Shown here: positions 1 through 64,000 of the stretch, one piece after another | How positions within the stretch are numbered: position 1 is the first letter of the stretch | Layout of the letters: every line of letters begins with the position of its first letter | Assembly (NCBI GenBank): GCA_964187785.1 | Contig: OZ076409.1 | Location: forward strand, 13,766,001-13,830,000 | Direction of reading: 5' to 3' | Length of the DNA stretch: 64,000 bases | Source of the DNA: Amphiscolops sp. MND2022 | Taxonomy: Eukaryota | The notes under the pieces: generated by a model | The model's input: only the letters and a program-made list of their open reading frames with translations | Databases searched by the model: none | What the model was told of the DNA's origin: nothing | Program-made: the position numbers and the translations under genes

Positions 1-3000
1 CGAGATGAGGATAGCCATGACAGACGAAATGAAAAACTGTAATCCGAAACCACTCCGAATAATGGCAGAGGGAAACCAAACGCTATCGCCGAACGGAACA
101 ACAACAGTGAATGCAATAGTGATCACCACGAACACAAACGACGTCACTGGGACGGTAGAGACCTTGCTACAATTCGATGAGACAGCTACCATCATCGTCG
201 CACCAGCGTTGGCAACAGCCCACAACAAAAGAATCAATATCCGAATAGCCAACTTGACGGATTTCCCACATACAATAAAAAACTACACCAAACTGGCAGA
301 AACACAAATCCTTGAACCTGAAAAACAAAACAAATACGACCCATTGACGCGGTCGCACTCAAACTGATAAGAACCTGATAATACCCACATGTATGTAAAT
401 GAACTCACGAAATCCAGCGAAAATGAACGAAGCGATGAGAATTCTTGGTTCCCTACACCTGAGAATCCAGGGAATGAGGAAGGACATACACCAATCCAAT
501 GACGGTATTGAAAGAGATCCGGAACTCATCAAAAAGGAGGAATTAGACCCAACAAAAGACCAAGAGTCAAGAAAGAAATTCCTTGACATGTTTCAATGGG
601 AAGGATCACAAATTGAAGGAAACGATAGAAAGCAGCTTGAACAAACGATACTTGAAAATAACGACATTTTTGCGCGTCACCGACTCGACATCGGCATCTA
701 CAGCAGCTTCAAAGTGAAACTAACGCCGAAAGAGGAGCGTCCAATCTGCAAACAAGGTCTTCCCGTACCAATGAACTTGAAAGAAGACCTAACAGTCGAA
801 TTAGCACTAATGCACAGATACGGCATAATAACGACCCTACCATTTTCAAATTATGCAAGCCCAATTTTCTTACAACGAAAACCAAATGGCAAAATACGTC
901 TACTTGTCGACCTACGGAAAATCAACGCATTGATATCAGACGACTATATCAACAGCAATCACCCAGTCAGCACATTGTCAGATGCAGCTCAACACCTAGC
1001 TGGGAAGAAACTGTTTTGTAAATTAGACTGCTCCCAGGCCATTGCCTGCAAATGGCAGATCAGAGATCAATAGAAATGCTAGCTTTCAACTTCGCAAGCA
1101 GGACATTCGCATACAAGCGCTTAGCACAAGGACTGAGCAGGGCTTTATCAGCATTTTCGAGCTTCATGAGAGAATATTTGGACGAAGTACTTAAGGCCGA
1201 CAAGTGCGCGCAATATGTGGATGACATTGGAATAGCTGCCAATACGGTGACGCAACTGATACGAAATTTCCGAGCTGTCTTCGAATGCAGCAGACAAGCG
1301 GGACTCAAACTATCCATCGACAAATTCCATTTTGGAGTAACCGAGGTCGAATTTCTTGGAAGAACCATAACACCACAAGGGATCGCCCCAAGACCATAAA
1401 ATCCAGAAAATCTTAGCAAACGTGCGAATCCCGAAATCAAAGAAACAAGTGCAAAGATACATAGGCTTTGTAAACTACTATCGCAAATACGTCCCGCGGT
1501 TGTCAGAAAAACTACTTGGCTTCTACGAACTACTGAAAGCAGACAAACAGATCAAAGTAAGAGAAGAATTGCTAGACAACTACAAAGCAATCAACGCAGC
1601 GCTAGCAGAAGCATGCGGATTGGCCCTCAAACAACCCAATCACAGGACGCGAATACGTCCTAATGACGTACGCTAGTTTTCGTCAATCACAAATGACAAA
1701 AAAACTCAATTCCAGAAAGAAAACTTTTGCCCCTGTAGCATTCGGTTCAAAGGTGTTTTCACCAGCGCAACTGAAAATGTCAATTTACTGCAAAGAATTC
1801 TTGGCAATCTACCATGCTTTCAATCAACAATACAGCCATATCTTGTGGGAAACAACTCTACCAACTCTTGTAATGACCGACAATAGATCGGTAACGAGGT
1901 TTTTCTAAACAAAAGCAATTCCCTCCATACTATGCGCCTCCTAGTCCACGAAAACAGACTCATAGTCAAAGACGGAGTACTAATGCGCAAATACTACGAA
2001 GAGTCCGGTCAAGTTACACACCACCAGATACTAATTCCCGAGCATTTGAATACAGAACTTTTAAAAGCAATTCACGGACAAATGGGAAAGCACCCAGGGA
2101 TAACGAAAATGATCTAAGAATGCCGATCAAAGTATTACTACCCGGGATAAGCAAAAAGAATCAGACAGTGGGTGATGCAATGTGAAGACTGCATCAAATA
2201 CAAACGAATCAACAGCAGGCAAATCAGACCAAAGATGATCAACAATACAGAACACGTCCTAGGACCGGAAGACATCCTCGAAATCGACATATTGCCGAAT
2301 CTGCCAAACTCTGCAAGATACGAAAACATCGTCACAATAATTGATGTATTTTCACGTTATCTATTCGCATATCCAACGCAGAATAGCACAGCAAAAACAA
2401 TCGGACGATGTATTGTCGATGTCATGACAAGACACCCATATTTGCCAACATTGATCCTATCAGATAAAGGGTCACAATTCCGATCAGAAGTCGTCGCCGA
2501 AATAGCCCACATACTCGAAATCCAAATAAGCCACGCGTCTACGGAACACGCACAAACGATTGGAATTTTGAAAAGAACACACGCTTCAATCAAAACTGCA
2601 CTCATATATCGACGGGTGAAAGACGTGCACTGTGGCACAAGCATGTCGAATTTTCAGTCATGAACTATAATACAACGTATCATGAAACTCTAGGGTGTGA
2701 ACCATCCACGGTATTCCACGGACGCACACCCTACAATGTTCTCGACCTAAAGCATCAAACCAAAGTGGAAAACTACGCCGAACTCAGATATAGCAGAGCA
2801 GCTACAAAAACAATTTGACGAAGTGCGAGCAACAGCAAAGTACAACATTATGCTGTCTTACCTCAAATACAAAGAATACTACGACCGCAAAGCGTCTGCA
2901 GCTCCGCTCAAAATAAAGGGTCACTGCTATATCCTTAATCCGAAGGCTGACAATCAATCGACAAAATACGCATTTCACGATTGCATCTGGACAGGCCCGT

Positions 3001-4131
3001 ACATAGTGATAAAAGTGCTCTCAAATAATAATTACACAATACGAAAAATTGGCACGAGATATACACAAAAACTACACTAAATCCGCATACGACCTTACGT
3101 GCCAGAACAACGTATGCCTGACGTCACAGTACGAGCAAACGAATATCTTCCTGATCCAGACCTTGAGGTGTCGCACAATGAGTGGTACGCAGTATCGTGG
3201 AAAATACATTACGACGCCAATCGGGGAAGTTTTGATTTTTTCAAGAATTGACAAAAGTTGGTTTTCTCACCTACCAAAATGTGTTTTCAAGAATTGACAA
3301 AAATTGTGCACTTCAAAGAAAATGGCAGTGCCGCCAAAATGATTGTAGAAATCTCACACTAATATTAGCAATGCAAAAATGAAATTTTCAAAAAATGAGA
3401 AAATTGATTTGTGGATTCTTCATAATAATGACAATCTATGCTGCACATGTAACATTATTGGTGTGAGGATTCTTCGCATTTTGTCATTTCTTGTACCTTT
3501 TTCTCATTCCTTGAAAACTTTTCTGATCTCTTGAAAACTTTTCTGGTTTCTTGAACACTTTTCTAAATTCTCTTTTAGCGATTCTTTTGGCGATTCTTCG
3601 CAGGTTACACACGGTATTTGTGCAAGAATCCAGAAAATATTTCACTCCACTTTTCTCAATTCTTGAAACGCATGTGTTGTAATGCAGTTGAAGAATCCAC
3701 ATAAAACTCTAAACGATTTGTTGCAGTCACTAATTTTCTTCCTCGATTGGCGTCGTAATATAGATTTTGGAAAACAGATTGACGAACACGAGACGCCAGA
3801 AAGTGCGGAAAAAACCAACAAGTAGTAATACAGGAAGTGACAGATACACATGACGCAACGACGACGCAACAAGTACCGCACAACCAGACAGAAGACACGA
3901 ATGACGCAGCACCGTCGTCATCGGATTTCTCGAATCCTGCTACAGACGTGGGGGATAATCTATACATACGACGCCCCCACCCATTGAAAGTCCACCTATT
4001 CCCCCAAGACCACCGCCTCCAACCGTCGGATATAACCCGAGGAAAATAGCAAAGTACAATTTGAGACCTAACCCTAAACCTAATGCTAATCCTGACTTCA
4101 GACGACTTGACGCTATGACTACGACTCACTA
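1..4131 (+). pseudogene. pol: Decayed Ty3/Gypsy pol (RT - RNase H - integrase), 5' end outside the window
   Basis: Fragmented + ORFs carry RT motifs (ASPIFLQRKPNGKIRLLVDLRKIN, KLDCSQA, QGL, YVDD), an RNase H part (PVAFGSK...CKEFLAI...TDNRS) and integrase (H..H/C..C, DILP, SDKGSQF, WTGPY). There are many frameshifts and stops, and a MITE is inserted at 3207-3760. Confidence 0.93.
3207..3760. mobile_element. 554-bp MITE with terminal inverted repeats and TA target duplication, inserted in the integrase C-terminal region
   Basis: Left end CATTACGACGCCAATCGGGGAAG and right end CTTCCTCGATTGGCGTCGTAATA. TA lies at 3205-3206 and 3761-3762. Removing the element restores the reading TGG AAA ATA GAT TTT GGA (WKIDFG). 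Confidence 0.85.
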
Positions 4132-4283
4132 AAAGGAAAAAGCATTATCAGGAGTCCAGATGGAACCGATCTGACAATTGGCCAATTAAGAAGCATACTA
4201 CGGCTCCTTCTATTCTAACTAGGATCATGAGGGACCTCCTCTCTCTTTTTAAGTTTTTTTTATTTTATTCAACAAAATCACAA

Positions 4284-6359
4284 TCAACTGCCAAAACGAC
4301 AGGAAGAATCAAGCAAACGTGATAAATAGATCAAAATCACAAGAAATATAATACAGTAAATTGAAAAAAGAAGGTGTTGATATGACTCCTCCTTCTTACG
4401 GTTTAGATGGGTGTCGAACAAAGCACAATATCGCTCCACAAAATCAGATTGGCCACCACTACATATGCCATCCCAAGGGTCAAAGGTAGTCAAAGACATG
4501 AAGCCACGAGCACCAGCAATGGCATTACGAAAACTTTCCATAGTGTGCTGCGTAAAGAACGATCCTTGCTTATATCCAGCAGCTGAAATACAACTCCCTC
4601 GGATACAATGCACCCCTCGGATACAAGACGTCACAATGATTGGTGGCACAGCACAATCACCCTGATCCATATCAACAACAGCATGACAGGCTTCTGGACC
4701 ACAAGGCAGCACAGCTTTAATACACGGCACAAATTACTTCGCGATACAAAGTTATAGTCACCCAAAAGATAACTAGCAATATCACAAATGTCTTCAGCAC
4801 TACCACCACTAGTAACGTGACGTGCACGAAGGTCGACGACATAAGTGACCAATTCCTCCACAGCAGCCTTTGAATCGCACGATGAAACAGACCCGCTTCT
4901 TTCCAGAACGTACAAGAGTTTGTTGAAGAGACTGAACACATCGTGATCATCACCTTCTCGAAGCAACTCCGGACAAAAACAGTAGAGTCCCTGCATAAAA
5001 TTGAGAGAAACCACAGGATGCGACAACACTTTGTCGACAAGATAACCCACGAACTCCCGACAGCGATTACGAAGTCCTTTGAACTCTCTAGTATTACGTT
5101 GCCGTAACACCACACCAAACTCATGGTCTTGCAGAAAGTCATCAGTTGACACCTTCTCAAATTCGCCAATTTTCTCGAGATCCATCTAACTCTCCCACGA
5201 ATTCAAAGGTGGTAAACACGACAGTTTTCCAACTCTTTCAAGCGCGCAACTTCACGAGAAGACAATGCAGCAACCCCCTCCGCAGGCTGATCATCACTGT
5301 CCAATTGGAACTGAACCCGCGACTGTGAGAAGGAAGCCTCACACACAGTGCGTTTGCGTTTTCGTGGCGAAGATGACACGGCAGCGCCCCCAGGAGCTTT
5401 CGATGCTAAAACAAACAAAACACCATTGAGAACCGATCACAAAGAAGAAGGATCTAACCCTGAAACAACACAAGGAAATCAGAAATACAAAAGGCAATTA
5501 CCCCGTTTCGGAGCCCGCACAGCTGTCCTAGAGCCAAAGATCTTTTCAAGTTGGGGAAGGGGAGTCTCACAGAGAGCGTCAAAATTCGTCCGCCCCTCCA
5601 CAACAGCTTTTTCAGCGATGTCATCGTGTTTCTCTTTAGGGGGGGGGGGGGCAGGCACTCTCACCTACATGAGAGGACACTGAAACTGTAGGTTCAAGTC
5701 CGACAGCTGGACCAGAAGCAAAGAACGAATCACGCAGGGGTACATCAAGATCGTCCTCACCGACCAAAGCAGGAGAGCAGGCAGAACGAGACGAAGCAGC
5801 CTCGTCAACAGGAGTCACAGGAATGAGAGCGACCTCACCAACCAAAGCAGGGATGCAAGCAGAACGAGACGAAGCAGCCTCGTCAACAGTAGTCACGTTA
5901 ACGAGAGATACCTCACCAGCCAAATCGGCAACACAAACAGATTGAGGCGAAGCCACAGCGTCAACAGAAGTCCCACGAGCAAGAGTCGAATCTTCGGCAA
6001 ACGTGGGAACACAAATGGCTCGGGATGCCACAGCGTTGTCTACAGAAGACGACCTCCACACACGATAGCACCAGACGCCCCAGGCATAGATGAAGATTCA
6101 GGCCCAAGCACTAAAACAACATTCACCAATCGTCGCGTCAGAAAACCTAAGCTGAAGGAATACAAGAAAACAGAAAAGGCCTATCTGTTAAAAGTATATC
6201 TTACGAAAGCTTAATGGATCGCGAAATAAAGAACTAACCAAGTGCTGGCCGAATAAGTCTAACATCAGAATCACTCTGATGTACATCGCCCTCAGAAAAA
6301 ACGAATTGCGTCTCGTGGTCGCTCTGGAAGCCAGGTTCAACACGACGCGAAGTCGACAT
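4284..6359 (-). pseudogene. Degenerate antisense accessory gene of the decayed Gypsy element, apparently spliced, function unknown
   Basis: Chain of minus-strand ORFs. Phase-1-compatible GT-AG introns at 6238-6040 (GTTAGT..TCTTCTGTAG) and 5664-5406 (GTGAGA..TTTGTTTTAG). Contains a PRKRKR basic motif and 66-bp DEAASSRSAC repeats. A stop and frameshift lie near 5190-5205. Confidence 0.5.
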
Positions 6360-6727
6360 CTTCAACAGCAAATCTGAAAGAGAAACACGAAATGAAAACA
6401 ACAACGGAATTGATGTCGGCATAACGTCGACAAAATTGGTTAAGCAAATTATTCAATTTGCAACCAATGAGAACGCGACGTTGGCAAAGCGCTAACACCT
6501 GGATTTAAGAAGGGATTAAAATGATTGTTCAACCAATCAGAATGGAGGGATTTATCCCAATATTCTCCTTAATCCTAAATTAATCCTAACTACTCCGAAA
6601 TTCATTGTGGAAAGAACAGAATCAAAGGGAAGCAGTACGAAAAATTCATAATCATCAACAATAAATGGCCAGTCTCAAGGATATCTACGAATTATTAGAC
6701 ATCTCATCGGAAAGCGAAAACTAAGAA

Positions 6728-7336
6728 ATGATGGAAAGAGCTTCAACGCCACTTCCCAGAGACACGTTCCTGAATATCAGAGTAATCCTGGGGATATCTC
6801 ATTCCTCTGTTAAGGCCAATGCTGACCACGAAGAAGACCTCAATTCGTCTTCAGATTCCTTAGATACGAACTGCAAGCGCCTTAAACTGAGCAATAGTTT
6901 CGAGACGGTAGAATCAGGAGAGTACCCAGATTTTTCTGAGGACAATGAAGTCGGCGAAATAATCCAAAGCCCAGAAAGTCCCGATGAAAAGCCTGAGTCA
7001 TACGACTCGAACGATATGACGAATTCCGATGTCTTTGTAGTTGAGGGCCACAAAAGGACAAGTACCCAATCAGTGACCAGCGAAGTCACAGCAGATTATT
7101 TAGAACAGGTCGCAAACGAGGATGCAGACTCTTACTTTGTCATTCCCCCTGGTCCACTAAAGAAGATGAATACGAAACCCATGAGCCCATTAAATGACCT
7201 AGAAATAAGAAGTGAAGTGAGAGCGTCCCCGGCAAAATCCGGAATGAAGAACAGCTACGGCCGACTCCCGAGTCACTCGTTCCAAGCTCGTCTCCCAGGG
7301 TATGCCGCACGACCCATGACAGTGGCCCTGTCTTAG
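6728..7336 (+). CDS. 202-aa acidic/Ser-rich ORF, probable accessory ORF of the decayed Gypsy element
   Basis: Open 202-aa frame, divergent from the antisense ORF chain. CCAAT motifs lie between them (about 6463 and 6533). No recognisable domain. Confidence 0.35.
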   Translation: MMERASTPLPRDTFLNIRVILGISHSSVKANADHEEDLNSSSDSLDTNCKRLKLSNSFETVESGEYPDFSEDNEVGEIIQSPESPDEKPESYDSNDMTNSDVFVVEGHKRTSTQSVTSEVTADYLEQVANEDADSYFVIPPGPLKKMNTKPMSPLNDLEIRSEVRASPAKSGMKNSYGRLPSHSFQARLPGYAARPMTVALS

Positions 7337-8899
7337 TCCGCTACCGGACTGGAATGCGGATGCAGACGAATTTTTTGCGGCAGAGGTCATGACTGTGCAG
7401 CGAAACTTTCAAAAAGGTACTTTGGATTTTAAACTCTTGCGAAAATAAATAAACTGTGACCAAAATATAGGATGTACGAACATCTTACGCAAATCACAGC
7501 TGAAAATGAAAAAAGGAAACTAATTAAGCCAAAAATGATTTCATGCATTTCCGGCAAGACGCGTTTGCCACGTCAGAATAGAAACATTTGTCACCTGAAA
7601 ACTAGATTAAAACCTGCATTAAAACAGATGATCATAAACTAATCTAAAGAAAAACATATCCAAAATCATCTACAAGAATGAAAATCAATCAGATCTAAAA
7701 CAAATATATCGAGATGGCACGCCGGGGAAATTAACCTTTTTCTAAGAAAGGCAGCTTAATAGCACTTTGAACAGCAATCATTGTGATTTACGACGGCAAT
7801 ACTGCGGTAAGTAAACAAGGTGGCGGTAGAAATAAGAATACATGTATATTTGTCGTTAGTAAGACGCAGACAAGTTTTAAAGGTATACCAATTGACGTCA
7901 CTGCCTCGTCCATGCATACCAGGAAATCACTCCGATTAAACGCCTATATTAATAGCCTTATTAGAAATCATTCCAATTTACCGCCAGTGTGACGTCACGA
8001 GTCCGGCAGCTAGTTAGAAACTCATTTCTAAATTTCTCGTCAGCGTTGCGTCAAACTAGTCAAAATCTCAGTTCTGCCAAGAAAACTCGTCAGCATGACG
8101 TTGACAAGTTTAGGAAATTAGATGACTTAGATAAATCCGCTCAATTAAGTTAACGAAAATACGCTCTTATTACGTCAAAAATCTACTGAAATAAGCTGTT
8201 TTAACCTTTCTAGGATAGTAAAATGAACACCCAACTTAACGAGAATAGTATGAGGGAAACTATTGTTCTAATTCAGCTTCAAATAAAAGGAGTAAGGTTT
8301 AGCGAATTGCGTCCATTTTTCGTCAACTAAAATATTGTTCACCTAAAATTACACTGGGAAGCAAATTTAAATGAGACTTTTTGGTATTTTCCGGAAATGA
8401 GAGTCACATTCTATAGTCTTGTTGTTAAAAAAGCAGCTATGTTTTATTACATGAAATATTTTTGCTTATTAACGTGGTTGTGAATTTTAGATTTGCTATT
8501 CGTTAATTTGTACCAGCTCATTTTTGTATGACGTTGTGACCATGTTGTCTCCCGTCTGAAGAATTCATGAACCCGCCAATTTCGTCAAGAGCCATATTCA
8601 ATTGAGTGCTGTTTCATAAATATGATTATTAACACCGAAGTGCATTCATATCATAACGCTACATTTGAAGTTTCTTGTTACTGTTGAAGTTAATTTATAA
8701 TTCTGTCGCACTTGTCGCGTCAAGCCGAAATTGTTGATAATGTATGTATTCAAACAATAAAGATCGCGAACTTAATTTCGTTCTAACACAAGCATTGAGT
8801 CTAAATCCATCCGAAACATTTTCATAGCATCATTCAAATAATCGTAATTTGGAAATTAGTCATCACTTTTGATCAAGCTGAATTTCAAAATCAAGTATT

Positions 8900-9733
8900 A
8901 GTTGTTCACGTCAACGTCATCTCAGCGTCAATTTCCCGCGAACCAAAGCAGTAAAACAGGGAATGACTTCCAGTTTGACAGACTGAAGTAATATCTACTT
9001 CCTGCTTGGGAGGAAGCAAAAGGACGCCGGGATGAAATGATATGTTTGTGATAAGTGACTAATAACGAAATGATTTTTTCACCGATAAAACGGGAAATGA
9101 CTAATTGTTCGAGGGGAAATAGGGATTTTAGTCGTGATCAAATGATGCTAGAAGGGTATAAATACGATGCATTTTGTCGATTAAGGGACTCAGTCTTTTC
9201 TAATTGCGAAAGTTAGTTGCTCAATAACTTATTCATTTTCTCAATCAATCTCATTCAACTTTGTTGAAAAATACTCAGAAGATAAATTGAATTCATCTGA
9301 AACAAATCTTTCTTCATCAAAATGTCGACTACAAGGAGCCAAAAGGGAAGAAACAGTCAACAAGAAGCTATTGAAAGCGTAAGTGAAGGTTTTGTTTCAC
9401 CAGTTGTAGTGGAAAATTCTTGTCCTCTAGATCAGGACGTAAGCATTGCGGGCCTCTCTAAACCAAAATCTCCCAAGATCGAAGGTAGTTTCTTGGAAAG
9501 CTTGAGGGCTTCTTTAAAAGAAGAGATTACTTCCGAAATTAAGAATCTCCTTGTAGAGTCTCAGAGAGAAATGCTAAGACTTCCTTAACCTGAAACAAGA
9601 GAAAACGTAAGAGAAAACGTAAGAGAAAACGTCGAGGAAGGAACGGAGAACGAAACGAGGAGTTTCTACACTCCTACAAAATCTGTTAGAATTACTTATA
9701 CTCAAAATAACGACCCGTGCAGTAGTCGTAACA
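8900..9733 (+). mobile_element. 3' part of an LTR, probably the 3' LTR of the decayed Gypsy, containing a TATA box and the start of a gag-like ORF; left boundary not resolved
   Basis: TATAAAT at 9157-9163 within AAATGATGCT..GGTATAAATA, which is shared with the copies at about 56030 and 63220. ORF MSTTRSQK.. starts at 9322 (one internal stop). The similarity ends at ..AGTCGTAACA (9733). Confidence 0.6.
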
Positions 9734-9754
9734 GCATATTCAAAAATCTTAGTT

Positions 9755-10260
9755 TTTAGTCGGCGCTTTTTCGTAGAAAAACGCAGATGTTAGTACTGTC
9801 TTTTTTTAAGAACAACGAACTGACAGGTTTTATAAGCTTTATAAGCTGACTTGCACTAACACTTGGCTGTGCCACACTACTTCTACTGGCACTTGGCATA
9901 GAGGTTATGGCTTTTTTGTGGTTTGCCAAGCAGAAGGACGTGGGTTCGAGTCCCGCCCTTGACCAAAAATTTTTTGAAGAAGGTTTTTTATTTCGGCTTT
10001 ATGAGACTTTTTTTCGCAAATTTTTTTAAATTTCTGCAAAGAGTCCCCCCTTCTTTTTTTTCTATTTTGCAAAAGAATGGATGTTCAAAAACTCCCAAAA
10101 GGCCCTCTTCTACATTTTTCGTCACTATGCGACTTACTGGAGACCAAAAAAATTTTTTCCTCACGCGGGTACTGTAGAAGATAATACTTGACACTTTGAA
10201 GTCCTTTTGCTAATTTTGAGCCTTAGATATGGCGCCGACTTGGGCCGTTCCCGGCTTGTT
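9755..10260. repeat. Dispersed non-autonomous repeat family (TTTTAGTCGGCGC ... GGCGCCGACTTGGGC..CCCGGCTTGTT)
   Basis: The same terminal motifs and internal TACTTGACACTT.GAAGTC block recur at about 20530-21190 (inverted) and 59890-60540. This copy contains a tRNA-like B-box GGTTCGAGTCC near 9945. Confidence 0.6.
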
Positions 10261-12024
10261 TATTTTTTATGTAGTTTTTATGGTCTTATAATATAAAATT
10301 TTTCGATAATATTATTGTTCGGCATTATTTAGAGCCACTTTTAAAGGTAACTTTTGTTATCTGGGGTTTGTAGCTAAGACACACTTTCAATGTCGGGCCT
10401 TGGAAGTCGGTGCCCCGCTGAACGCTCAAAAGAGAAAATATGTTCCAAAAATGCCCAAGGAGAAGCAGTAGAGTTTCGGAAATTGTTGATAACTCTCAAA
10501 CCTTTTTCTAAGTTCGGCGACTTATTGGTTATTGTAGCAATTGAAGGTGTTTGTCTGGCAATGACCATCTTTGGTTGCTATGACCTTGAGGGAAATAGTA
10601 CAGTCAGCCTTTGTAATGACGTTGCTCCAAAAGTTGTATCAAACGTCCAACAAGAAAACAGGTGCTAAGGTGCTTACACAAAGCTTGCGAATAATACTTG
10701 TTTGACACCTAATAAATTCAGGATATGAATCATCTGCATCGCAAATACCTGCGAAGATATAGGCATTAGAAAATTAGATTGATAAAAAGTCTCAGTTGAT
10801 TAATGATCAGTTTTGTCAAAAAATGCACTAAGTAGCCACTTTAGCGAGACGAAAGTAATTCCATGAGAAGGCCCCAGGAATGCAACAAAAAATAATCAAC
10901 CCATCATCCCAGAATTTCGAAGGTTTTTGGAGTTGAGATATTAAGCTCGACAATTATTTCGTCCTCAAATGATGTTATTCACAATCAATGAAAAATACGA
11001 AACTCAAAAAGCACAGAGGAAAGTTGCGGGAAAGAAGTTGTTTTAAGAGAATGCTTCGGGAGTGCAAAATGAAAAAATATTTACCCATCATGCCAGTAGT
11101 TTGAAAGGTTCCGAAGATAATAGTGGCCAACTGATTAGAAACTGGTGTTCAGATTCAACCTATCAAGTTTTCTAACGGGAGAAGTCTGTTGGCATCCGTC
11201 GACAATATCTCTTTCAGGAAGGTAGTCCAGAGTCGTGTTAATTTTTTTTTCGGAAAACGAAACGCGCTCATCATAGAGAGCAAGAACTACGGGCTCAAGT
11301 TGAAAAATTGTCAATGTCACTATTTTGCAGAAAAACTTGAATTTTGTCTATGAAAATCAAATAGCAATAGGCTTCGCTTCGCCTAATAATTATATAATCA
11401 AACTGGTAGTCTATAGTAATCGGAGCGACTATAAAGTGGTTCTAGTATAATTGGGGCACGAGCTTTGCGAGATGCCCATATAGTGACGTTTTTTTTCGCA
11501 GATTTCGTGACATGTGCCAATTTTTTAAACTTGTGAGGCAAATTTCTCAAAACCCAGAACAGATACGGACACCATGTTTTCGCTAAAAGTTGCGCAGGAA
11601 CCTAGGCTACCTTTTCGCCGAAAAAGTTTTTGAAACAAAAATCGGCTTCATGGGATTTTTTCTAAAGAAGTTTTGAAAAAACGCTATTTTTGACTATTTT
11701 CATCTTTGATCATCTATATCTCAAAACTGAGACCAAAAACAGGGTCCATGGTTTCGTAAATTCTACAAGCGTTTTATAGGCTACATTTTGGCTTGAAAAT
11801 GTCGTCAAAATTTTTTTCATACTCGGTGTTTTTGTGCAAGAAAGAGGACAAAAAGTTTTTCGAAAAATTTTTTCTCATTCGTAGCTCATATTTCTCCAAA
11901 CTGATAAAAAATACAGAAACCGTTCTCTTTCGAGAAGAACAGCATAGACATAGGCTACTTTTTGGACCAACAAAGTTACCGTCATCAAGTATGACGCCTT
12001 CGTTTTTCTGCCAAAAACACTTCA

Positions 12025-14250
12025 ATTTTTTTCAAACAATTTCTTGGTTCTTTTTTACTTGAGCTCGTATATATCATGATCGAGACCAAATATGGGGTTC
12101 ATGGTTTGGTTAATTTTACGAGGCTTATGTAGGCTACGTTTTAGGCTAAAAATGATGTCGCAATTTTTTTGCTCTGGATTTTTTCGGCAAATAAAGTAAT
12201 GAAAAACTTTTTCTGAATTTTCCATTTTTCTACAATTTGTAGCTGATTTTTCTCAGACCTGAAAATAGATACGAAAACCATTCTCCCTCACAAAGTGAGG
12301 CAAGTATGTAGGCTACTTTTTGTACTATCAAAGTTTCCGTCATGAAATATGACGCCTTCGGGTTTCTGCCGAAAATACATTTTTTCATTTTTCTTCAAAA
12401 AATTCCTTCATCTTTTTAGTTCTTTCATCAAAATATCCTCATCTGAGACTGGATAAGTTCACGAGGTTGTGGGCCCTAGAACACAAAGAATTTGTAACAC
12501 CTTCTGCAGACCATTGAACGTTTCTGCTCGTGCCCAAGCGCGACATGCCGTCGCGCCTATGTTTTTTTCTGTTTTTGTTCCTGTTTTCTTTTTCTGATAA
12601 TCCTTTCTCTCTTCTGATTCTCATTGAGGTAGGAATTGAATGTATGTTGTCTGTGTTTCACATCAAAACATTTTTTGAGAAAACTCAATTATATTTTTGT
12701 CATTTTGAATGTGTCCCCTGATTTCTTAAAATGACACTAATTTAACAAAAAAGAAGCACGTTGCTCGGCTCCTATTCAAACCTAAAGTGGGGAACCTTCG
12801 ATCTCGATACAGTTTCGCGATTTAGGAAGAAATGTGAATTGATGAAACGAATGGGTTCGCTTTTCAGATCTTAGGCTCAAATGTTGTTTTTTTTTCATTC
12901 AGTGTGAGGTCAGTTGTCGTACAAAAAACTAGCCGCTGTGTGTTGTCTGCATTTTTGTCAAAAGCGTTGACTGAAAACATGCCCACTGGATAAGTTAGAC
13001 TCTTTTTCTCAGCCCATCCCCTTCTACAAGTTGTTCCAGGAATGATCCAAGAAATCATTCCAGGTTGGAATTTTTAAATGTGAAAAATGCAGTCAATGTG
13101 AACAAGTAATTACGTCACTGACGCATTCCAATAAATTTTTTTCAAACAATTTCTTGGTTCTTTTTTACTTGAGCTCGTATATATCATGATCGAGACCAAA
13201 TATGGGGTTCATGGTTTGGTTAATTTTACGAGGCTTATGTAGGCTACGTTTTAGGCTAAAAATGATGTCGCAATTTTTTTGCTCTGGATTTTTTCGGCAA
13301 ATAAAGTAATGAAAAACTTTTTCTGAATTTTCCATTTTTTTTTACAATTTGTAGCTGATTTTTCTCAGACCTGAAAATAGATACGAAAACCATTCTCCCT
13401 CACAAAGTGAGGCAAGTATGTAGGCTACTTTTTGTACTATCAAAGTTTCCGTCATGAAATATGACGCCTTCGGGTTTCTGCCAAAAATACATTTTTTCAT
13501 TTTTCTTCAAAAAATTCCTTCATCTTTTTAGTTCTTTCATCAAAATATCCTCATCTGAGACTGGATAAGTTCACGAGGTTGTGGGCCCTAGAACACAAAG
13601 AATTTGTAACACCTTCTGCAGACCATTGAACGTTTCTGCTCGTGCCCAAGCGCGACATGACGTCGCGCCTATGTTTTTTTCTGTTTTTGTTCCTGTTTTC
13701 TTTTTCTGATAATCCTTTCTCTCTTCTGATTCTCATTGAGGTAGGAATTGAATGTATGTTGTCTGTGTTTCACATCAAAACATTTTTTGAGAAAACTCAA
13801 TTGTATTTTTGTCATTTTGAATGTGTCCCCTGATTTCTTAAAATGACACTAATTTAACAAAAAAGAAGCACGTTGCTCGGCTCCTATTCAAACCTAAAGT
13901 GGGGAACCTTCGATCTCGATACAGTTTCGCGATTTAGGAAGAAATGTGAATTGATGAAACAAATGGGTTCGCTTTTCAGATCTTAGGCTCAAATGTTGTT
14001 TTTTTTTTCATTCAGTGTGAGGTCAGTTGTCGTACAAAAAACTAGCCGCTGTATGTTGTCTGCATTTTTGTCAAAAGCGTTGACTGAAAACATGCCCACT
14101 GGATAAGTTAGACTCTTTTTCTCAGCCCATCCCCTTCTACAAGTTGTTCCAGGAATGATCCAAGAAATCATTCCAGGTTGGAATTTTTAAATGTGAAAAA
14201 TGCAGTCAAGGTGAACAAGTAATTACGTCACTGACGCATTCCAATAAATT
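12025..14250. repeat. Direct tandem duplication, 2 x about 1.11 kb
   Basis: 12025-13135 is repeated at about 13135-14250 (offset 1110-1113) with a few substitutions and homopolymer differences. The small ORFs 12439/13551, 12530/13642 and 12864/13989 are duplicated. Confidence 0.95.
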
Positions 14251-14960
14251 CATCCATTTCCTGTAAAATTTTCCTATGAATGTTAGAAGTGAATACTTAG
14301 AGAATTAACTATCTTCATCACAATTTTTCAGGCATCCAAAAGCCACGTGTGTGTGTTTTTTTTTCATTGCGACTTCAATCAAATTTTAAAGGATGCCTAA
14401 TTGCAAGCTTGTAAGACTCTGTTAGCATTATCTGCAAATCCCAGCTGGCTCGTAATTTGTTGTCTTTCTGGTGATAGCTAGGTTTATCTAGGATGACTCG
14501 TTTCTTTCAACATTTCCAATAATTCATGACTAATCGTGCCGTCTTACTACAGATCACAGACCAACCCCTTTGGAGCGATTCACATAACTGGCTTTTTGTT
14601 GGCCTTTGTAGTCATTGTCATTTGCGATGGTCTACGAGTAGAAACAGAGACAAAACACGTGAAATTTTCATTCAACCTCATCAATGTATTTTTCATGTTT
14701 CTTATGAATTCATACCACTCAGCAGCTCAACACAACATCAGCTCTGAATAGGAAAAAAAACAACGTACGTCTCTGAACTTAAATTTAAGCACGTGCCATT
14801 TTTGCCTTCGAAACTCGGCTGACTGTAGTCCAAATAAATACACGTTTGACCATTTGAGAATATTGTGTAATTCTTCTCTTCTGCGTGTTTACAAATTGTC
14901 ATCTGTTTTCTTGCAAGGAGACGAAAAAGAGTTAAAAGGAAGATATTTTATACAGCAAAA

Positions 14961-17900
14961 ATGTCTGGAGAAGAATCAGAACTTTATGATCTGGATTTGG
15001 TAGCCACAATCGGCTTCGAAGGTAATTTGTTTCAAGAACATTTTTTTTCTAAATTAAACTAACCGGGAACGTCAGAAGCCAGCGCCATGCTAAAGGCTCA
15101 AAAACAAAAAAAAACTTCAAATTTTCAAGGAAATGATTTTGAAATTTTCTTACTCTTACAGAGTGGAGTTTCTTCAGGCTTCAAAATTAATTCTAACTTT
15201 CAAAAAGGCTAAAAGACTGTTTTCATGAAAATTCTGAAATGATCTTTTCGCTTAAAAATGCTTTTTTCTGACTGAAAAAACTTTCAAGTGAAACAAAAAA
15301 TTCTCCCAAAAATAGTCGCGCAGTGCAAAAAACTCCATAAAATCGCAGTCCTTTGGCCTCGTAAATTGACCCAACAAAACCCCGTTAAATAGGAATTCCA
15401 TGCATCGACTTTGAAAAATTTTGGAGGCGGAGGAATAGAAACGAACTGAGTGTTATTTCATTGTGTAGTCGAAGATCTAACGTTATGACCGATGGTATTG
15501 ATTTCAAACCCCCTAGTAGCCTAATTTAGATGCAAAAAGTTTTGCAGCCTCGAGTTTTTAGTATTTTCCATTGCATTATCAAAAAATCAAAAATTAGTTT
15601 TTTTTACCTGAAACTACTATATACATCGTCGGAGTCGGTGAGTTCCAATCCAATGTTGGCCAAAAATTTGCCTCTTTTCTGTATCCTCAGACCCCAGCCC
15701 ACTACCAAAATTTTTGGAAGATAAATTTCCTTAAAAAGTTCAAAATAGCCCAATTAAATGTAAAACCTTTTATTATGACCAGAAGTTAACGTCTATGAAA
15801 ATGGTTTTTTTGTTGAAGTTTGAACAAAACATTTTCCCCACATTTTGACGGCTCTTTTTCCTTTTTTCCCCACACTTTTTAAAGAAAACAAACTCAACAT
15901 AAAGGATTATATTTGACTATATCATTCAGGTTGGGCGACAATTCGTCCCAAGCGACAATTCGTCCCAGGAGACAATTCGTCCCAAATTCCAAAAAGCGAC
16001 AATTCGTCCCATTTGTAAAAAGCGACAATTCGTCCTAAATTGTTTAATTGATCAGCTAATTACCAACCTTTTGAAGGTTGAAACGAAAGAAATAATCAAA
16101 CCAACTACAAATGAATTCATTCAACCACGTGACAATAATTAGAAAATGTTGCATTTTAACGTTCTAGTCGTGGAATGTTGAAATTAATTGTTGGCACCTG
16201 CCTCTAATTGTAATCTTTCCGGATTCATTATTACCAACGTCTTTATTGGCAATTAAATTGAGGACAAATTGCAGCTTTTAATAATTGGGACGAATTGTCG
16301 CCTTTTCAAAATGGGACGAATTGTCGCTTGGGACGAATTGTCGCTTTTTGGAATTTGGGACGAATTGTCGCTTGGGACGAATTGTCGCTTTACGTATCAT
16401 TCAATATTTCTTCGAATAAGTATTTTCCTTTGTTTTGTTGTCTCCACACTATTAGAGTAATTTTCCGCTTGAACAAAACATTGTTCACACAATTTGACTA
16501 ATTATGTTCGTATTGAGTGTTTATTGATGACTCAAAACAGGAAGCTGTTGATTTCTTCATCAAAAATGCGTACCTACATAGGGAAAAATTGTGAACAAAG
16601 TTTGTATCTGAATCCTTAACTATCACCCTGAGAATAAATTTAAAACTAACTGTTTCATTGGAAACGAAATTGAGATATAATTAATTGCAAAAACATCATC
16701 TTGAAAAGTGTGTGTGGGGGGGGGGAGGAAAAAGTTCCATTTTGACTTTAATTACGTTTTTATTCACTGTTTTTTGTCCACTGAAAACAGGAGGTTGTTA
16801 ATTTCTTTATCAAAAATGCGTGACTTCAAAGTGTGAACAAAGTTTGTATCTCAATTGCAAGCTGTCACATTAGAAAAATAAATGTAAAATTAAGGTTTCT
16901 GGTTTGTATTCAAGTCTTTCTGTTATAATATTTCAACTAATTTTCCAAAAAAAATTGGTGGTGGGGGGAAAACAGAAAATAGCCAAAAATTTTTAAGCTC
17001 GCAAAAGTAGAGGAGATCAAACGGTCTCCTCTGGATTTTTTCGACAGTACAATTTTATCGCGAAAATAGTCGTCCATTTTTTGAATCTAAGGTGCATACA
17101 GGGTGTCAAAGGGCCCTTTGTGATTCTTTTGGTACTTTTCCTATTTTAAAAAACTTGTGTGACCAAATGGTCCCCGTCGAGTTTTTTTCGGCACTGTGCG
17201 TTTTTTTTTCAAAAAAAGCTCTTACCGCGGTGTTTTCATTTTGATTTTTTGAATGTTTTCAGAACTTACCATAAGCAATTCAACTGAGATTTCCTTGAAT
17301 GTTTTTTGGATGTCTAAATGTTTTCTTCAGGGTGGAGTTTTGCGTCTAACCAATGTCGAACTTCTGTATCGTTTCAAATTGAACTATGATCGTAGCGCTT
17401 TCTAATATAATGTTTATTTCAATTGGAATGCCTTATATCCATTTTTTGACGTTACAGCCGTTAGTAACTGATTTAACGAAATTACGTGACGTATTCAAAT
17501 AGAATCAAAAAGACTATGAAATAAGTATTGTGTCAGGTCCTTTGAGAAGAACCTAACCTGTTTTGTAAATGTATATTCATGGCCACAAGCGAAGCTTACT
17601 AGCTGTTATGAGGTATGAACGAACAGATAAAGTATGAATAATTATTTGTCATCACAAATGGACATCACTAGCCGGGTTAACCTTCCATGCAAGTCGTAGT
17701 GACATAATGTCCGAAGTTAGTACAAGCGCATTTGCAAAAATAGGAGGAACTTGGGAAACTAATGAGCTGGATATATTAGGCAGCATAATTTTGCTTACTG
17801 TGGGAGAAATTTTAGAAAAGATGCAGCTCGTGGTATGATCAGTAGTACCAATCGTAGTATCATGTCCATGATTGACACGATTGACTACAATAAGCTTAAT

Positions 17901-20900
17901 ACTGTCATGAGGGTCAACATGGGAAAACACAAAAACAAGGCATTTTTCGGACTTTTTTCAGAGGATTTAAGATGATGTTCCAAAACCATAAAAGTTTTGC
18001 ACCCTACAACAATTGAATGTGATACCTTTTGATTACCAGCTAAGTAAAATACCGCTAATCTTTATGATTTGGGATCCACTATGTTTTAGGCAAACTCAAA
18101 ACATGGACATTGCACAAACTTAACCTGAAAAAAATTGTGAACAAAAAGCGTTTCCACGATTATTTCAAAGCAGCATAGGAACCCTTTAAATTTGAAGAAC
18201 GCATCTTGCTGATTGCTCATGACTTTAGTGATTAGGTACCATGCGCAAAGCTCAATCAAAGCAGAATTTCTTACTATGCTCGAAAACAACTGAGAGAACT
18301 TTCATCAAACTCACATAACGAGAAACAAGAAGTAAATACATTTTTTAGCACTAGAAAAACATTTTTTTGAACTGAAAACATCGAGAACCCCAATTCTTTG
18401 AGGGAAAATTTATCCGGAAATTAAAACTCTTTTCGATAAAAATTTTCGATTATTTTTCAAAAGGTCACAGTGCTAAAAATATCAGAGGGGGGGTCTTTGG
18501 TCTTCCCTCCATATTTTGGTGATTCGAACCAACGCACACCCACAACTTACAAGCCCTACTCACCATGCGGAGAAACCCGCATTGATCTCTGGGCAAAGTG
18601 GAAACTATTTTCCATAATTCCACCAGCTATGGGCTTCTAACAGCTTTTGGTATGGTAGAAATAGCTCGAAGAAAAGTTTAACTTCTTGGTGAAACTAACT
18701 TTTCCGGTTTCTCAAAAATATGAAAAAATAAATAATCGGATCTCTCCGATCAAACCTGAAAGAGTTCTTATCAATCAAAAAATCACAATTGTTGCATATT
18801 TAATTCAATAGACCAAAATTTTGTTCAGCAAGTTCACTTGAATAAATCTACATTTCAACAGATTCGGTTATGTCATCAGAAGAAAAACTTCAATTGGAAG
18901 TGAAATTTATATTTCATTTCCATCAAGTTTTATGCAGATTGGGGACGAATTTGAATTTCTGTAACTTTAAATCGACTCAAAGATGGTTCCATTTCGAATG
19001 AGGCCATTGCCAAAAACATCAAGTTGAACAATACAGAAAAAGACTAAAGTAACTAGTGTAACTAACCTAAAGTTGATCGAGTGCTATTTCGAGACAAAAT
19101 ATTTTATAAAAAAATACGCAAAATTGGCCCAATTGAATGAATCGTCAAAGCAAAGTTTTCGACTGGATTCCTTATGGAAAACAATCCAGTAACGCAACTT
19201 GACAAAAACAGAAAACCTGCTTCAAACTTCGTCTGAAGTGATTTTTTTTGGCAACTGGCGAACAAGTTTTTCTCAAAATAAAATGAAATCACGAAATTTA
19301 ACTATATTCAAATCAGTTCAAAATTAGTTAGATTTTGAAGTGGACCAATGTTGAAAAAAAATTCAATGGAAATCTCAACATAAACTTGAATCTTTTTTCA
19401 ACAAACTAAAGTCTTTTGGTATATCTGCAGTTTTCAGACTGAGGGAAATGAAAGATAAAGCAAAACCGGGTAGATGTAATGTAGTCCATTTGAATAAATT
19501 CGTCTATCAAAAAATTCTGAGTGTGCTCTTTCTGTAACAGATTAGAACACCTTTGAGATTAACTATTTTCAACTTGGTCACGAACTGACATTTGACTACT
19601 TTACAGTACTTCTCACGAAGAAAGCAAAACGCCAAAATCTGATCTACTCAGCTGATTCTGTTTAGAGATAAGGGACCATCCGTGTTCTGCGTGCATATAG
19701 TTGCACTTTATCAAAGTGTTCAAACGAATCACCCAATTTGTTTTCTAATTTTCCCTGAAATACTAAAATAACTGAAAGTAGCAAATGTAATACGAACGAA
19801 AGCAATAAAGAATAAATAAGAAAATAAAAAATTTCGAAAAAAGTCTCACTAAATGTAACGTCCAGCTAGTAGCGTACATCGTAGAACTGGGACAATGCCT
19901 AGGGTGCTTAAACAGGATACCGTTTAGGCCTTACTACAGCCCTAGACATTAGTTTATATCCCTAAAATGATCTCCTAAAGGGATTAGAGCTCCGAGACAC
20001 GTCTCAAGCTCCGGACACGTCCCACAAGCCTGTAAAAACGAATCCTAGCGTTCCTACGCGCTCCTAAATACTCCCGACGTCCAAAATCACTGTCTAGCTG
20101 AAATACATTTTATTTGTGGAATAACATCCAAATCCACCAAAATAGGGATCTAATAGATCCACTGTCATTGCAAATCTACTAAAAAACATTAATAAGAAAG
20201 AAACAAACAGGAATTAGCACATTTGAGTTCTTCATCCAGTTTCCAGAGTTCTGGGGATAATCCATTGGGGTGTCATATGCTCTTTCTGGGTCTTCTGAGA
20301 CATTTTCTAGAGATTGATGGCACAACACAGCGTTTTGTTACTCTCTGACGTTCTTCTTCTCAATTCTGTGTGTTCTTCTCAAGTTCGGGTTGGGTAGGGG
20401 GTCTTTTTGCGTTCTCTTCTGCTTCTGTTTTGATTTCAGGGACCTGCCAGGTTGGCCATTTTGAATCGCACACTTTTTGACTTTGCAACGAAAATTTGTC
20501 ATCGAGTGGCTGACGTTACAAAAGAAGGAAGAGCTATTATGGTTCAGTTCCCTGGGTCAAATGGTACAATTTGGCCATCTATAATTTTGTAGAACTTTTT
20601 CGAGCTATTTTGTCTTGTTCGTGTGGATTGAAAAAAGCCATAATTATAGACGCGTTTCACATTGTGAAGCGCCGACTAAAAACCAAATAGCCGTAATAAC
20701 TCTGCACTCTGGGTCTTTTTCAACTTTTTGGTTTTGTTAAAAATTTAGTGAAAATATTAGAATAGAAAGACATAAAACGAAATCAGAAAGGCTCAAAAAT
20801 AGCAAAAGCACTTCAAAGTGTCAAAATATTGGTGAATTGGGGACCCTTTTATGAAAAAAAATTGAAAAAAGCCCCACAATGCCAAAAAGGGGGGACACTT

Positions 20901-23900
20901 TGGGATTTTTCAACATTTATTTTGTCGGAAAATATCAAAAAATTGAAAGGGGACCCTTTGGTGATTTTCTTTCAAAAAAAGTCTTACAGAGCCGAAAATA
21001 CTCTAAGTGAGTACCCTTTGGCCCCGTTGAGTTTCTTAGATGATGTAAAAATACTACTTGGTAAGCTAAGAATTGTAAAAATTGTAAGATTGTAAGAATT
21101 GTAAGAAAAGTGGACCATTCGGAGTGAGATTGTAGGCTGAAAAAATAGTCGGGCTTTTTTTCCTTAAGGGAAAAGGCGCCGACTAAAAATTTAGCCGAAT
21201 AAGGCTTCGGATGAAGAATTATTGGATATTTCGATGCAGTTCAGCCTGGTTGTTTCATCCAGGTCATTCGACGAACACGTTGCTGGTGCACCCAGACCGC
21301 AACCACATCCTGTACGTGCTGGGTAGCACCCTGGTGATCCAGAACATCCGCACCGAGCAGCAGACATTTCTGGCGGGCCACAAGAACTCCATCTCGTGTG
21401 TGGCCGTGTCTGCTTCGGGCAAGTACGTAGCCAGTGGACAGGTCACCCACATGGGCTTCAAAGCTGACGTCATCCTGTGGGACTTCGAGTCGCGCTCCAT
21501 CCTCAAGGTGTTCAGTCTGCACAAGGTCAAGGTCGAGCAGGTCGCCTTCTCCCCCAACGAAAAGTATCTCGTCTCGCTCGGCTCACAGGATGATAGAAGG
21601 TGGGCATCATAGGCATGATATGGTATGCGGAAAACTCGTTGAAAACAACTCGCCGAATACTTGATAACACAGTACGATCACAAAGTTAGCGCTATTATAA
21701 CTGTCTGAGGTTATTTTCTGTTCTTGCGACGAGTTTTCAGCTGGAGAATTTTCGACGAGTTGCTTCTCGACGAGTTTTCCGCATAGTAATTTTGACCAGT
21801 TGTTTTCGACGAGTTTTCCTCGATTGGCGTTATATTATTAAAAGCAACGTAAGGCAAATCTCAAAATCAAATATCTCAAAAACGGCAGTGATTTCTGAAA
21901 AATGGTAGAAGTAAAATTTTCTGAAATTTTCATCTAATTTACAATTATGTTTGGTTGTATGAAAATCATGAAAAACTTCTGGGTTATGATAGGTTCCGTT
22001 TTGGGAGGTAATATTCGGTGAACAACCGGATTAGGTCTTTTATTTTTCTGCTGTCGGGTTCCGTTTTGTACTCTGCCCTTGTTATTTGCTAGAGTGCTTT
22101 GGGTTCCACTCCCCAAATTAAACATTCTTGAAATATTAAATATCCAAATTTCAAAATCAAATATCTCAAAAACGGCAGTGATTTCTAAAAAATGGTAGAA
22201 GTAAAATTTTCTGAAATTTTCATCTAGTTTACAATTATTTTTGGTTGTATGAAAATCATGAAAAACTTCTGGGTTATGATAGGTTCCGTTTTGGGAGGTA
22301 ATATTCGGTAAACAGTCGGATTAGGTCTTTTATTTTTCTGCTGTCGGGTTCCGTTTGGTACTCTGCCCTTGTTATTTGCTAGAGTGCTTCGGATTCCACT
22401 TCCCAAATTAAATATTCTTGGATCATTTGTTCTTTTCCGGTCCAACCGGTTTCCGTTACGTCTCCTTTCGGAATAGGCGTGATGTTGATTTTGTGTTCGC
22501 GTTTTGTGAACTGCCGGAATCCTTCCAACCACTGTCTCCGTGTAAATACCGGATTTCTGTGCGAAGATTTTGCTTCCAATTTCGGTACGGTGATTTTTTC
22601 TGCCTTAGTCTGGATGTTAAGATGTTTGAATCAATTTAAAAACTGGCTGACTGCGCCATGTTGTATTCTAACATCTTCGTTAAGAAAAGACACAATTTGT
22701 AAAATAAGAGTTTCTTTATCAGTAACTGTACTGTAACAAATCTGTATATATAATGAACATAAAATAGAGTTTCTATTCAAGTTTGTTCACTAAAAACTTG
22801 CAAGACCGAAACTTGGAAGACGTTAAGACGGATGAATCGTATAGCACGATGAAAATTGTATAAGTTACGATAGGACATTTTTAGCCAAACTTAAGTCAAA
22901 ATTGAGGTTTCTCTCCTTTTTGGTCTACTTTTGCTCATACTTTAGAACTTCGCAAACTGAGAAATTTTATGTTCAATCGACCCCCTGATTTTACTGAAGC
23001 CCCTGAAATGTTTTGATTCAGCAATCATTCTAAAATCTTAGAAATGTTCTGCTATGCTGTCTAGAACCTTTATTTGTAAATAACTTCCGAAGTATCTGAC
23101 GTGTGTAATTTGTACCATTTTGATATTTTGTTTATTGCATTCCTGATTTTTGGAAAAGGACGACTTGGTATGTTTGACTAAATCTTCTGCATCCAATCAT
23201 CCAATCAAAATTGGGACTTTTGGTCGTAACGAAGGTACCTTAAGGATGGAGATGCGAGAACACTTTGTAGAAACATAGACAAGTACTGATGACTTAGAAC
23301 GGCTTCTCGATCTAGATGAGGTTTGCACTATAAAAAACATTTGGATCAAAGAAAACGTTTCATAAACAAGCAGAGGTTCTACATAAAAATATAAGCAGAC
23401 GTCGCCACAAGTCAAGATTGTTTGGGTCTATGTTGATTAGGGTAAGAAGCTAAGTTTCATCAAAGCAGAGTTTTGACACCGCTAATTAGCGATTTAGCGA
23501 ATCAGCGGCCGCGCATCAATTTTTCAGCGGTTCCATTAGTGATTCAAATTAGCTGGAACTAATCGAATTTCCAAAATCAATTTTCCTAAAAGTATACACG
23601 GGGTTTCAACATTAATTTCGAAAACTTTCATTTTTTACCTTGGTAAAACTGCGCCAACGGGATTGTGTTATAATAACACATAGTGATAATTTAGTGTGGT
23701 TGTATGGGACCTGGAATCGAAGGAAGCCATTTGTGGATCTGCGGCCGCTCTGCCCAGTGCTGGCAATGTTACTTGTCTCAAATACAGCAATACAGATGAC
23801 AATGTCTTCATCACTGGTTGGTTAACCATCTCAACGTGACACTTTATGGACCATGTTTTTTATCCCCGCTGAAGGCGATAAGAAACAAGACGCCTGCTAA

Positions 23901-26900
23901 GCACCGGTATATTTCCCACTAAAAATGTAACGCATCAGCACGGGTTCGAACCCACGACCACGTGTCTGTCAGGCAGAGGCACTACTAACTGCGCCATGGT
24001 GACTAACATTTACTAAATGGAGTAATACGGTATCGGTATATTCCGGCGTATAAGCCCCTCCGTTTAAGCCCCCCTCCCCAATTCTGAAATGGAAATTGTT
24101 GTTTTACGGTATTTTCGTCATATAAGCCCCCCTAAATTAAGAAAAATAAAAGAAAATAAAAGTTTTATAAGTGTTATTTGAATGAATTTTCGAGGTAGAA
24201 TTTCAATTTCCAATTCTCAGGGTCTAAAATCGGAGTCATCATCTGTCATTTCCTCTGGCTCTGAGACTTATCGAAAAGAAAATCAACTGAAACGTCATCC
24301 AATTCGTCAGTATATGGATGAATGCCAAAATTTTGATTCTGAAAAAACGGTCGTTGTTTTATGTTCGTCGTATAAGCCCCCTCCCCAAACGTTTGACCAA
24401 CAAAAATTCGAAAAAGAGGGGGCTTATACGCCGCAATATACAGTGAAGTGGAGTTTTGGCAGAATTTGGGAAAAAACGCAACCTCCATCATTATATGTGG
24501 TCGGAACATAACAAGGTGCAAGTACCATTATGTCGGCATCGTTTGCGCTGAAATTTTGGACAATAAAATATTTAATGTGAACATAATCCTATCTTTCACA
24601 TTAATTCACAGTTAAAAATTGCTCATTTTAATTTATGGCGGAGAAACTTATGCGTTGAATAAAATAAGGGCTTTCCTATTTAATTTTAACTTGTTCCAGG
24701 GGTAGTTTTTTGCTTTTTTGTCGGAAAATCATCAAAAAGTCCGAAGAATTTTTTGCTTCAAGTGTCGAAACAACTACAAATCATCTAAATTTTTATAGCC
24801 ATATCAATTTCTTTCATTCCTCTAAGAAGTTTTTTCAAGCATAAAAGTCGCTTTTGTGTTGGTGTGGGGAGGGGGTATAACAGAAAATGTGTGTCTGGGG
24901 GGTTGAGAGAAACATGGTCCTACTATTTAATATGGTACAGTGAGTAAATAGTGGGGGAATAGTGAGTAAATTTGTTGAATTTTTGAACAGGTGGTGACAG
25001 AAATTTGAGAATCTGGACTCTGGATAGAAAAAACAGAAAAATTAAACCCGAGGAAACTGACACGCAGAAAATCTACCGAAACTACCTCTGCATTGCGGTA
25101 CGTGTACACACTTTGTTACCATCTCTCCTCAAGTTATCCCCGCATTTTTTTTGAAAAAAAGCCTTTACCAAAAAGTCTTTACTTTTACCTTTTAAAAACA
25201 TTGAACGTTGTTAGGATTTCTTCAAAATTCTGAGGCATTCAATTTCAGCCGAGATGGCTCAAAATGAAGAGTTGTTTTGGAAATTGACAGTGATTAGGAG
25301 AGAAGTTATTGGGAAAGTTGTTTTGCAATGCCCAAAAAACAAACGAATGCAGGTAATTCGGTTGCAACATTGATAAATTTTGAACAGTTGATCAAAACTG
25401 AAATCTTAAAAAACTGAATGCTTTTCGTCGCCTTTTGCAATAAGATAAAAAAGTGCGGTTTGGGGGAATGGAAAATTTATAGAACTAAAACTTTGCAAGT
25501 TTTTGATATGAATACAAAAATAAGAAAGGAAAACAATTAACTGTAGTCCTAGTCTCAATTGTTTTATCAATTTCATTGAAAACATCACCACCGAAAAACT
25601 AAGCATTGAAGAAAATAGAGAACTAAATCTGAAAAACTGGAAGATAGAACGAGAAAATAGAGAACTAAATATTCTCTTAAAAAAGTTAACTGGGTATGAA
25701 TTTTGCAATTATTAATAGATTGACGCCAACGACCAATACTTCTATGCTGGAACAGCCAGTGGAGACATTCTCAAGTTCCCCTTGGTGACTGGTGTGAGCA
25801 AGTACGTAGACAGATTCCCCGCCAAAAAGCCCTTCCCTCAGGGAGTCACTGCCCTGGCCCTGCTGAAGAACGGGAAGCTAATCGTGGGCACTGGCGACGG
25901 ACTCGTCACCGAAATGAGTGCCAGTGGTCGGGGAGAAATGGCTGCAAACAGTGAAAAGTAAGCAAAACATGCATGTTTCTTATAAAATTTTGAAAAGTTA
26001 TTTTATTCAACTCTGTTGTATGTTGAGACTTTGGATGAATACTTTCGATTTCCACAGTTTCTGTTTCCCAATTCAAATAACCGCATTGACAGCTAATTTT
26101 CAAAGCAATGTCGCAAAGATAATGATGCTTCTGAATTTTAATGTTTTGAATTCTGTTTACTGGCTAGACTTTTCATAAGGTGATATGTATTCTAGAAAAA
26201 ATATATTGACTATTTCTCCACGTAAGGACAACTTTTCCCATGTAAACTTTCGAAGAGCCTATCTTCGTCGAACATTTATGGGGAATTTAAAATGATTTTT
26301 TGTTCTTTCAGTATATAGAGAGCCCTATATTTATATTTGCACTGTAGAATGCTTTCATTATCAGTACTGTATATCAGAGTTTCAAGACCGCTTATTAGCA
26401 ATTCAGCGAATTAGCGGCCAGGCAGAATTTTTTCAGCTTTTTTATTAGCGATTCAAATTAACGCCAACTAATAAACTGTTTAAATTCAAAATTTCTTCTG
26501 AGTTTGAAAATGAATCATGAGAAAAACTCTATCTCTTACCCTTGTAGAACCATACAGTATGAAAAATTCTAGTCTTTCTTCGTGCAAAAACTGAATCAAG
26601 TCATTTTAAAACATACTTGAAGTTAAACATGCAATAGTTTGCAGGAAAAGTTTTTCAGCGAAATAACGAATTTGGAAATAGAGGTTTAGGGGGGAAAATA
26701 AGCGATGTCAAAACCCTGCTTGAATATACTTTGGATAATCAAGGGAACATCTTTTTGTCCCAGAAAAGCCAAGATCGAGGGTGGCGTGACGTCACTGGCA
26801 TTGAGAGGAGAAGGCCACCAGTTTTTCGCAGGCACCAACGCTTGCAACGCGTACAAGTTCAACTATGCCGACTTCGCCGCCGAGGTTTACATTACCAGTC

Positions 26901-29900
26901 ACAAGGACGAGGTCAAAGACATCTGCTTCCCAAGGTCAGCGTTCGAATACCGTTGCTCTGATTAAAATTCTCGGCACATCAGGAGAACAGTCGTCAATGG
27001 AACGGGTTGTCCAGTGCCTTTTTACTCTATGAAATATTTCATCAGAAAGATCAACTAAATTCTAAAAGCTCATCACTGCATATTTACCCACAAATATGCA
27101 AAATTTATCCTTACTTCATCAACTGTGTCTGTTCAAATTTGTAGCCGGTAGCCCACAACTATTTAAAATTTTAAACTTCATGAAATTTTCAGTAAAAGTT
27201 TTTAATATCAACCCTATTTTGGGTCCGAACACCCCCAAATTCGTATTTTTCAATGCTACATGTTTGGGTGAAATGGCCGCCAAAACTTTGATGAATCTTT
27301 CAAGCAGCTTGATAAAAGCTGTAAAAGTTGGTAATCTAAACGGTGGTCCGAGGCGAAGGTCCGAGACGGATGCCCGTTATTCTCAGCAGTTACAGACTGG
27401 ATGTTTCGTTTCAGCCAAACGAGTGCTCTGTTCCTCACTTGTGCGAAGGAGGATGTGAGGGTTTGGAGCACGGAGACTAACAAGGAGCTGCTGCGGATCC
27501 CTGTGACCAACATGTGCTGCAACGGGGTCTGCATCAAGGAGCCCGGAGACCTCATCATCACAGGTATGTCCGTGTTCAATGAACGTCATAGAAGAAACAC
27601 AAGACGCCCGCTAAGAACCGGGATATTTTCCGCTAAAAATGTAACGCATCATCACGGGTTCGAACCAAACTACCAAACTGCCAACTGCGCCATGGTGACT
27701 AGATTTTACTGAATGGAGTAATAAAGTGGAGATTTGGCAGTTCAGGTAACTGAAATAGTCAAGTATTTAAATTAGTCAAGTTACTAAAATAGTCAAGTGG
27801 AGATGAAGATCGTGGAGATTTGGCAGAATTCGGAAAAAAAACGCAACACAGATTATGATTTTCCTCCCCCATTATATGTGAGCGGAAAATAATAAATTTA
27901 CTTCCCCAATTCAGCAGGGTGGACGCCGAATAAGCAATTCTGCTTTTCTAAGTCGGCGCCCTTTCGAATACTATACCCCGTAGCAAAATATGATACCATA
28001 CTTGCAGCCAATGGTCAAGCAATGGTTGGCTTGAAGCTGTGGTTTCAGAGTGATTTGCACAAGGGTCACAAAAGGTCTGACTGCTCACCGTTGCTCTTTT
28101 TGTTTTTGCTTTTCTCCGCCGTATGCGTTGTTTTGTGTCAATTTTCACACTTCAATGAATTTTTGTCATTGATCATACCACTAAGCTAGGTATAAAGGAC
28201 TTGCTTAAAGCCTAATAATTGTGAGTTGGGAGATATTCGAAATTGAAACTGCTCCAGTACAGGCCGAATGCTCTAACCACTGCCCATGCTCCTACTGATT
28301 TTAGTATCTGAAAAGTAACGCTTTTGCGCCAACAAATCATGTTGGCATATTTTGAATTTTTTGGAAAATGTCCTCCGAATGATCGCCACTATTCAAAATT
28401 TATATAGATTACTTTGTTTCTAATTGTAAAAAACCGAATTTAGATTTTAGAAAAAGGTTTGAGGTACAGAAATTAGTGGTTGAGATACAATCTACCGGAG
28501 ACGTATCTTCTAAAACCAGATTCCTGCATTTGTTATTCCTAGATCTCGACTACTCTGTGAGATTTTTACTTTTAACGTATCTAAAATGCATGAGTTACTC
28601 AATTTTATTATTTAGTTGTATTGATATTTATTTTATACTTATTGAAGGGTGATCGATTACGTAAACAAATAGAAAGATAACTTAGCTTAAAAGGACGACG
28701 CGGCTCGTAGTATTCGTCATCTACTCGTCATCTAATGATAGCGTCGATATAAGCTGCGGACAATTCCGTTCCCAATAAGACCAGTGCTTTTGTAAATATT
28801 CTTTTGTTTCTTGAGGGCCAGCAGCGGCAGAGTACACCCATCTAGATAATTCTTCCCTCCCTTGTTCACGTAAAATATTCCGCCAAGTCGTTCGCCTAAC
28901 TCCAATTACATATTCGTCTAGCGTCCTTTTAATAATAGAATGATCGCGAGTATAAACAGCGTCCCAACCCGAAAGAACTGTCGGTTTAACATTATTCATC
29001 GTAAGTACTAAGTGTGTGCGCAGAGGAGGAATGTAAATTAAGTCGCCGGGACGTTGAAGATGGAAAGTGAAAAATGTAGCTTCTCGCGAGCGAGGACCTC
29101 GTTGAACTAGATTAATAAAACTGGCGACGTCATTATAACAACGCTCAAGTAGGCGAGAAGAGGTATTTGTTGTAGCGGCGCACCAGAGTTTAATACCCGT
29201 ATGTAAATAGGAATACGCAGCGCCGCCACCCACTTCGACGTGTGCTGGACTCAACCACGAACCGTGAATTAAAAGAGCTAGGCTACTAGTAACTTGTTGA
29301 TCTGAAAAGCACGAAGCAGTTAAACAATCTTTAAAGTCCATGTCCGCTTGAATTGATGAAGGAAAATGACGAGTAGCGGCGTTATCAGGACCATACGTAA
29401 TTCCAGTTAAAGGACGACCGGGGAGATTTTCAAAATGTTGCCAAGTAAGACTAGGAAGCTCGGTTAATTCTTTTAGTACGCCACGAGACTCAATATTTAC
29501 ATCAGAAAGTATACAAGGTTCAGTAGGGGAAATTGAAGCGAAATTTACATGTGTTAAAACGGGGAATCGCCGCCACCCCGAATGTATTATATTAAAATCA
29601 GGACAATCACGAAGAGAGAAAAGGACATCCATTTGTTCAACAGCATCAACGCTGCGAGTATTAAAATCAGAACTGTACTGACAATCACGGCTTTTACGCG
29701 TCATTATTATTAAACAAGACAAGTTATATTAACAGGATGGAGATATTAATACAAGACGAGTGAAATCACAACGTATGCAAAATGAATAGAAGAGTGTAGA
29801 TCAAGTCAAAATGCAGTGAATTGAGTAGCGTTCAACTAGCAGCAAGCGAGTGAAAGCGAGAAATGATTTTGGAAAGCCGCCGGCACTATACACACAGCCT

Positions 29901-32900
29901 TACACGGCCGCCACCCGCTATACGCTATACCGGTGGGATTAATACAACTAAAAGTTTGCGACGCGATTTCTCGAAGATGGTGAAAGATAGAAACAAACGG
30001 TTTTCACCATTCAAAACTACATCCAAAGGAGAGCTTAAGTCCGGAAGGGCATTAAAATCGGATGATTACAAGTTGGTGAAAAATGACATTGAAAATAAGT
30101 GCTTTTGGAAAATGACCAAAAATCGACTTTTCGGATTTTTGCAAAACTTAATTATGAAACGTCTAGTGAACCAAAATTATTCGGGATAGTCTTAAATTGA
30201 AGGTATAACAGTTCTTCAGTTACCCTAAAAAGGAAAATTGATAATATTTACCCAGTGTTGAGATCTCGATCAGAAATGGTGTAAAAACAGCGATTTTTGG
30301 CCTAAAAACGGCATTTTCAGCATGTGCGTTGCGATTGCTCAACGAATAACCAATGAAAACGCTCCCCAAGCTCAGCATAGATGTGGCGGGGGTCGGCGGA
30401 GGGAATGGCTATAGAATTAATGCTTAATATGAATTCACCGTAATACCCCGCCAGCGAAGAAAATGGAGACATAGGGAAATTCCCAAAAATCACGATTATG
30501 AAAACGCTAACCCCCCCCCGCACGTTTTGGAAGATATCCGGACCAAACTTACACCCAATACTCCTAAGACCTATGCCCACCTTGTGTTAAAAGGAAATCC
30601 GCCAAAACCTAATAGGAGTTGAGAAAATCGAGGGCAAAGTTGGAGGTCAGGACACAAAAATAGCCAAAATGACACTTTTTGGGAAAATGCAAATAACTTT
30701 TTAACCAACAATGATAGAATGCCCCCCAATAGCTCCAAATCCTCACAATTGAATGGACTAGCGATGTATATAGGCCCCCGGGCTGGTTCCCGAAGCCTCG
30801 ATGAGAAAATTGACCCGAAAGTACCCAAAAATTGACTTGTGGAGACACTGTTTTTGACCACTCCCACTTTGATGCCGTTTTTCTACCCGAAGGAGTCGAA
30901 ATACATAAATGTTGAATAGTAACGAATTTGTAGGCCTTGGATAGACCTTTCAGAAGATATAAACAGTTTTGGCCCCCAGGCACGGAAATACCCATTTTTC
31001 AACAGTTGAAAATGAACCTCAGAATTAGCCATTGTTAAAGGAAATGCATACATGTTTTTTTCGTTCCTTGGAATTATTGAGGGAGCACTCCAATCGATTT
31101 ATTTACAGCGGGACATTCCGCCAGTCATAGGAGGAGTCATTCACACGAGTTGATGACAACATAAGTTAGTAAAAACCGAAGATAAATGATCCGATGTTAA
31201 GACATCTAAGTTGACTCAGAACGTCACACCCCCTTATCTTAGGTGGCTACGAATGAAAACAACTAGACATTCTCAATAAACTCACTTAACCGAGCGTAAA
31301 AATTGTACCGAAAAGGATGATGATTAAATCACTTAGGAAAATTCCCGTAGAAATGAAAAATAACTGACAATAACGAAGTAACTCGGAGTCACGTGACTGA
31401 CCACTCGTCACGAAAGTGACTAAAACACCGAAGAAAACTGAAGTTAAGAAAAGTGGCCATATTTGAGGGCCACAAAGGGATATCAGAGCTAGAGAGCAGT
31501 TGATTACTTTGTCAAGCCAAGAAAATAGAGATTTCGTTCTTTGCAGAATTGGGAAGTGGGACTTCGCCAGATTCTGTCGAGATTGTTTTATTTTCTAACG
31601 CCGTGAGATTCGGGTTAGAGAAAGTTTGAGTTCAGCAGTACTTTAACTGTGGGTTAGCTTAGAGAGACTTTAGCGGAAGTTAATCCGTAGAAACGATACA
31701 GTCCGGGACAGTGAGATAGAGAGAATTCACTTCAAGAACGTTAGAGAAAGTACGGCGAGTTGAGATAATCTTTCATCGATCAATTTGATCACCTTTCAAT
31801 TCTTCCCTCGGGAATACTCATTTATCCTCCGGGATACGTTACCTGCTTTGTATCTAATAAATTATATGTACCCCAAACCATTGGAAATATATTACCATTT
31901 CTGTGGATTTTGTTGTTACCATTCTTATTGAAGTATTAACCCTCTATTATTGATTGATGTTTTAATAAAGCGAAGATTCGTCTTCTTCTAAATATTAGTT
32001 TTCTAACAGCGAGAGCACACGAGACAACCCCTTTGCAAGTCAACAGAATAAAACGGAATTCAGCACTATATGATGCAATAGAACCCCACCACCTCTGAAA
32101 TTATCTTTAGAGTTATAAATTTATGTGAATGCTCAGCCCTATCTTTGTCTCGTGGATAGAGGTACCCTTCGGTTTAATTGAGTAGTAGTGGAGCATTCGA
32201 CAGACTGTTAAAGCTACTTTTCAAAATTCTACATTGGCGCTCCTGGGTGGGCCTATTCCTTTATTTCTGTTGCAATCCCTTTTATCCTCGATTTACACCC
32301 CCTTCTTGCATTCCCTCAACTTTCCTTTGATTTTCCTAATTTCAATCTTCTTATCTTCCATCATCCTTGTTTTTTGGCTGCCCCCACGTCCTTTTCTCAC
32401 CCGCAGAGATGTCAGAAGAAGAAACCCACGACCTCGACTCGCCCCCCGACTCTTCCAAGCCCGCCGAAGGCGACGGCTCAGGTGGTAGTAAACCCCTCTC
32501 TAGTAAGTCAGCGTTTACTTATTCTTGGGATAAATATACGAACGAAAAAGAACGAAAAGAGACAGCGAAACGAAAATTGATGGATTTGATGTTGGAAATG
32601 GAACATGTAAAATTGGAGGCCGGATATGACTCAGACGAATCTTTATCATGTTACCCCGGGAGTAGTGGGAAAACTAAAGCAGTTTACCAAAAATCGCCTA
32701 TTAAACCAGAAAAATTTCCGGGAAAAGATTTTAATCGTTGGGAGCTCTGGGTTAAACACTACAAATCCGTCGTTAAAGCAAATGGTTGGAATGATCGCCA
32801 AGCCATTGCCGCATTGCCTGCTTGTTTAACTTCTTGGGCAGTGGAAGAATTCGAAACAGTTCCGCGCCGTTTTGTTGAAAAATTACCAGGCCAAACAGCA

Positions 32901-35900
32901 CCCCGCTTGGAGTGGTTGCTGGAAGAGCTGAAACCTAAAATGCAACAGTACCGCAGTAAACGGGCAACGCGATCCGAATTTAAGGCGATTCGTCAGCTAG
33001 AAAGTGAAAATCTAAAAGAATATGCCCGACGGGTCCGTCAATTGGGAGAATTAGCTTTTTCTGAAAAAACACTGGCTGAAAGGGACCCTGATCTGCGTGA
33101 TCAATTTTTGGAAGGACTTTTTGATTCTCGAATTCAACAGAAATTGTATGAAGATGAAACAGAGAGGAATTTTTGTGAAATCCTACAAAGAGCACAAGAA
33201 CTTGAACTGATTCAGAAAAATTCGGAAAATAAAAGGCCTCTTCGGGCCGACAAAATTCGATATTGTCAGGAAGATTGCGATCAACTAGACGTAGTTCGAG
33301 CTGGTTATCCCAACTCCAATAACCCCGTAATCGAAGAAAAATTTGCAGCCCTACAGACCTCAATGACTAACGTTGCAAGTCGCTTAGACCGTTTAGATTC
33401 CAATATCTGCAAACAGACTGACCTCTTTGTAAAACAAATACAAGATTTGCCCACCTCAATCTCCACAGCGATTGTGGGAGCATTGGGGAGTGCGCAGAGT
33501 CGCGGTGGTGTACAGTCGCAACAGTGGCAGTCCCAGCCTCTACTTTCTCAGTTAACTCCTAACAGTAGTGCGTCTCAAGTTAGGACAGGTTCGGGCCATG
33601 TAACTATAACTAATCCACCCCCCTCCGTTGCTGAGTGCTTTAGTTGTAAGGAAATAGGACATTTTGCCAGAGACTGCCCGCAGAGGGCTAAACAGGACCA
33701 TTTAAACTGGAAACGGCCGGGTGCGCAGTAGCAGGTTCCACCCGTGCTGGAGACCCCAACCCTCTTAGGTCTGCTACAATTCTTAACAAAGGTTCCACGC
33801 CGTATCACGCACGATCACGCTCCCGCAGCGCCGAAAATCGTTACGGAATTAAAAATAGATCGCGGTACGTAAACCCTAAAACTTGGGAAGAGATGTGCCA
33901 AGAATCAGGACCCGGAGGCTTTTATACTAATATCGAACCCCCAAATGTAAATAGTCCCCTAGTAGAACCCTCCGAAACCGGTTTTAATTCTTTAGAACCA
34001 GGATCCGTAAAAATCCTTCCGAAAGGAGACCCGGAAGAACTTGAAAAATTCAATGGGGTCAAAAATGCGTGCGCAAAATCTAATGAAAAGGAAGCCCCAC
34101 ATGCAATAGCTGCGGGAAAATTTGTCAAAGGTTCAGGCTTGCTTGTTCCCTATCAAGTCGAGGACCAATGCTGTTGGGCCATAGTAGACACCGGTGCGAG
34201 TAACAGCCTAATCAGTAGTACTCTAGCGACCAAGCTAGGAAATGAGATCGTTCCGAACCAAAGTTCGTTGATAGGTCCGGTAGGCAACGTTATGTCCACT
34301 AGAGGACTCATGAAGGCAATGGTGAAAATTGGAGATCTCGTTGCCGAAGACGAATTCGTCGTCGTTGATGGATTGTACCCAGAAGTCCTGATGGGACTAA
34401 AATTCATGATAGAAAGCAAAATTTATCCGAACGTTGTATCGCAAGAGCTCGTGATCAAAAAACCGGACCGTTCTACGGTCGTAGTGCCAATGCAACTCGG
34501 CGGAAGACATGTCCCTTCCCCTGGAAACGAAGCTTATGTGTTCGACACAATACCCGCTCCAGACCATGTCTCTGTGGCCACCGAACTAAACGACGAATTA
34601 GAGAGAGACGTTGACGAAATTCTCAATTTAGCCACGTCGGATCTCGAAAGTGCCGAAATAAAGGAAGAACTGCGAACGCTGATTCGCGAGTATCGTGATG
34701 TGTTTTCCCTACCTAAGGACCCTCTCGGGACAGCGGTAGGAATTGAACACAAAATTGATATAGAGAACTCGCCGCCAATAAAAATTCCTCCGTACAAAAT
34801 CGCTCCACATAAATTAGATGCGATCCGAGCCGAAATTAACGAAATGATAGAAAAGAAAGTAATCGTTCCGAGTAAAAGTCCGTATAGCAGTCCGATTGTT
34901 ATGGTCCCGAAGAAAGACGGCTCTAATCGGATGTGCATCGACTATCGTAAGTTGAACGAAGTGACAGTGAAGGATGCGTATCCGTTGCCGCGGATCGGCC
35001 AGACGATAGACGCGCTACAGGGAGCGGGAGTTTTCTCGTCCCTTGACTTGGCCAGCGGCTATTGGCAAATCCCTGTCGCACCGGAGGATCGTCATAAAAC
35101 AGCGTTTTGTACTCCCGATGGAGGACTCTATGAATGCTTGAAGATGCCGTTCGGCTTGACCAATGCTCCTCCGACGTTCCAAAGATACATGAATGATGTC
35201 TTCAAGGAATTTTTGTATCAGTTCGTGTTAATATTTCTTGACGACGTCTTGACATACAGTAAAACACCGGAAGAACATTTAGCACACCTGAGGAAAGTAT
35301 TTCAAGTATTGAGAATGGCCGGTTTGAAATTGAAGCCAAAAAAATGCAATTTGTTCCAAAACGAAGTTCACTATCTCGGCCACGTCATTAACCAAAAAGG
35401 CATTCAGCCAGACCCGAAAAAGTTAGAAGCCATTCGGACATGGGAACGACCGAAAAATGTGACACAAGTCCGCTCATTCACGGCATTTTGCAATTACTAT
35501 CGGAAATTTGTGAAAAATTTTGCCGAAGTGGCTCGGCCACTCTACTTGCTAACTAGTAAAGGAACGAAATTTACGTGGAACGACGAACACGAAGAAGCTT
35601 TTTGTACACTCAAGGAGCGACTGCTAGCCGGTCCAATACTAGCATTTCCGAATTTTTCGCTCCCTTTTGTGATTGATACGGACGCAAGCGAAACTGCTCT
35701 TGGAGCAGTGCTGTCGCAAGTAGTAGATGGAACCGAGTACCCGATTGCTTTCGAGTCTAGAGTATTGACAAAAACCGAAGTGAATTACGCCACTACTAAA
35801 CGGGAAGCTCTCGGCGTAGTCCAAGCCGTGCAGTGGTTTAGACCGTACATATACGGAACGAAGTGTATAATTAGAACGGATCACGCGAGCCTCCAGTGGC

Positions 35901-38900
35901 TATTCCGGCAGAACGCCGACGGAATGACGTTCCGAATGATCCAAAAGCTGCAAGAGTACGACTACAAAATAGTGCATCGAGCAGGCCAACACCACTGTAA
36001 CGCGGACGGATTAAGTAGGCGGCCAAACGACGTGCCAGAATGGATGCCTGGCGAGGAAGAGGACTTGAGAGGTCCCATTCCCGAATTTGAAAATTTTGAC
36101 ACCGCGCTACTAGATGCGGAACAGGATGTTAAGTCAGCCCGAAGCAAGAAAAACGATGCGAACGAGGACGACGAGTTCGTAAATAGACACGTGCGTTTAC
36201 ATATCCACCGTCCACCGAGGGAAGTCGTCCGTTATAAGACCGGAGAATTTATTAACGCTGGGGACGCGCTAGTCCTCTGTGCATCTGCCGAGATGCGCGT
36301 GCTTAATCTCCCAATGATAACTTTTGTATGCAGGTATTCCCATTTGCGACCGCTGCCCGAGTCATTGAATCAAGTCGGTGGATTTCTTGTGTATAGAGAC
36401 GAAGAGAAGGCGCGATACATCTACGTGTTGATAACTAGAAAAAACGAACACAACGTAGCCACATACGATGATTTGAAAAAGTGTTTAAGGCGAATGTGGT
36501 CGCATGCGAATATTCATGGAGTGTCGGCTTTCGCAATGCCTAGGATAGGCTGTATCGATGACCGTTTGGAATGGATTAACGTGGCAATTTGCTTAGAGAC
36601 AGTGTTTCAAGGAATGTATTGTACGGTAACGGTTTACACTCCCGAACAAGATTTACCGCTATATCCAAACGTAGAACCTCGGACATCGACTAGTCGTTCC
36701 CGAGACCCTGATACGTGCTGCGCCACGGCGATGCCGGAGGAAATGTTATCAACGGGCCAAGTGGGAAGGCGTATATCGTGGACTAAATCCGATAGCGACC
36801 TGGCTAACAAACAACGCTTAGATCCAGCGATGGGAATCCTTTTCCGAGCTATGAAGGATGCAGAATTGTCCCTAAGCGACTCGATGGCTAATCTCGGTCT
36901 TAATCCGATTTCCAAGGAAACAGCGTTGTCATGGAACTGCCCCGAGGCATTGGAACTGTGGAGCAATTGGGAAAGTTTAGCATTAGAAAACAACGTATTG
37001 TATCGAAGGTGGCGTCCCAATAACCGCACACATGAAGTTTGGCAGGCAGTCGTGCCAAAGGAAATGAGAAAAGAGATCCTCTATCAGTTACACGACTCGC
37101 CATTGAGTGGCGGTCACTTCGCTGTAGAAAAAACTTTAGCACGCATTAAGCAACGATTTTGGTGGCCTGCTTTACGTTCGAGCGTAGAGATGCATGTAGC
37201 GAGTTGTCTTCGCTGCGCAGCACGTTCCACAGCCGGGAAGCCGCGGCGAGCGGAACTGCATCCTTTCGAGGTGCAAGCGCCGTTTAAAGTAATGGCGGCC
37301 GACATTCTAGGACCAGTCACGTTAGCAAAGCGCTCGTTGTCCAAGTATATATTAGTAATGTCTGACTTGTACACTAAATACGTTGTGGCGGTTCCGCTGA
37401 AAGACATGACGGCTACTACAGTAGCAACAGCGATAGTAGAGGAGTGGATTACTAAGTTCGGCGCTCCCGACGTGGTTCACACCGACCAAGGGACGAACTT
37501 TAATAGTGAAATGATGCACGACGTCTGTAAAATTTTCATGATTGATAAGACAAGAACGTCCCCGTATCATCCACAAGGCAATGGACAAGTCGAACGATTC
37601 AATCGCGTAATTGCCGACACAATTTCCAAGTATTGTGCAGAAAGACCTCAGGAATGGGACTTATATTTGCCGCATGTTGTTTTTGTGTATAACACTACGG
37701 TGCATAGGACGACAGGAACGACCCCGTTCTCGATGTTGTTCGGCAAAGAAGCGCAGTATCCAATCGATTTGTATTATCCAAAACCGCCTGGCGATCCTCG
37801 TTTAGAATTAAGCGAACCAGCCGCTGAATTGAATGAAAAATTGTACGAGGTGCATGAACATGCGCAAATGACTATGGGGAAAGAACAGCGCCGTCAAAAA
37901 GACTACTATCATCGCAAAGTACACGGCGAACCATTCGAACCAGGAGATCTCGTGTGGCTATTGGAACCGCATAAGGCAAAGTCGCGAAAGTTTTACTTGC
38001 CGTGGCAAGGTCCCTATGAAGTCTTGAGTCGTACCAGCGAAGTCAATTACCGTATCTGTAAGAAAAGTGCTCCCGAAAAATGGCAGAAAGTCCATTTCAA
38101 TCGGTTAAAACCTTTCGTCGGTGATACTCCGCCTCGCAGATCCGAACGCCGAAAGAAACTCGTGGTCTCTAATTACGAAGAATTGCCAAATATTTCAGAG
38201 GAGACTGAAAGTGAAATAGATGGTCTCCCATTCAATGTGTTCAACCCGACAACCGCTGAATCACAAGCCGCTCGTAACAAACCGCACGTGACGTTCGATG
38301 ACGTACCGAAAGTCGCGGAAAAGGCAAGTGACGAAGAATGCCCCGAACCTAATCCCTTATATGTTGACATCCCCGAAGGATCAGTCGCTGATCAAACTCA
38401 TGTTTACGAAGAGATTTCGGAGGGTGGTGACCCCTCTCCGAGAATAGAAGAAGTAGAAGCGAGCGAGAGTAGCTCGGAACCTTGTAGGTCCCGGCAACGT
38501 AAACCGCCCGTTCGTTTCGGAATCGATGACTACACCTCTCGGCGAAAGTAGCGCCGAAGACTCCGAATAGGTCGTTTAGCGAGTATGACCGCTCGGAGTA
38601 CTGCAAACTCGCCCTCGTATTGAAAGCCGATTAGGCTGACTAAAATACGGACGCCAATCGGTACGTGAAGTGATGATCACCTTTTGCGACGCACGCTCGT
38701 GAACGTTCACCACTTCACATTTTTTTGTTTTATACGCCAGTTGCCTTCTTGCCTTGAATACTTCTTAAATAATACAGCAGCTCTCCTCTGTATTCGAAGT
38801 TCTCCACAATACCTCATCAACTAACAAAAACAAAAAAATATATATATATATAGTTCCTCCTCGAATTAGTTAGCTTAGGGTGCTTAAACCCCTTGAAACC

Positions 38901-41900
38901 ACCCCATACTAAAGATGAAAACCGTATTATTCCTTGTGTTATACCTTATTTTTGGTATTTTTGGGCAAAACTCGTTCGATCCTTACGATTTTCAGAGGAA
39001 ACTCGGAAGACCCGGTATCGTTAACGGAACTCATTCAATCTCCGGAGCGGCTTTTACTCCTGAACCTCCGGTGGTGCTTGTCAAGGCAGTAAAAACGCTG
39101 TGGACTTTCCTCCCCTTTCCCCAAGTGCCCCACTTAGACCCGGAGCCGTTGAACCGAATCTTAGAAAATGCGCTAAACCGGTTGACCGACCTAGACCTAC
39201 GGATGTTTTCGCGAGAATGCGCTGACCCTCATTTGTTTAAATATTGGAAACGCTTTTTGCAAGACAACCTAGCGGAAATATTCCAAAGCCATCGAATGTT
39301 CCAGCACGATTGGCTGGCCATGAAAAAATCGCTAACAGTGTTCCTCAATCATACGGTCGATGATGTTCCCACCGGCAAACCTGACCGTTTATCACGATCC
39401 GTTGTTGGCGCGATCGCCGGATCGATGTTAGGGAGTGAGCTATCGCGAATTTTTCTTCGCCCCCTTTTCCAACCTTGGTCCGATTCAGTATCATGTTTTG
39501 TGGACAAGTTAATTCCGTTCGGTTCCACATGTAAGGAAACAGATCGCCGAAAAATCGAAGAGTTGGCCCGGAAGGTCGAGTATTTAGAGGAAACTGTGTT
39601 GTACCTGAAAACAGAGTTGCTTGAAGCGCTCACGGTTCAAATGCCGGTAGATGTCAGTACTAGGGAGTTGGTTGCACTTAAACAGACCGTGGATGAAAAT
39701 GTGCAGATGTTAAACGGAACGATTAACAGTGTAGTAGACGAAATTTACGATTACGTGGAAAAAGCGGAGTGCGTCGCGAGACTAACTCAAGATCGCCATC
39801 GAAACACCTTGATAATGGCGGCAGCGTTCCAAAACCTAACCACTCAGTATCGACGCATAGTAAATGATATTAATCAGAGACGAATTTCGCTAGCAAATAT
39901 GGCATCCATTTTGCAGGACGCTATGTCTTCTTTGGTGCACGGATATCTGCCGATATCTTTAATCCCTCCGTCGACGTTGGTAAAAATACTTGATTCCTTC
40001 GACGTAAACGGGTTAAACGAGGCTATACCCAGGAAATTGATCGCCGCCTATTACTCTTTTGAGGTAGTCAGGGACGCATATATATCGAATGAAGGATTGC
40101 ATCTTTTGTTAGAAATACCCATGTATACAGGACATGGAGTGCACGAGGTATATAGAGCTACCCCCATCCCTCAGCCCATTCCAAACACTGAAAGGGCTAC
40201 GCAGTATCAACTTAGTAAAACACACTTGCTAATGTCGTGGGACAAAACCAATTTCGCGGAGGTTAGTGAACAGGAACTTTCGACGCACTGTTGGGGCTCT
40301 CACCGCCTAAGACTCTGTAAACAACCCTTTTCAACCACGAAATCGCAAAAGACCTCCTGTCTAACGGGTCTGTTCTTTAATCTGCCTGCCACCGTTCTGA
40401 AACTATGTGCTCAAGAGGTCGTGGCACTCCCTCAACACCCTCAGGCGGTATATCTTTATGACTCTACATATCTCCTAACGTCCGCAAAGGGAGATTTCAC
40501 CATTCAGAACATGACTGCTCGAGCAGAAATAAGAGTACCGGGCTGCCAAAGTTGCTTAGTAAGGCCTTCCTGTAATGGGCGACTGCAACTCCCAAATGCC
40601 GGGTTATTCCTCACTCCCGACCCTATTAGTTGTATGGAAACTGACAGTAGTGAAATCGTTCGCATTTTACCCACTCCTTTGCTACGACCCCTGTTTGACA
40701 ATTTAAAATCCCTCGAAGAAGTCATCCCTCCCTCGTTAATGGGAGACGTCCACCAGGAATTACTTTCTCATTTAAAATTGAATTTAGCTGGTTTACCGGA
40801 TCGAGCGGTGACCGAAGAGATGCTGGATGCAATTGCGCAACCCTTCCTAGTGGAGGTGGAAAAGGTCTATTCGACCGTCATCAGAAAGATTTGGAAGGAT
40901 GTTATTCTCCCATGCATTGTTACTTTACTTATGCTTATACTTATAGCTGTTGTGGGGTGGACGGTCAAGTGGGGGAAGATGTATGCTGTGCGACGGTGGA
41001 TGACAGCAGTGCTGCGCGGTGGCGAAGTACAACGCGACACGGCGGCTGCTGTAGACGACGTCCACGAGGAGTCACGTGAGACCACTCCAGTGCCGACGCA
41101 ACAACAGCCGGCAACTTCGAGTGTGCACGAAGCAAAGACAGGTCCACTAAAGGAGTCACGTAAGATGCCAGGGAAGTGAGTTCTCTGTGACGGAAATCGT
41201 AAGCCGAACATAAAACTCCTAACTCAAGCTCCGCCCCCATATTTATTTGCCTCATTTTATATGCAACGATATTTAATGCATTCGCGTGATATTTGTTTCC
41301 TTTCTTTTCTGGTTGAATGCTTTCGCTCGTGCGAGCGCAAAAATTTCTTTTGTGTATCCCCTCCCGACATTATTCATTCGCGCGAGCACTTGTTTTCTTT
41401 CTCCTCCACTTGAACGTCCGAGCGGACAATTAAGTCATAAAATAACGAACGAGTCACATGAGTTAATCCGATTAAAATTGCAGTGCCGAGGAACGAAATA
41501 GCGTCTCGCCATTTAGCTCTAAATTTTTGCAGTATCCAGACGCTCAATCTACAGCTTAGAAAAAAAAAATCATTACATAAACATACATATTATTAAACCT
41601 TGTTTCATCACTTGCACACTAAAAGAAAAAAAAACTATAATGCAACCTATTCGCCCAACACCACTTAGAACAAACCGCCCTATTGCCACCAGCCAGACGC
41701 AGGTCTCTCAAATGTACAACCAACCGCCGCCAGAAGTCCAGCAGGCGTATTTACCCGCCGAAACAGGAGTGCTGCCATTGATTGTTCGAGCTGGAACCCC
41801 AATCGCCACTTATCGCTTGAACAAGATCGAAACACCACAGGCGAACGGAGACCAAATCTACTTTCATGTAGAAAAGTTTTGCACCATGGATGCGCTGTGG

Positions 41901-44900
41901 TACCCCCAGTGGCTGACTCTTAGCCTCTACTGCCAGTTGACGAGAGACCTCTTGCTAGCGGTTGTGCAGGCGGCGTTGGAGCGTCCGGAGCGGGCGCATT
42001 TTATGGCAACTTTTGCCAGGATCCTTGCGCTGCCAGATCAAGGCCCACAGGCAGCAGGCAACCCATTGTCGACGCGGTTCCACTGGAGGGGCCCCATGCA
42101 CGAGACAATGTGGCAGTGGCTCCAACAGGGGGAGAGCCCCTGGGATGTGCCGTTCCAAGTGTATCCTCAACCCCCAGCCCGGCCAAGAGTGGATATGAGA
42201 TTTTATTCAAGGGCGATGCTGCCCTTCGTGACGGAAACCCCGGCTACAACAACTGCCGCCACTTCGACGGGGACAACCACCACCCCTACTACAACGGGCT
42301 CGTCGACGGAGGTAGTCATCGCCGATCAAATGGAGGAGGCGGACTCGGGCAACGTCAGTGACGCCGGCTCCGCTGCCACCCACGTTACCTTCCTGCCCCC
42401 AAAGAAGCGAGCCATGAAAACCCAGCCCCCTACCAGCAGTTAGGCTAAATACTAACTCCATTTTTTGAGTGTGTGTTGCGTTAGATTTTCGTACTGATAA
42501 TTTTCGTACATCATATTATTACACATGGATCCTATTTATTCAATGCGTGTGGAAATATACTAAACATTAATAAAACTTGTGCGTGCTTCTTTCTTTTACA
42601 TAGGAAATAGCTATTTCGTTACTCGGCACAAAAATAAAATTGAAATTACCGCTACTCGGGAGAGTAGCAGTCCAAGTGGGGGGGAATGTGAGATTTTTAC
42701 TTTTAACGTATCTAAAATGCATGAGTTACTCAATTTTATTATTTAGTTGTATTGATATTTATTTTATACTTATTGAAGGGTGATCGATTACGTAAACAAA
42801 TAGAAAGATAACTTAGCTTAAAAGGACGACGCGGCTCGTAGTATTCGTCATCTACTCGTCATCTAATGATAGCGTCGATATAAGCTGCGGACAATTCCGT
42901 TCCCAATAAGACCAGTGCTTTTGTAAATATTCTTTTGTTTCTTGAGGGCCAGCAGCGGCAGAGTACACCCATCTAGATAATTCTTCCCTCCCTTGTTCAC
43001 GTAAAATATTCCGCCAAGTCGTTCGCCTAACTCCAATTACATATTCGTCTAGCGTCCTTTTAATAATAGAATGATCGCGAGTATAAACAGCGTCCCACCC
43101 CGAAAGAACTGTCGGTTTAACCTTATTCATCGTAAGTACTAAGTGTGTGCGCAGAGGAGGAATGTAAATTAAGTCGCCGGGACGTTGAAGATGGAAAGTG
43201 AAAAATGTAGCTTCTCGCGAGCGAGGACCTCGTTGAACTAGATTAATAAAACTGGCGACGTCATTATAACAACGCTCAAGTAGGCGAGAAGAGGTATTTG
43301 TTGTAGCGGCGCACCAGAGTTTAATACCCGTATGTAAATAGGAATACGCAGCGCCGCCACCCACTTCGACGTGTGCTGGACTCAACCACGAACCGTGAAT
43401 TAAAAGAGCTAGGCTACTAGTAACTTGTTGATCTGAAAAGCACGAAGCAGTTAAACAATCTTTAAAGTCCATGTCCGCTTGAATTGATGAAGGAAAATGA
43501 CGAGTAGCGGCGTTATCAGGACCATACGTAATTCCAGTTAAAGGACGACCGGGGAGATTTTCAAAATGTTGCCAAGTAAGACTAGGAAGCTCGGTTAATT
43601 CTTTTAGTACGCCACGAGACTCAATATTTACATCAGAAAGTATACAAGGTTCAGTAGGGGAAATTGAAGCGAAATTTACATGTGTTAAAACGGGGAATCG
43701 CCGCCACCCCGAATGTATTATATTAAAATCAGGACAATCACGAAGAGAGAAAAGGACATCCATTTGTTCAACAGCATCAACGCTGCGAGTATTAAAATCA
43801 GAACTGTACTGACAATCACGGCTTTTACGCGTCATTATTATTAAACAAGACAAGTTATATTAACAGGATGGAGATATTAATACAAGACGAGTGAAATCAC
43901 AACGTATGCAAAATGAATAGAAGAGTGTAGATCAAGTCAAAATGCAGTGAATTGAGTAGCGTTCAACTAGCAGCAAGCGAGTGAAAGCGAGAAATGATTT
44001 TGGAAAGCCGCCGGCACTATACACACAGCCTTACACGGCCGCCACACGCTATACGCTATACCGGTGGGATTAATACAACTAAAAGTTTGCGACGCGATTT
44101 CTCGAAGATGGTGAAAGATAGAAACAAACGGTTTTCACCATTCAAAACTACATCCAAAGGAGAGCTTAAGTCCGGAAGGGCATTAAAATCGGATGATTAC
44201 AAGTTGGTGAAAAATGACATTGAAAATAAGTGCTTTTGGAAAATGACCAAAAATCGACTTTTCGGATTTTTGCAAAACTTAATTATGAAACGTCTAGTGA
44301 ACCAAAATTATTCGGGATAGTCTTAAATTGAAGGTATAACAGTTCTTCAGTTACCCTAAAAAGGAAAATTGATAATATTTACCCAGTGTTGAGATCTCGA
44401 TCAGAAATGGTGTAAAAACAGCGATTTTTGGCCTAAAAACGGCATTTTCAGCATGTGCGTTGCGATTGCTCAACGAATAACCAATGAAAACGCTCCCCAA
44501 GCTCAGCATAGATGTGGCGGTGGTCGGCGGAGGGAATGGCTATAGAATTAACGCTTAATATGAATTCACCGTAATACCCCGCCAGCGAAGAAAATGGAGA
44601 CATAGGGAAATTCCCAAAAATCACGATTATGAAAACGCTAACCCCCCCCCGCACGTTTTGGAAGATATCCGGACCAAACTTACACCCAATACTCCTAAGA
44701 CCTATGCCCACCTTGTGTTAAAAGGAAATCCGCCAAAACCTAATAGGAGTTGAGAAAATCGAGGGCAAAGTTGGAGGTCAGGACACAAAAATAGCCAAAA
44801 TGACACTTTTTGGGAAAATGCAAATAACTTTTTAACCAACAATGATAGAATGCCCCCCAATAGCTCCAAATCCTCACAATTGAATGGACTAGCGATGTAT

Positions 44901-47900
44901 ATAGGCCCCCGGGCTGGTTCCCGAAGCCTCGATGAGAAAATTGACCCGAAAGTACCCAAAAATTGACTTGTGGAGACACTGTTTTTGACCACTCCCACTT
45001 TGATGCCGTTTTTCTACCCGAAGGAGTCGAAATACATAAATGTTGAATAGTAACGAATTTGTAGGCCTTGGATAGACCTTTCAGAAGATATAAACAGTTT
45101 TGGCCCCCAGGCACGGAAATACCCATTTTTCAACAGTTGAAAATGAACCTCAGAATTAGCCATTGTTAAAGGAAATGCATACATGTTTTTTTCGTTCCTT
45201 GGAATTATTGAGGGAGCACTCCAATCGATTTATTTACAGCGGGACATTCCGCCAGTCATAGGAGGAGTCATTCACACGAGTTGATGACAACATAAGTTAG
45301 TAAAAACCGAAGATAAATGATCCGATGTTAAGACATCTAAGTTGACTCAGAACGTCACACCCCCTTATCTTAGGTGGCTACGAATGAAAACAACTAGACA
45401 TTCTCAATAAACTCACTTAACCGAGCGTAAAAATTGTACCGAAAAGGATGATGATTAAATCACTTAGGAAAATTCCCGTAGAAATGAAAAATAACTGACA
45501 ATAACGAAGTAACTCGGAGTCACGTGACTGACCACTCGTCACGAAAGTGACTAAAACACCGAAGAAAACTGAAGTTAAGAAAAGTGGCCATATTTGAGGG
45601 CCACAAAGGGATATCAGAGCTAGAGAGCAGTTGATTACTTTGTCAAGCCAAGAAAATAGAGATTTCGTTCTTTGCAGAATTGGGAAGTGGGACTTCGCCA
45701 GATTCTGTCGAGATTGTTTTATTTTCTAACGCCGTGAGATTCGGGTTAGAGAAAGTTTGAGTTCAGCAGTACTTTAACTGTGGGTTAGCTTAGAGAGACT
45801 TTAGCGGAAGTTAATCCGTAGAAACGATACAGTCCGGGACAGTGAGATAGAGAGAATTCACTTCAAGAACGTTAGAGAAAGTACGGCGAGTTGAGATAAT
45901 CTTTCATCGATCAATTTGATCACCTTTCAATTCTTCCCTCGGGAATACTCATTTATCCTCCGGGATACGTTACCTGCTTTGTATCTAATAAATTATATGT
46001 ACCCCCAAACCATTGGAAATATATTACCATTTCTGTGGATTTTGTTGTTACCATTCTTATTGAAGTATTAACCCTCTATTATTGATTGATGTTTTAATAA
46101 AGCGAAGATTCGTCTTCTTCTAAATATTAGTTTTCTAACAGCGAGAGCACACGAGACAACCCCTTTGCAAGTCAACAGAATAAAACGGAATTCAGCACTA
46201 TATGATGCAATAGAACCCCACCACCTCTGAAATTATCTTTAGAGTTATAAATTTATGTGAATGCTCAGCCCTATCTTTGTCTCGTGGATAGAGGTACCCT
46301 TCGGTTTAATTGAGTAGTAGTGGAGCATTCGACAGACTGTTAAAGCTACTTTTCAAAATTCTACATACTCGTAAATAGTCCTCATATCTACGAAAAACAT
46401 GAGATTTGACATTTGAAAAACGGAAATAGATTGAATGGAACCGAAAAAAACTTTTTGAACATTAAAAAGCTTGCAGGCGAGGTGTGTATATAATATCTTT
46501 GATTGTTCCTGCTCTCCTGTTGTTAGGCTGGAGTGACAACACTGTGAAGGCGTTCAAGCCACAGTCTGGAAAGCTGGCGTGGGAGATCACTCTGGCCCAC
46601 TCGAACGAGGTGACTGCCGTGAACGTGACGTCAGACGGGAACCGCGTCATCACTGGCGGCGGAGAGGGCAACGTCAAAGTGTGGAACATCTCCAACCCCA
46701 AGAAACAGGTTAATAAACTTTAAGCGCATAAAACAAGGCAAAGTTTCTAGGAGTCGGAAAATTTTTCGACTTATGCAATAGTACCTTTTTTCTCCCAACC
46801 TTTCAATAAAAATTTCTCTAAAACTGTGCATACGATTATTATAAAATTTAGCATAGTCATTCTACACCCAAAGGTGCTTCTGCGTGCGCAATCGAATCGT
46901 AAGACTGGGATCTGAGAAACATTGCCAAAATTAGTCTAAAAGAGACCAAATGACAATGAAGTAGGTAATTTGTTTTTCAATATTCAAATCCGTTTCCGAC
47001 TTCTTTTCTGCACTTGCAGCTCTGGTTAAAAGAGAAAGCCATTGGGTTTTAAGGTGTAAAAATAGTTGAATTCCCTCTGAGTATGTGTCACTTGACCGAC
47101 GTACGTTTGAAACATAAAACAGGTGAGTTTAATTTAGCATAATGGTGGATAATGAAATTGCTTTCTTCAACATTCCAATGTTCAAGGGTATTTCAATGTT
47201 GTTTCACGTTTTGAAGGGCAACTTTTTCCCGGTAAGAGTCAATTTATAATTTTTGAAGTTTTGTTTGTGTGCAGCAGCTATCATTTATCATATTAGAATG
47301 TAATTTTCAACGGCTTCCACAAAATCATACCAGCGCTTCATACCAGTTTTAACTTTGATGTGATTCCGTAAAATAATTGGCGAACTTTGCTTCCTTGTGC
47401 ATGGAATTCATCCCTCGTGATCCCTGGTGTGGATTTTGTTTCAAAGCGGTAGCAATGAAGGGTTTGTGTGACTGACCAATTTCATAGAGATGCAGCTCCG
47501 AGAACAAAAAAGTCGATTTGTCTTTGCTCGCCGAATGCAACTCGTCGAAATTAAAGGGCGGAAAACTGGTCGAAAATCAACTCGTCGAATAATTACAGAT
47601 TACCACCACGGATTATCCAGTGCTAATCATGGATAAATTTTCCTTAATTGATGCGTGAAATTTTCAGTTTTACGCATAATATAGCTTTTTTAGTTATATA
47701 ATTGCTTGAAATGTTTCACTTTTACAGTGACAGTCCAGTACTTCATAATAATTTAGAAGCTCATAACACAGTACAATCACAAAATAAGCACTAAATTTGT
47801 CTCAGATTTTTTTCTGTTCTTGCGACGAGTTTTCCGCCGGAGAATTTTCGGTGAGTTGTTTTCGACGAGTTTTCCTGGGTTCGTTTTGAATATAGCATGA

Positions 47901-50900
47901 AACGAAACTTGCTTCGCTTCCATTCAATAGTTGCAGCATTTCAAGCTATCAACTAAAACAAAATTTTACTCCAGATAACGTTTTAATTTTACTTTATGGT
48001 GGAATTTCATTGAAATTGCGCAAAATTGTCGTCTTAGAAAGCATGAAACTTTTGGTTTTGGGAAAAGCCTCTGTTATCAAGTGAAACCCCTCAATTTTGC
48101 CAAAACTCTCGGTTATGTTTTCTAGTGCAGCGGCAGCTTCGTTTTCTTGCGATTTCCAGTTGAAATTGAGGAATTGAATGTTTGGATTGATTTTTTCGGA
48201 TCTAGGTGTTCGAAGGCACTTTGAAGGAGCACAGAGGCCGCATCACCTGCATCCGGGTGAGGAAGGACGACCGAGAGTGCATCACCGCCTCCACTGACGG
48301 GTCCTGCATCCTCTGGAACCTAGAGTGAGTCATCGTTTTCATCTAATCATTCATATACAAGCCGGCAACGTTTGGGCCTCATTCGCTTGAATTTCTTTTT
48401 TGTGATCCCACCCTCCAAGTACACCTGATTTCGCAGAGCCCCCAACACGAAAGAACGTTTCATTCTTGAACAAATTTTATTCACTAATAAGAGAATATTA
48501 TACGAGTGTAAATTCTTGAAGGATTGTCTTTACAGCCGACCAAAATTTCATGTCGATTTGATGGTATTTTTGTTGTGACCAGGGTTAGATAAATTTTTCC
48601 CCACCGGTGGCCACTACAAAAAGTTTCGTCACTGAAAAAACCACTGGAAGATCTAAAATTACCGAAAAACAACTGGAATAAAATTTCAAATTACCAAAAA
48701 ATGGAATAAGACCTGAATTCACTGGAGAACCAGTGGAAAATGTTTTTTTTTCAGACACGACCTGAAACTGCAAACAGAGGTCACAGATACTTCAGAACCG
48801 GTCCTGATAATTTCCCCATTTTTGTTTGGCTTTGATGCATTAGGGGAGCGAATAACGTCTAAAGGCATTTCGTGTAGCAACATTCCCTTACTAAAATTTT
48901 GAACGAATTTTTCATTTTCGAAATTTGCAAACTTTCCACCGATCGACCATCAGTGGACAACCGGTGGCCACCGGTGGGAAGACCTCCACATAAACCAATG
49001 TTCCCTCACGGTGGTCATCGGTGGTCCACCGATGCCAGTGGTGGGTTTCAATGGGTTGTCAGTACGGGAAGGGCTTTTTTGAAATATATTTTGATAACAT
49101 GGTGATATATGTGAAACTTAATTTTTCAATCGTACGGAAACATTTGAGAGCTATTTTGCAGGAACTTCACGAGGACTGCGATGTTGCAATCCAATACCTT
49201 GTTCTACTGTGTCTGCTATCACCCAGAAGAGTTCCAGACTATAACCAGCGGAAGTGACAAAAAAGTAATCCATTTTTCTAAGCTTCTGAAAAATTAGGTG
49301 AGTATTATTAGAAAACTTTAGAAAAATTTATGTTGTTTTGCTTTGACGGTTGTACTCACGCTTGGCAAATCTCAAAGACCTACATAGAGAAAAAAACAAT
49401 AGTATTTAGTTTTCAAAAAATCAGGCTTCATAAATTTTCCTCACGAAAAATGGAAGCTTCCAATAACCAGCATCGTTCGCTGTCAATCGCGACTAAATTT
49501 TGTTTCTGGCAAAAAAGGAAAGCTGAGAAGCTTTGTTTTTTGATGTTTTTGGCGAGAATAAAAGCAAAACAGCCCTTTAGGGCTCAAAACGCCCTTTTTT
49601 GGTTTGTTTCGACACTATGAGATTGACTTATTTCGAAAAAAATTTCTTGACACTTTGAAGTTGACACTTTTGCCCTTTTTGAGCGTTAAGTGGGGGCGCC
49701 GACTCATGCCGTTCAAAGTTGGGCATATTAATTTTTTCCAACTTCCTGAAAAACTTTTTGACCTGGGAATGGTTTTGTGTTACAGATAGCGTACTGGGAA
49801 CTGATCAGTTCTAGCACCCCCATCCGGGAAGTGGACGGGGCAGTGGCTGGTAACATCAACGGGATGGACATTGCCAACGCCCCCTACGGCACCACTTCGG
49901 GTCACCTGAACAACTACGCTTTCGTCACTTGCGGCGGAGACAAACTCGTCAAAGTAATGCAAGCGCCTCAAGTTTACCTGCTGCAGATTTTCGGCTTCAA
50001 ATTCTTTCGTCTTGAAGCTCGTTCCCCTAGTCAAGATTGCTTGAAATTTTTACAAGCTACATGGAAACATGCAGGCTACTTTTTTCATAAAACATGGAAA
50101 ATTCAGGGAGCATGCATGGAACAATTTGGTAGGATTACAATGCAGCTTCAACTTATTCAATTAAACTGAAAATTCCATTTTCTCTTCTTCTTCACCACAT
50201 GAAAAATCTATTTCGGTCGAGCCTGCATCTGCTTATTTCGTTATCGTTTCATTGCTCTTTGGGCGAAACTCATTTGTCGTAGATTTGATCTAGGAAAACT
50301 TTTAGCAAAGTTTGAGATTTTACTATTCACATGTCGAATGAAGATGAAGTCTAGATTAGCGCGTTCAATTTCTTCCAAATTTCCAAGAACGCAGAACGCA
50401 GAACAAATTTCAATAAGGTTCAGTTTTTTATGGAAAGTAACGGAGAAATCATTTTAAGAAGTTTTTGAAACTGCGTTGATTTTTCAAGACCAATCGAAAC
50501 TTGCCATAGATACGAGATCTGAATTATTCAACCTTTTACAATGTATTGAAATTTCAAACTAGAAAAACTTTTCTTCTCATCATCAACAATCAATTACGAC
50601 GTCTTCATCATAAAATCCTCGAAGTCACTCAGTTTTACTCGAAGAAAGGTAGGCATAGCCTACCAAAGTTCAAGTTCCTTCATCATTTCCGCACCAGCGG
50701 AATCTGGTCCAATAATATCTGTTGTATTCTAAACTAATGGTATAAAATAGTGGGTATTAAAACAATCTTTTTCTTTGTATGACTATATGCTATAGCAATC
50801 GAAACGTGAATAGATATATCTGAGATTTATATTTGTGGTTCATTGTTTGTAAATGGTAGCAGGTACTGTCTATAACCGAAACTCGGTGGAGGTCATGACC

Positions 50901-51968
50901 AGAGTTGGAACGAAGCACGTGATCAAATGTTGCCGGGCCGGACCGGGCGGGCTTATAGCCGGGCTTTTTCGGCCTTAATTTTTTTCGGGCCGGGTATAAC
51001 AATTCGGAAAATAAATCAAAAATTTATACATTAAACTGGGCTATATAATTTCTGCAATTGATTCCTTTTATTTGCTCAAAGGGGACAAAATTTTAGTCAA
51101 GTTTATCTCATTCGCACAGCTCGTAGAGCCCAGATGTCTCCCAAAAAACTGTCTGATGTTGAATGTTTGAATTTTTTTTGTAAAAAGGGGATTTTTGAAT
51201 TCTCATGATGCTTATACTTGATTATCATTTACAATTTACTTTCGGGTATCAAATTCGTTTTCGGCCGGTTTCGTCGGGAATTGAAAATGTCCAAATATAT
51301 CCTGTCGTGTTAGGATTTTTGAAACGGGCTCGGGCCGGGCTTCAGCTAGAAAATCATGACCTTGGTTTCAACTCCATTTGCAAGTGCTTTTTCAGTACGT
51401 TAAAGAAACGTTTAGGTGGTAAGGTTATATTTTTGGAAAAAGTGTCTCAAAATATCAAAACTGTTTCTTTTGAAATAAATGTGATGAATAAATTGATTCA
51501 TAAGGCTCTGTCGCTGATCTATGCAAAAAGAAAACCCAATAAAGATGTTGAAATTACACAAAAAATATATCTCTTTTTTTGTATGCGATTGTGGAACTAA
51601 GTGCAAATTTAATGAAAGGTAGACCCCCACAGCAGTTTGTAAATACTATGGGGTAACATCATAAGACGATAACAATTGGGCTGAAAAATACCGTGGCACC
51701 TCTTTGTCGTTTAGTTTAAATGCATCATTAGATTTGTTGAACAGTATGGCAATGTCATGAACTTGTATTTCAGCTGTGGCTTTACAACGAAGCGATAGTG
51801 ACGCACGTGGGGCAAGGTCACTCGACAGAGGTCACAAAGGTCAGGATCTCTCCCGACCAGAAGTACATAGTGTCTGTGGGTGCAGACGGCTCCATCCTCA
51901 GATGGAAAATGCCCAACAATCTCGACTCGCTTGTCGACAAACTCAATGCCGCCCAAATCCAGTCTTAG
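14961..51968 (+). CDS. CFAP52: Cilia- and flagella-associated protein 52 (WDR16), 12 exons, 650 aa
   Basis: Exons 14961-15021, 21263-21599, 23695-23816, 24991-25097, 25719-25957, 26764-26934, 27415-27563, 46527-46708, 48206-48324, 49162-49264, 49786-49953, 51774-51968. All introns are GT-AG and phase-consistent, total 1953 nt. Signature peptides match CFAP52 as recalled: ASGQVTHMGFKADVILWD, LRGEGHQF, ELLRIPVTNM, ITGGGEGNVKVW, TASTDGSCILW, CYHPEEFQ, SPDQKYIVSVGADGSILRW. Confidence 0.93.
15930..16392. mobile_element. Foldback/MITE-like element with arms built of about 17-bp units (GCGACAATTCGTCCCA)
   Basis: Five direct units at about 15933-16037 and five inverted units (TGGGACGAATTGTCGC) at about 16286-16389, around an AT-rich spacer. 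Lies in CFAP52 intron 1. Confidence 0.75.
19854..20520. mobile_element. Possible solo LTR (667 bp)
   Basis: Bounded by 9-bp inverted termini TGTAACGTC...GACGTTACA. No convincing target-site duplication. Confidence 0.4.
21855..22420. repeat. Tandem duplication, 2 x about 290 bp
   Basis: The block CAAAATCAAATATCTCAAAAACGGCAGTG...CCCAAATTAAA is repeated at offset 290, and ORFs 21934 and 22224 share their C-termini. Confidence 0.9.
23880..24512. mobile_element. tRNA-related interspersed repeat (starting AACAAGACGCC.GCTAAG) with a nested MITE; other copies at about 27595-27890 and 60930-61410
   Basis: Shared start, minus-strand A-box and B-box-like motifs (TGGCGCAGTTAG, GGTTCGAACC), and a shared tail GTGGAG.TTTGGCAGAATT.GG.AAAAAACGCAAC. 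Confidence 0.6.
24034..24443. mobile_element. Tc1/mariner-pogo-type MITE
   Basis: Inverted termini GTATATTCCGGCGTATAAGCCCC / GGGGCTTATACGCCGCAATATAC, with internal TATAAGCCCC subterminal repeats. Confidence 0.7.
28556..32233 (+). repeat. 5' LTR (3678 bp)
   Basis: TGTGAGATTT...AATTCTACA, near-identical to 42687-46365 (offset 14131, then 14132 after a 1-nt indel). Confidence 0.98.
28721..29704 (-). CDS. JmjC-domain Fe(II)/2-oxoglutarate dioxygenase encoded antisense within the 5' LTR (first ATG 29704, 327 aa; frame open from 29728)
   Basis: SPAHVEVGGGAAYSYLHTGIKLW ... LQRPGDLIYIPPLRTHLVLT matches the JmjC pattern HxD/E..GG..G.K.W ... QxPG(D/E)xxxIPxxxxHxV. In 333-aa ORF numbering the residues are H161, E163, K178 and H237. 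Minus-strand AATAAA sites lie downstream at 28632-28627 and 28609-28604. Confidence 0.85.
   Translation of the reverse strand: MTRKSRDCQYSSDFNTRSVDAVEQMDVLFSLRDCPDFNIIHSGWRRFPVLTHVNFASISPTEPCILSDVNIESRGVLKELTELPSLTWQHFENLPGRPLTGITYGPDNAATRHFPSSIQADMDFKDCLTASCFSDQQVTSSLALLIHGSWLSPAHVEVGGGAAYSYLHTGIKLWCAATTNTSSRLLERCYNDVASFINLVQRGPRSREATFFTFHLQRPGDLIYIPPLRTHLVLTMNNVKPTVLSGWDAVYTRDHSIIKRTLDEYVIGVRRTTWRNILREQGREELSRWVYSAAAGPQETKEYLQKHWSYWERNCPQLISTLSLDDE
32235..32252 (+). other. Primer-binding site, probably tRNA-Asn(GUU)
   Basis: TGGCGCTCCTGGGTGGGC lies 1 nt after the LTR end. It is complementary to ...GCCCACCCAGGAGCG-CCA, which resembles animal tRNA-Asn 3' ends as recalled. Confidence 0.8.
32409..33731 (+). 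CDS. gag: Gag (capsid-like region plus CCHC zinc knuckle), 440 aa from the first ATG
   Basis: PEKFPGKDFNRW..W...VKANGW, Q..SE.LKEYARR..L, LRDQFLEGL and CFSCKEIGHFARDC (CX2CX4HX4C). Confidence 0.93.
   Translation: MSEEETHDLDSPPDSSKPAEGDGSGGSKPLSSKSAFTYSWDKYTNEKERKETAKRKLMDLMLEMEHVKLEAGYDSDESLSCYPGSSGKTKAVYQKSPIKPEKFPGKDFNRWELWVKHYKSVVKANGWNDRQAIAALPACLTSWAVEEFETVPRRFVEKLPGQTAPRLEWLLEELKPKMQQYRSKRATRSEFKAIRQLESENLKEYARRVRQLGELAFSEKTLAERDPDLRDQFLEGLFDSRIQQKLYEDETERNFCEILQRAQELELIQKNSENKRPLRADKIRYCQEDCDQLDVVRAGYPNSNNPVIEEKFAALQTSMTNVASRLDRLDSNICKQTDLFVKQIQDLPTSISTAIVGALGSAQSRGGVQSQQWQSQPLLSQLTPNSSASQVRTGSGHVTITNPPPSVAECFSCKEIGHFARDCPQRAKQDHLNWKRPGAQ
33701..33755 (+). promoter_or_regulatory. Programmed -1 ribosomal frameshift signal (U UUA AAC plus downstream stem or pseudoknot)
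   Basis: The heptamer TTTAAAC at 33701-33707 is in the correct gag phase. The -1 frame opens after TAA at 33689-33691 and is stop-free into pol. A stem CGGC-CGGGTG / CACCCG-T-GCTG begins 6 nt downstream. Confidence 0.85.
33701..38551 (+). CDS. pol: Pol: aspartic protease, RT, RNase H, macrodomain insert, integrase (expressed as Gag-Pol by -1 frameshift)
   Basis: Protease AIVDTGAS. RT LDLASGYWQ, MPFGLTNAP and FLDD. RNase H DTDAS..ALGAVL, REALG, TDH and ADGLSR. Integrase H..GGH..CLRC, ADILGP, TDQG, ERFN and a GPY module. Confidence 0.97.
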   Translation, partial: FKLETAGCAVAGSTRAGDPNPLRSATILNKGSTPYHARSRSRSAENRYGIKNRSRYVNPKTWEEMCQESGPGGFYTNIEPPNVNSPLVEPSETGFNSLEPGSVKILPKGDPEELEKFNGVKNACAKSNEKEAPHAIAAGKFVKGSGLLVPYQVEDQCCWAIVDTGASNSLISSTLATKLGNEIVPNQSSLIGPVGNVMSTRGLMKAMVKIGDLVAEDEFVVVDGLYPEVLMGLKFMIESKIYPNVVSQELVIKKPDRSTVVVPMQLGGRHVPSPGNEAYVFDTIPAPDHVSVATELNDELERDVDEILNLATSDLESAEIKEELRTLIREYRDVFSLPKDPLGTAVGIEHKIDIENSPPIKIPPYKIAPHKLDAIRAEINEMIEKKVIVPSKSPYSSPIVMVPKKDGSNRMCIDYRKLNEVTVKDAYPLPRIGQTIDALQGAGVFSSLDLASGYWQIPVAPEDRHKTAFCTPDGGLYECLKMPFGLTNAPPTFQRYMNDVFKEFLYQFVLIFLDDVLTYSKTPEEHLAHLRKVFQVLRMAGLKLKPKKCNLFQNEVHYLGHVINQKGIQPDPKKLEAIRTWERPKNVTQVRSFTAFCNYYRKFVKNFAEVARPLYLLTSKGTKFTWNDEHEEAFCTLKERLLAGPILAFPNFSLPFVIDTDASETALGAVLSQVVDGTEYPIAFESRVLTKTEVNYATTKREALGVVQAVQWFRPYIYGTKCIIRTDHASLQWLFRQNADGMTFRMIQKLQEYDYKIVHRAGQHHCNADGLSRRPNDVPEWMPGEEEDLRGPIPEFENFDTALLDAEQDVKSARSKKNDANEDDEFVNRHVRLHIHRPPREVVRYKTGEFINAGDALVLCASAEMRVLNLPMITFVCRYSHLRPLPESLNQVGGFLVYRDEEKARYIYVLITRKNEHNVATYDDLKKCLRRMWSHANIHGVSAFAMPRIGCIDDRLEWINVAICLETVFQGMYCTVTVYTPEQDLPLYPNVEPRTSTSRSRDPDTCCATAMPEEMLSTGQVGRRISWTKSDSDLANKQRLDPAMGILFRAMKDAELSLSDSMANLGLNPISKETALSWNCPEALELWSNWESLALENNVLYRRWRPNNRTHEVWQAVVPKEMRKEILYQLHDSPLSGGHFAVEKTLARIKQRFWWPALRSSVEMHVASCLRCAARSTAGKPRRAELHPFEVQAPFKVMAADILGPVTLAKRSLSKYILVMSDLYTKYVVAVPLKDMTATTVATAIVEEWITKFGAPDVVHTDQGTNFNSEMMHDVCKIFMIDKTRTSPYHPQGNGQVERFNRVIADTISKYCAERPQEWDLYLPHVVFVYNTTVHRTTGTTPFSMLFGKEAQYPIDLYYPKPPGDPRLELSEPAAELNEKLYEVHEHAQMTMGKEQRRQKDYYHRKVHGEPFEPGDLVWLLEPHKAKSRKFYLPWQGPYEVLSRTSEVNYRICKKSAPEKWQKVHFNRLKPFVGDTPPRRSERRKKLVVSNYEELPNISEETESEIDGLPFNVFNPTTAESQAARNKPHVTFDDVPKVAEKASDEECPEPNPLYVDIPEGSVADQTHVYEEISEGGDPSPRIEEVEASESSSEPCRSRQRKPPVRFGIDDYTSRRK
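36221..36640 (+). other. TARG1/OARD1-like macrodomain embedded in Pol
   Basis: RYIYVLITRK..ATYDDLKKCL..M..H...GV...AMPRIGCIDDRLEW..V...E.VF....VTVYT aligns by eye with OARD1 (RYIYYLITKK..PTYENLQKSL..M..H...GV...SMPRIGCGLDRLQW..V...EEVF....ITVYT). Confidence 0.88.
38915..41179 (+). CDS. env: Env-like class I membrane fusion glycoprotein, 754 aa
   Basis: N-terminal signal peptide, RLSR furin-type site followed by a hydrophobic fusion-peptide-like SVVGAIAGSMLG, heptad/coiled-coil stretches, N-glycosylation sequons, a Cys-rich region, a C-terminal TM helix VILPCIVTLLMLILIAVVGW and a cytoplasmic tail. Confidence 0.88.
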   Translation: MKTVLFLVLYLIFGIFGQNSFDPYDFQRKLGRPGIVNGTHSISGAAFTPEPPVVLVKAVKTLWTFLPFPQVPHLDPEPLNRILENALNRLTDLDLRMFSRECADPHLFKYWKRFLQDNLAEIFQSHRMFQHDWLAMKKSLTVFLNHTVDDVPTGKPDRLSRSVVGAIAGSMLGSELSRIFLRPLFQPWSDSVSCFVDKLIPFGSTCKETDRRKIEELARKVEYLEETVLYLKTELLEALTVQMPVDVSTRELVALKQTVDENVQMLNGTINSVVDEIYDYVEKAECVARLTQDRHRNTLIMAAAFQNLTTQYRRIVNDINQRRISLANMASILQDAMSSLVHGYLPISLIPPSTLVKILDSFDVNGLNEAIPRKLIAAYYSFEVVRDAYISNEGLHLLLEIPMYTGHGVHEVYRATPIPQPIPNTERATQYQLSKTHLLMSWDKTNFAEVSEQELSTHCWGSHRLRLCKQPFSTTKSQKTSCLTGLFFNLPATVLKLCAQEVVALPQHPQAVYLYDSTYLLTSAKGDFTIQNMTARAEIRVPGCQSCLVRPSCNGRLQLPNAGLFLTPDPISCMETDSSEIVRILPTPLLRPLFDNLKSLEEVIPPSLMGDVHQELLSHLKLNLAGLPDRAVTEEMLDAIAQPFLVEVEKVYSTVIRKIWKDVILPCIVTLLMLILIAVVGWTVKWGKMYAVRRWMTAVLRGGEVQRDTAAAVDDVHEESRETTPVPTQQQPATSSVHEAKTGPLKESRKMPGK
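41640..42443 (+). CDS. ORF4, 267-aa accessory protein of unknown function
   Basis: ATG-initiated intact GC-rich ORF between env and the PPT. Pro/Gln-rich N-terminus, Trp-rich core, Thr-rich and acidic tail ending in PPKKRAMK. An AATAAA follows at about 42569. Confidence 0.7.
   Translation: MQPIRPTPLRTNRPIATSQTQVSQMYNQPPPEVQQAYLPAETGVLPLIVRAGTPIATYRLNKIETPQANGDQIYFHVEKFCTMDALWYPQWLTLSLYCQLTRDLLLAVVQAALERPERAHFMATFARILALPDQGPQAAGNPLSTRFHWRGPMHETMWQWLQQGESPWDVPFQVYPQPPARPRVDMRFYSRAMLPFVTETPATTTAATSTGTTTTPTTTGSSTEVVIADQMEEADSGNVSDAGSAATHVTFLPPKKRAMKTQPPTSS
42674..42686 (+). other. Polypurine tract
   Basis: AAGTGGGGGGGAA immediately before the TG of the 3' LTR. Confidence 0.9.
42687..46365 (+). 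repeat. 3' LTR (3679 bp)
   Basis: Copy of the 5' LTR, followed by the TSD TACTC. Confidence 0.98.
42852..43835 (-). CDS. JmjC-domain dioxygenase, second copy in the 3' LTR
   Basis: Identical to the 5' copy except N244K and one synonymous change. Confidence 0.85.
   Translation of the reverse strand: MTRKSRDCQYSSDFNTRSVDAVEQMDVLFSLRDCPDFNIIHSGWRRFPVLTHVNFASISPTEPCILSDVNIESRGVLKELTELPSLTWQHFENLPGRPLTGITYGPDNAATRHFPSSIQADMDFKDCLTASCFSDQQVTSSLALLIHGSWLSPAHVEVGGGAAYSYLHTGIKLWCAATTNTSSRLLERCYNDVASFINLVQRGPRSREATFFTFHLQRPGDLIYIPPLRTHLVLTMNKVKPTVLSGWDAVYTRDHSIIKRTLDEYVIGVRRTTWRNILREQGREELSRWVYSAAAGPQETKEYLQKHWSYWERNCPQLISTLSLDDE
47555..47880. repeat. MITE-like repeat with CAACTCGTCGAA / TTCGACGAGTT subterminal units; related copy at about 21622-21830
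   Basis: Inverted arrays of ACTCGTCGAA units and a shared internal ATAACACAGTAC.ATCACAAA block. Confidence 0.6.
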
Positions 51969-54900
51969 AAACAATTGATAGCCGCCACAATTGTCGTCAA
52001 CAGTTGAATTGAACTGTCACTTTACCGTACTCATTGATTCATAAATGCCACCGCCTTGTTAATAATAATCCATAAAATGAACAAATTTATGTTATGTAAA
52101 CCGAAAACTGTCATTTTCATACATCTTTTTTCAGTCGAACACGGAAGTTTGTAGACGATAGAAAATGAACTCTTTGGGATGAAACCTTTGTTTAACCATA
52201 AATAACCTGCAAAATCGAACAATTTTGCAAAAAAAAGTTTTGGTTAGCCGATTGCTGACATGGTATACGTAAGTCGGGGTACCAATTCTTTAGATTGAAT
52301 TGAAACTCTTCATAATATCTAAGTTTTCATTTTTCTCAGTAGTACAGTAGGCTCTTTTCTGTCTCCTCCATTTTGAAAGTTTTCTTGCTGTCAATGTTTC
52401 ATGAATTTTTTCTGGTACCTCAAATAATTTTCATGCGAACTAAAACTTCCTTCAGAACAATAAGTATTTCAAACATTTTGACAGGAGAGTTTTATCAGTT
52501 TGCACATGAATCTAATAAAAAAACCGAATGAAATTTCGAAAATTGCAGTTGGGTGTAGAGAATTGCATCTCGGTATCTAGCACTGCCTAATTGCCCTTGA
52601 GTGTCCTGTAATGCATTGGTGTCAAACTCATTTCTCTGTATACTGTTGCAACATAAAAATTACAATGGAGGACGTTTCATTGAAGGATTTAATAACAGTT
52701 AATATCACAAAAACACGATATTTTGAATTTTTTCCCGAAACATTTTTCCCTTAAAAAACACGGCAATGCCGATATTACCAAAAATGTAACCCTATAGGCT
52801 CAAAAAACGTGCTTTAAAACTTGAAAAGCCAAACAAACCGAAGTAGCGAACCTCTAGTTAAAAGAAAACTCATGAAAAGTCATTTACTGAGAAAATTTTC
52901 ATCCTACAGTATCAGCAAATAACCAATGAGCTCACACTTAGTACTCGGAAAACGGTTTTGCTCAGCAGAAAAATCCTTCCAAAACTTTTAAAAATTTTTA
53001 AAAAGGTATGAAAACAAAATTTTAAAATTTTTTCAAAAATTATTGGGTCGCACGGCCTTGCATTTAATCACCGCTTTGACTTATAGTGCAGTACTAATAA
53101 TCAACCAGGATGGACAGGCGTATCGTTGCGGCCGTACCGGTCCAAATACACAATAAGTTATTGATGCTTTAATAATCCATGAAAGCGAGAACTATTGAAG
53201 CCATTTTACTTACATGTAAATAAAACCTCACGTATTGATGTCCTGATTGGTCGTATTATGAAATACAACTTGTTCAAATATTTTAGACCTCTGTTTGTAC
53301 ACCTCGAAAAGCCCAACAAGGCGATTGGCCAGACGGGTCAGATGGTGCATTGTATAACAACATGTAAAATCGATGCTGTTCATTTGCTTCATGATATTAG
53401 CCGTATTTGGCCGCGCGTCACTCCCCCTCCTTTGTGCTAATCGCGACAGGCTTTGATCGTGCCGCCCAAAAAAAAACAAAAGTGACGTTATTATCTATGT
53501 TTAGAGATATGAAATGTAGCTATTTTTAGATCTGATATATTTTTAGCAACGGTATTTTAATTCCAAGTATCATGGCCACATGGGTATATATACCCAAGTC
53601 GGGCTTTTAAAAGACAAAATTTTCTTGATCTACGATATTAGATGTTAATTTGTTGAAAGTTCACTGTACACCGGAGTTGAAAAACAACATTACAGGATCA
53701 ATTTAAATACTTCCTCCTGTACGAACAATCATGGTTTCAACCAGAAAACAAAAAGCGAATGCTAGAAAATCTAGAGAAATTGAAGTAGTTTTCGAACACG
53801 GTAACATGATGGTCATGTTAGGTGAGGGAAAGTCAAACTGACTAGAAAAAGTGTTAGACAATGTCTTAAATGGACCTGAAGGTCAACAAAACTCTGAGAA
53901 TGTACCAAAAAGATGGTGTCTTATCTCAAGAGAACGAAATCAGGAGTATATACACTGGAAATGATGTAGCAGGTCGTGATAGACTAATAGGATCTATTGA
54001 GATTTTATCAGGCGGAATAAATGCTAGATTGTCTCAATTAATAGACTCCTTATTTGACACGATGCAAACGCAGAATAATAGGGCAATTAGTTCAACTGTA
54101 AATGGAAGGGTATTGCCAGAAATACCGAATATAATATAAAGTTTGCCTTTGAACCGAAACGGCAGAGGGACCGGTACGTCCTCAAATGGGTTTGGTAACG
54201 GTAACGCGTGGAAGAAAATAAATCCCAAAACAACAAAAAAGGACTCACAGTCCGCATGTGGTCCGAGGGAAAACGTGGACTTTACTCCTTACACTTACAG
54301 CAAAGCAAAGCAGCTTCCCTCTCAACTTCCTCTCTCAAGGAAAGATCAGTCGTATATTTTACGTTTCCATGCGACCCGGAAATCGAATGAAAAATCAAAC
54401 CTACTGGAAAAATATAGTTGATACCACGCAAGCTCAAAAACATACCAGGATGGACGTGATAAGAAAATCGTACACAAATTGAAATGATGTCAAAACTTCC
54501 TTAGAACATTCAAAAAAGCAAACTATTTCTTCCACGCCTCCATTCAATGTTAAATCATATTTTTTCCGAAACAAGGCTCTTGGACACCACGCTATCTTGA
54601 TGAATAGCGTACAGAAACCCGACGAGTTAAGCTACTGCTTTAACCATTAGCCTATCGCGCCCTGCAGTAGTCATAGGTCAAACAACATTTGCTTTTATCA
54701 TTTTGTTCAATTTCATCGATGGAAAAATCGGTGGAAAATTTTCAAAGATTTAACTAATTGACATTTGAGGATGATTGACTAATCAATCATGCGTCAGTTT
54801 TCATTGAGGACATCGAATGAGTTATATTAATGTGTTTGACATAAGATCGTAGCATTGTTTTTGGGTCCTACCTGAAAATGTTTTGTCGGTTATCTACTTA

Positions 54901-55496
54901 TCTTCAAAATTCTAGTTGACTGTTAAAAATTTTCCGCCCAAATTTCCATATAAGAGAGGAAAACTACTAACTGAGGCAGGTTTGTTTTTTTGCCCAAAGT
55001 TTGCCATGTTTTCATTTTGTACACAAATCGAAGGGGCTCACCCATAAAGGTTCTTAGCCGAAACGAGCAGCAAACTGAAACGCTTTTTTGAAGCGAAATC
55101 CAAAATGTTTTGGTCAAAAAATTCTCAAATTGCTCACAAAAACAAAATGCCAAAATTTTCAATTTTTGACCTTTCTGAGGCAATTACCACTCGGAGGCCG
55201 GGATATGCACTACTTATCTAAGGACGGGAGCGGTCACAGGTCTTATCATTTTAGTCACTTTTCAAAGAATTACTTGTTATTAAAAGTTTTTCTAACAAAT
55301 TGAAAACCTAAATTAGTTTTCAATTTACCAATTTGCTGTAAAACAATCATCACAAACTTTTATTGAGCTTTTCTCGTTTGAGTGAGAGCAAGATCCCTAG
55401 TTGGCTTTTTGCAGTTTTTGGAAAAGAAAATGTTTTATTCCTGCAAAGACTCGTTGCACATCCTTTCCTTTTTTCCAATTGTGGCAAACAGCATAC

Positions 55497-56340
55497 TGTT
55501 ACGACTATTTATCGGTGTTGTTTTAGAGTTAGTCGTATTATGAGTTTTGACGGGGGTGGACGTCCTTGCTACGGAGACGTTCTCTGTTTCAGAGTCAGAG
55601 TCTTGGGCATTAGCGAGATTATTTTGTTTCTTGTTTAAAGGTGCTATCAGTTTAAGCATTTCCTTTTGATTTTCCGCAAGTATCTTAGCCAGATCAGACA
55701 TAATCTCCTTTCTTAGCGATGTTTTTATTTCAGTCAAACTTTCTGGTTCTACCCTAGGAATCTTGCTAGAACTAGCTACAAGGGTGTCAGGCGGAAAGTT
55801 TTCAGTTACAGAGGTTTCGAAATCACCAGAGACCAGCTCTGCTACAGCTTTCCTTTTCTGGCTTCTAGTTGTCATTTTGATCAAGAGAGAGAGAGAGAGG
55901 TTATCTTTGGGAAAGGTTGAATTCTTCAAAGATTTGTTTTCTTTTGAAAACGTTATGATAACGGAACAGAACTGGTTGTTACAAAACAAGTCAAAAACTA
56001 ACTAACTTACATGTATGTATTACATATTTATACCTTCCCAGCATCATTTGTTCCTCACCTAAAAATTCCTAGGTATCATAAAAATGGGGTTTGTTCAACA
56101 AAAAGCGCTAATGATTCATATTATTTCAGTCCCGCGTCATAAAATCAGGCATCAAAATTCCTAGTTGCGTCAGCGTTCCGAAAAATTTTGTTGAAATCAT
56201 TTTTGTTCAGGCCGTTCATTTCCTGTTTGTGCTTCAAAATTGCTGCAAAATAGAAGTCTAGTTGACATTTTCATCAGCGTAGGCACGCCGGCGTGATCAA
56301 TTAGTCAGCAATCAAGTTGAGAAGATTGAAGTTCGAAGCA
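55497..56340 (-). mobile_element. Solo or remnant LTR carrying a gag-like ORF start (ATG 55875, MTTRSQKRK); far boundary unresolved
   Basis: Ends ..AATAGTCGTAACA on the minus strand at 55497. Shares a TATA block and the blocks GCATCATTTGTTCCTCACCTAAAAATTCCTAGG and GCACGCCGGCGTGATCAAT with 62700-63490. Confidence 0.7.
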
Positions 56341-57765
56341 AAAGAATGACACTCGAAAATGGCGTCGAAATCGAGACGGAATGAGTCAACTTGGAAGTGG
56401 AAGGAAAATATGGAAATTTGGTATAAAGAAACAAACGATGCTGAAACAATAATCCCAAATTCAAGCATATGAATTACCTGCTAATGGCATCCTACATTAT
56501 TTATACTGAACACAAATTAAGTCCAAACGGGACTTTAACGGGATACAACAACGATTATACTGCTGATTAGATGAGCGTAACATGTTCGTAATATCAAGCG
56601 GAAAGCAACTTCAACATTTTACATAATAACCACGAAATTCATCAAAACATAATCAAAGTTTGGTCATTAGCCTGATTATTGCTATCATAAAATACAACTG
56701 TTATTATTGACTTGAAAAGGAATTAGCGTTGACCTTACGTCTTACATTAGGATTACCATCAAGATATTTCAAGTGCTATAGCAAATCAAGTAGTTTTGTT
56801 CTATTAAGGAAGTACTTAAGCAAAGCATAATGTCAACGCGATTAAGTGATTTACCATGACGATACAAATCCAGAACATAAAAATACCATTGCAATTTCTA
56901 TCATCCTTCCTTACAGCACAGTTTTCCTTATATGAGAATCATAACTCTTAAGTCTTTCAAATGCATCGATTTAAAAGGCATTCGTTTGGATTTCGTTTGA
57001 AGCAGTGTTTCCCATTTGCGTTTTTACAATTCGCTCCGTAGATATTACGTATTAGGATTATCTATAGCTGAACAACGGAATACAATTTTACAATCCGTTC
57101 CGTAAGTGCTCCGTACGTATTAAGGTTGCTTATAGCTGAGCAGCAGTAGCAAACGGAGTGAAAACGGAAATCGTAGGCGATTTCATTCTCTTTCTTAGCT
57201 AGTAAGCGTTGCTAGGGGCAACCACGCTTAATTCTACTGGTATCGGCTCGGATAATTCCGCCAGAAAGCGACGCTATTGGTCCGTAAAAATAGAAACGTC
57301 CGTCACTTGTCTAGTTGAGTGACGCTGTCATAACGTTGTAAACATTTACTTAAAATCACTTGACTGCGGTTTTAAGTGGATATTTAACAACTGTTTTAAT
57401 ATTGGAATACATTTCCACTCTATTTTTGTATGTTCTCACATTTTAGATCTTATGGACTCCGTTGGGGTCTCGGAGTTAAATGTCGTTTCTGTGTTTTTAT
57501 TTTAGTGTGGAGTTTCAAAAATGATCCCGTTTGCAAAATTATTTAGTATTTAGATTGGAATGGAGAACTCAGAAGATAAAACCGGAAATAAAACGGTGTT
57601 GCGTGTGAAAACATTAGACCGGAAGTTTTAGCTAGCTTAAAATCATTTTTGAAGATCTTCCGTAACGTTTACGTTGAATTCCGTATTTGGAAAATTATTC
57701 GCGCTTTTTTAACTGTACTGTAAGTAGGATTTTGATTTGATTAGTTTAACAAAGTGTAAAGGTAT

Positions 57766-59755
57766 TTACTCTGCCCTTGTCCATGTCCTCTGCCAAATCC
57801 CGGTATTCCGGAGCAGCAAGTAAAATTTCGACCGGGAGCGGGTCGTGACACATACTTCTTCAACTGGGGAAACTATATCGGAAAGTTGGCTACTGGTCGG
57901 CGTCTCTGGGCCCAGGGTATCAAAAATGGGCCCAACAGCTGCAAGTTTTTCAGCCAGCTTTATGATGAAATCTCTTCTCAAAATTGCATTTCCAATAACT
58001 TTTTTGTATATAATCCATAAATTAACAGCACTGACATCCAGAATGTTGCAAAATACTGCAACAGGCCATATTCGCAAAGGCCGTTTTGTGGAATACTTTT
58101 TGAGCATCATGTCTACACAGTCAACTCCCACTTTATGGGTGGTTAAAAAAAACAACGTCAGGTTTCTGCTTGTGAGATGCATCGGTTGTAGTAAACTTAT
58201 GCATTGTAGATTAAAAATTGACTTTTTTGTTTCTTTTGCATTGGCAAGACACCAGTAGTGCATTGTTTTCACTGAGAAAAAATCTTGAGAAGTATAGATC
58301 TTGTGATTTGTTTGTAAATTCATCGGACAGCTCTCTCCGATTATAGCGAATTGTTCCACAGATTGTAGTTCGCTTTTCTCTTTTCAGAGACGTGAAAAAA
58401 TTGCCTGTGGTGACGTTGTAACCTTTACCAAACAAAGGTTCCATGAAGTCTTCACTACAGGCTCCCCAAGCTGGCATTTTCTGGATTCTGCTTCTTGTTG
58501 GCCCAAATATGGAATAATATCAATAATATATTTGGGCTCTACTTCCACTAGTGCCCAGAATTTAATTCCGTTCTTGTCTGGTTTGTTGGGCATAAAAACA
58601 ACCAGAGATGATCGTCCGCTTGACGGTAGCAATTGCTCGTCTAATGTCAATGAAACATCTGTGTTATAAACTTTTTTTTATGTTTTGTCGGAACAACTCA
58701 AAGATCTCCCGAATATGTGTGAACTTGTCGATGCTTATTCCTTCACTCCTTGTACGTTTGTCGTCGAATCGTAGATACTTCAGTATTGTTTTGAATCTAT
58801 CTCGTGAAATTACGCGTTTTATAAAATTTCTGCTCCAAAAAGAATTGACGTGTAGGTTTTTGGTGAGAAGCCCGCGTATATACACCAACGCAATAAAAAT
58901 TTCAAGTTCTGATGCGGATAAATGAAACTCTGTATCGACTGTCGAAGCAGCATAGTCATTGAAAATTTTACAAATTTGTCTAAGCATTTTCTCGTCAAAA
59001 ACACTGCGCCAAGAATCAAGAACTGTGCTTAGTCGTGCCTGGACGAAACCTTTCACCCCTGGAGCACCTCTGAATATGTTTTCTGAACAAACACGTCCAG
59101 GCAGCGTTGTAAATATTTCATATCAATGGGTGCCGTCACCTCCTGAAGCATGTTTTAGGTCGAAATACCATTTTTTCTCGAAAATTGTTTTTCAAAATTT
59201 TAATATGAACATTTACCAGTATATGTGTTAGAACTGGATGGTGTGGTGTCTGTTCTCGCCAGAGGACCGACAATGTCGTCTTCTTCGTCGGACGAATCTG
59301 AACTGGAGCTGTGAATAGTTTCGTTTTCGGCACCAGCGAAATCATCATCTGAGTCAAGTCCGACATCAGAACCAACATCAGCAAAAACAGTAGCCATTAC
59401 ACCACTAGAAGCTGTCCGTCGAGGTCTAGCAATCATTTTAGTTTGTCAAAGCGTCGGAGAAGCAAACTGATCTGGAAACAACAGAATTTGAATTTCTCAA
59501 CTCTATTTTTTGAAGCTTGAACAAGAATTAGCGTTTTGCAAGCGCGGTCACCTATGACCGGTTAGATCTTTGAGATGAATTTTGAAAATCAACTGCTTGT
59601 AAAATAACCAAATAAAATTATTTACATTCCTATCTGAAGCTCAACTAAAACAAATAAATGTCACAGATATTCAGATCTCACAAGTGCTTGAATGCAAAAA
59701 TTTGATTGGTTCAATTTTAGAACTGGTCACATATGACCGGTCCGTCCTTCGACTG
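57766..59755 (-). mobile_element. Decayed piggyBac-superfamily transposon
   Basis: Frameshifted transposase with an acidic N-terminus, SRDRF..I.KYLRFDD, TLDEQL...GR.....MPNKPDK.GIKFW, VTTGNFFTS (DNFFTS with D mutated), GTIRYNR and GVDCVD. Subterminal GGTCA..T.TGACCGG repeats at about 59546 and 59724. TTAA ends not found. Confidence 0.88.
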
Positions 59756-61009
59756 AGACAGATTTCGAACATTTCGAAAGATCAGAACATCCAGAAAGCT
59801 CAATACCAAACCAACTAGCATTCGTGTACACTTTTATGAAGAGTAAACTAGTCTATTTGTAAAAAAAACTTCTAAAAGGTAGCTCATTTTTAGTCGGCGC
59901 TTCAAGAAGTGAAACGCGACTATTATAGTGGTTTTTTTTCAATCCACACGAACTGACCAAAATAGTTCCTAAAAGTTCTACAGAATATCCTTGAACCAAA
60001 TTGCACTATTTGGCCTAGCGAACTAAACCAAAAACGTTTTTCCTGTTTTTCCGCGTAACAAACCATACCGTGCGAGACCAAAGGGTCCCCCCTTTCATTT
60101 GTTTCGGCACTGCGAGACTTTTTTTCGTAATTTTTTCCCCAAAGGGTCCCCCCTTCAATTTTTTTGCGTCAGAGTGGATGTTGGAAAATCCCAAAGGGTC
60201 CCCTTTACAAATGTTTTGCGGCACCGTGAGATTTTCTTCCGAAAATAAAAATTTTTCCCCTTCCATTTCTTTGATATTTTACAACAGATTGGGTGTTTAA
60301 AATTCCAAAGGTCCACCTTTCAGTTTTCCGGCATTGTGAGTATTTAGCGCGCCAGGGGTTCGCGCTAATGGGCCCCGGCGCGCCACTCGGTCCATTTTTT
60401 TGGTATGTAACTTTCCGAAAAAATTTTTCGAAAAATTTTTGATTTTCGAGTACTGTGAAAGAGAATACTTGACACTTGGAAGTCTTTTTGCTATTTTTGA
60501 GCCTTGGATATGGCGCCGACTTGGGCTGGTCCCGGCTTGTTTGAATACTTTAGGCAATTCCTTTGTTAGCAATCATCTAGTACGCTTTAACGACAAGAAA
60601 TTAGAGTTTCTATTTCAGTTTCAAACTGTCACGGTTCAAATCAATTTCTCTAAGTTTCCAAAATTTCATGAAATTGATAACCTACAAAGTTCAAAAACAA
60701 AAAGCAAAATAACAAAGCGTTCATTTACTTAAAGACACTTTGACAGAGCAATCAGCAGTGCTATAACCAAAGAAACCAAAATATATGCACCCAATTAACA
60801 AAGAACGTTTTTCGTTTTTAGACACTTCGAAGCAGTTTTTGTCCATCTTCTGAATATTTTGATCATCAATACCACATAGGGTTTCAGGAATGAAAAAGTT
60901 TTCTTTAAAGCACACTCTTTAGGACAAAAAACAAGACGCCCGCTAAGCACCGGGATATTTTCCTCCCTTTTCGCCTTCATCACTTGAGCCATAGCTATTT
61001 TGGGAGGGG

Positions 61010-61230
61010 AATAGGATCTAAATAATAAGTCTAAAATTTAGTGGTTTTAGATCTTATTCCCTTTAGATCTTATTCTCGTCCTGAAATTTCAGATCTTATT
61101 CCCTTTGGATCTTAATCTCATTTTTACTTTAGATCTTATTCCCATCAGATTTTATACTCGTCCTGAAATTTTAGATCTTGTTCCCTTTGGATCTTATTCC
61201 CTTTTTTAACTTTAGATCTTATTCCCCCCT
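61010..61230. repeat. Minisatellite-like array of AGATCTTATTCC units
   Basis: About 10 degenerate (T)AGATCTTATTC(C) units inside the 60930-61410 repeat. Confidence 0.75.
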
Positions 61231-62699
61231 CCTACTGAAATAGCCAAGTAACTAAATAGTCAAGTGATGGAGCGTGGAGATTTGGCAGAATTTGGAAAAA
61301 AACGCAACACAGATGATGATTTTCCTCCCTATTGAAAATGTGGGTCGGAAAATAGAAAACGCAACACAGATGATGATTTTCCTCCCCATTGAAAATGTGG
61401 GTCGGAAAATAAAAAAGTAATTAAATAGCTCAAATTGACCCCGAAAGTAAAAACAAATTCAAAATATTCCAGTTTTGACAACTCAAAGTCAATTTTTGTA
61501 CAAATTTAAAACGCATCTCCGTATTTATGAAGAGAATTGATCAGAGAATTGACTGACGAACAAAACAACTCTCAAGTACGTTTTCAGAAGAAAAGTTGAA
61601 CGAAAGCTGTGTGAAGTTTCTTCTCCCCCTGTTTTTTAGGTGTTTTTTGATTCAAAATTTCCTTGTATTTCTAGAGGGTTCTTATTCCAGTTTTAAACCT
61701 CGATTTTGAAAACAAAGGAAATTTTTGAATAAGTTGCAAGTTGGATAGCCCTAATTTGTTATGTAATGCAACATTCGACGATAACTTTTTAATCGGTGCC
61801 TGTCATAAAAACATTTGCTCAACTTTAGTCATTTGAAAAGTTTGAATATCTCATTTTGACAGACATTGATTGTAAATAAAATCTGAAAATGAGTTTAGGA
61901 ATAACAGGAAATTTCATCTCGTTTACAAAAATGTTTGTTTCAACTTTTTGCGATCGAAGCTGCTAAAGTTACAAATGACCATTTTTAGCTAAAATTAATT
62001 GAAAAGTTCAAGTTTGCTGACGTATTACTTACTTTTCTGTAAATGGTCAACGAAAATCGTCAACGAAATCAACTCCCAGGTGCCAAAGTGTCTGATTCAA
62101 TAATTTTTCTGTAGTCTCGAAAAATTAGTTCTTTAAAAATGCATTTTCGGAAATACAATTTTGAGCGAATTAACATCTCATGCTTTATCTATGAGTGCTG
62201 AGTCTAGTAGTCTTTTCCGTAATGCCTTATGACCAAAATTGATACCTAAGACAGGACAATAAAAAAGCCTTTAGTTTTTGAAAGATTGGTCGAAAAATCA
62301 TAACATGAGAGATTCTTAATGTAGAAATTAAGCTATCGTCATAGATCCCAAGTGATTCCAAAGTTTTTTTCTGAAAAATTGAAAGATTTCAATTTTATTA
62401 TCCCGACCGTTTTCGCCGCTTTTGACATAGACAGTACGGCATTATGAAAAATATCTTCTTTCTTTGCTCTATTAAAACTTCGTTTTAGTTGCGAACTTAT
62501 ATGTTAACTACCAGTTGAATTGTGTTAGTCTCCACATACTGAAAAACGTCTTTTTGTGGATGATATAATAATACAAGAAACGTTTGAGTTTATCATTTGT
62601 AGAATCATTCGAGAGTTTTCATAAATTCGCAGAATAGTTAGGCGCTCCAAAGAGTGTGTCCAACATTCGTCATCATACAACTGTTGTGTCTATGATAGT

Positions 62700-63490
62700 T
62701 GTTACGACTATTTACCGGGGTAATTTTACGAGTAGTCGCAGTGGTTTTATTTTTGATCGGTGTTGAAGTTGCATTTTCTGGAATGTTTTCGGATTCAGAA
62801 TCTGTTTCCTCAGCGGCAGTTATGATGGTTTGCTTTTTAACAGTAGGAGCTATTGGTTTTAGCATCTCCTTTTGGTTTTCAGCTAAGATTTTAGTAAGAT
62901 CAGACATGATCTCTTTTCTCAACGATGATTTGATTTCCTCTAGATTTTCAGTGAGTACTCTAGGAGATTTACTCGTTCCAGCTACTGGATTTGAATTTTG
63001 GCTAGCTTCAGGCAATGGAGTCTCAATTTCAGTAGAAACTAATTCTTCAACAGCTTTTCTCTTCTGGCTTCTAGTAGTCATTTTTGAGAGAGAGAAAGAG
63101 AGAGGTTATTCTTTGGAAAACTCGAATTCTTCAAAGAAAATATGGTTTTGAAACGAAGTATTAGCGTAGCAGGTTAAAAACAGATTAACAGATCTTACAT
63201 CTTCTCAGGTATATATACTTTCATAGCATCATTTGTTCCTCACCTAAAAATTCCTAGGAATCCTTAAAATCGGTTTTGTTCATCAAAATTGCTTAATCAT
63301 CCTTATTATTTCAACCCTTTGATTAATTGTTCACGATTTAAAATTCCTAGTCACGGCTCTCTTACGGAGTGCTTGTTGAAATCATTTTTGTTCATTACCA
63401 TTGTTTCCGGTTTGATCGCGGAAAAGGCGGCAAAATGGAAGCCTAGTTGAATTTTCATCGCGAAAAGCACGCCGGCGTGATCAATGATTC
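62700..63490 (-). mobile_element. Solo or remnant LTR carrying a gag-like ORF start (ATG 63081, MTTRSQKRK); may extend to the window end
   Basis: Paralog of 55497-56340. The ORF reads ..SLRKEIMSDL.KILAENQKEMLK..TP.NSRN up to the GTCGTAACA terminus. Confidence 0.7.
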
Positions 63491-64000
63491 ATTCTGAGAC
63501 TAGTAAAAATCACCTTGTTCACGGTAAAAGAATGACAAGCAAAATTGACTACGGAAATATCTCGGAGTGATTTTAGGTAAATGTGCTGTAAATATTTTGA
63601 AGGGAACAAATGATGCTGGAAAAAACGGTTAATACTGATCAAGAGCTGAGATGGCAAACAATATAGCACAGAATCATTTTAAGTTTCTGAACTAATTTTA
63701 CATGTATTGGAACAAAATGGTTTGATTAATACAGAACAATGGCTCATTTAGCCCAAGGAACATAACATATCAAACGTACAAAACATCTTTTTCAACATGA
63801 AGGAAAGCACCTTTCTTTCAATGATTTCCTTTGTTTTAACCTGTAGTACGATCGATTTTATTAGGTGTTAGACGGGAACAATTCGGGAGGGTATTATTTT
63901 AGTGTTATACTCTTTTAACATTCCTTTTTCGGTTTCGTATAGCATAAGGAATATTTTGATATGTTAGAACAATTTTGATCTTGTAGCGTTTCTTTTTAGT

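Follow-up and report, generated by a model that had tools for sequence, protein, structure and literature searches.

Methylation of histones and DNA is the main means by which hosts silence retroelements. The window analysed here, a stretch of 64,000 nucleotides of contig OZ076409.1 of Amphiscolops sp. MND2022, contains a retroelement whose long terminal repeats (LTRs) each carry an antisense open reading frame (ORF) resembling a gene for a JmjC dioxygenase, the enzyme class to which histone demethylases belong. This arrangement raises the questions of whether the ORF is a gene at all, whether its product belongs to the JmjC-fold oxygenases, and what such a protein might do for the element that encodes it.

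Results

An antisense ORF lies within both LTRs of a complete env-bearing retroelement

The element that hosts the JmjC-like ORF is a structurally complete gag-pol-env element of 17.8 kb (Table 1). It displays the features of a Ty3/gypsy (Metaviridae-like) retroelement with env, namely TG...CA LTRs, a target-site duplication, a primer-binding site, a purine run ahead of the 3' LTR (PPT), and a gag gene with protease, reverse transcriptase, RNase H and integrase downstream of it. Aligned over 3,680 nt, the two LTRs differ by 5 mismatches and 1 indel. A language-model search with the insert in pol gave no usable match, and neither the env-like ORF, which by its sequence has a hydrophobic leader at the N terminus and a hydrophobic stretch at the C terminus, nor the fourth sense ORF matches a Pfam family.

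Table 1. Coordinates of the element and of the JmjC-like ORF within the window
Feature	Position	Strand	Remarks
Target-site duplication TACTC	left 28551..28555, right 46366-46370	.	5 bp
5' LTR	28556..32233	+	TG...CA ends, ~3.68 kb
Two AATAAA hexamers, candidate poly(A) signals	28604..28632	-	88 and 111 nt past ORF stop, within LTR
JmjC-like ORF, 5' LTR copy	28721..29704	-	327 aa, uninterrupted
Non-coding LTR block	29939..30040	.	102 nt; 82% identity between lineages A and B; 235-336 nt upstream of ORF ATG
Primer-binding site TGGCGCTCCTGGGTGGG	32235..32251	+	TGG-type, after 5' LTR
gag	32409..33731	+	with zinc knuckle
pol	33893..38551	+	protease, reverse transcriptase, RNase H, ~365-aa insert, integrase
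env-like ORF	38915..41179	+	754 aa; conserved in lineages B, C and E
Fourth sense ORF	41640..42443	+	267 aa; conserved in lineages B and C
3' LTR	42687..46365	+	99.84% identity to 5' LTR
JmjC-like ORF, 3' LTR copy	42852..43835	-	second copy

As the original prediction had proposed, each 3.68-kb LTR holds an intact ORF near its 5' edge (LTR positions 166-1149), antisense to gag-pol and, judging by this position, presumably in U3. The two copies differ at 2 bases, one of them synonymous and the other leading to N238K. The AATAAA signals ascribed to the gene are also there and lie inside the LTR. Because the antisense gene occupies the 5' third of the LTR and the poly(A) hexamers precede the LTR edge, an integrated element comprises two self-contained copies of the gene and a solo LTR comprises one; being built into the LTR of a complete element, the gene is doubled at integration, as had been proposed. 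The conserved non-coding block upstream of the ATG (Table 1) is a candidate promoter region for the antisense ORF.

Besides lineage A, to which the window element belongs, the gene takes up the same antisense position in the LTRs of lineage B (57% amino acid identity) and lineage C (36%). Lineages A and B have collinear LTRs, in both of which the ORF lies 115-165 nt from the LTR 5' end, so that a nested insertion of another element in the LTR can be ruled out. The LTR location that the original prediction had emphasised is, however, not universal: in a distant element (family E; pol 27%, env 25%) the JmjC gene lies antisense between pol and env and not in the LTR.

The encoded protein matches the fold of JmjC oxygenases

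The window protein scores 14.9 bits against Pfam JmjC (PF02373 or PF08007), below the cut-off of 24. Such sub-threshold matches recur in the family, to JmjC in 11 of 17 members and to JmjC_2 in 5 of 17, as well as in 6 of 10 further members, and even the best-scoring member, with 20.6 bits, stays below the same cut-off. Sister family E passes it with 31.5 bits and carries a precomputed PF02373 label, and an hhalign comparison of the family profile with family E gives a probability of 94.6% (E 6.5e-8) with the H, K and H residues aligned. The nearest neighbours in a protein-language-model search are clusters named JmjC (0.97).

Structure prediction points in the same direction. An AF2 model of the ORF protein of moderate confidence (pLDDT 67.6, pTM 0.59; only pLDDT 37.9 when a shallow alignment of 17 sequences was used) was compared with known structures by two independent methods. 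Foldseek returned 27 matches in the PDB at E <= 0.001, with JmjC enzymes in all the rows listed and JMJD6 as the best (5.6e-5), at TM-scores of only ~0.3-0.4. The VIA structure search likewise placed JmjC-class proteins in all of its top 15 rows, led by JMJD5 (Z 9.0), JMJD6 (8.3), TYW5 (8.3) and PHF2 (8.2), Z-scores of 8-9 being close to the level that unmatched models can reach. The model thus matches the double-stranded beta-helix of JmjC enzymes in both searches. No second Pfam domain was found in the 327 residues, making this a JmjC-only, single-domain protein.

Profile searches of PDB sequences with two family alignments returned no JmjC chain and only chance matches (E 0.25-0.56). In a search of representative sequences the best 150 of 391 matches were all fragments of the same family and gave no bridge to named proteins, and a homologue search with the family E protein recovered only that protein and its paralogue. 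Proteins of 51-57% identity occur in other assemblies. Looking up the clusters of the family yielded no names, and the single label is the 'hypothetical protein' of a bacterial MAG. No relative turned up in viral contigs, and metagenome contigs gave one uninformative match of 22 residues. In a viral structure library the top four rows are JmjC/cupin proteins, weak matches (E 1.0e-3 to 2.3e-3, none at E <= 0.001) from Marseillevirus, mimivirus (L613), Gaeavirus and Leptopilina boulardi filamentous virus, which are large DNA viruses and not retroelements. The family is a new, deeply diverged JmjC branch that is missed by standard Pfam annotation and unannotated in public collections.

Catalytic residues are conserved across the family

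The residues expected of an Fe(II)/2-oxoglutarate (2OG) oxygenase had been predicted to be retained, and they are, but every number given for them (H161, E163, K178 and H237) was six too high: the motif residues of the 327-aa protein are H155-V-E157 (H-x-E), K172 and H231, while positions 161, 163, 178 and 237 are occupied by G, A, T and N. The facial triad HxD/E...H aligns with the corresponding residues of a host protein resembling JMJD4 and with those of family E, which has D at the position of E157. A family alignment of 40 sequences, reaching down to 18% identity, shows no variation at H155 and K172, while E157 and H231 are each retained in 90% or more. The candidate 2OG lysine, K172, sits in a G-I-K-L-W motif, and position 152, three residues before the first histidine (H-3), is S or T in all sequences read but P0038, which has A. 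We take a lysine about 15-17 residues past the first histidine and a Ser/Thr at H-3 to play the roles that they have in FIH and JMJD6, the lysine binding 2OG.

With the recurrent sub-threshold Pfam matches, hhalign, the language model, Foldseek, VIA and the conserved triad and lysine in agreement, the JmjC identity put forward in the original prediction is supported, although the Pfam threshold is not reached. Taking fold, residues and the selection described below together, we consider it very probable that the ORF protein is a small, single-domain JmjC-fold Fe(II)/2OG oxygenase, encoded by a functional, selected gene of the element.

The gene is under purifying selection and has a long history within the element clade

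The comparison of copies, a check that the original prediction had invited, shows that purifying selection acts on the coding sequence in the element lineage. The median dN/dS of the ORF frame is 0.129 at a dS of 0.80 (144 of 144 pairs between two sub-lineages), as against 1.1-2.3 in four control frames and 0.25 in the antisense frame that shares the wobble positions. Differences fall on the three codon positions at 14%, 8% and 33%, the third thus differing 2.4 to 4.4 times as often as the first and second. The copies compared were those with an open frame, 34 of the 60 loci examined, which biases the bins of low divergence, but sampling of open frames cannot create a ratio of 0.13 at a dS of 0.8. 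The ORF remains open across lineages in which dS is saturated. As at least 126 matches to it occur within the same genome and the selection is specific to its reading frame, it is not a chance ORF; it is a genuine accessory gene, belonging to a clade of Ty3/gypsy-like retroelements that bear env.

The divergence of the JmjC gene tracks that of gag, pol and env. This and the lack of a close host JmjC gene in the genome rule out a recent capture from the host; the 'captured' domain of the original prediction is accordingly not a recent event but an old component of the element clade.

Two readings of the ORF without a role for its protein in the life of the element have to be weighed against this record. 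LTRs are subject to cis-acting constraint and long U3 regions are able to carry junk, so the ORF might be a passenger without protein function, a captured host fragment or a chance frame lying over conserved cis-regulatory sequence. The constraint, however, follows one reading frame (0.13 versus 1.1-2.3) and spares third codon positions, which brings this reading close to refutation; the frame also stays open where dS is saturated, the distant family E carries the gene outside the LTR, and the reading is left with almost no probability. Host domestication, in which LTR or solo-LTR copies have been recruited and selection acts on the host, could draw on two observations: a solo LTR flanked by the target-site duplication GGGCT retains an open ORF of 330 aa, as had been anticipated for solo LTRs, and in an old element with broken gag and pol the ORFs of both LTRs are still open. 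Of the codon differences between the two LTR copies of that old element, however, 6 are synonymous and 8 non-synonymous, a pattern compatible with neutral drift once the element had inserted, many older copies of the ORF in the genome carry stops, and the strong constraint is seen between element sub-lineages and not within insertions. Since copies drift neutrally once inserted, selection acts on the element and not on the host, and we regard domestication as highly improbable.

Relation to known enzymes and to other element-borne genes

Like the JmjC-only 2OG oxygenases JMJD5, JMJD6, TYW5, FIH and JMJD7, the ORF protein is small and consists essentially of the JmjC double-stranded beta-helix alone, and it shares with them the HxD/E...H triad, a lysine on the fourth strand and the Ser/Thr at H-3. 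No other structures match it better than these enzymes (Z 7.5-9.0; Foldseek E as low as 5.6e-5). It differs from them in an identity of only 10-15%, in falling below the Pfam threshold, and in being encoded by a mobile element rather than a host gene. With the KDM2/KDM7/PHF2/PHF8 demethylases it has the JmjC fold in common (Z 7.0-8.2; Foldseek E ~1e-4), but it is without PHD, CXXC or other reader domains. The KDM2/KDM7 and JMJD6 motifs quoted in the original prediction are both absent from the protein, which reads AHVEVGGG...GIKLW...PPLRTH where the KDM type has HxDF...G.K....IP.GW.H; having neither that motif nor PHD, CXXC or F-box readers, it falls outside the KDM2/KDM7 subfamily. Other repeats of the same genome carry a KDM7-type motif.

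Additional antisense ORFs (aORFs) are known from maize Grande (gene23), plant Retand and Ogre elements and Boty of Botrytis (brtn). The JmjC gene resembles them as an extra gene opposite gag-pol that is kept by selection within the element lineage. Those aORFs are located between pol and the 3' LTR, and their products are small proteins, either DNA-binding or of unknown type, whereas the JmjC gene is internal to the LTR in lineages A, B and C and its product has an oxygenase fold; the family E gene has a classical, internal aORF-like position, but between pol and env. Among retroviruses, MMTV has sag in U3 in sense direction, and the antisense HBZ of HTLV-1 is only promoted from the 3' LTR. 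Together with the HIV-1 LTR antisense gene, as described in an excerpt of PMC1654176, these are cases of coding capacity in or driven from an LTR, including antisense transcription from integrated DNA, and as far as that excerpt goes none of the three encodes an enzyme of the JmjC class.

Chromodomains occur in chromoviruses, and TET/JBP dioxygenases in fungal KDZ DNA transposons. DNA methyltransferases have been described in retrotransposons of dinoflagellates and charophytes (PMC5890265) and a methyl-CpG-binding domain (MBD) in arthropod Copia (PMC6673714), both sources being represented here by excerpts. Our element is like all of these in combining a mobile element with a host-type domain of chromatin or DNA modification, presumably for manipulating silencing, and, as far as the excerpts go, differs in the JmjC family and in having a separate antisense gene instead of a domain fused to a polyprotein. 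The terms JmjC, jumonji and demethylase are absent from PMC5890265 in a term search, and from the accessory-domain review PMC6338049. In the literature searched we found no description of a retroelement-encoded JmjC oxygenase, including an LTR-embedded gene for one.

Discussion

If the gene serves the element, as the selection on it indicates, its expression and site of action can be outlined. The ORF is not translatable from the sense genomic RNA, and for this reason it would be transcribed from a promoter of its own in the integrated DNA. The protein may enter the nucleus, since KR-rich tails end the members read of four deep groups (a cluster of 51% identity from other assemblies, lineage C, P0176 and family E); such a tail is absent in lineages A and B, so that this argument fails for the window's own lineage. 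The protein would act in trans to the benefit of the element. The role we tentatively favour, though at somewhat less than an even chance, is to counter transcriptional silencing, either as a demethylase of histone lysines or as a hydroxylase whose substrate is a chromatin or silencing factor. Among the structural neighbours, JmjC-only hydroxylases (JMJD5, JMJD6, TYW5) tie with PHF2/KDM2, and within a counter-silencing role a hydroxylase of the JmjC-only type is somewhat more likely than a classical histone demethylase.

A histone lysine demethylase in the strict sense, erasing repressive methylation of H3K9, H3K27 or H3K36 from the chromatin of the element itself, would find backing in the fold matches to PHF2, KDM7A, KDM2A and KDM6, in the KR-rich tails of the four groups of relatives, which suggest nuclear localisation, and in the HxE of the triad, as KDM4/5/6 enzymes use HxE and not HxD. 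We nonetheless judge this specific activity unlikely, given a single domain of 327 aa without reader or targeting domain, best structural rows that are JmjC-only hydroxylases with PHF2 on a par, the absence of the KDM2/7 motif from the ORF when other repeats of the genome have it, and an hhalign E of only 0.022 to a KDM7-like copy. Selection by itself is no proof of catalysis either, and JARID2 is a precedent of an inactive JmjC protein, which allows for a protein retained as a binder, perhaps a decoy or adaptor that engages some host factor. Inactive members of the JmjC family usually lack the catalytic residues, however, whereas here H155 and K172 never vary and the other two, E157 and H231, hardly do so down to 18% identity, with the Ser/Thr at H-3 missing in P0038 alone among the sequences read, and an inactive binder is accordingly improbable. 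The full version of the counter-silencing reading, in which a whole clade of env-bearing, retrovirus-like elements has a JmjC oxygenase of its own for counter-silencing and thereby supplies the first retroelement-encoded histone demethylase or chromatin-factor hydroxylase, is in our view rather less likely than not.

The finding means that the element may come equipped with an enzyme that modifies the chromatin or proteins of its host. Should the target be chromatin or a silencing factor, the enzyme would provide a direct, testable case of enzymatic counter-defence by an LTR element, and it would show that an LTR can function as a whole gene cassette, present in duplicate and able to outlast the element in the form of a solo LTR. 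Placement in the LTR would then double the dose with each insertion, solo LTRs would leave expression-competent enzyme genes behind, and the element family as a whole could hold the repressive chromatin of the host in check in trans.

An LTR retroelement with an antisense gene in each LTR

An LTR retroelement of 17.8 kb lies in the window (see the table), bounded by LTRs that are 99.84% identical over 3,680 aligned nucleotides (5 mismatches and 1 indel), run from TG to CA and have the 5-bp duplication TACTC on either side. Downstream of the 5′ LTR comes a primer-binding site of TGG type, and a stretch of purines lies ahead of the 3′ LTR. As the original prediction had claimed, each LTR holds an intact antisense ORF, referred to here as the JmjC ORF, the two copies differing by one synonymous change and N238K; the AATAAA signals proposed for it were also found, as two hexamers on its own strand, downstream of the stop and within the LTR edge. 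The antisense LTR gene is self-contained. Its predicted catalytic motif is present as H155, E157, K172 and H231, although the earlier residue numbers were each six too high.

Positions of features in the window
Feature	Window position	Description
LTR retroelement	28556-46365	
JmjC ORF, 327 aa	28721-29704	opposite strand, 5′ LTR (LTR positions 166-1149); uninterrupted
Conserved block 1, 102 nt	29939-30040	LTR 1384-1485; 82% between lineages A and B; 235-336 nt upstream of the ATG
Conserved block 2	30501-30538	LTR 1946-1983; 92% between lineages A and B; run of 8-9 C
gag	internal, between LTRs	zinc knuckle
pol	internal, between LTRs	protease, RT, RNase H, integrase
pol insert, ~365 aa	35960-37050	pol residues ~690-1053, between RNase H and integrase zinc domain
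env-like ORF, 754 aa	38915-41179	no Pfam family
ORF4, 267 aa	41640-42443	further sense ORF; no Pfam family
JmjC ORF, second copy, 327 aa	42852-43835	opposite strand, 3′ LTR; uninterrupted
Tandem duplication	12024-14250	1.1-kb units, 99.1% identity; not related to the element
Tandem duplication	21855-22420	276-nt units, 95.7% identity; not related to the element

The pol insert is without an assigned family: its residues ~828-894 show only weak Macro-domain similarity (E 0.013-0.12, below the cut-off), and a language-model search with the insert gave no usable match.

Relationship to JmjC proteins

Taken by itself, sequence is a weak argument for JmjC identity. Sub-threshold Pfam matches among 17 family members were to JmjC_2 in 11 and to JmjC in 5, six of 10 further members gave sub-threshold JmjC-type matches and the other four none, and family profiles run against PDB sequences found no JmjC chain. 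On the Pfam JmjC profile the window protein reaches 14.9 bits, short of the cut-off of 24; family E, a sister family in the same genome, passes at 31.5 bits (precomputed label PF02373), and hhalign links the two families with 94.6% probability (E 6.5e-8), the His, Lys and His columns being in register. In the ESM Atlas, the nearest clusters carry JmjC names (score 0.97).

An AlphaFold model of moderate confidence (pLDDT 67.6, pTM 0.59) was obtained from a 40-sequence alignment reaching down to 18% identity, in which H155 and K172 never vary and at least 90% of sequences retain E157 and H231. Foldseek returned 27 PDB matches at E ≤ 0.001, those listed all being JmjC enzymes (JMJD6, KDM7A, PHF2, PHF8, TYW5, KDM2A, JMJD5, KDM6), and a Foldseek-independent structure search was headed by JMJD5 (Z 9.0), JMJD6 (8.3), TYW5 (8.3) and PHF2 (8.2) with its best 15 rows all JmjC-class, in agreement with the predicted fold; the TM-scores of 0.3-0.4 and the Z values are modest, and a Z near 8 can arise by chance. 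The argument rests on the agreement of independent methods together with the conserved motif, which support the modelled window protein as a deeply diverged JmjC-fold protein outside formal Pfam membership.

Copies, lineages and selection

The 1.07-Gb genome contains at least 126 matches to the JmjC ORF. Eight copies at 99-100% identity make up four LTR pairs with a spacing of about 14.13 kb; older copies at 85-92% identity mostly contain stops. Beside this lineage A, to which the window element belongs, lineage B comprises many copies at about 57% identity, mostly paired 11-15 kb apart (by hand count of the listed matches, 38 full-length without and 12 full-length with stops), and lineage C one pair at 38%. 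An open frame of 325-340 aa was present in 34 of the 60 loci examined, giving 33 distinct sequences. In the one lineage B and one lineage C element examined, both LTRs hold the ORF antisense and close to their 5′ edge, and the genes run gag-pol-env-ORF4, as in the window. Protein identities between A and B (gag 53%, pol 68%, env 73%, ORF4 61%, JmjC 56.5%) and between A and C (44%, 43.5%, 47%, 31% and 36%, respectively) indicate that the JmjC gene diverged together with its element.

The dN/dS check suggested in the original prediction was carried out between two lineage B sub-lineages (144 of 144 pairs). The ORF frame gave a median of 0.129 at dS 0.80, not near 1, compared with 1.1-2.3 for four other frames over the same columns and 0.25 for the antisense frame with shared wobble positions; differences by codon position were 14%, 8% and 33%. 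These values support purifying selection on the JmjC ORF. The old lineage C element (G000:C13:22153177-22169838, L024-L026), with gag and pol in pieces, has 3.1-kb LTRs that are 99.0% identical, each with an open 339-aa JmjC ORF; the two ORFs show 6 synonymous and 8 non-synonymous codon differences, as neutral drift since insertion would produce, which places the constraint on the replicating element lineage.

The 225-aa "hypothetical protein" P0035 (NCBI MEO1764958.1), from a 1.9-kb contig of a cyanobacterial MAG, is 54% identical to the family. It is a fragment of the eukaryotic JmjC retroelement family, and its presence in the MAG is probably eukaryotic contamination.

Other placements of JmjC genes

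In family E, a 294-aa antisense ORF separates pol (RT-RH-IN) from an env-like ORF (G000:C12:55299000-55310000; L075, L074, L076), and its host element is only distantly related to that of the window (pol 27%, env 25% identical). The second copy (G000:C7:12011650-12013700, L073) differs by 45 synonymous-only and 46 non-synonymous codon differences in 250. An antisense JmjC gene in so distant an element makes the association between JmjC and this clade of elements an old one, with the LTR position a derived or alternative placement. The predicted survival of the gene in solo LTRs was borne out by one solo LTR of the B2 sub-lineage (G000:C3:70089101-70092537, within L027) with the target-site duplication GGGCT and an open 330-aa JmjC ORF, around which gag, pol and env are absent from a 10-kb stretch; a second candidate is broken by an assembly gap.

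Two other multi-copy JmjC families, of KDM7/PHF8 type, occur genome-wide, for example at C1:6292791-6293099 (L065) and C1:26460262-26460573 (L066), matching at least 35 places with about 40 bits and at least 11 with 29.4 bits. A repeat that also contains a BRCT-domain ORF and tandem units of ~300 nt houses one of the copies, and no gag or pol resembling the window's lies within 6 kb of it. Within this genome, JmjC genes that are mobile or repeated therefore appear to have more than one origin.

Precedents and possible function

Full-text searches of the literature found no retroelement-encoded JmjC gene; subscription journals and Repbase entries lay outside this scope, and a prior description may exist. 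Known analogues include antisense additional ORFs of plant and fungal LTR elements, element-borne DNMT, MBD, chromodomain and TET/JBP modules, and JmjC proteins of giant DNA viruses. Retroviral genes that lie within an LTR or are expressed from one, such as MMTV sag and HTLV HBZ, are further analogues, as is the proposed antisense gene of the HIV-1 LTR (PMC1654176). A term search for JmjC, jumonji and demethylase had no match in a study of DNMT-carrying retrotransposons (PMC5890265), nor in a review on the accessory domains that retrotransposon polyproteins contain (PMC6338049).

When lineages A and B are compared, alignment of the LTRs is confined to the ORF, the LTR 3′ end and two short non-coding blocks, which are both candidates for promoters or enhancers of one strand or both. 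A promoter within the LTR, for which block 1 is a candidate, would drive transcription of the JmjC ORF from integrated copies. Its product is probably nuclear, as suggested by KR-rich C-terminal tails in the members read of four deep groups (a 51%-identical cluster from other assemblies, lineage C, the relative P0176 and family E); the tail is absent from lineages A and B. The protein would act in trans, to the benefit of the element.

The window protein is JmjC-only, its structural matches are tied between hydroxylases and PHF2, and the KDM2/7 motif present in other repeats of the same genome is missing from it. The counter-silencing role put forward in the original prediction is possible, if a little short of an even chance, and within it hydroxylase-type activity would be somewhat more likely than that of a classical histone demethylase. 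A histone-demethylase or anti-silencing function of the JmjC protein is an attractive hypothesis.

Follow-up and report, generated by a model that had tools for sequence, protein, structure and literature searches.

A TARG1/OARD1-type macrodomain with altered pocket residues in the Pol of a Ty3/gypsy-type element from Amphiscolops sp. MND2022

Results

The window, by which we mean the whole 64,000-nucleotide stretch of contig OZ076409.1 that was analysed, contains a young, intact, retrovirus-like gag-pol-env element of the Ty3/gypsy type, 17.8 kb in length, the Pol polyprotein of which hosts a macrodomain. We refer to the element family of this copy as family A. The features of the element are given below.

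28556..32233, plus strand: 5' long terminal repeat (LTR), 3.68 kb, with TG...CA ends
28721..29704, minus strand: antisense open reading frame (ORF) of 327 aa in the 5' LTR, JmjC/cupin-like (from the ORF list)
32235..32253, plus strand: primer-binding-site-like sequence TGGCGCTCCTGGGTGGGCC, one base past the 5' LTR (read directly)
32409..33731, plus strand: gag with a CCHC zinc knuckle (translation; Pfam zf-CCHC E 7.4e-7)
33692..38551, plus strand: pol open frame, 1,619 codons, in the order protease (PR), reverse transcriptase (RT), RNase H, macrodomain, integrase (IN) (ORF translation, Pfam)
33701..33707, plus strand: slippery heptamer T TTA AAC, in the zero frame of gag (from the sequence)
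35576..35959, plus strand: RNase H, Pol residues 629-756 (RT_RNaseH_2 E 1.1e-32, RT_RNaseH E 3.7e-31)
36221..36640, plus strand: TARG1/OARD1-type macrodomain, Pol residues 844-983 (phmmer, AlphaFold2, Foldseek, alignment)
37052..38113, plus strand: integrase with H2C2 zinc finger, rve core and C-terminal SH3 (Pfam)
38915..41179, plus strand: env-like ORF with N-terminal and C-terminal hydrophobic stretches (translation)
41523..42443, plus strand: open frame of 306 codons between env and the 3' LTR
42674..42686, plus strand: putative polypurine tract AAGTGGGGGGGAA, adjoining the 3' LTR (read directly)
42687..46365, plus strand: 3' LTR (blastn of the ends, direct reading)
42852-43835: second copy of the 327-aa antisense ORF, in the 3' LTR

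The two LTRs are 99.84% identical, with 5 mismatches and 1 gap in 3,680 aligned columns (blastn), and the element is flanked by a 5-bp target-site duplication, TACTC, which was read directly, as were the LTR ends. The position and TGG start of TGGCGCTCCTGGGTGGGCC suggest that it would serve as the primer-binding site, and AAGTGGGGGGGAA would act as the polypurine tract. The pol frame is -1 relative to gag, and frameshifting probably takes place at the heptamer at 33701..33707. Pfam placed the domains of Pol as follows: (i) protease at residues 144-240, (ii) RT at 405-566, (iii) RNase H at 629-756, and (iv) integrase, with its zinc finger at 1121-1179 (Integrase_H2C2, E 1.5e-19), core at 1196-1294 (rve, E 1e-12) and C-terminal SH3 at 1418-1474 (Integrase_p58_C, E 2.2e-10). 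Taken with the CCHC-bearing gag, the LTRs, the target-site duplication and the two putative priming signals, this order places the element in the Ty3/gypsy type (Metaviridae-like).

The env-like ORF is likely of the baculovirus-F/errantivirus type. A Pfam search with it matched no family; at the amino acid level it shares 31% identity (330 aa aligned, E 1e-41) with its counterpart in another family of the same genome, family C, and that family C env in turn matched Pfam Baculo_F at E 3.6e-5 (23 bits, under the 24.1-bit cut-off). An ESM Atlas lead linked the window env to Baculo_F/Fusion_gly clusters with a score of 0.93, and by tblastn it also matched the env ORFs of elements L040 and L044. 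The antisense ORF in the LTRs gave a weak Pfam match to JmjC (E 0.037) and an ESM Atlas feature score of 0.97 to JmjC clusters, which is a lead only; a homologous antisense ORF in the macro-bearing family L044 (26% identity over 174 aa, E 3e-15) keeps the HxE...H motif. Sequence searches of the PDB with env and with the antisense ORF returned no match for either, and the 306-codon frame matched neither a Pfam family nor any of the other elements fetched.

The 140 aa encoded by 36221-36640 are translated without a stop, in frame between RNase H and integrase. When all PDB chains were searched with phmmer, the only strong match was human OARD1/TARG1 (4j5q, E 1.2e-18), residues 14-140 of the query aligning with residues 21-145 of the chain; the runner-up had an E-value of 0.24. 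The generic Pfam Macro model (PF01661) fell short of its 22-bit cut-off, at 17.6 bits, so what the domain resembles is TARG1 in particular. With E 1e-3 as the threshold, 679 library proteins were homologous, and the domain is 33-37% identical to shark and bird OARD1 entries. AlphaFold2, run with a 58-row alignment, returned a confident model (mean pLDDT 93.1, pTM 0.88) with the three-layer alpha/beta/alpha sandwich of the macro fold. With this model as the Foldseek query, TARG1 structures occupied ranks 1-8 at TMq 0.84-0.89 (4j5q: E 4e-14, TMq 0.89), followed by DarG, Poa1p, alphavirus and ALC1 macrodomains. The nearest neighbours hence lie in the ALC1/TARG1/DarG branch. Viral macrodomains appeared only from rank 13, at 13-16% identity, which together with the sub-threshold PF01661 score places the domain outside the MacroD-type viral class.

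The original prediction had proposed TARG1 homology for this segment, a position between RNase H and integrase, and a structural superposition on TARG1 as the means of checking it. Both proposals hold: the first by the phmmer, AlphaFold2 and Foldseek results, which include the macro-fold match, and the second by the Pfam domain order of Pol. Fold and homology alike identify this segment of Pol as a true TARG1/OARD1-type macrodomain. Chance similarity and a chimeric host exon were ruled out by the E-values, the unbroken frame and the copy number, and a chimera of assembly or annotation by 1,246 first-look candidates in the same genome.

Residues are given here in human TARG1 numbering, with an offset of +6 from the chain. 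In the phmmer alignment to human TARG1, ITKK reads ITRK in the window domain (Lys84 to Arg), GCGLDRL reads GCIDDRL (Gly123 to Ile and Leu124 to Asp, with Asp125 kept), and the MGAGIA loop is replaced by VLNLPM. The equivalents of Gly43, Ile44 and Gly123 are Leu, Pro and Ile; that of Ser35 is retained, and that of the catalytic Asp125 is the Asp at position 114 of P0001. All four residue differences that had been listed beforehand were seen. Any one of the substitutions G43E, I44E and G123E deprives human TARG1 of both ADP-ribose binding and hydrolysis (PMC5928194), and K84A is inactive (PMC8501950).

The spread of these changes was followed in an alignment (A1) of 52 TARG1-like rows outside family A and, depending on the position, 5 or 6 rows from within it. 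Outside the family, the canonical residue was found at G43 in all 52 rows, at G123 in 51, at A45 in 49 and at I44 in 46; position 84 is Lys in 50 of the 52 and Arg in the other 2. Within family A, Gly was found at G43 in 0/5 rows and at G123 in 0/6. The pocket loop differs from one family A lineage to the next (LNLPM, ATAPM, KTEAM, TTAPL, KSSPM), and in one of these lineages position 43 is occupied by Glu. Asp125 and Ser35, on the other hand, are retained almost everywhere in the family. Among 25 copies of an abundant sister subfamily, which were picked for long open frames and include many near-identical sequences that count as copies rather than independent lineages, Lys84 and Asp125 are each kept in 25/25, and pooled pN/pS is 0.175. 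Lys84 is kept in the relatives P0007 and P0010 as well. Arg at position 84 is restricted to the lineage of the window, including its older, decayed copies (L005-L007, 85-93% identity); in two further relatives, P0011 and P0013, Lys84 or Asp125 is also missing. Whether the Lys, Gly and Asp are intact in related elements had been raised in the original prediction; for the Lys and the Asp they are, in the sister subfamily, whereas the pocket glycines are lost throughout family A.

The retention of Lys84, Asp125 and Ser35 in most of family A is more easily explained by continued catalysis, at least outside the window's lineage. It is possible, if on the whole doubtful, that the domain would be a still-active ADP-ribosylhydrolase with a changed preference for substrate or linkage (e.g., ADP-ribose on nucleic-acid ends or bases), protecting the RNA, cDNA or proteins of the element from host ADP-ribosyltransferases. 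The loop changes would then retune specificity, and the Arg of the window lineage would retain enough activity or binding. Such a role would be in keeping with the removal of ADP-ribose from DNA by TARG1 and DarG (PMC8501950), with the purifying selection on the domain described below, and with the canonical domains of sister families. It sits poorly, however, with the replacement of two pocket glycines at sites where substitution in the human protein abolishes binding (PMC5928194), with a pocket loop that varies among lineages and in one of them carries a Glu at position 43 that is lethal to human TARG1 function, and with the Arg in place of Lys84 in a lineage that was recently active.

The best-kept stretch of the family A domain is not the pocket loop; it consists of PRIGC[VI]DDxLEWxNVAICLE and the core strands. 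This pattern would suit a spacer between RT-RNase H and integrase that binds nucleic acid or docks a protein and needs no ADP-ribose-like ligand, as would the report that human TARG1 binds RNA outside the ADP-ribose pocket and that pocket mutants still do so (PMC5928194). We consider a spacer of this kind decidedly unlikely, since it leaves the conserved Lys/Arg and Asp positions unexplained, and a role bound to the RNase H-integrase junction is hard to square with sister families that carry the domain elsewhere in the polyprotein. The RNase H-integrase distance was also considered as a sign of insertion and was rejected: the interval measures 214-300 aa in families D and E, although no macrodomain lies in it.

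All 150 candidates that were scored, from the 1,246 first-look candidates of the own-genome search, had E-values < 1e-49, and approximately 60 of the 150 lie in open frames of at least 1,600 codons, which gives some 60 open Pol frames of family A that carry the domain. In the lineage of the window, four copies share one and the same macrodomain sequence, their open frames being 1,614-1,619 codons long. Because this Arg-bearing lineage yielded four intact copies, and the LTRs of the window element differ by 0.16%, the chemistry of Lys84 was not needed for its spread. In a comparison of the window Pol with that of the sister subfamily, the macrodomain aligned over 140 of 140 residues with no gaps, with pN 0.247 versus a saturated pS of 0.80; this pN is near that of the protease (0.278) and the linkers, RT being more conserved (0.068). 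The macrodomain is under purifying selection and, therefore, is not junk. That it could be a neutral passenger, captured and now decaying with no function for the element, is already disfavoured and in our view highly improbable. The loss of key pocket residues, extending to Lys84 or Asp125 in P0011 and P0013, is what such decay would leave; against it stand the lack of any indel over 140 codons at saturated synonymous divergence, a pN far below pS, the low pN/pS among the sister-subfamily copies, the confident, well-folded AlphaFold2 model, and retention of the domain in the lineages of at least one other genome. The latter point concerns P0007, for which the own genome offers a best match of 60%, so that its lineage is missing there and comes from another genome. 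A word-indexed protein search returned seven relatives of Pol.

Canonical TARG1 macrodomains are present in no fewer than five further retroelement families of this genome (families B-G), at four different polyprotein positions. These families, the beetle protein P0131 (XP_076269006.1) and the metagenomic sequences P0104 and P0154 keep the motifs M[GS]xG[IVF]A, L[IVL]TK and GCG[LN]D; the changes at G43, I44 and G123 are common to family A and absent from the at least five other macro-bearing families. Macrodomain trees of 118 and 125 rows over 140 columns, built by a quick method with SH-aLRT support only, resolved family A as a single clade with an SH-aLRT of 100, whose stem is the longest internal branch (1.27 changes per site), along with a clade of families B, C and F, and are compatible with one capture or with several. 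A host OARD1 gene was not identified in the own-genome search with a shark OARD1-like protein, in which all 150 scored matches lay in intronless, transposon-like frames.

Discussion

The reading that we prefer, and to which we would give an even chance, is that the family A macrodomain has lost TARG1-type hydrolase activity and is kept by selection as a binding or structural module. Since sister families carry canonical domains, the eraser role is likely ancestral; the captured domain would have removed ADP-ribose and so shielded the proteins or nucleic acids of the element from host ADP-ribosylation, a protective role modelled on that of RNA-virus macrodomains. The canonical domains of the sister families would presumably act against host defence in this manner. 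Family A would later have moved to a non-hydrolytic or altered-ligand role, its pocket being remodelled and the window lineage additionally exchanging the catalytic Lys for Arg. The new ligand may be ADP-ribose-like, or it may be nucleic acid, as bound by human TARG1 outside its pocket. Against this reading, the human mutants carried Glu in place of Gly, whereas Val, Ile, Ala or Leu at these pocket positions might still allow binding, and the two TARG1-like proteins outside the family that have Arg at position 84 may or may not be active. The original prediction had offered two options, a divergent anti-ADP-ribosylation module acting on the cDNA/integration complex, or a catalytically dead domain repurposed for binding or target-site tethering; action on that complex and tethering would both be conjectural roles.

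A bolder extension, which we regard as rather unlikely, would have LTR retroelements repeatedly capturing TARG1-type erasers, at no fewer than four polyprotein positions, in an arms race with a general ADP-ribosylation defence. As the next step in that race, the macrodomain of family A, its pocket rebuilt, would have been neofunctionalised to recognise a different modified ligand, or to serve as a non-hydrolysing reader or decoy which steers or shields the reverse-transcription and integration complex.

Macrodomains are known as counter-defence erasers of positive-strand RNA viruses. The occurrence of TARG1-type macrodomains in the Pol or Gag-Pol of many retrotransposon families of one genome, and in beetle and metagenomic elements, suggests that reverse-transcribing elements may be under pressure from ADP-ribosylation as well. 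Family A offers a natural experiment, a selected and well-folded domain that lacks the canonical pocket glycines, and it includes a natural pair, an active lineage with Arg for the catalytic Lys versus an abundant sister lineage with Lys. These natural variants bear on the need of retroelements for the domain and on how TARG1-like domains may evolve into readers.

Human TARG1/OARD1/C6orf130 (4J5Q, 4J5R, 4J5S, 2L8R) has the same fold, with approximately 34-36% identity to the window domain, which retains counterparts of Asp125 and Ser35 as well as the PRIGC...LxW motif. However, the human protein stands alone at 152 aa, whereas the window domain is embedded in Pol, is without Gly43, Ile44 and Gly123, and has Arg at Lys84. 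In positive-strand RNA viruses (coronavirus Mac1, alphavirus nsP3, HEV, rubella), a macrodomain likewise lies inside the replicase polyprotein of a selfish replicator and is thought to reverse antiviral ADP-ribosylation; those domains are MacroD-type, while that of the window is TARG1-type and belongs to a reverse-transcribing element. With Foldseek ranks 10-12 and TMq 0.78-0.83, the macrodomain of the bacterial antitoxin DarG is a further member of the TARG1-like branch, and is reported to have a catalytic Lys equivalent to Lys84 and to remove ADP-ribose from thymidine in DNA (PMC8501950). It differs from the window domain in its 16-18% identity, its toxin-antitoxin context and its intact Lys.

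Our literature search found no paper on a TARG1-type macrodomain in Ty3/gypsy Pol, and the sole precedent that it found was in fish, where a review (PMC4977317, citing Basta et al., 2009) describes epsilon-like endogenous retroviruses with extra ORFs for macro-domain or CNPase proteins. These are a precedent for macrodomains in animal reverse-transcribing elements, but they are of the Retroviridae type and carry the domain in additional ORFs. In families B-G, XP_076269006.1, P0104 and P0154, TARG1-like domains are likewise in frame within polyproteins of the Ty3/gypsy type. The order RT-RNase H-macro-integrase recurs in families B and C and in the beetle protein, whose Pols align collinearly with the window Pol at 32-37% identity; the macrodomain of families D, E and F is found ahead of RT, behind integrase, or behind protease. 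Families B-G and the beetle and metagenomic domains have the glycines of the pocket and the Lys/Asp pair intact, and these domains are 24-35% identical to that of family A (lowest in family D, 24%). The same pattern, a host domain captured and kept in an LTR-element polyprotein, is presented by the chromodomain of chromoviruses, an accessory domain fixed in Ty3/gypsy Pol (10.1101/2021.11.30.470311), and by the m6A demethylase domain reported in orchid Ty3/gypsy elements (PMC9289625), with other folds and other presumed roles.

Identity and position of the domain

The segment at 36221-36640 (+) translates as 140 codons with no stop and makes up residues 844-983 of Pol, the product of a 1,619-codon open frame (33692-38551). 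The other domains of Pol were assigned with Pfam.

Pfam domains of the window Pol (residues)
144-240, aspartyl protease
405-566, RT
629-756, RNase H
1121-1179, integrase zinc finger
1196-1294, integrase core
1418-1474, integrase C-terminal SH3

The generic Pfam Macro profile scored 17.6 bits on the 140 residues, under its 22-bit cut-off. A phmmer search of all PDB chains gave human OARD1/TARG1, an ADP-ribose eraser, as the sole strong match (4j5q, E 1.2e-18, query 14-140 paired with chain 21-145), the second-best match having an E-value of 0.24. An AlphaFold2 model built from a 58-row alignment reached a mean pLDDT of 93.1 and a pTM of 0.88, with every residue at 70 or above. In a Foldseek search of the PDB, TARG1 entries occupied ranks 1-8 (best E 4e-14, TMq 0.89, identity 34-36%) and were followed by the macrodomains of DarG, Poa1p, alphavirus nsP3 and ALC1. 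The domain is genuine and of the TARG1 type; the original prediction of a TARG1/OARD1-type macrodomain in frame between RNase H and integrase is upheld by the phmmer E-value, the Foldseek ranks and the Pfam order.

In the phmmer alignment, TARG1 CISEDCRMGAGIAVLF stands opposite CASAEMRVLNLPMITF of the window domain, LITKK opposite LITRK, and PRIGCGLDRLQW opposite PRIGCIDDRLEW. Residues are numbered here as in human TARG1, which we take to be the chain position plus 6.

Active-site and pocket residues of TARG1 and their counterparts in the window domain
Ser35: same residue
Gly41/Ala42/Gly43/Ile44/Ala45: Leu/Asn/Leu/Pro/Met
Lys84: Arg
Gly123: Ile
Leu124: Asp
Asp125: same residue

This alignment agrees with all four residue statements made beforehand, namely that the Asp is kept, Lys is replaced by Arg, the Gly of GCG by Ile, and the MGAGIA loop is replaced. 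PMC5928194 places G43, I44 and G123 in the ADP-ribose pocket of TARG1, and reports that human G43E, I44E and G123E each lose ADP-ribose binding and activity.

The window element

The features surrounding Pol in the window are as follows.

28556-32233, 5' LTR (direct repeat, 3.68 kb)
32409-33731, gag, with a CCHC knuckle
38897-41179 (+), env-like frame of 760 codons, downstream of pol
42687-46365, 3' LTR (direct repeat, 3.68 kb)

The LTRs are 99.84% identical (3,680 columns, 5 mismatches, 1 gap), have TG...CA ends and are flanked on both sides by the 5-bp duplication TACTC. A primer-binding-like site starting with TGG lies just after the 5' LTR, and the purine tract AAGTGGGGGGGAA just before the 3' LTR. 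The pol frame is shifted by -1 relative to gag, and the two overlap at a T TTA AAC heptamer (33701-33707), where frameshifting presumably takes place. The env of the window matched no Pfam family. It has homologues in the env ORFs of three other macrodomain-bearing retroelement families of the same genome (B, C and E), and is 31% identical to that of family C over 330 residues (E 1e-41). The family C env scored 23 bits on Pfam Baculo_F, under the 24.1-bit cut-off, and the window env scored 0.93 to Baculo_F/Fusion_gly clusters of the ESM Atlas, a lead only. The window env is probably of the baculovirus-F/errantivirus type. From the LTRs, gag, the pol frame and the env features, therefore, this is a gag-pol-env element of the Ty3/gypsy type, 17.8 kb long, apparently intact and very young.

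Each LTR also carries an antisense ORF of 327 codons (28721-29704 (-) and 42852-43835 (-)) with a JmjC/cupin-like signature, HxE...H; it matched Pfam JmjC at E 0.037 only and JmjC clusters of the ESM Atlas at 0.97, and it has a homologue in an antisense ORF 3' of pol in family E (L044:6258-7403; 26% over 174 aa, E 3e-15). A 306-codon frame (41523-42443 (+)) downstream of env and ahead of the 3' LTR, Pro/Thr-rich at both ends, matched no Pfam family and nothing among the other fetched elements.

Copies and selection

Searching the 1.07-Gb genome with the 140-residue query produced 1,246 initial candidates; all 150 that were scored matched at E < 1e-49, and about 60 of them lay in open frames of at least 1,600 codons. 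The scored matches all belong to the family of the window element, family A. Four copies have a macrodomain identical to that of the window (open frames of 1,614-1,619 codons), and three decayed copies of the window lineage, 85-93% identical, read ITRK or TTRK; the Arg is therefore long-standing in this lineage and was no bar to its spread. The replacement of the catalytic lysine by Arg thus stands in a recently multiplied lineage. The other scored matches fall in an abundant sister subfamily of about 60% identity. One of its elements, fetched whole (L013+L014), carries gag and a pol of 1,610 codons between LTRs of 3.1 kb, with only 1.5 kb from pol to the 3' LTR and so no room for env. In 25 of 25 sister copies (the first 20 long-frame copies listed and L008-L012), which at 93.6-100% mutual identity are copies rather than independent lineages, Lys84 and Asp125 are kept, Gly123 is Val and the loop reads MRVAT(A/T)P(M/L).

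Window versus sister Pol
Macrodomain: 62% aa identity, pN 0.247, pS 0.80 (saturated), 140/140 codons without gaps
Protease: 58%, pN 0.278
RT: 90%, pN 0.068
RNase H: 88%
Integrase core: 80%
Linkers flanking the macrodomain: 62% and 53%

Pooled pairwise pN/pS for the macrodomain was 0.175 among the 25 sister copies, which were picked for long open frames. The macrodomain is maintained by selection, roughly at the level of the protease and below that of RT; that this captured domain is a neutral relic is very improbable.

The pocket among TARG1-like proteins

When 1.84 billion representative proteins were scanned in full with HMMER, 679 matched at E <= 1e-3 and 58 at <= 1e-10. The alignment used for pocket counts comprised 55 of the 150 listed hits (<= 230 aa, most of the query covered), the window domain and two sister copies, 52 rows being outside family A.

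Residues at TARG1 positions, outside rows; family A rows
Gly43: Gly 52/52; Gly 0/5
Ile44: Ile 46/52; Pro 4/5, Leu 1/5
Ala45: Ala 49/52; Met 4/5, Leu 1/5
Lys84: Lys 50/52, Arg 2; Lys 4/6, Arg 1, Ile 1
Gly123: Gly 51/52; Gly 0/6 (Val or Ile)
Asp125: Asp 51/52; Asp 5/6, Asn 1

The pocket of family A thus deviates from an otherwise near-universal pattern, its loop reading LNLPM, ATAPM, KTEAM, TTAPL or KSSPM according to lineage. In the macrodomain tree, family A groups as a single clade with SH-aLRT 100, and the inner branch leading to it is the longest, at 1.27 changes per site.

Because the domain is under selection, its pocket is deviant and Lys has become Arg in a multiplying lineage, the window domain may have lost TARG1-type hydrolysis and been kept for a binding or structural role, a reading to which we give an even chance. 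Against it, Lys84, Asp125 and Ser35 are conserved in most of family A, suggesting that its lineages with Lys are still catalytically active, and the human mutants in PMC5928194 are Gly to Glu, not Val, Ile or Ala. The same conservation would favor an active enzyme of altered specificity, but the pocket off the near-universal pattern and the Arg at Lys84 in the multiplying lineage speak against this, and we hold it as a tentative alternative. RNA binding by TARG1 is described in that paper as independent of the ADP-ribose pocket; a ligand-independent nucleic-acid or docking role appears unlikely here.

TARG1-like macrodomains also occur joined to ATP-dependent DNA ligase, LIG3-type BRCT, NADAR and TatD DNase (P0080, P0033, P0152, P0069, P0127), which is compatible with a nucleic-acid repair setting for this branch.

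Other macrodomain-bearing retroelements

The host OARD1 gene was sought with a shark OARD1-like protein (P0027) and was not among the 150 scored of 961 initial candidates; all 150 were uninterrupted, 36-50% identical to OARD1 and mostly within large open frames. Six regions were fetched and scanned, and at least five further retroelement families with a canonical TARG1-type macrodomain are present in this genome.

Families B-G (macrodomain residues)
B, L040: gag, 1,646-codon pol, env; 856-991, between RNase H and integrase
C, L041: 1,617-codon pol, env; 833-968, between RNase H and integrase
D, L042: 1,853-codon pol; 320-451, before RT
E, L044: 1,852-codon pol; 1655-1791, after integrase
F, L043 and L045: 826 and 845 codons; 607-744, after protease
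G, L036: 315-codon frame; 179-313

All of these retain M[GS]xG[IVF]A, L[IVL]TK and IGCG[LN]DxLxW, and their canonical domains would act as erasers of host ADP-ribosylation on element proteins or nucleic acids. Family F (L043, G000:C5:30713418-30723417) has protease and macrodomain and no RT or integrase in its 826-845-codon frame; resembling a gag-protease-macro element, with two copies whose starts are 6.4 kb apart, it may be non-autonomous or a tandem arrangement. Of the 150 library hits listed, the 36 with at least 300 aa were analysed with Pfam, and three, all with canonical motifs, had retroelement domains beside the macrodomain: the uncharacterised P0131 from the beetle Rhynchophorus ferrugineus (RT-RNase H-macro-integrase zinc finger); P0104, metagenomic (RNase H-integrase, C-terminal macrodomain); and P0154 (C-terminal macrodomain; RT match weak at 27.3 bits, under cut-off).

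Family A Pol aligns collinearly, macrodomain included, with the Pols of families B and C (34% identity across some 1,200 residues) and with the beetle protein (32-37%). The macrodomain itself, however, shares only 24-35% identity with its counterparts in the other families, least with that of family D (24%); vertebrate OARD1 is 46-53% identical to the domains of B and G. Since the macrodomain occupies four positions in the polyprotein, we infer several insertions or rearrangements; the trees, which put F together with B and C at SH-aLRT 99 and place D and E without resolution, do not settle the number of captures.

Full-text searches of the literature found no description of a TARG1-type macrodomain in a Ty3/gypsy Pol. 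According to PMC4977317, which cites Basta et al. 2009, additional ORFs encoding macro-domain or CNPase proteins are present in certain epsilon-like endogenous retroviruses of fish. Ty3/gypsy elements are already known to have captured other domains, among them a chromodomain (10.1101/2021.11.30.470311) and an m6A demethylase domain (PMC9289625).
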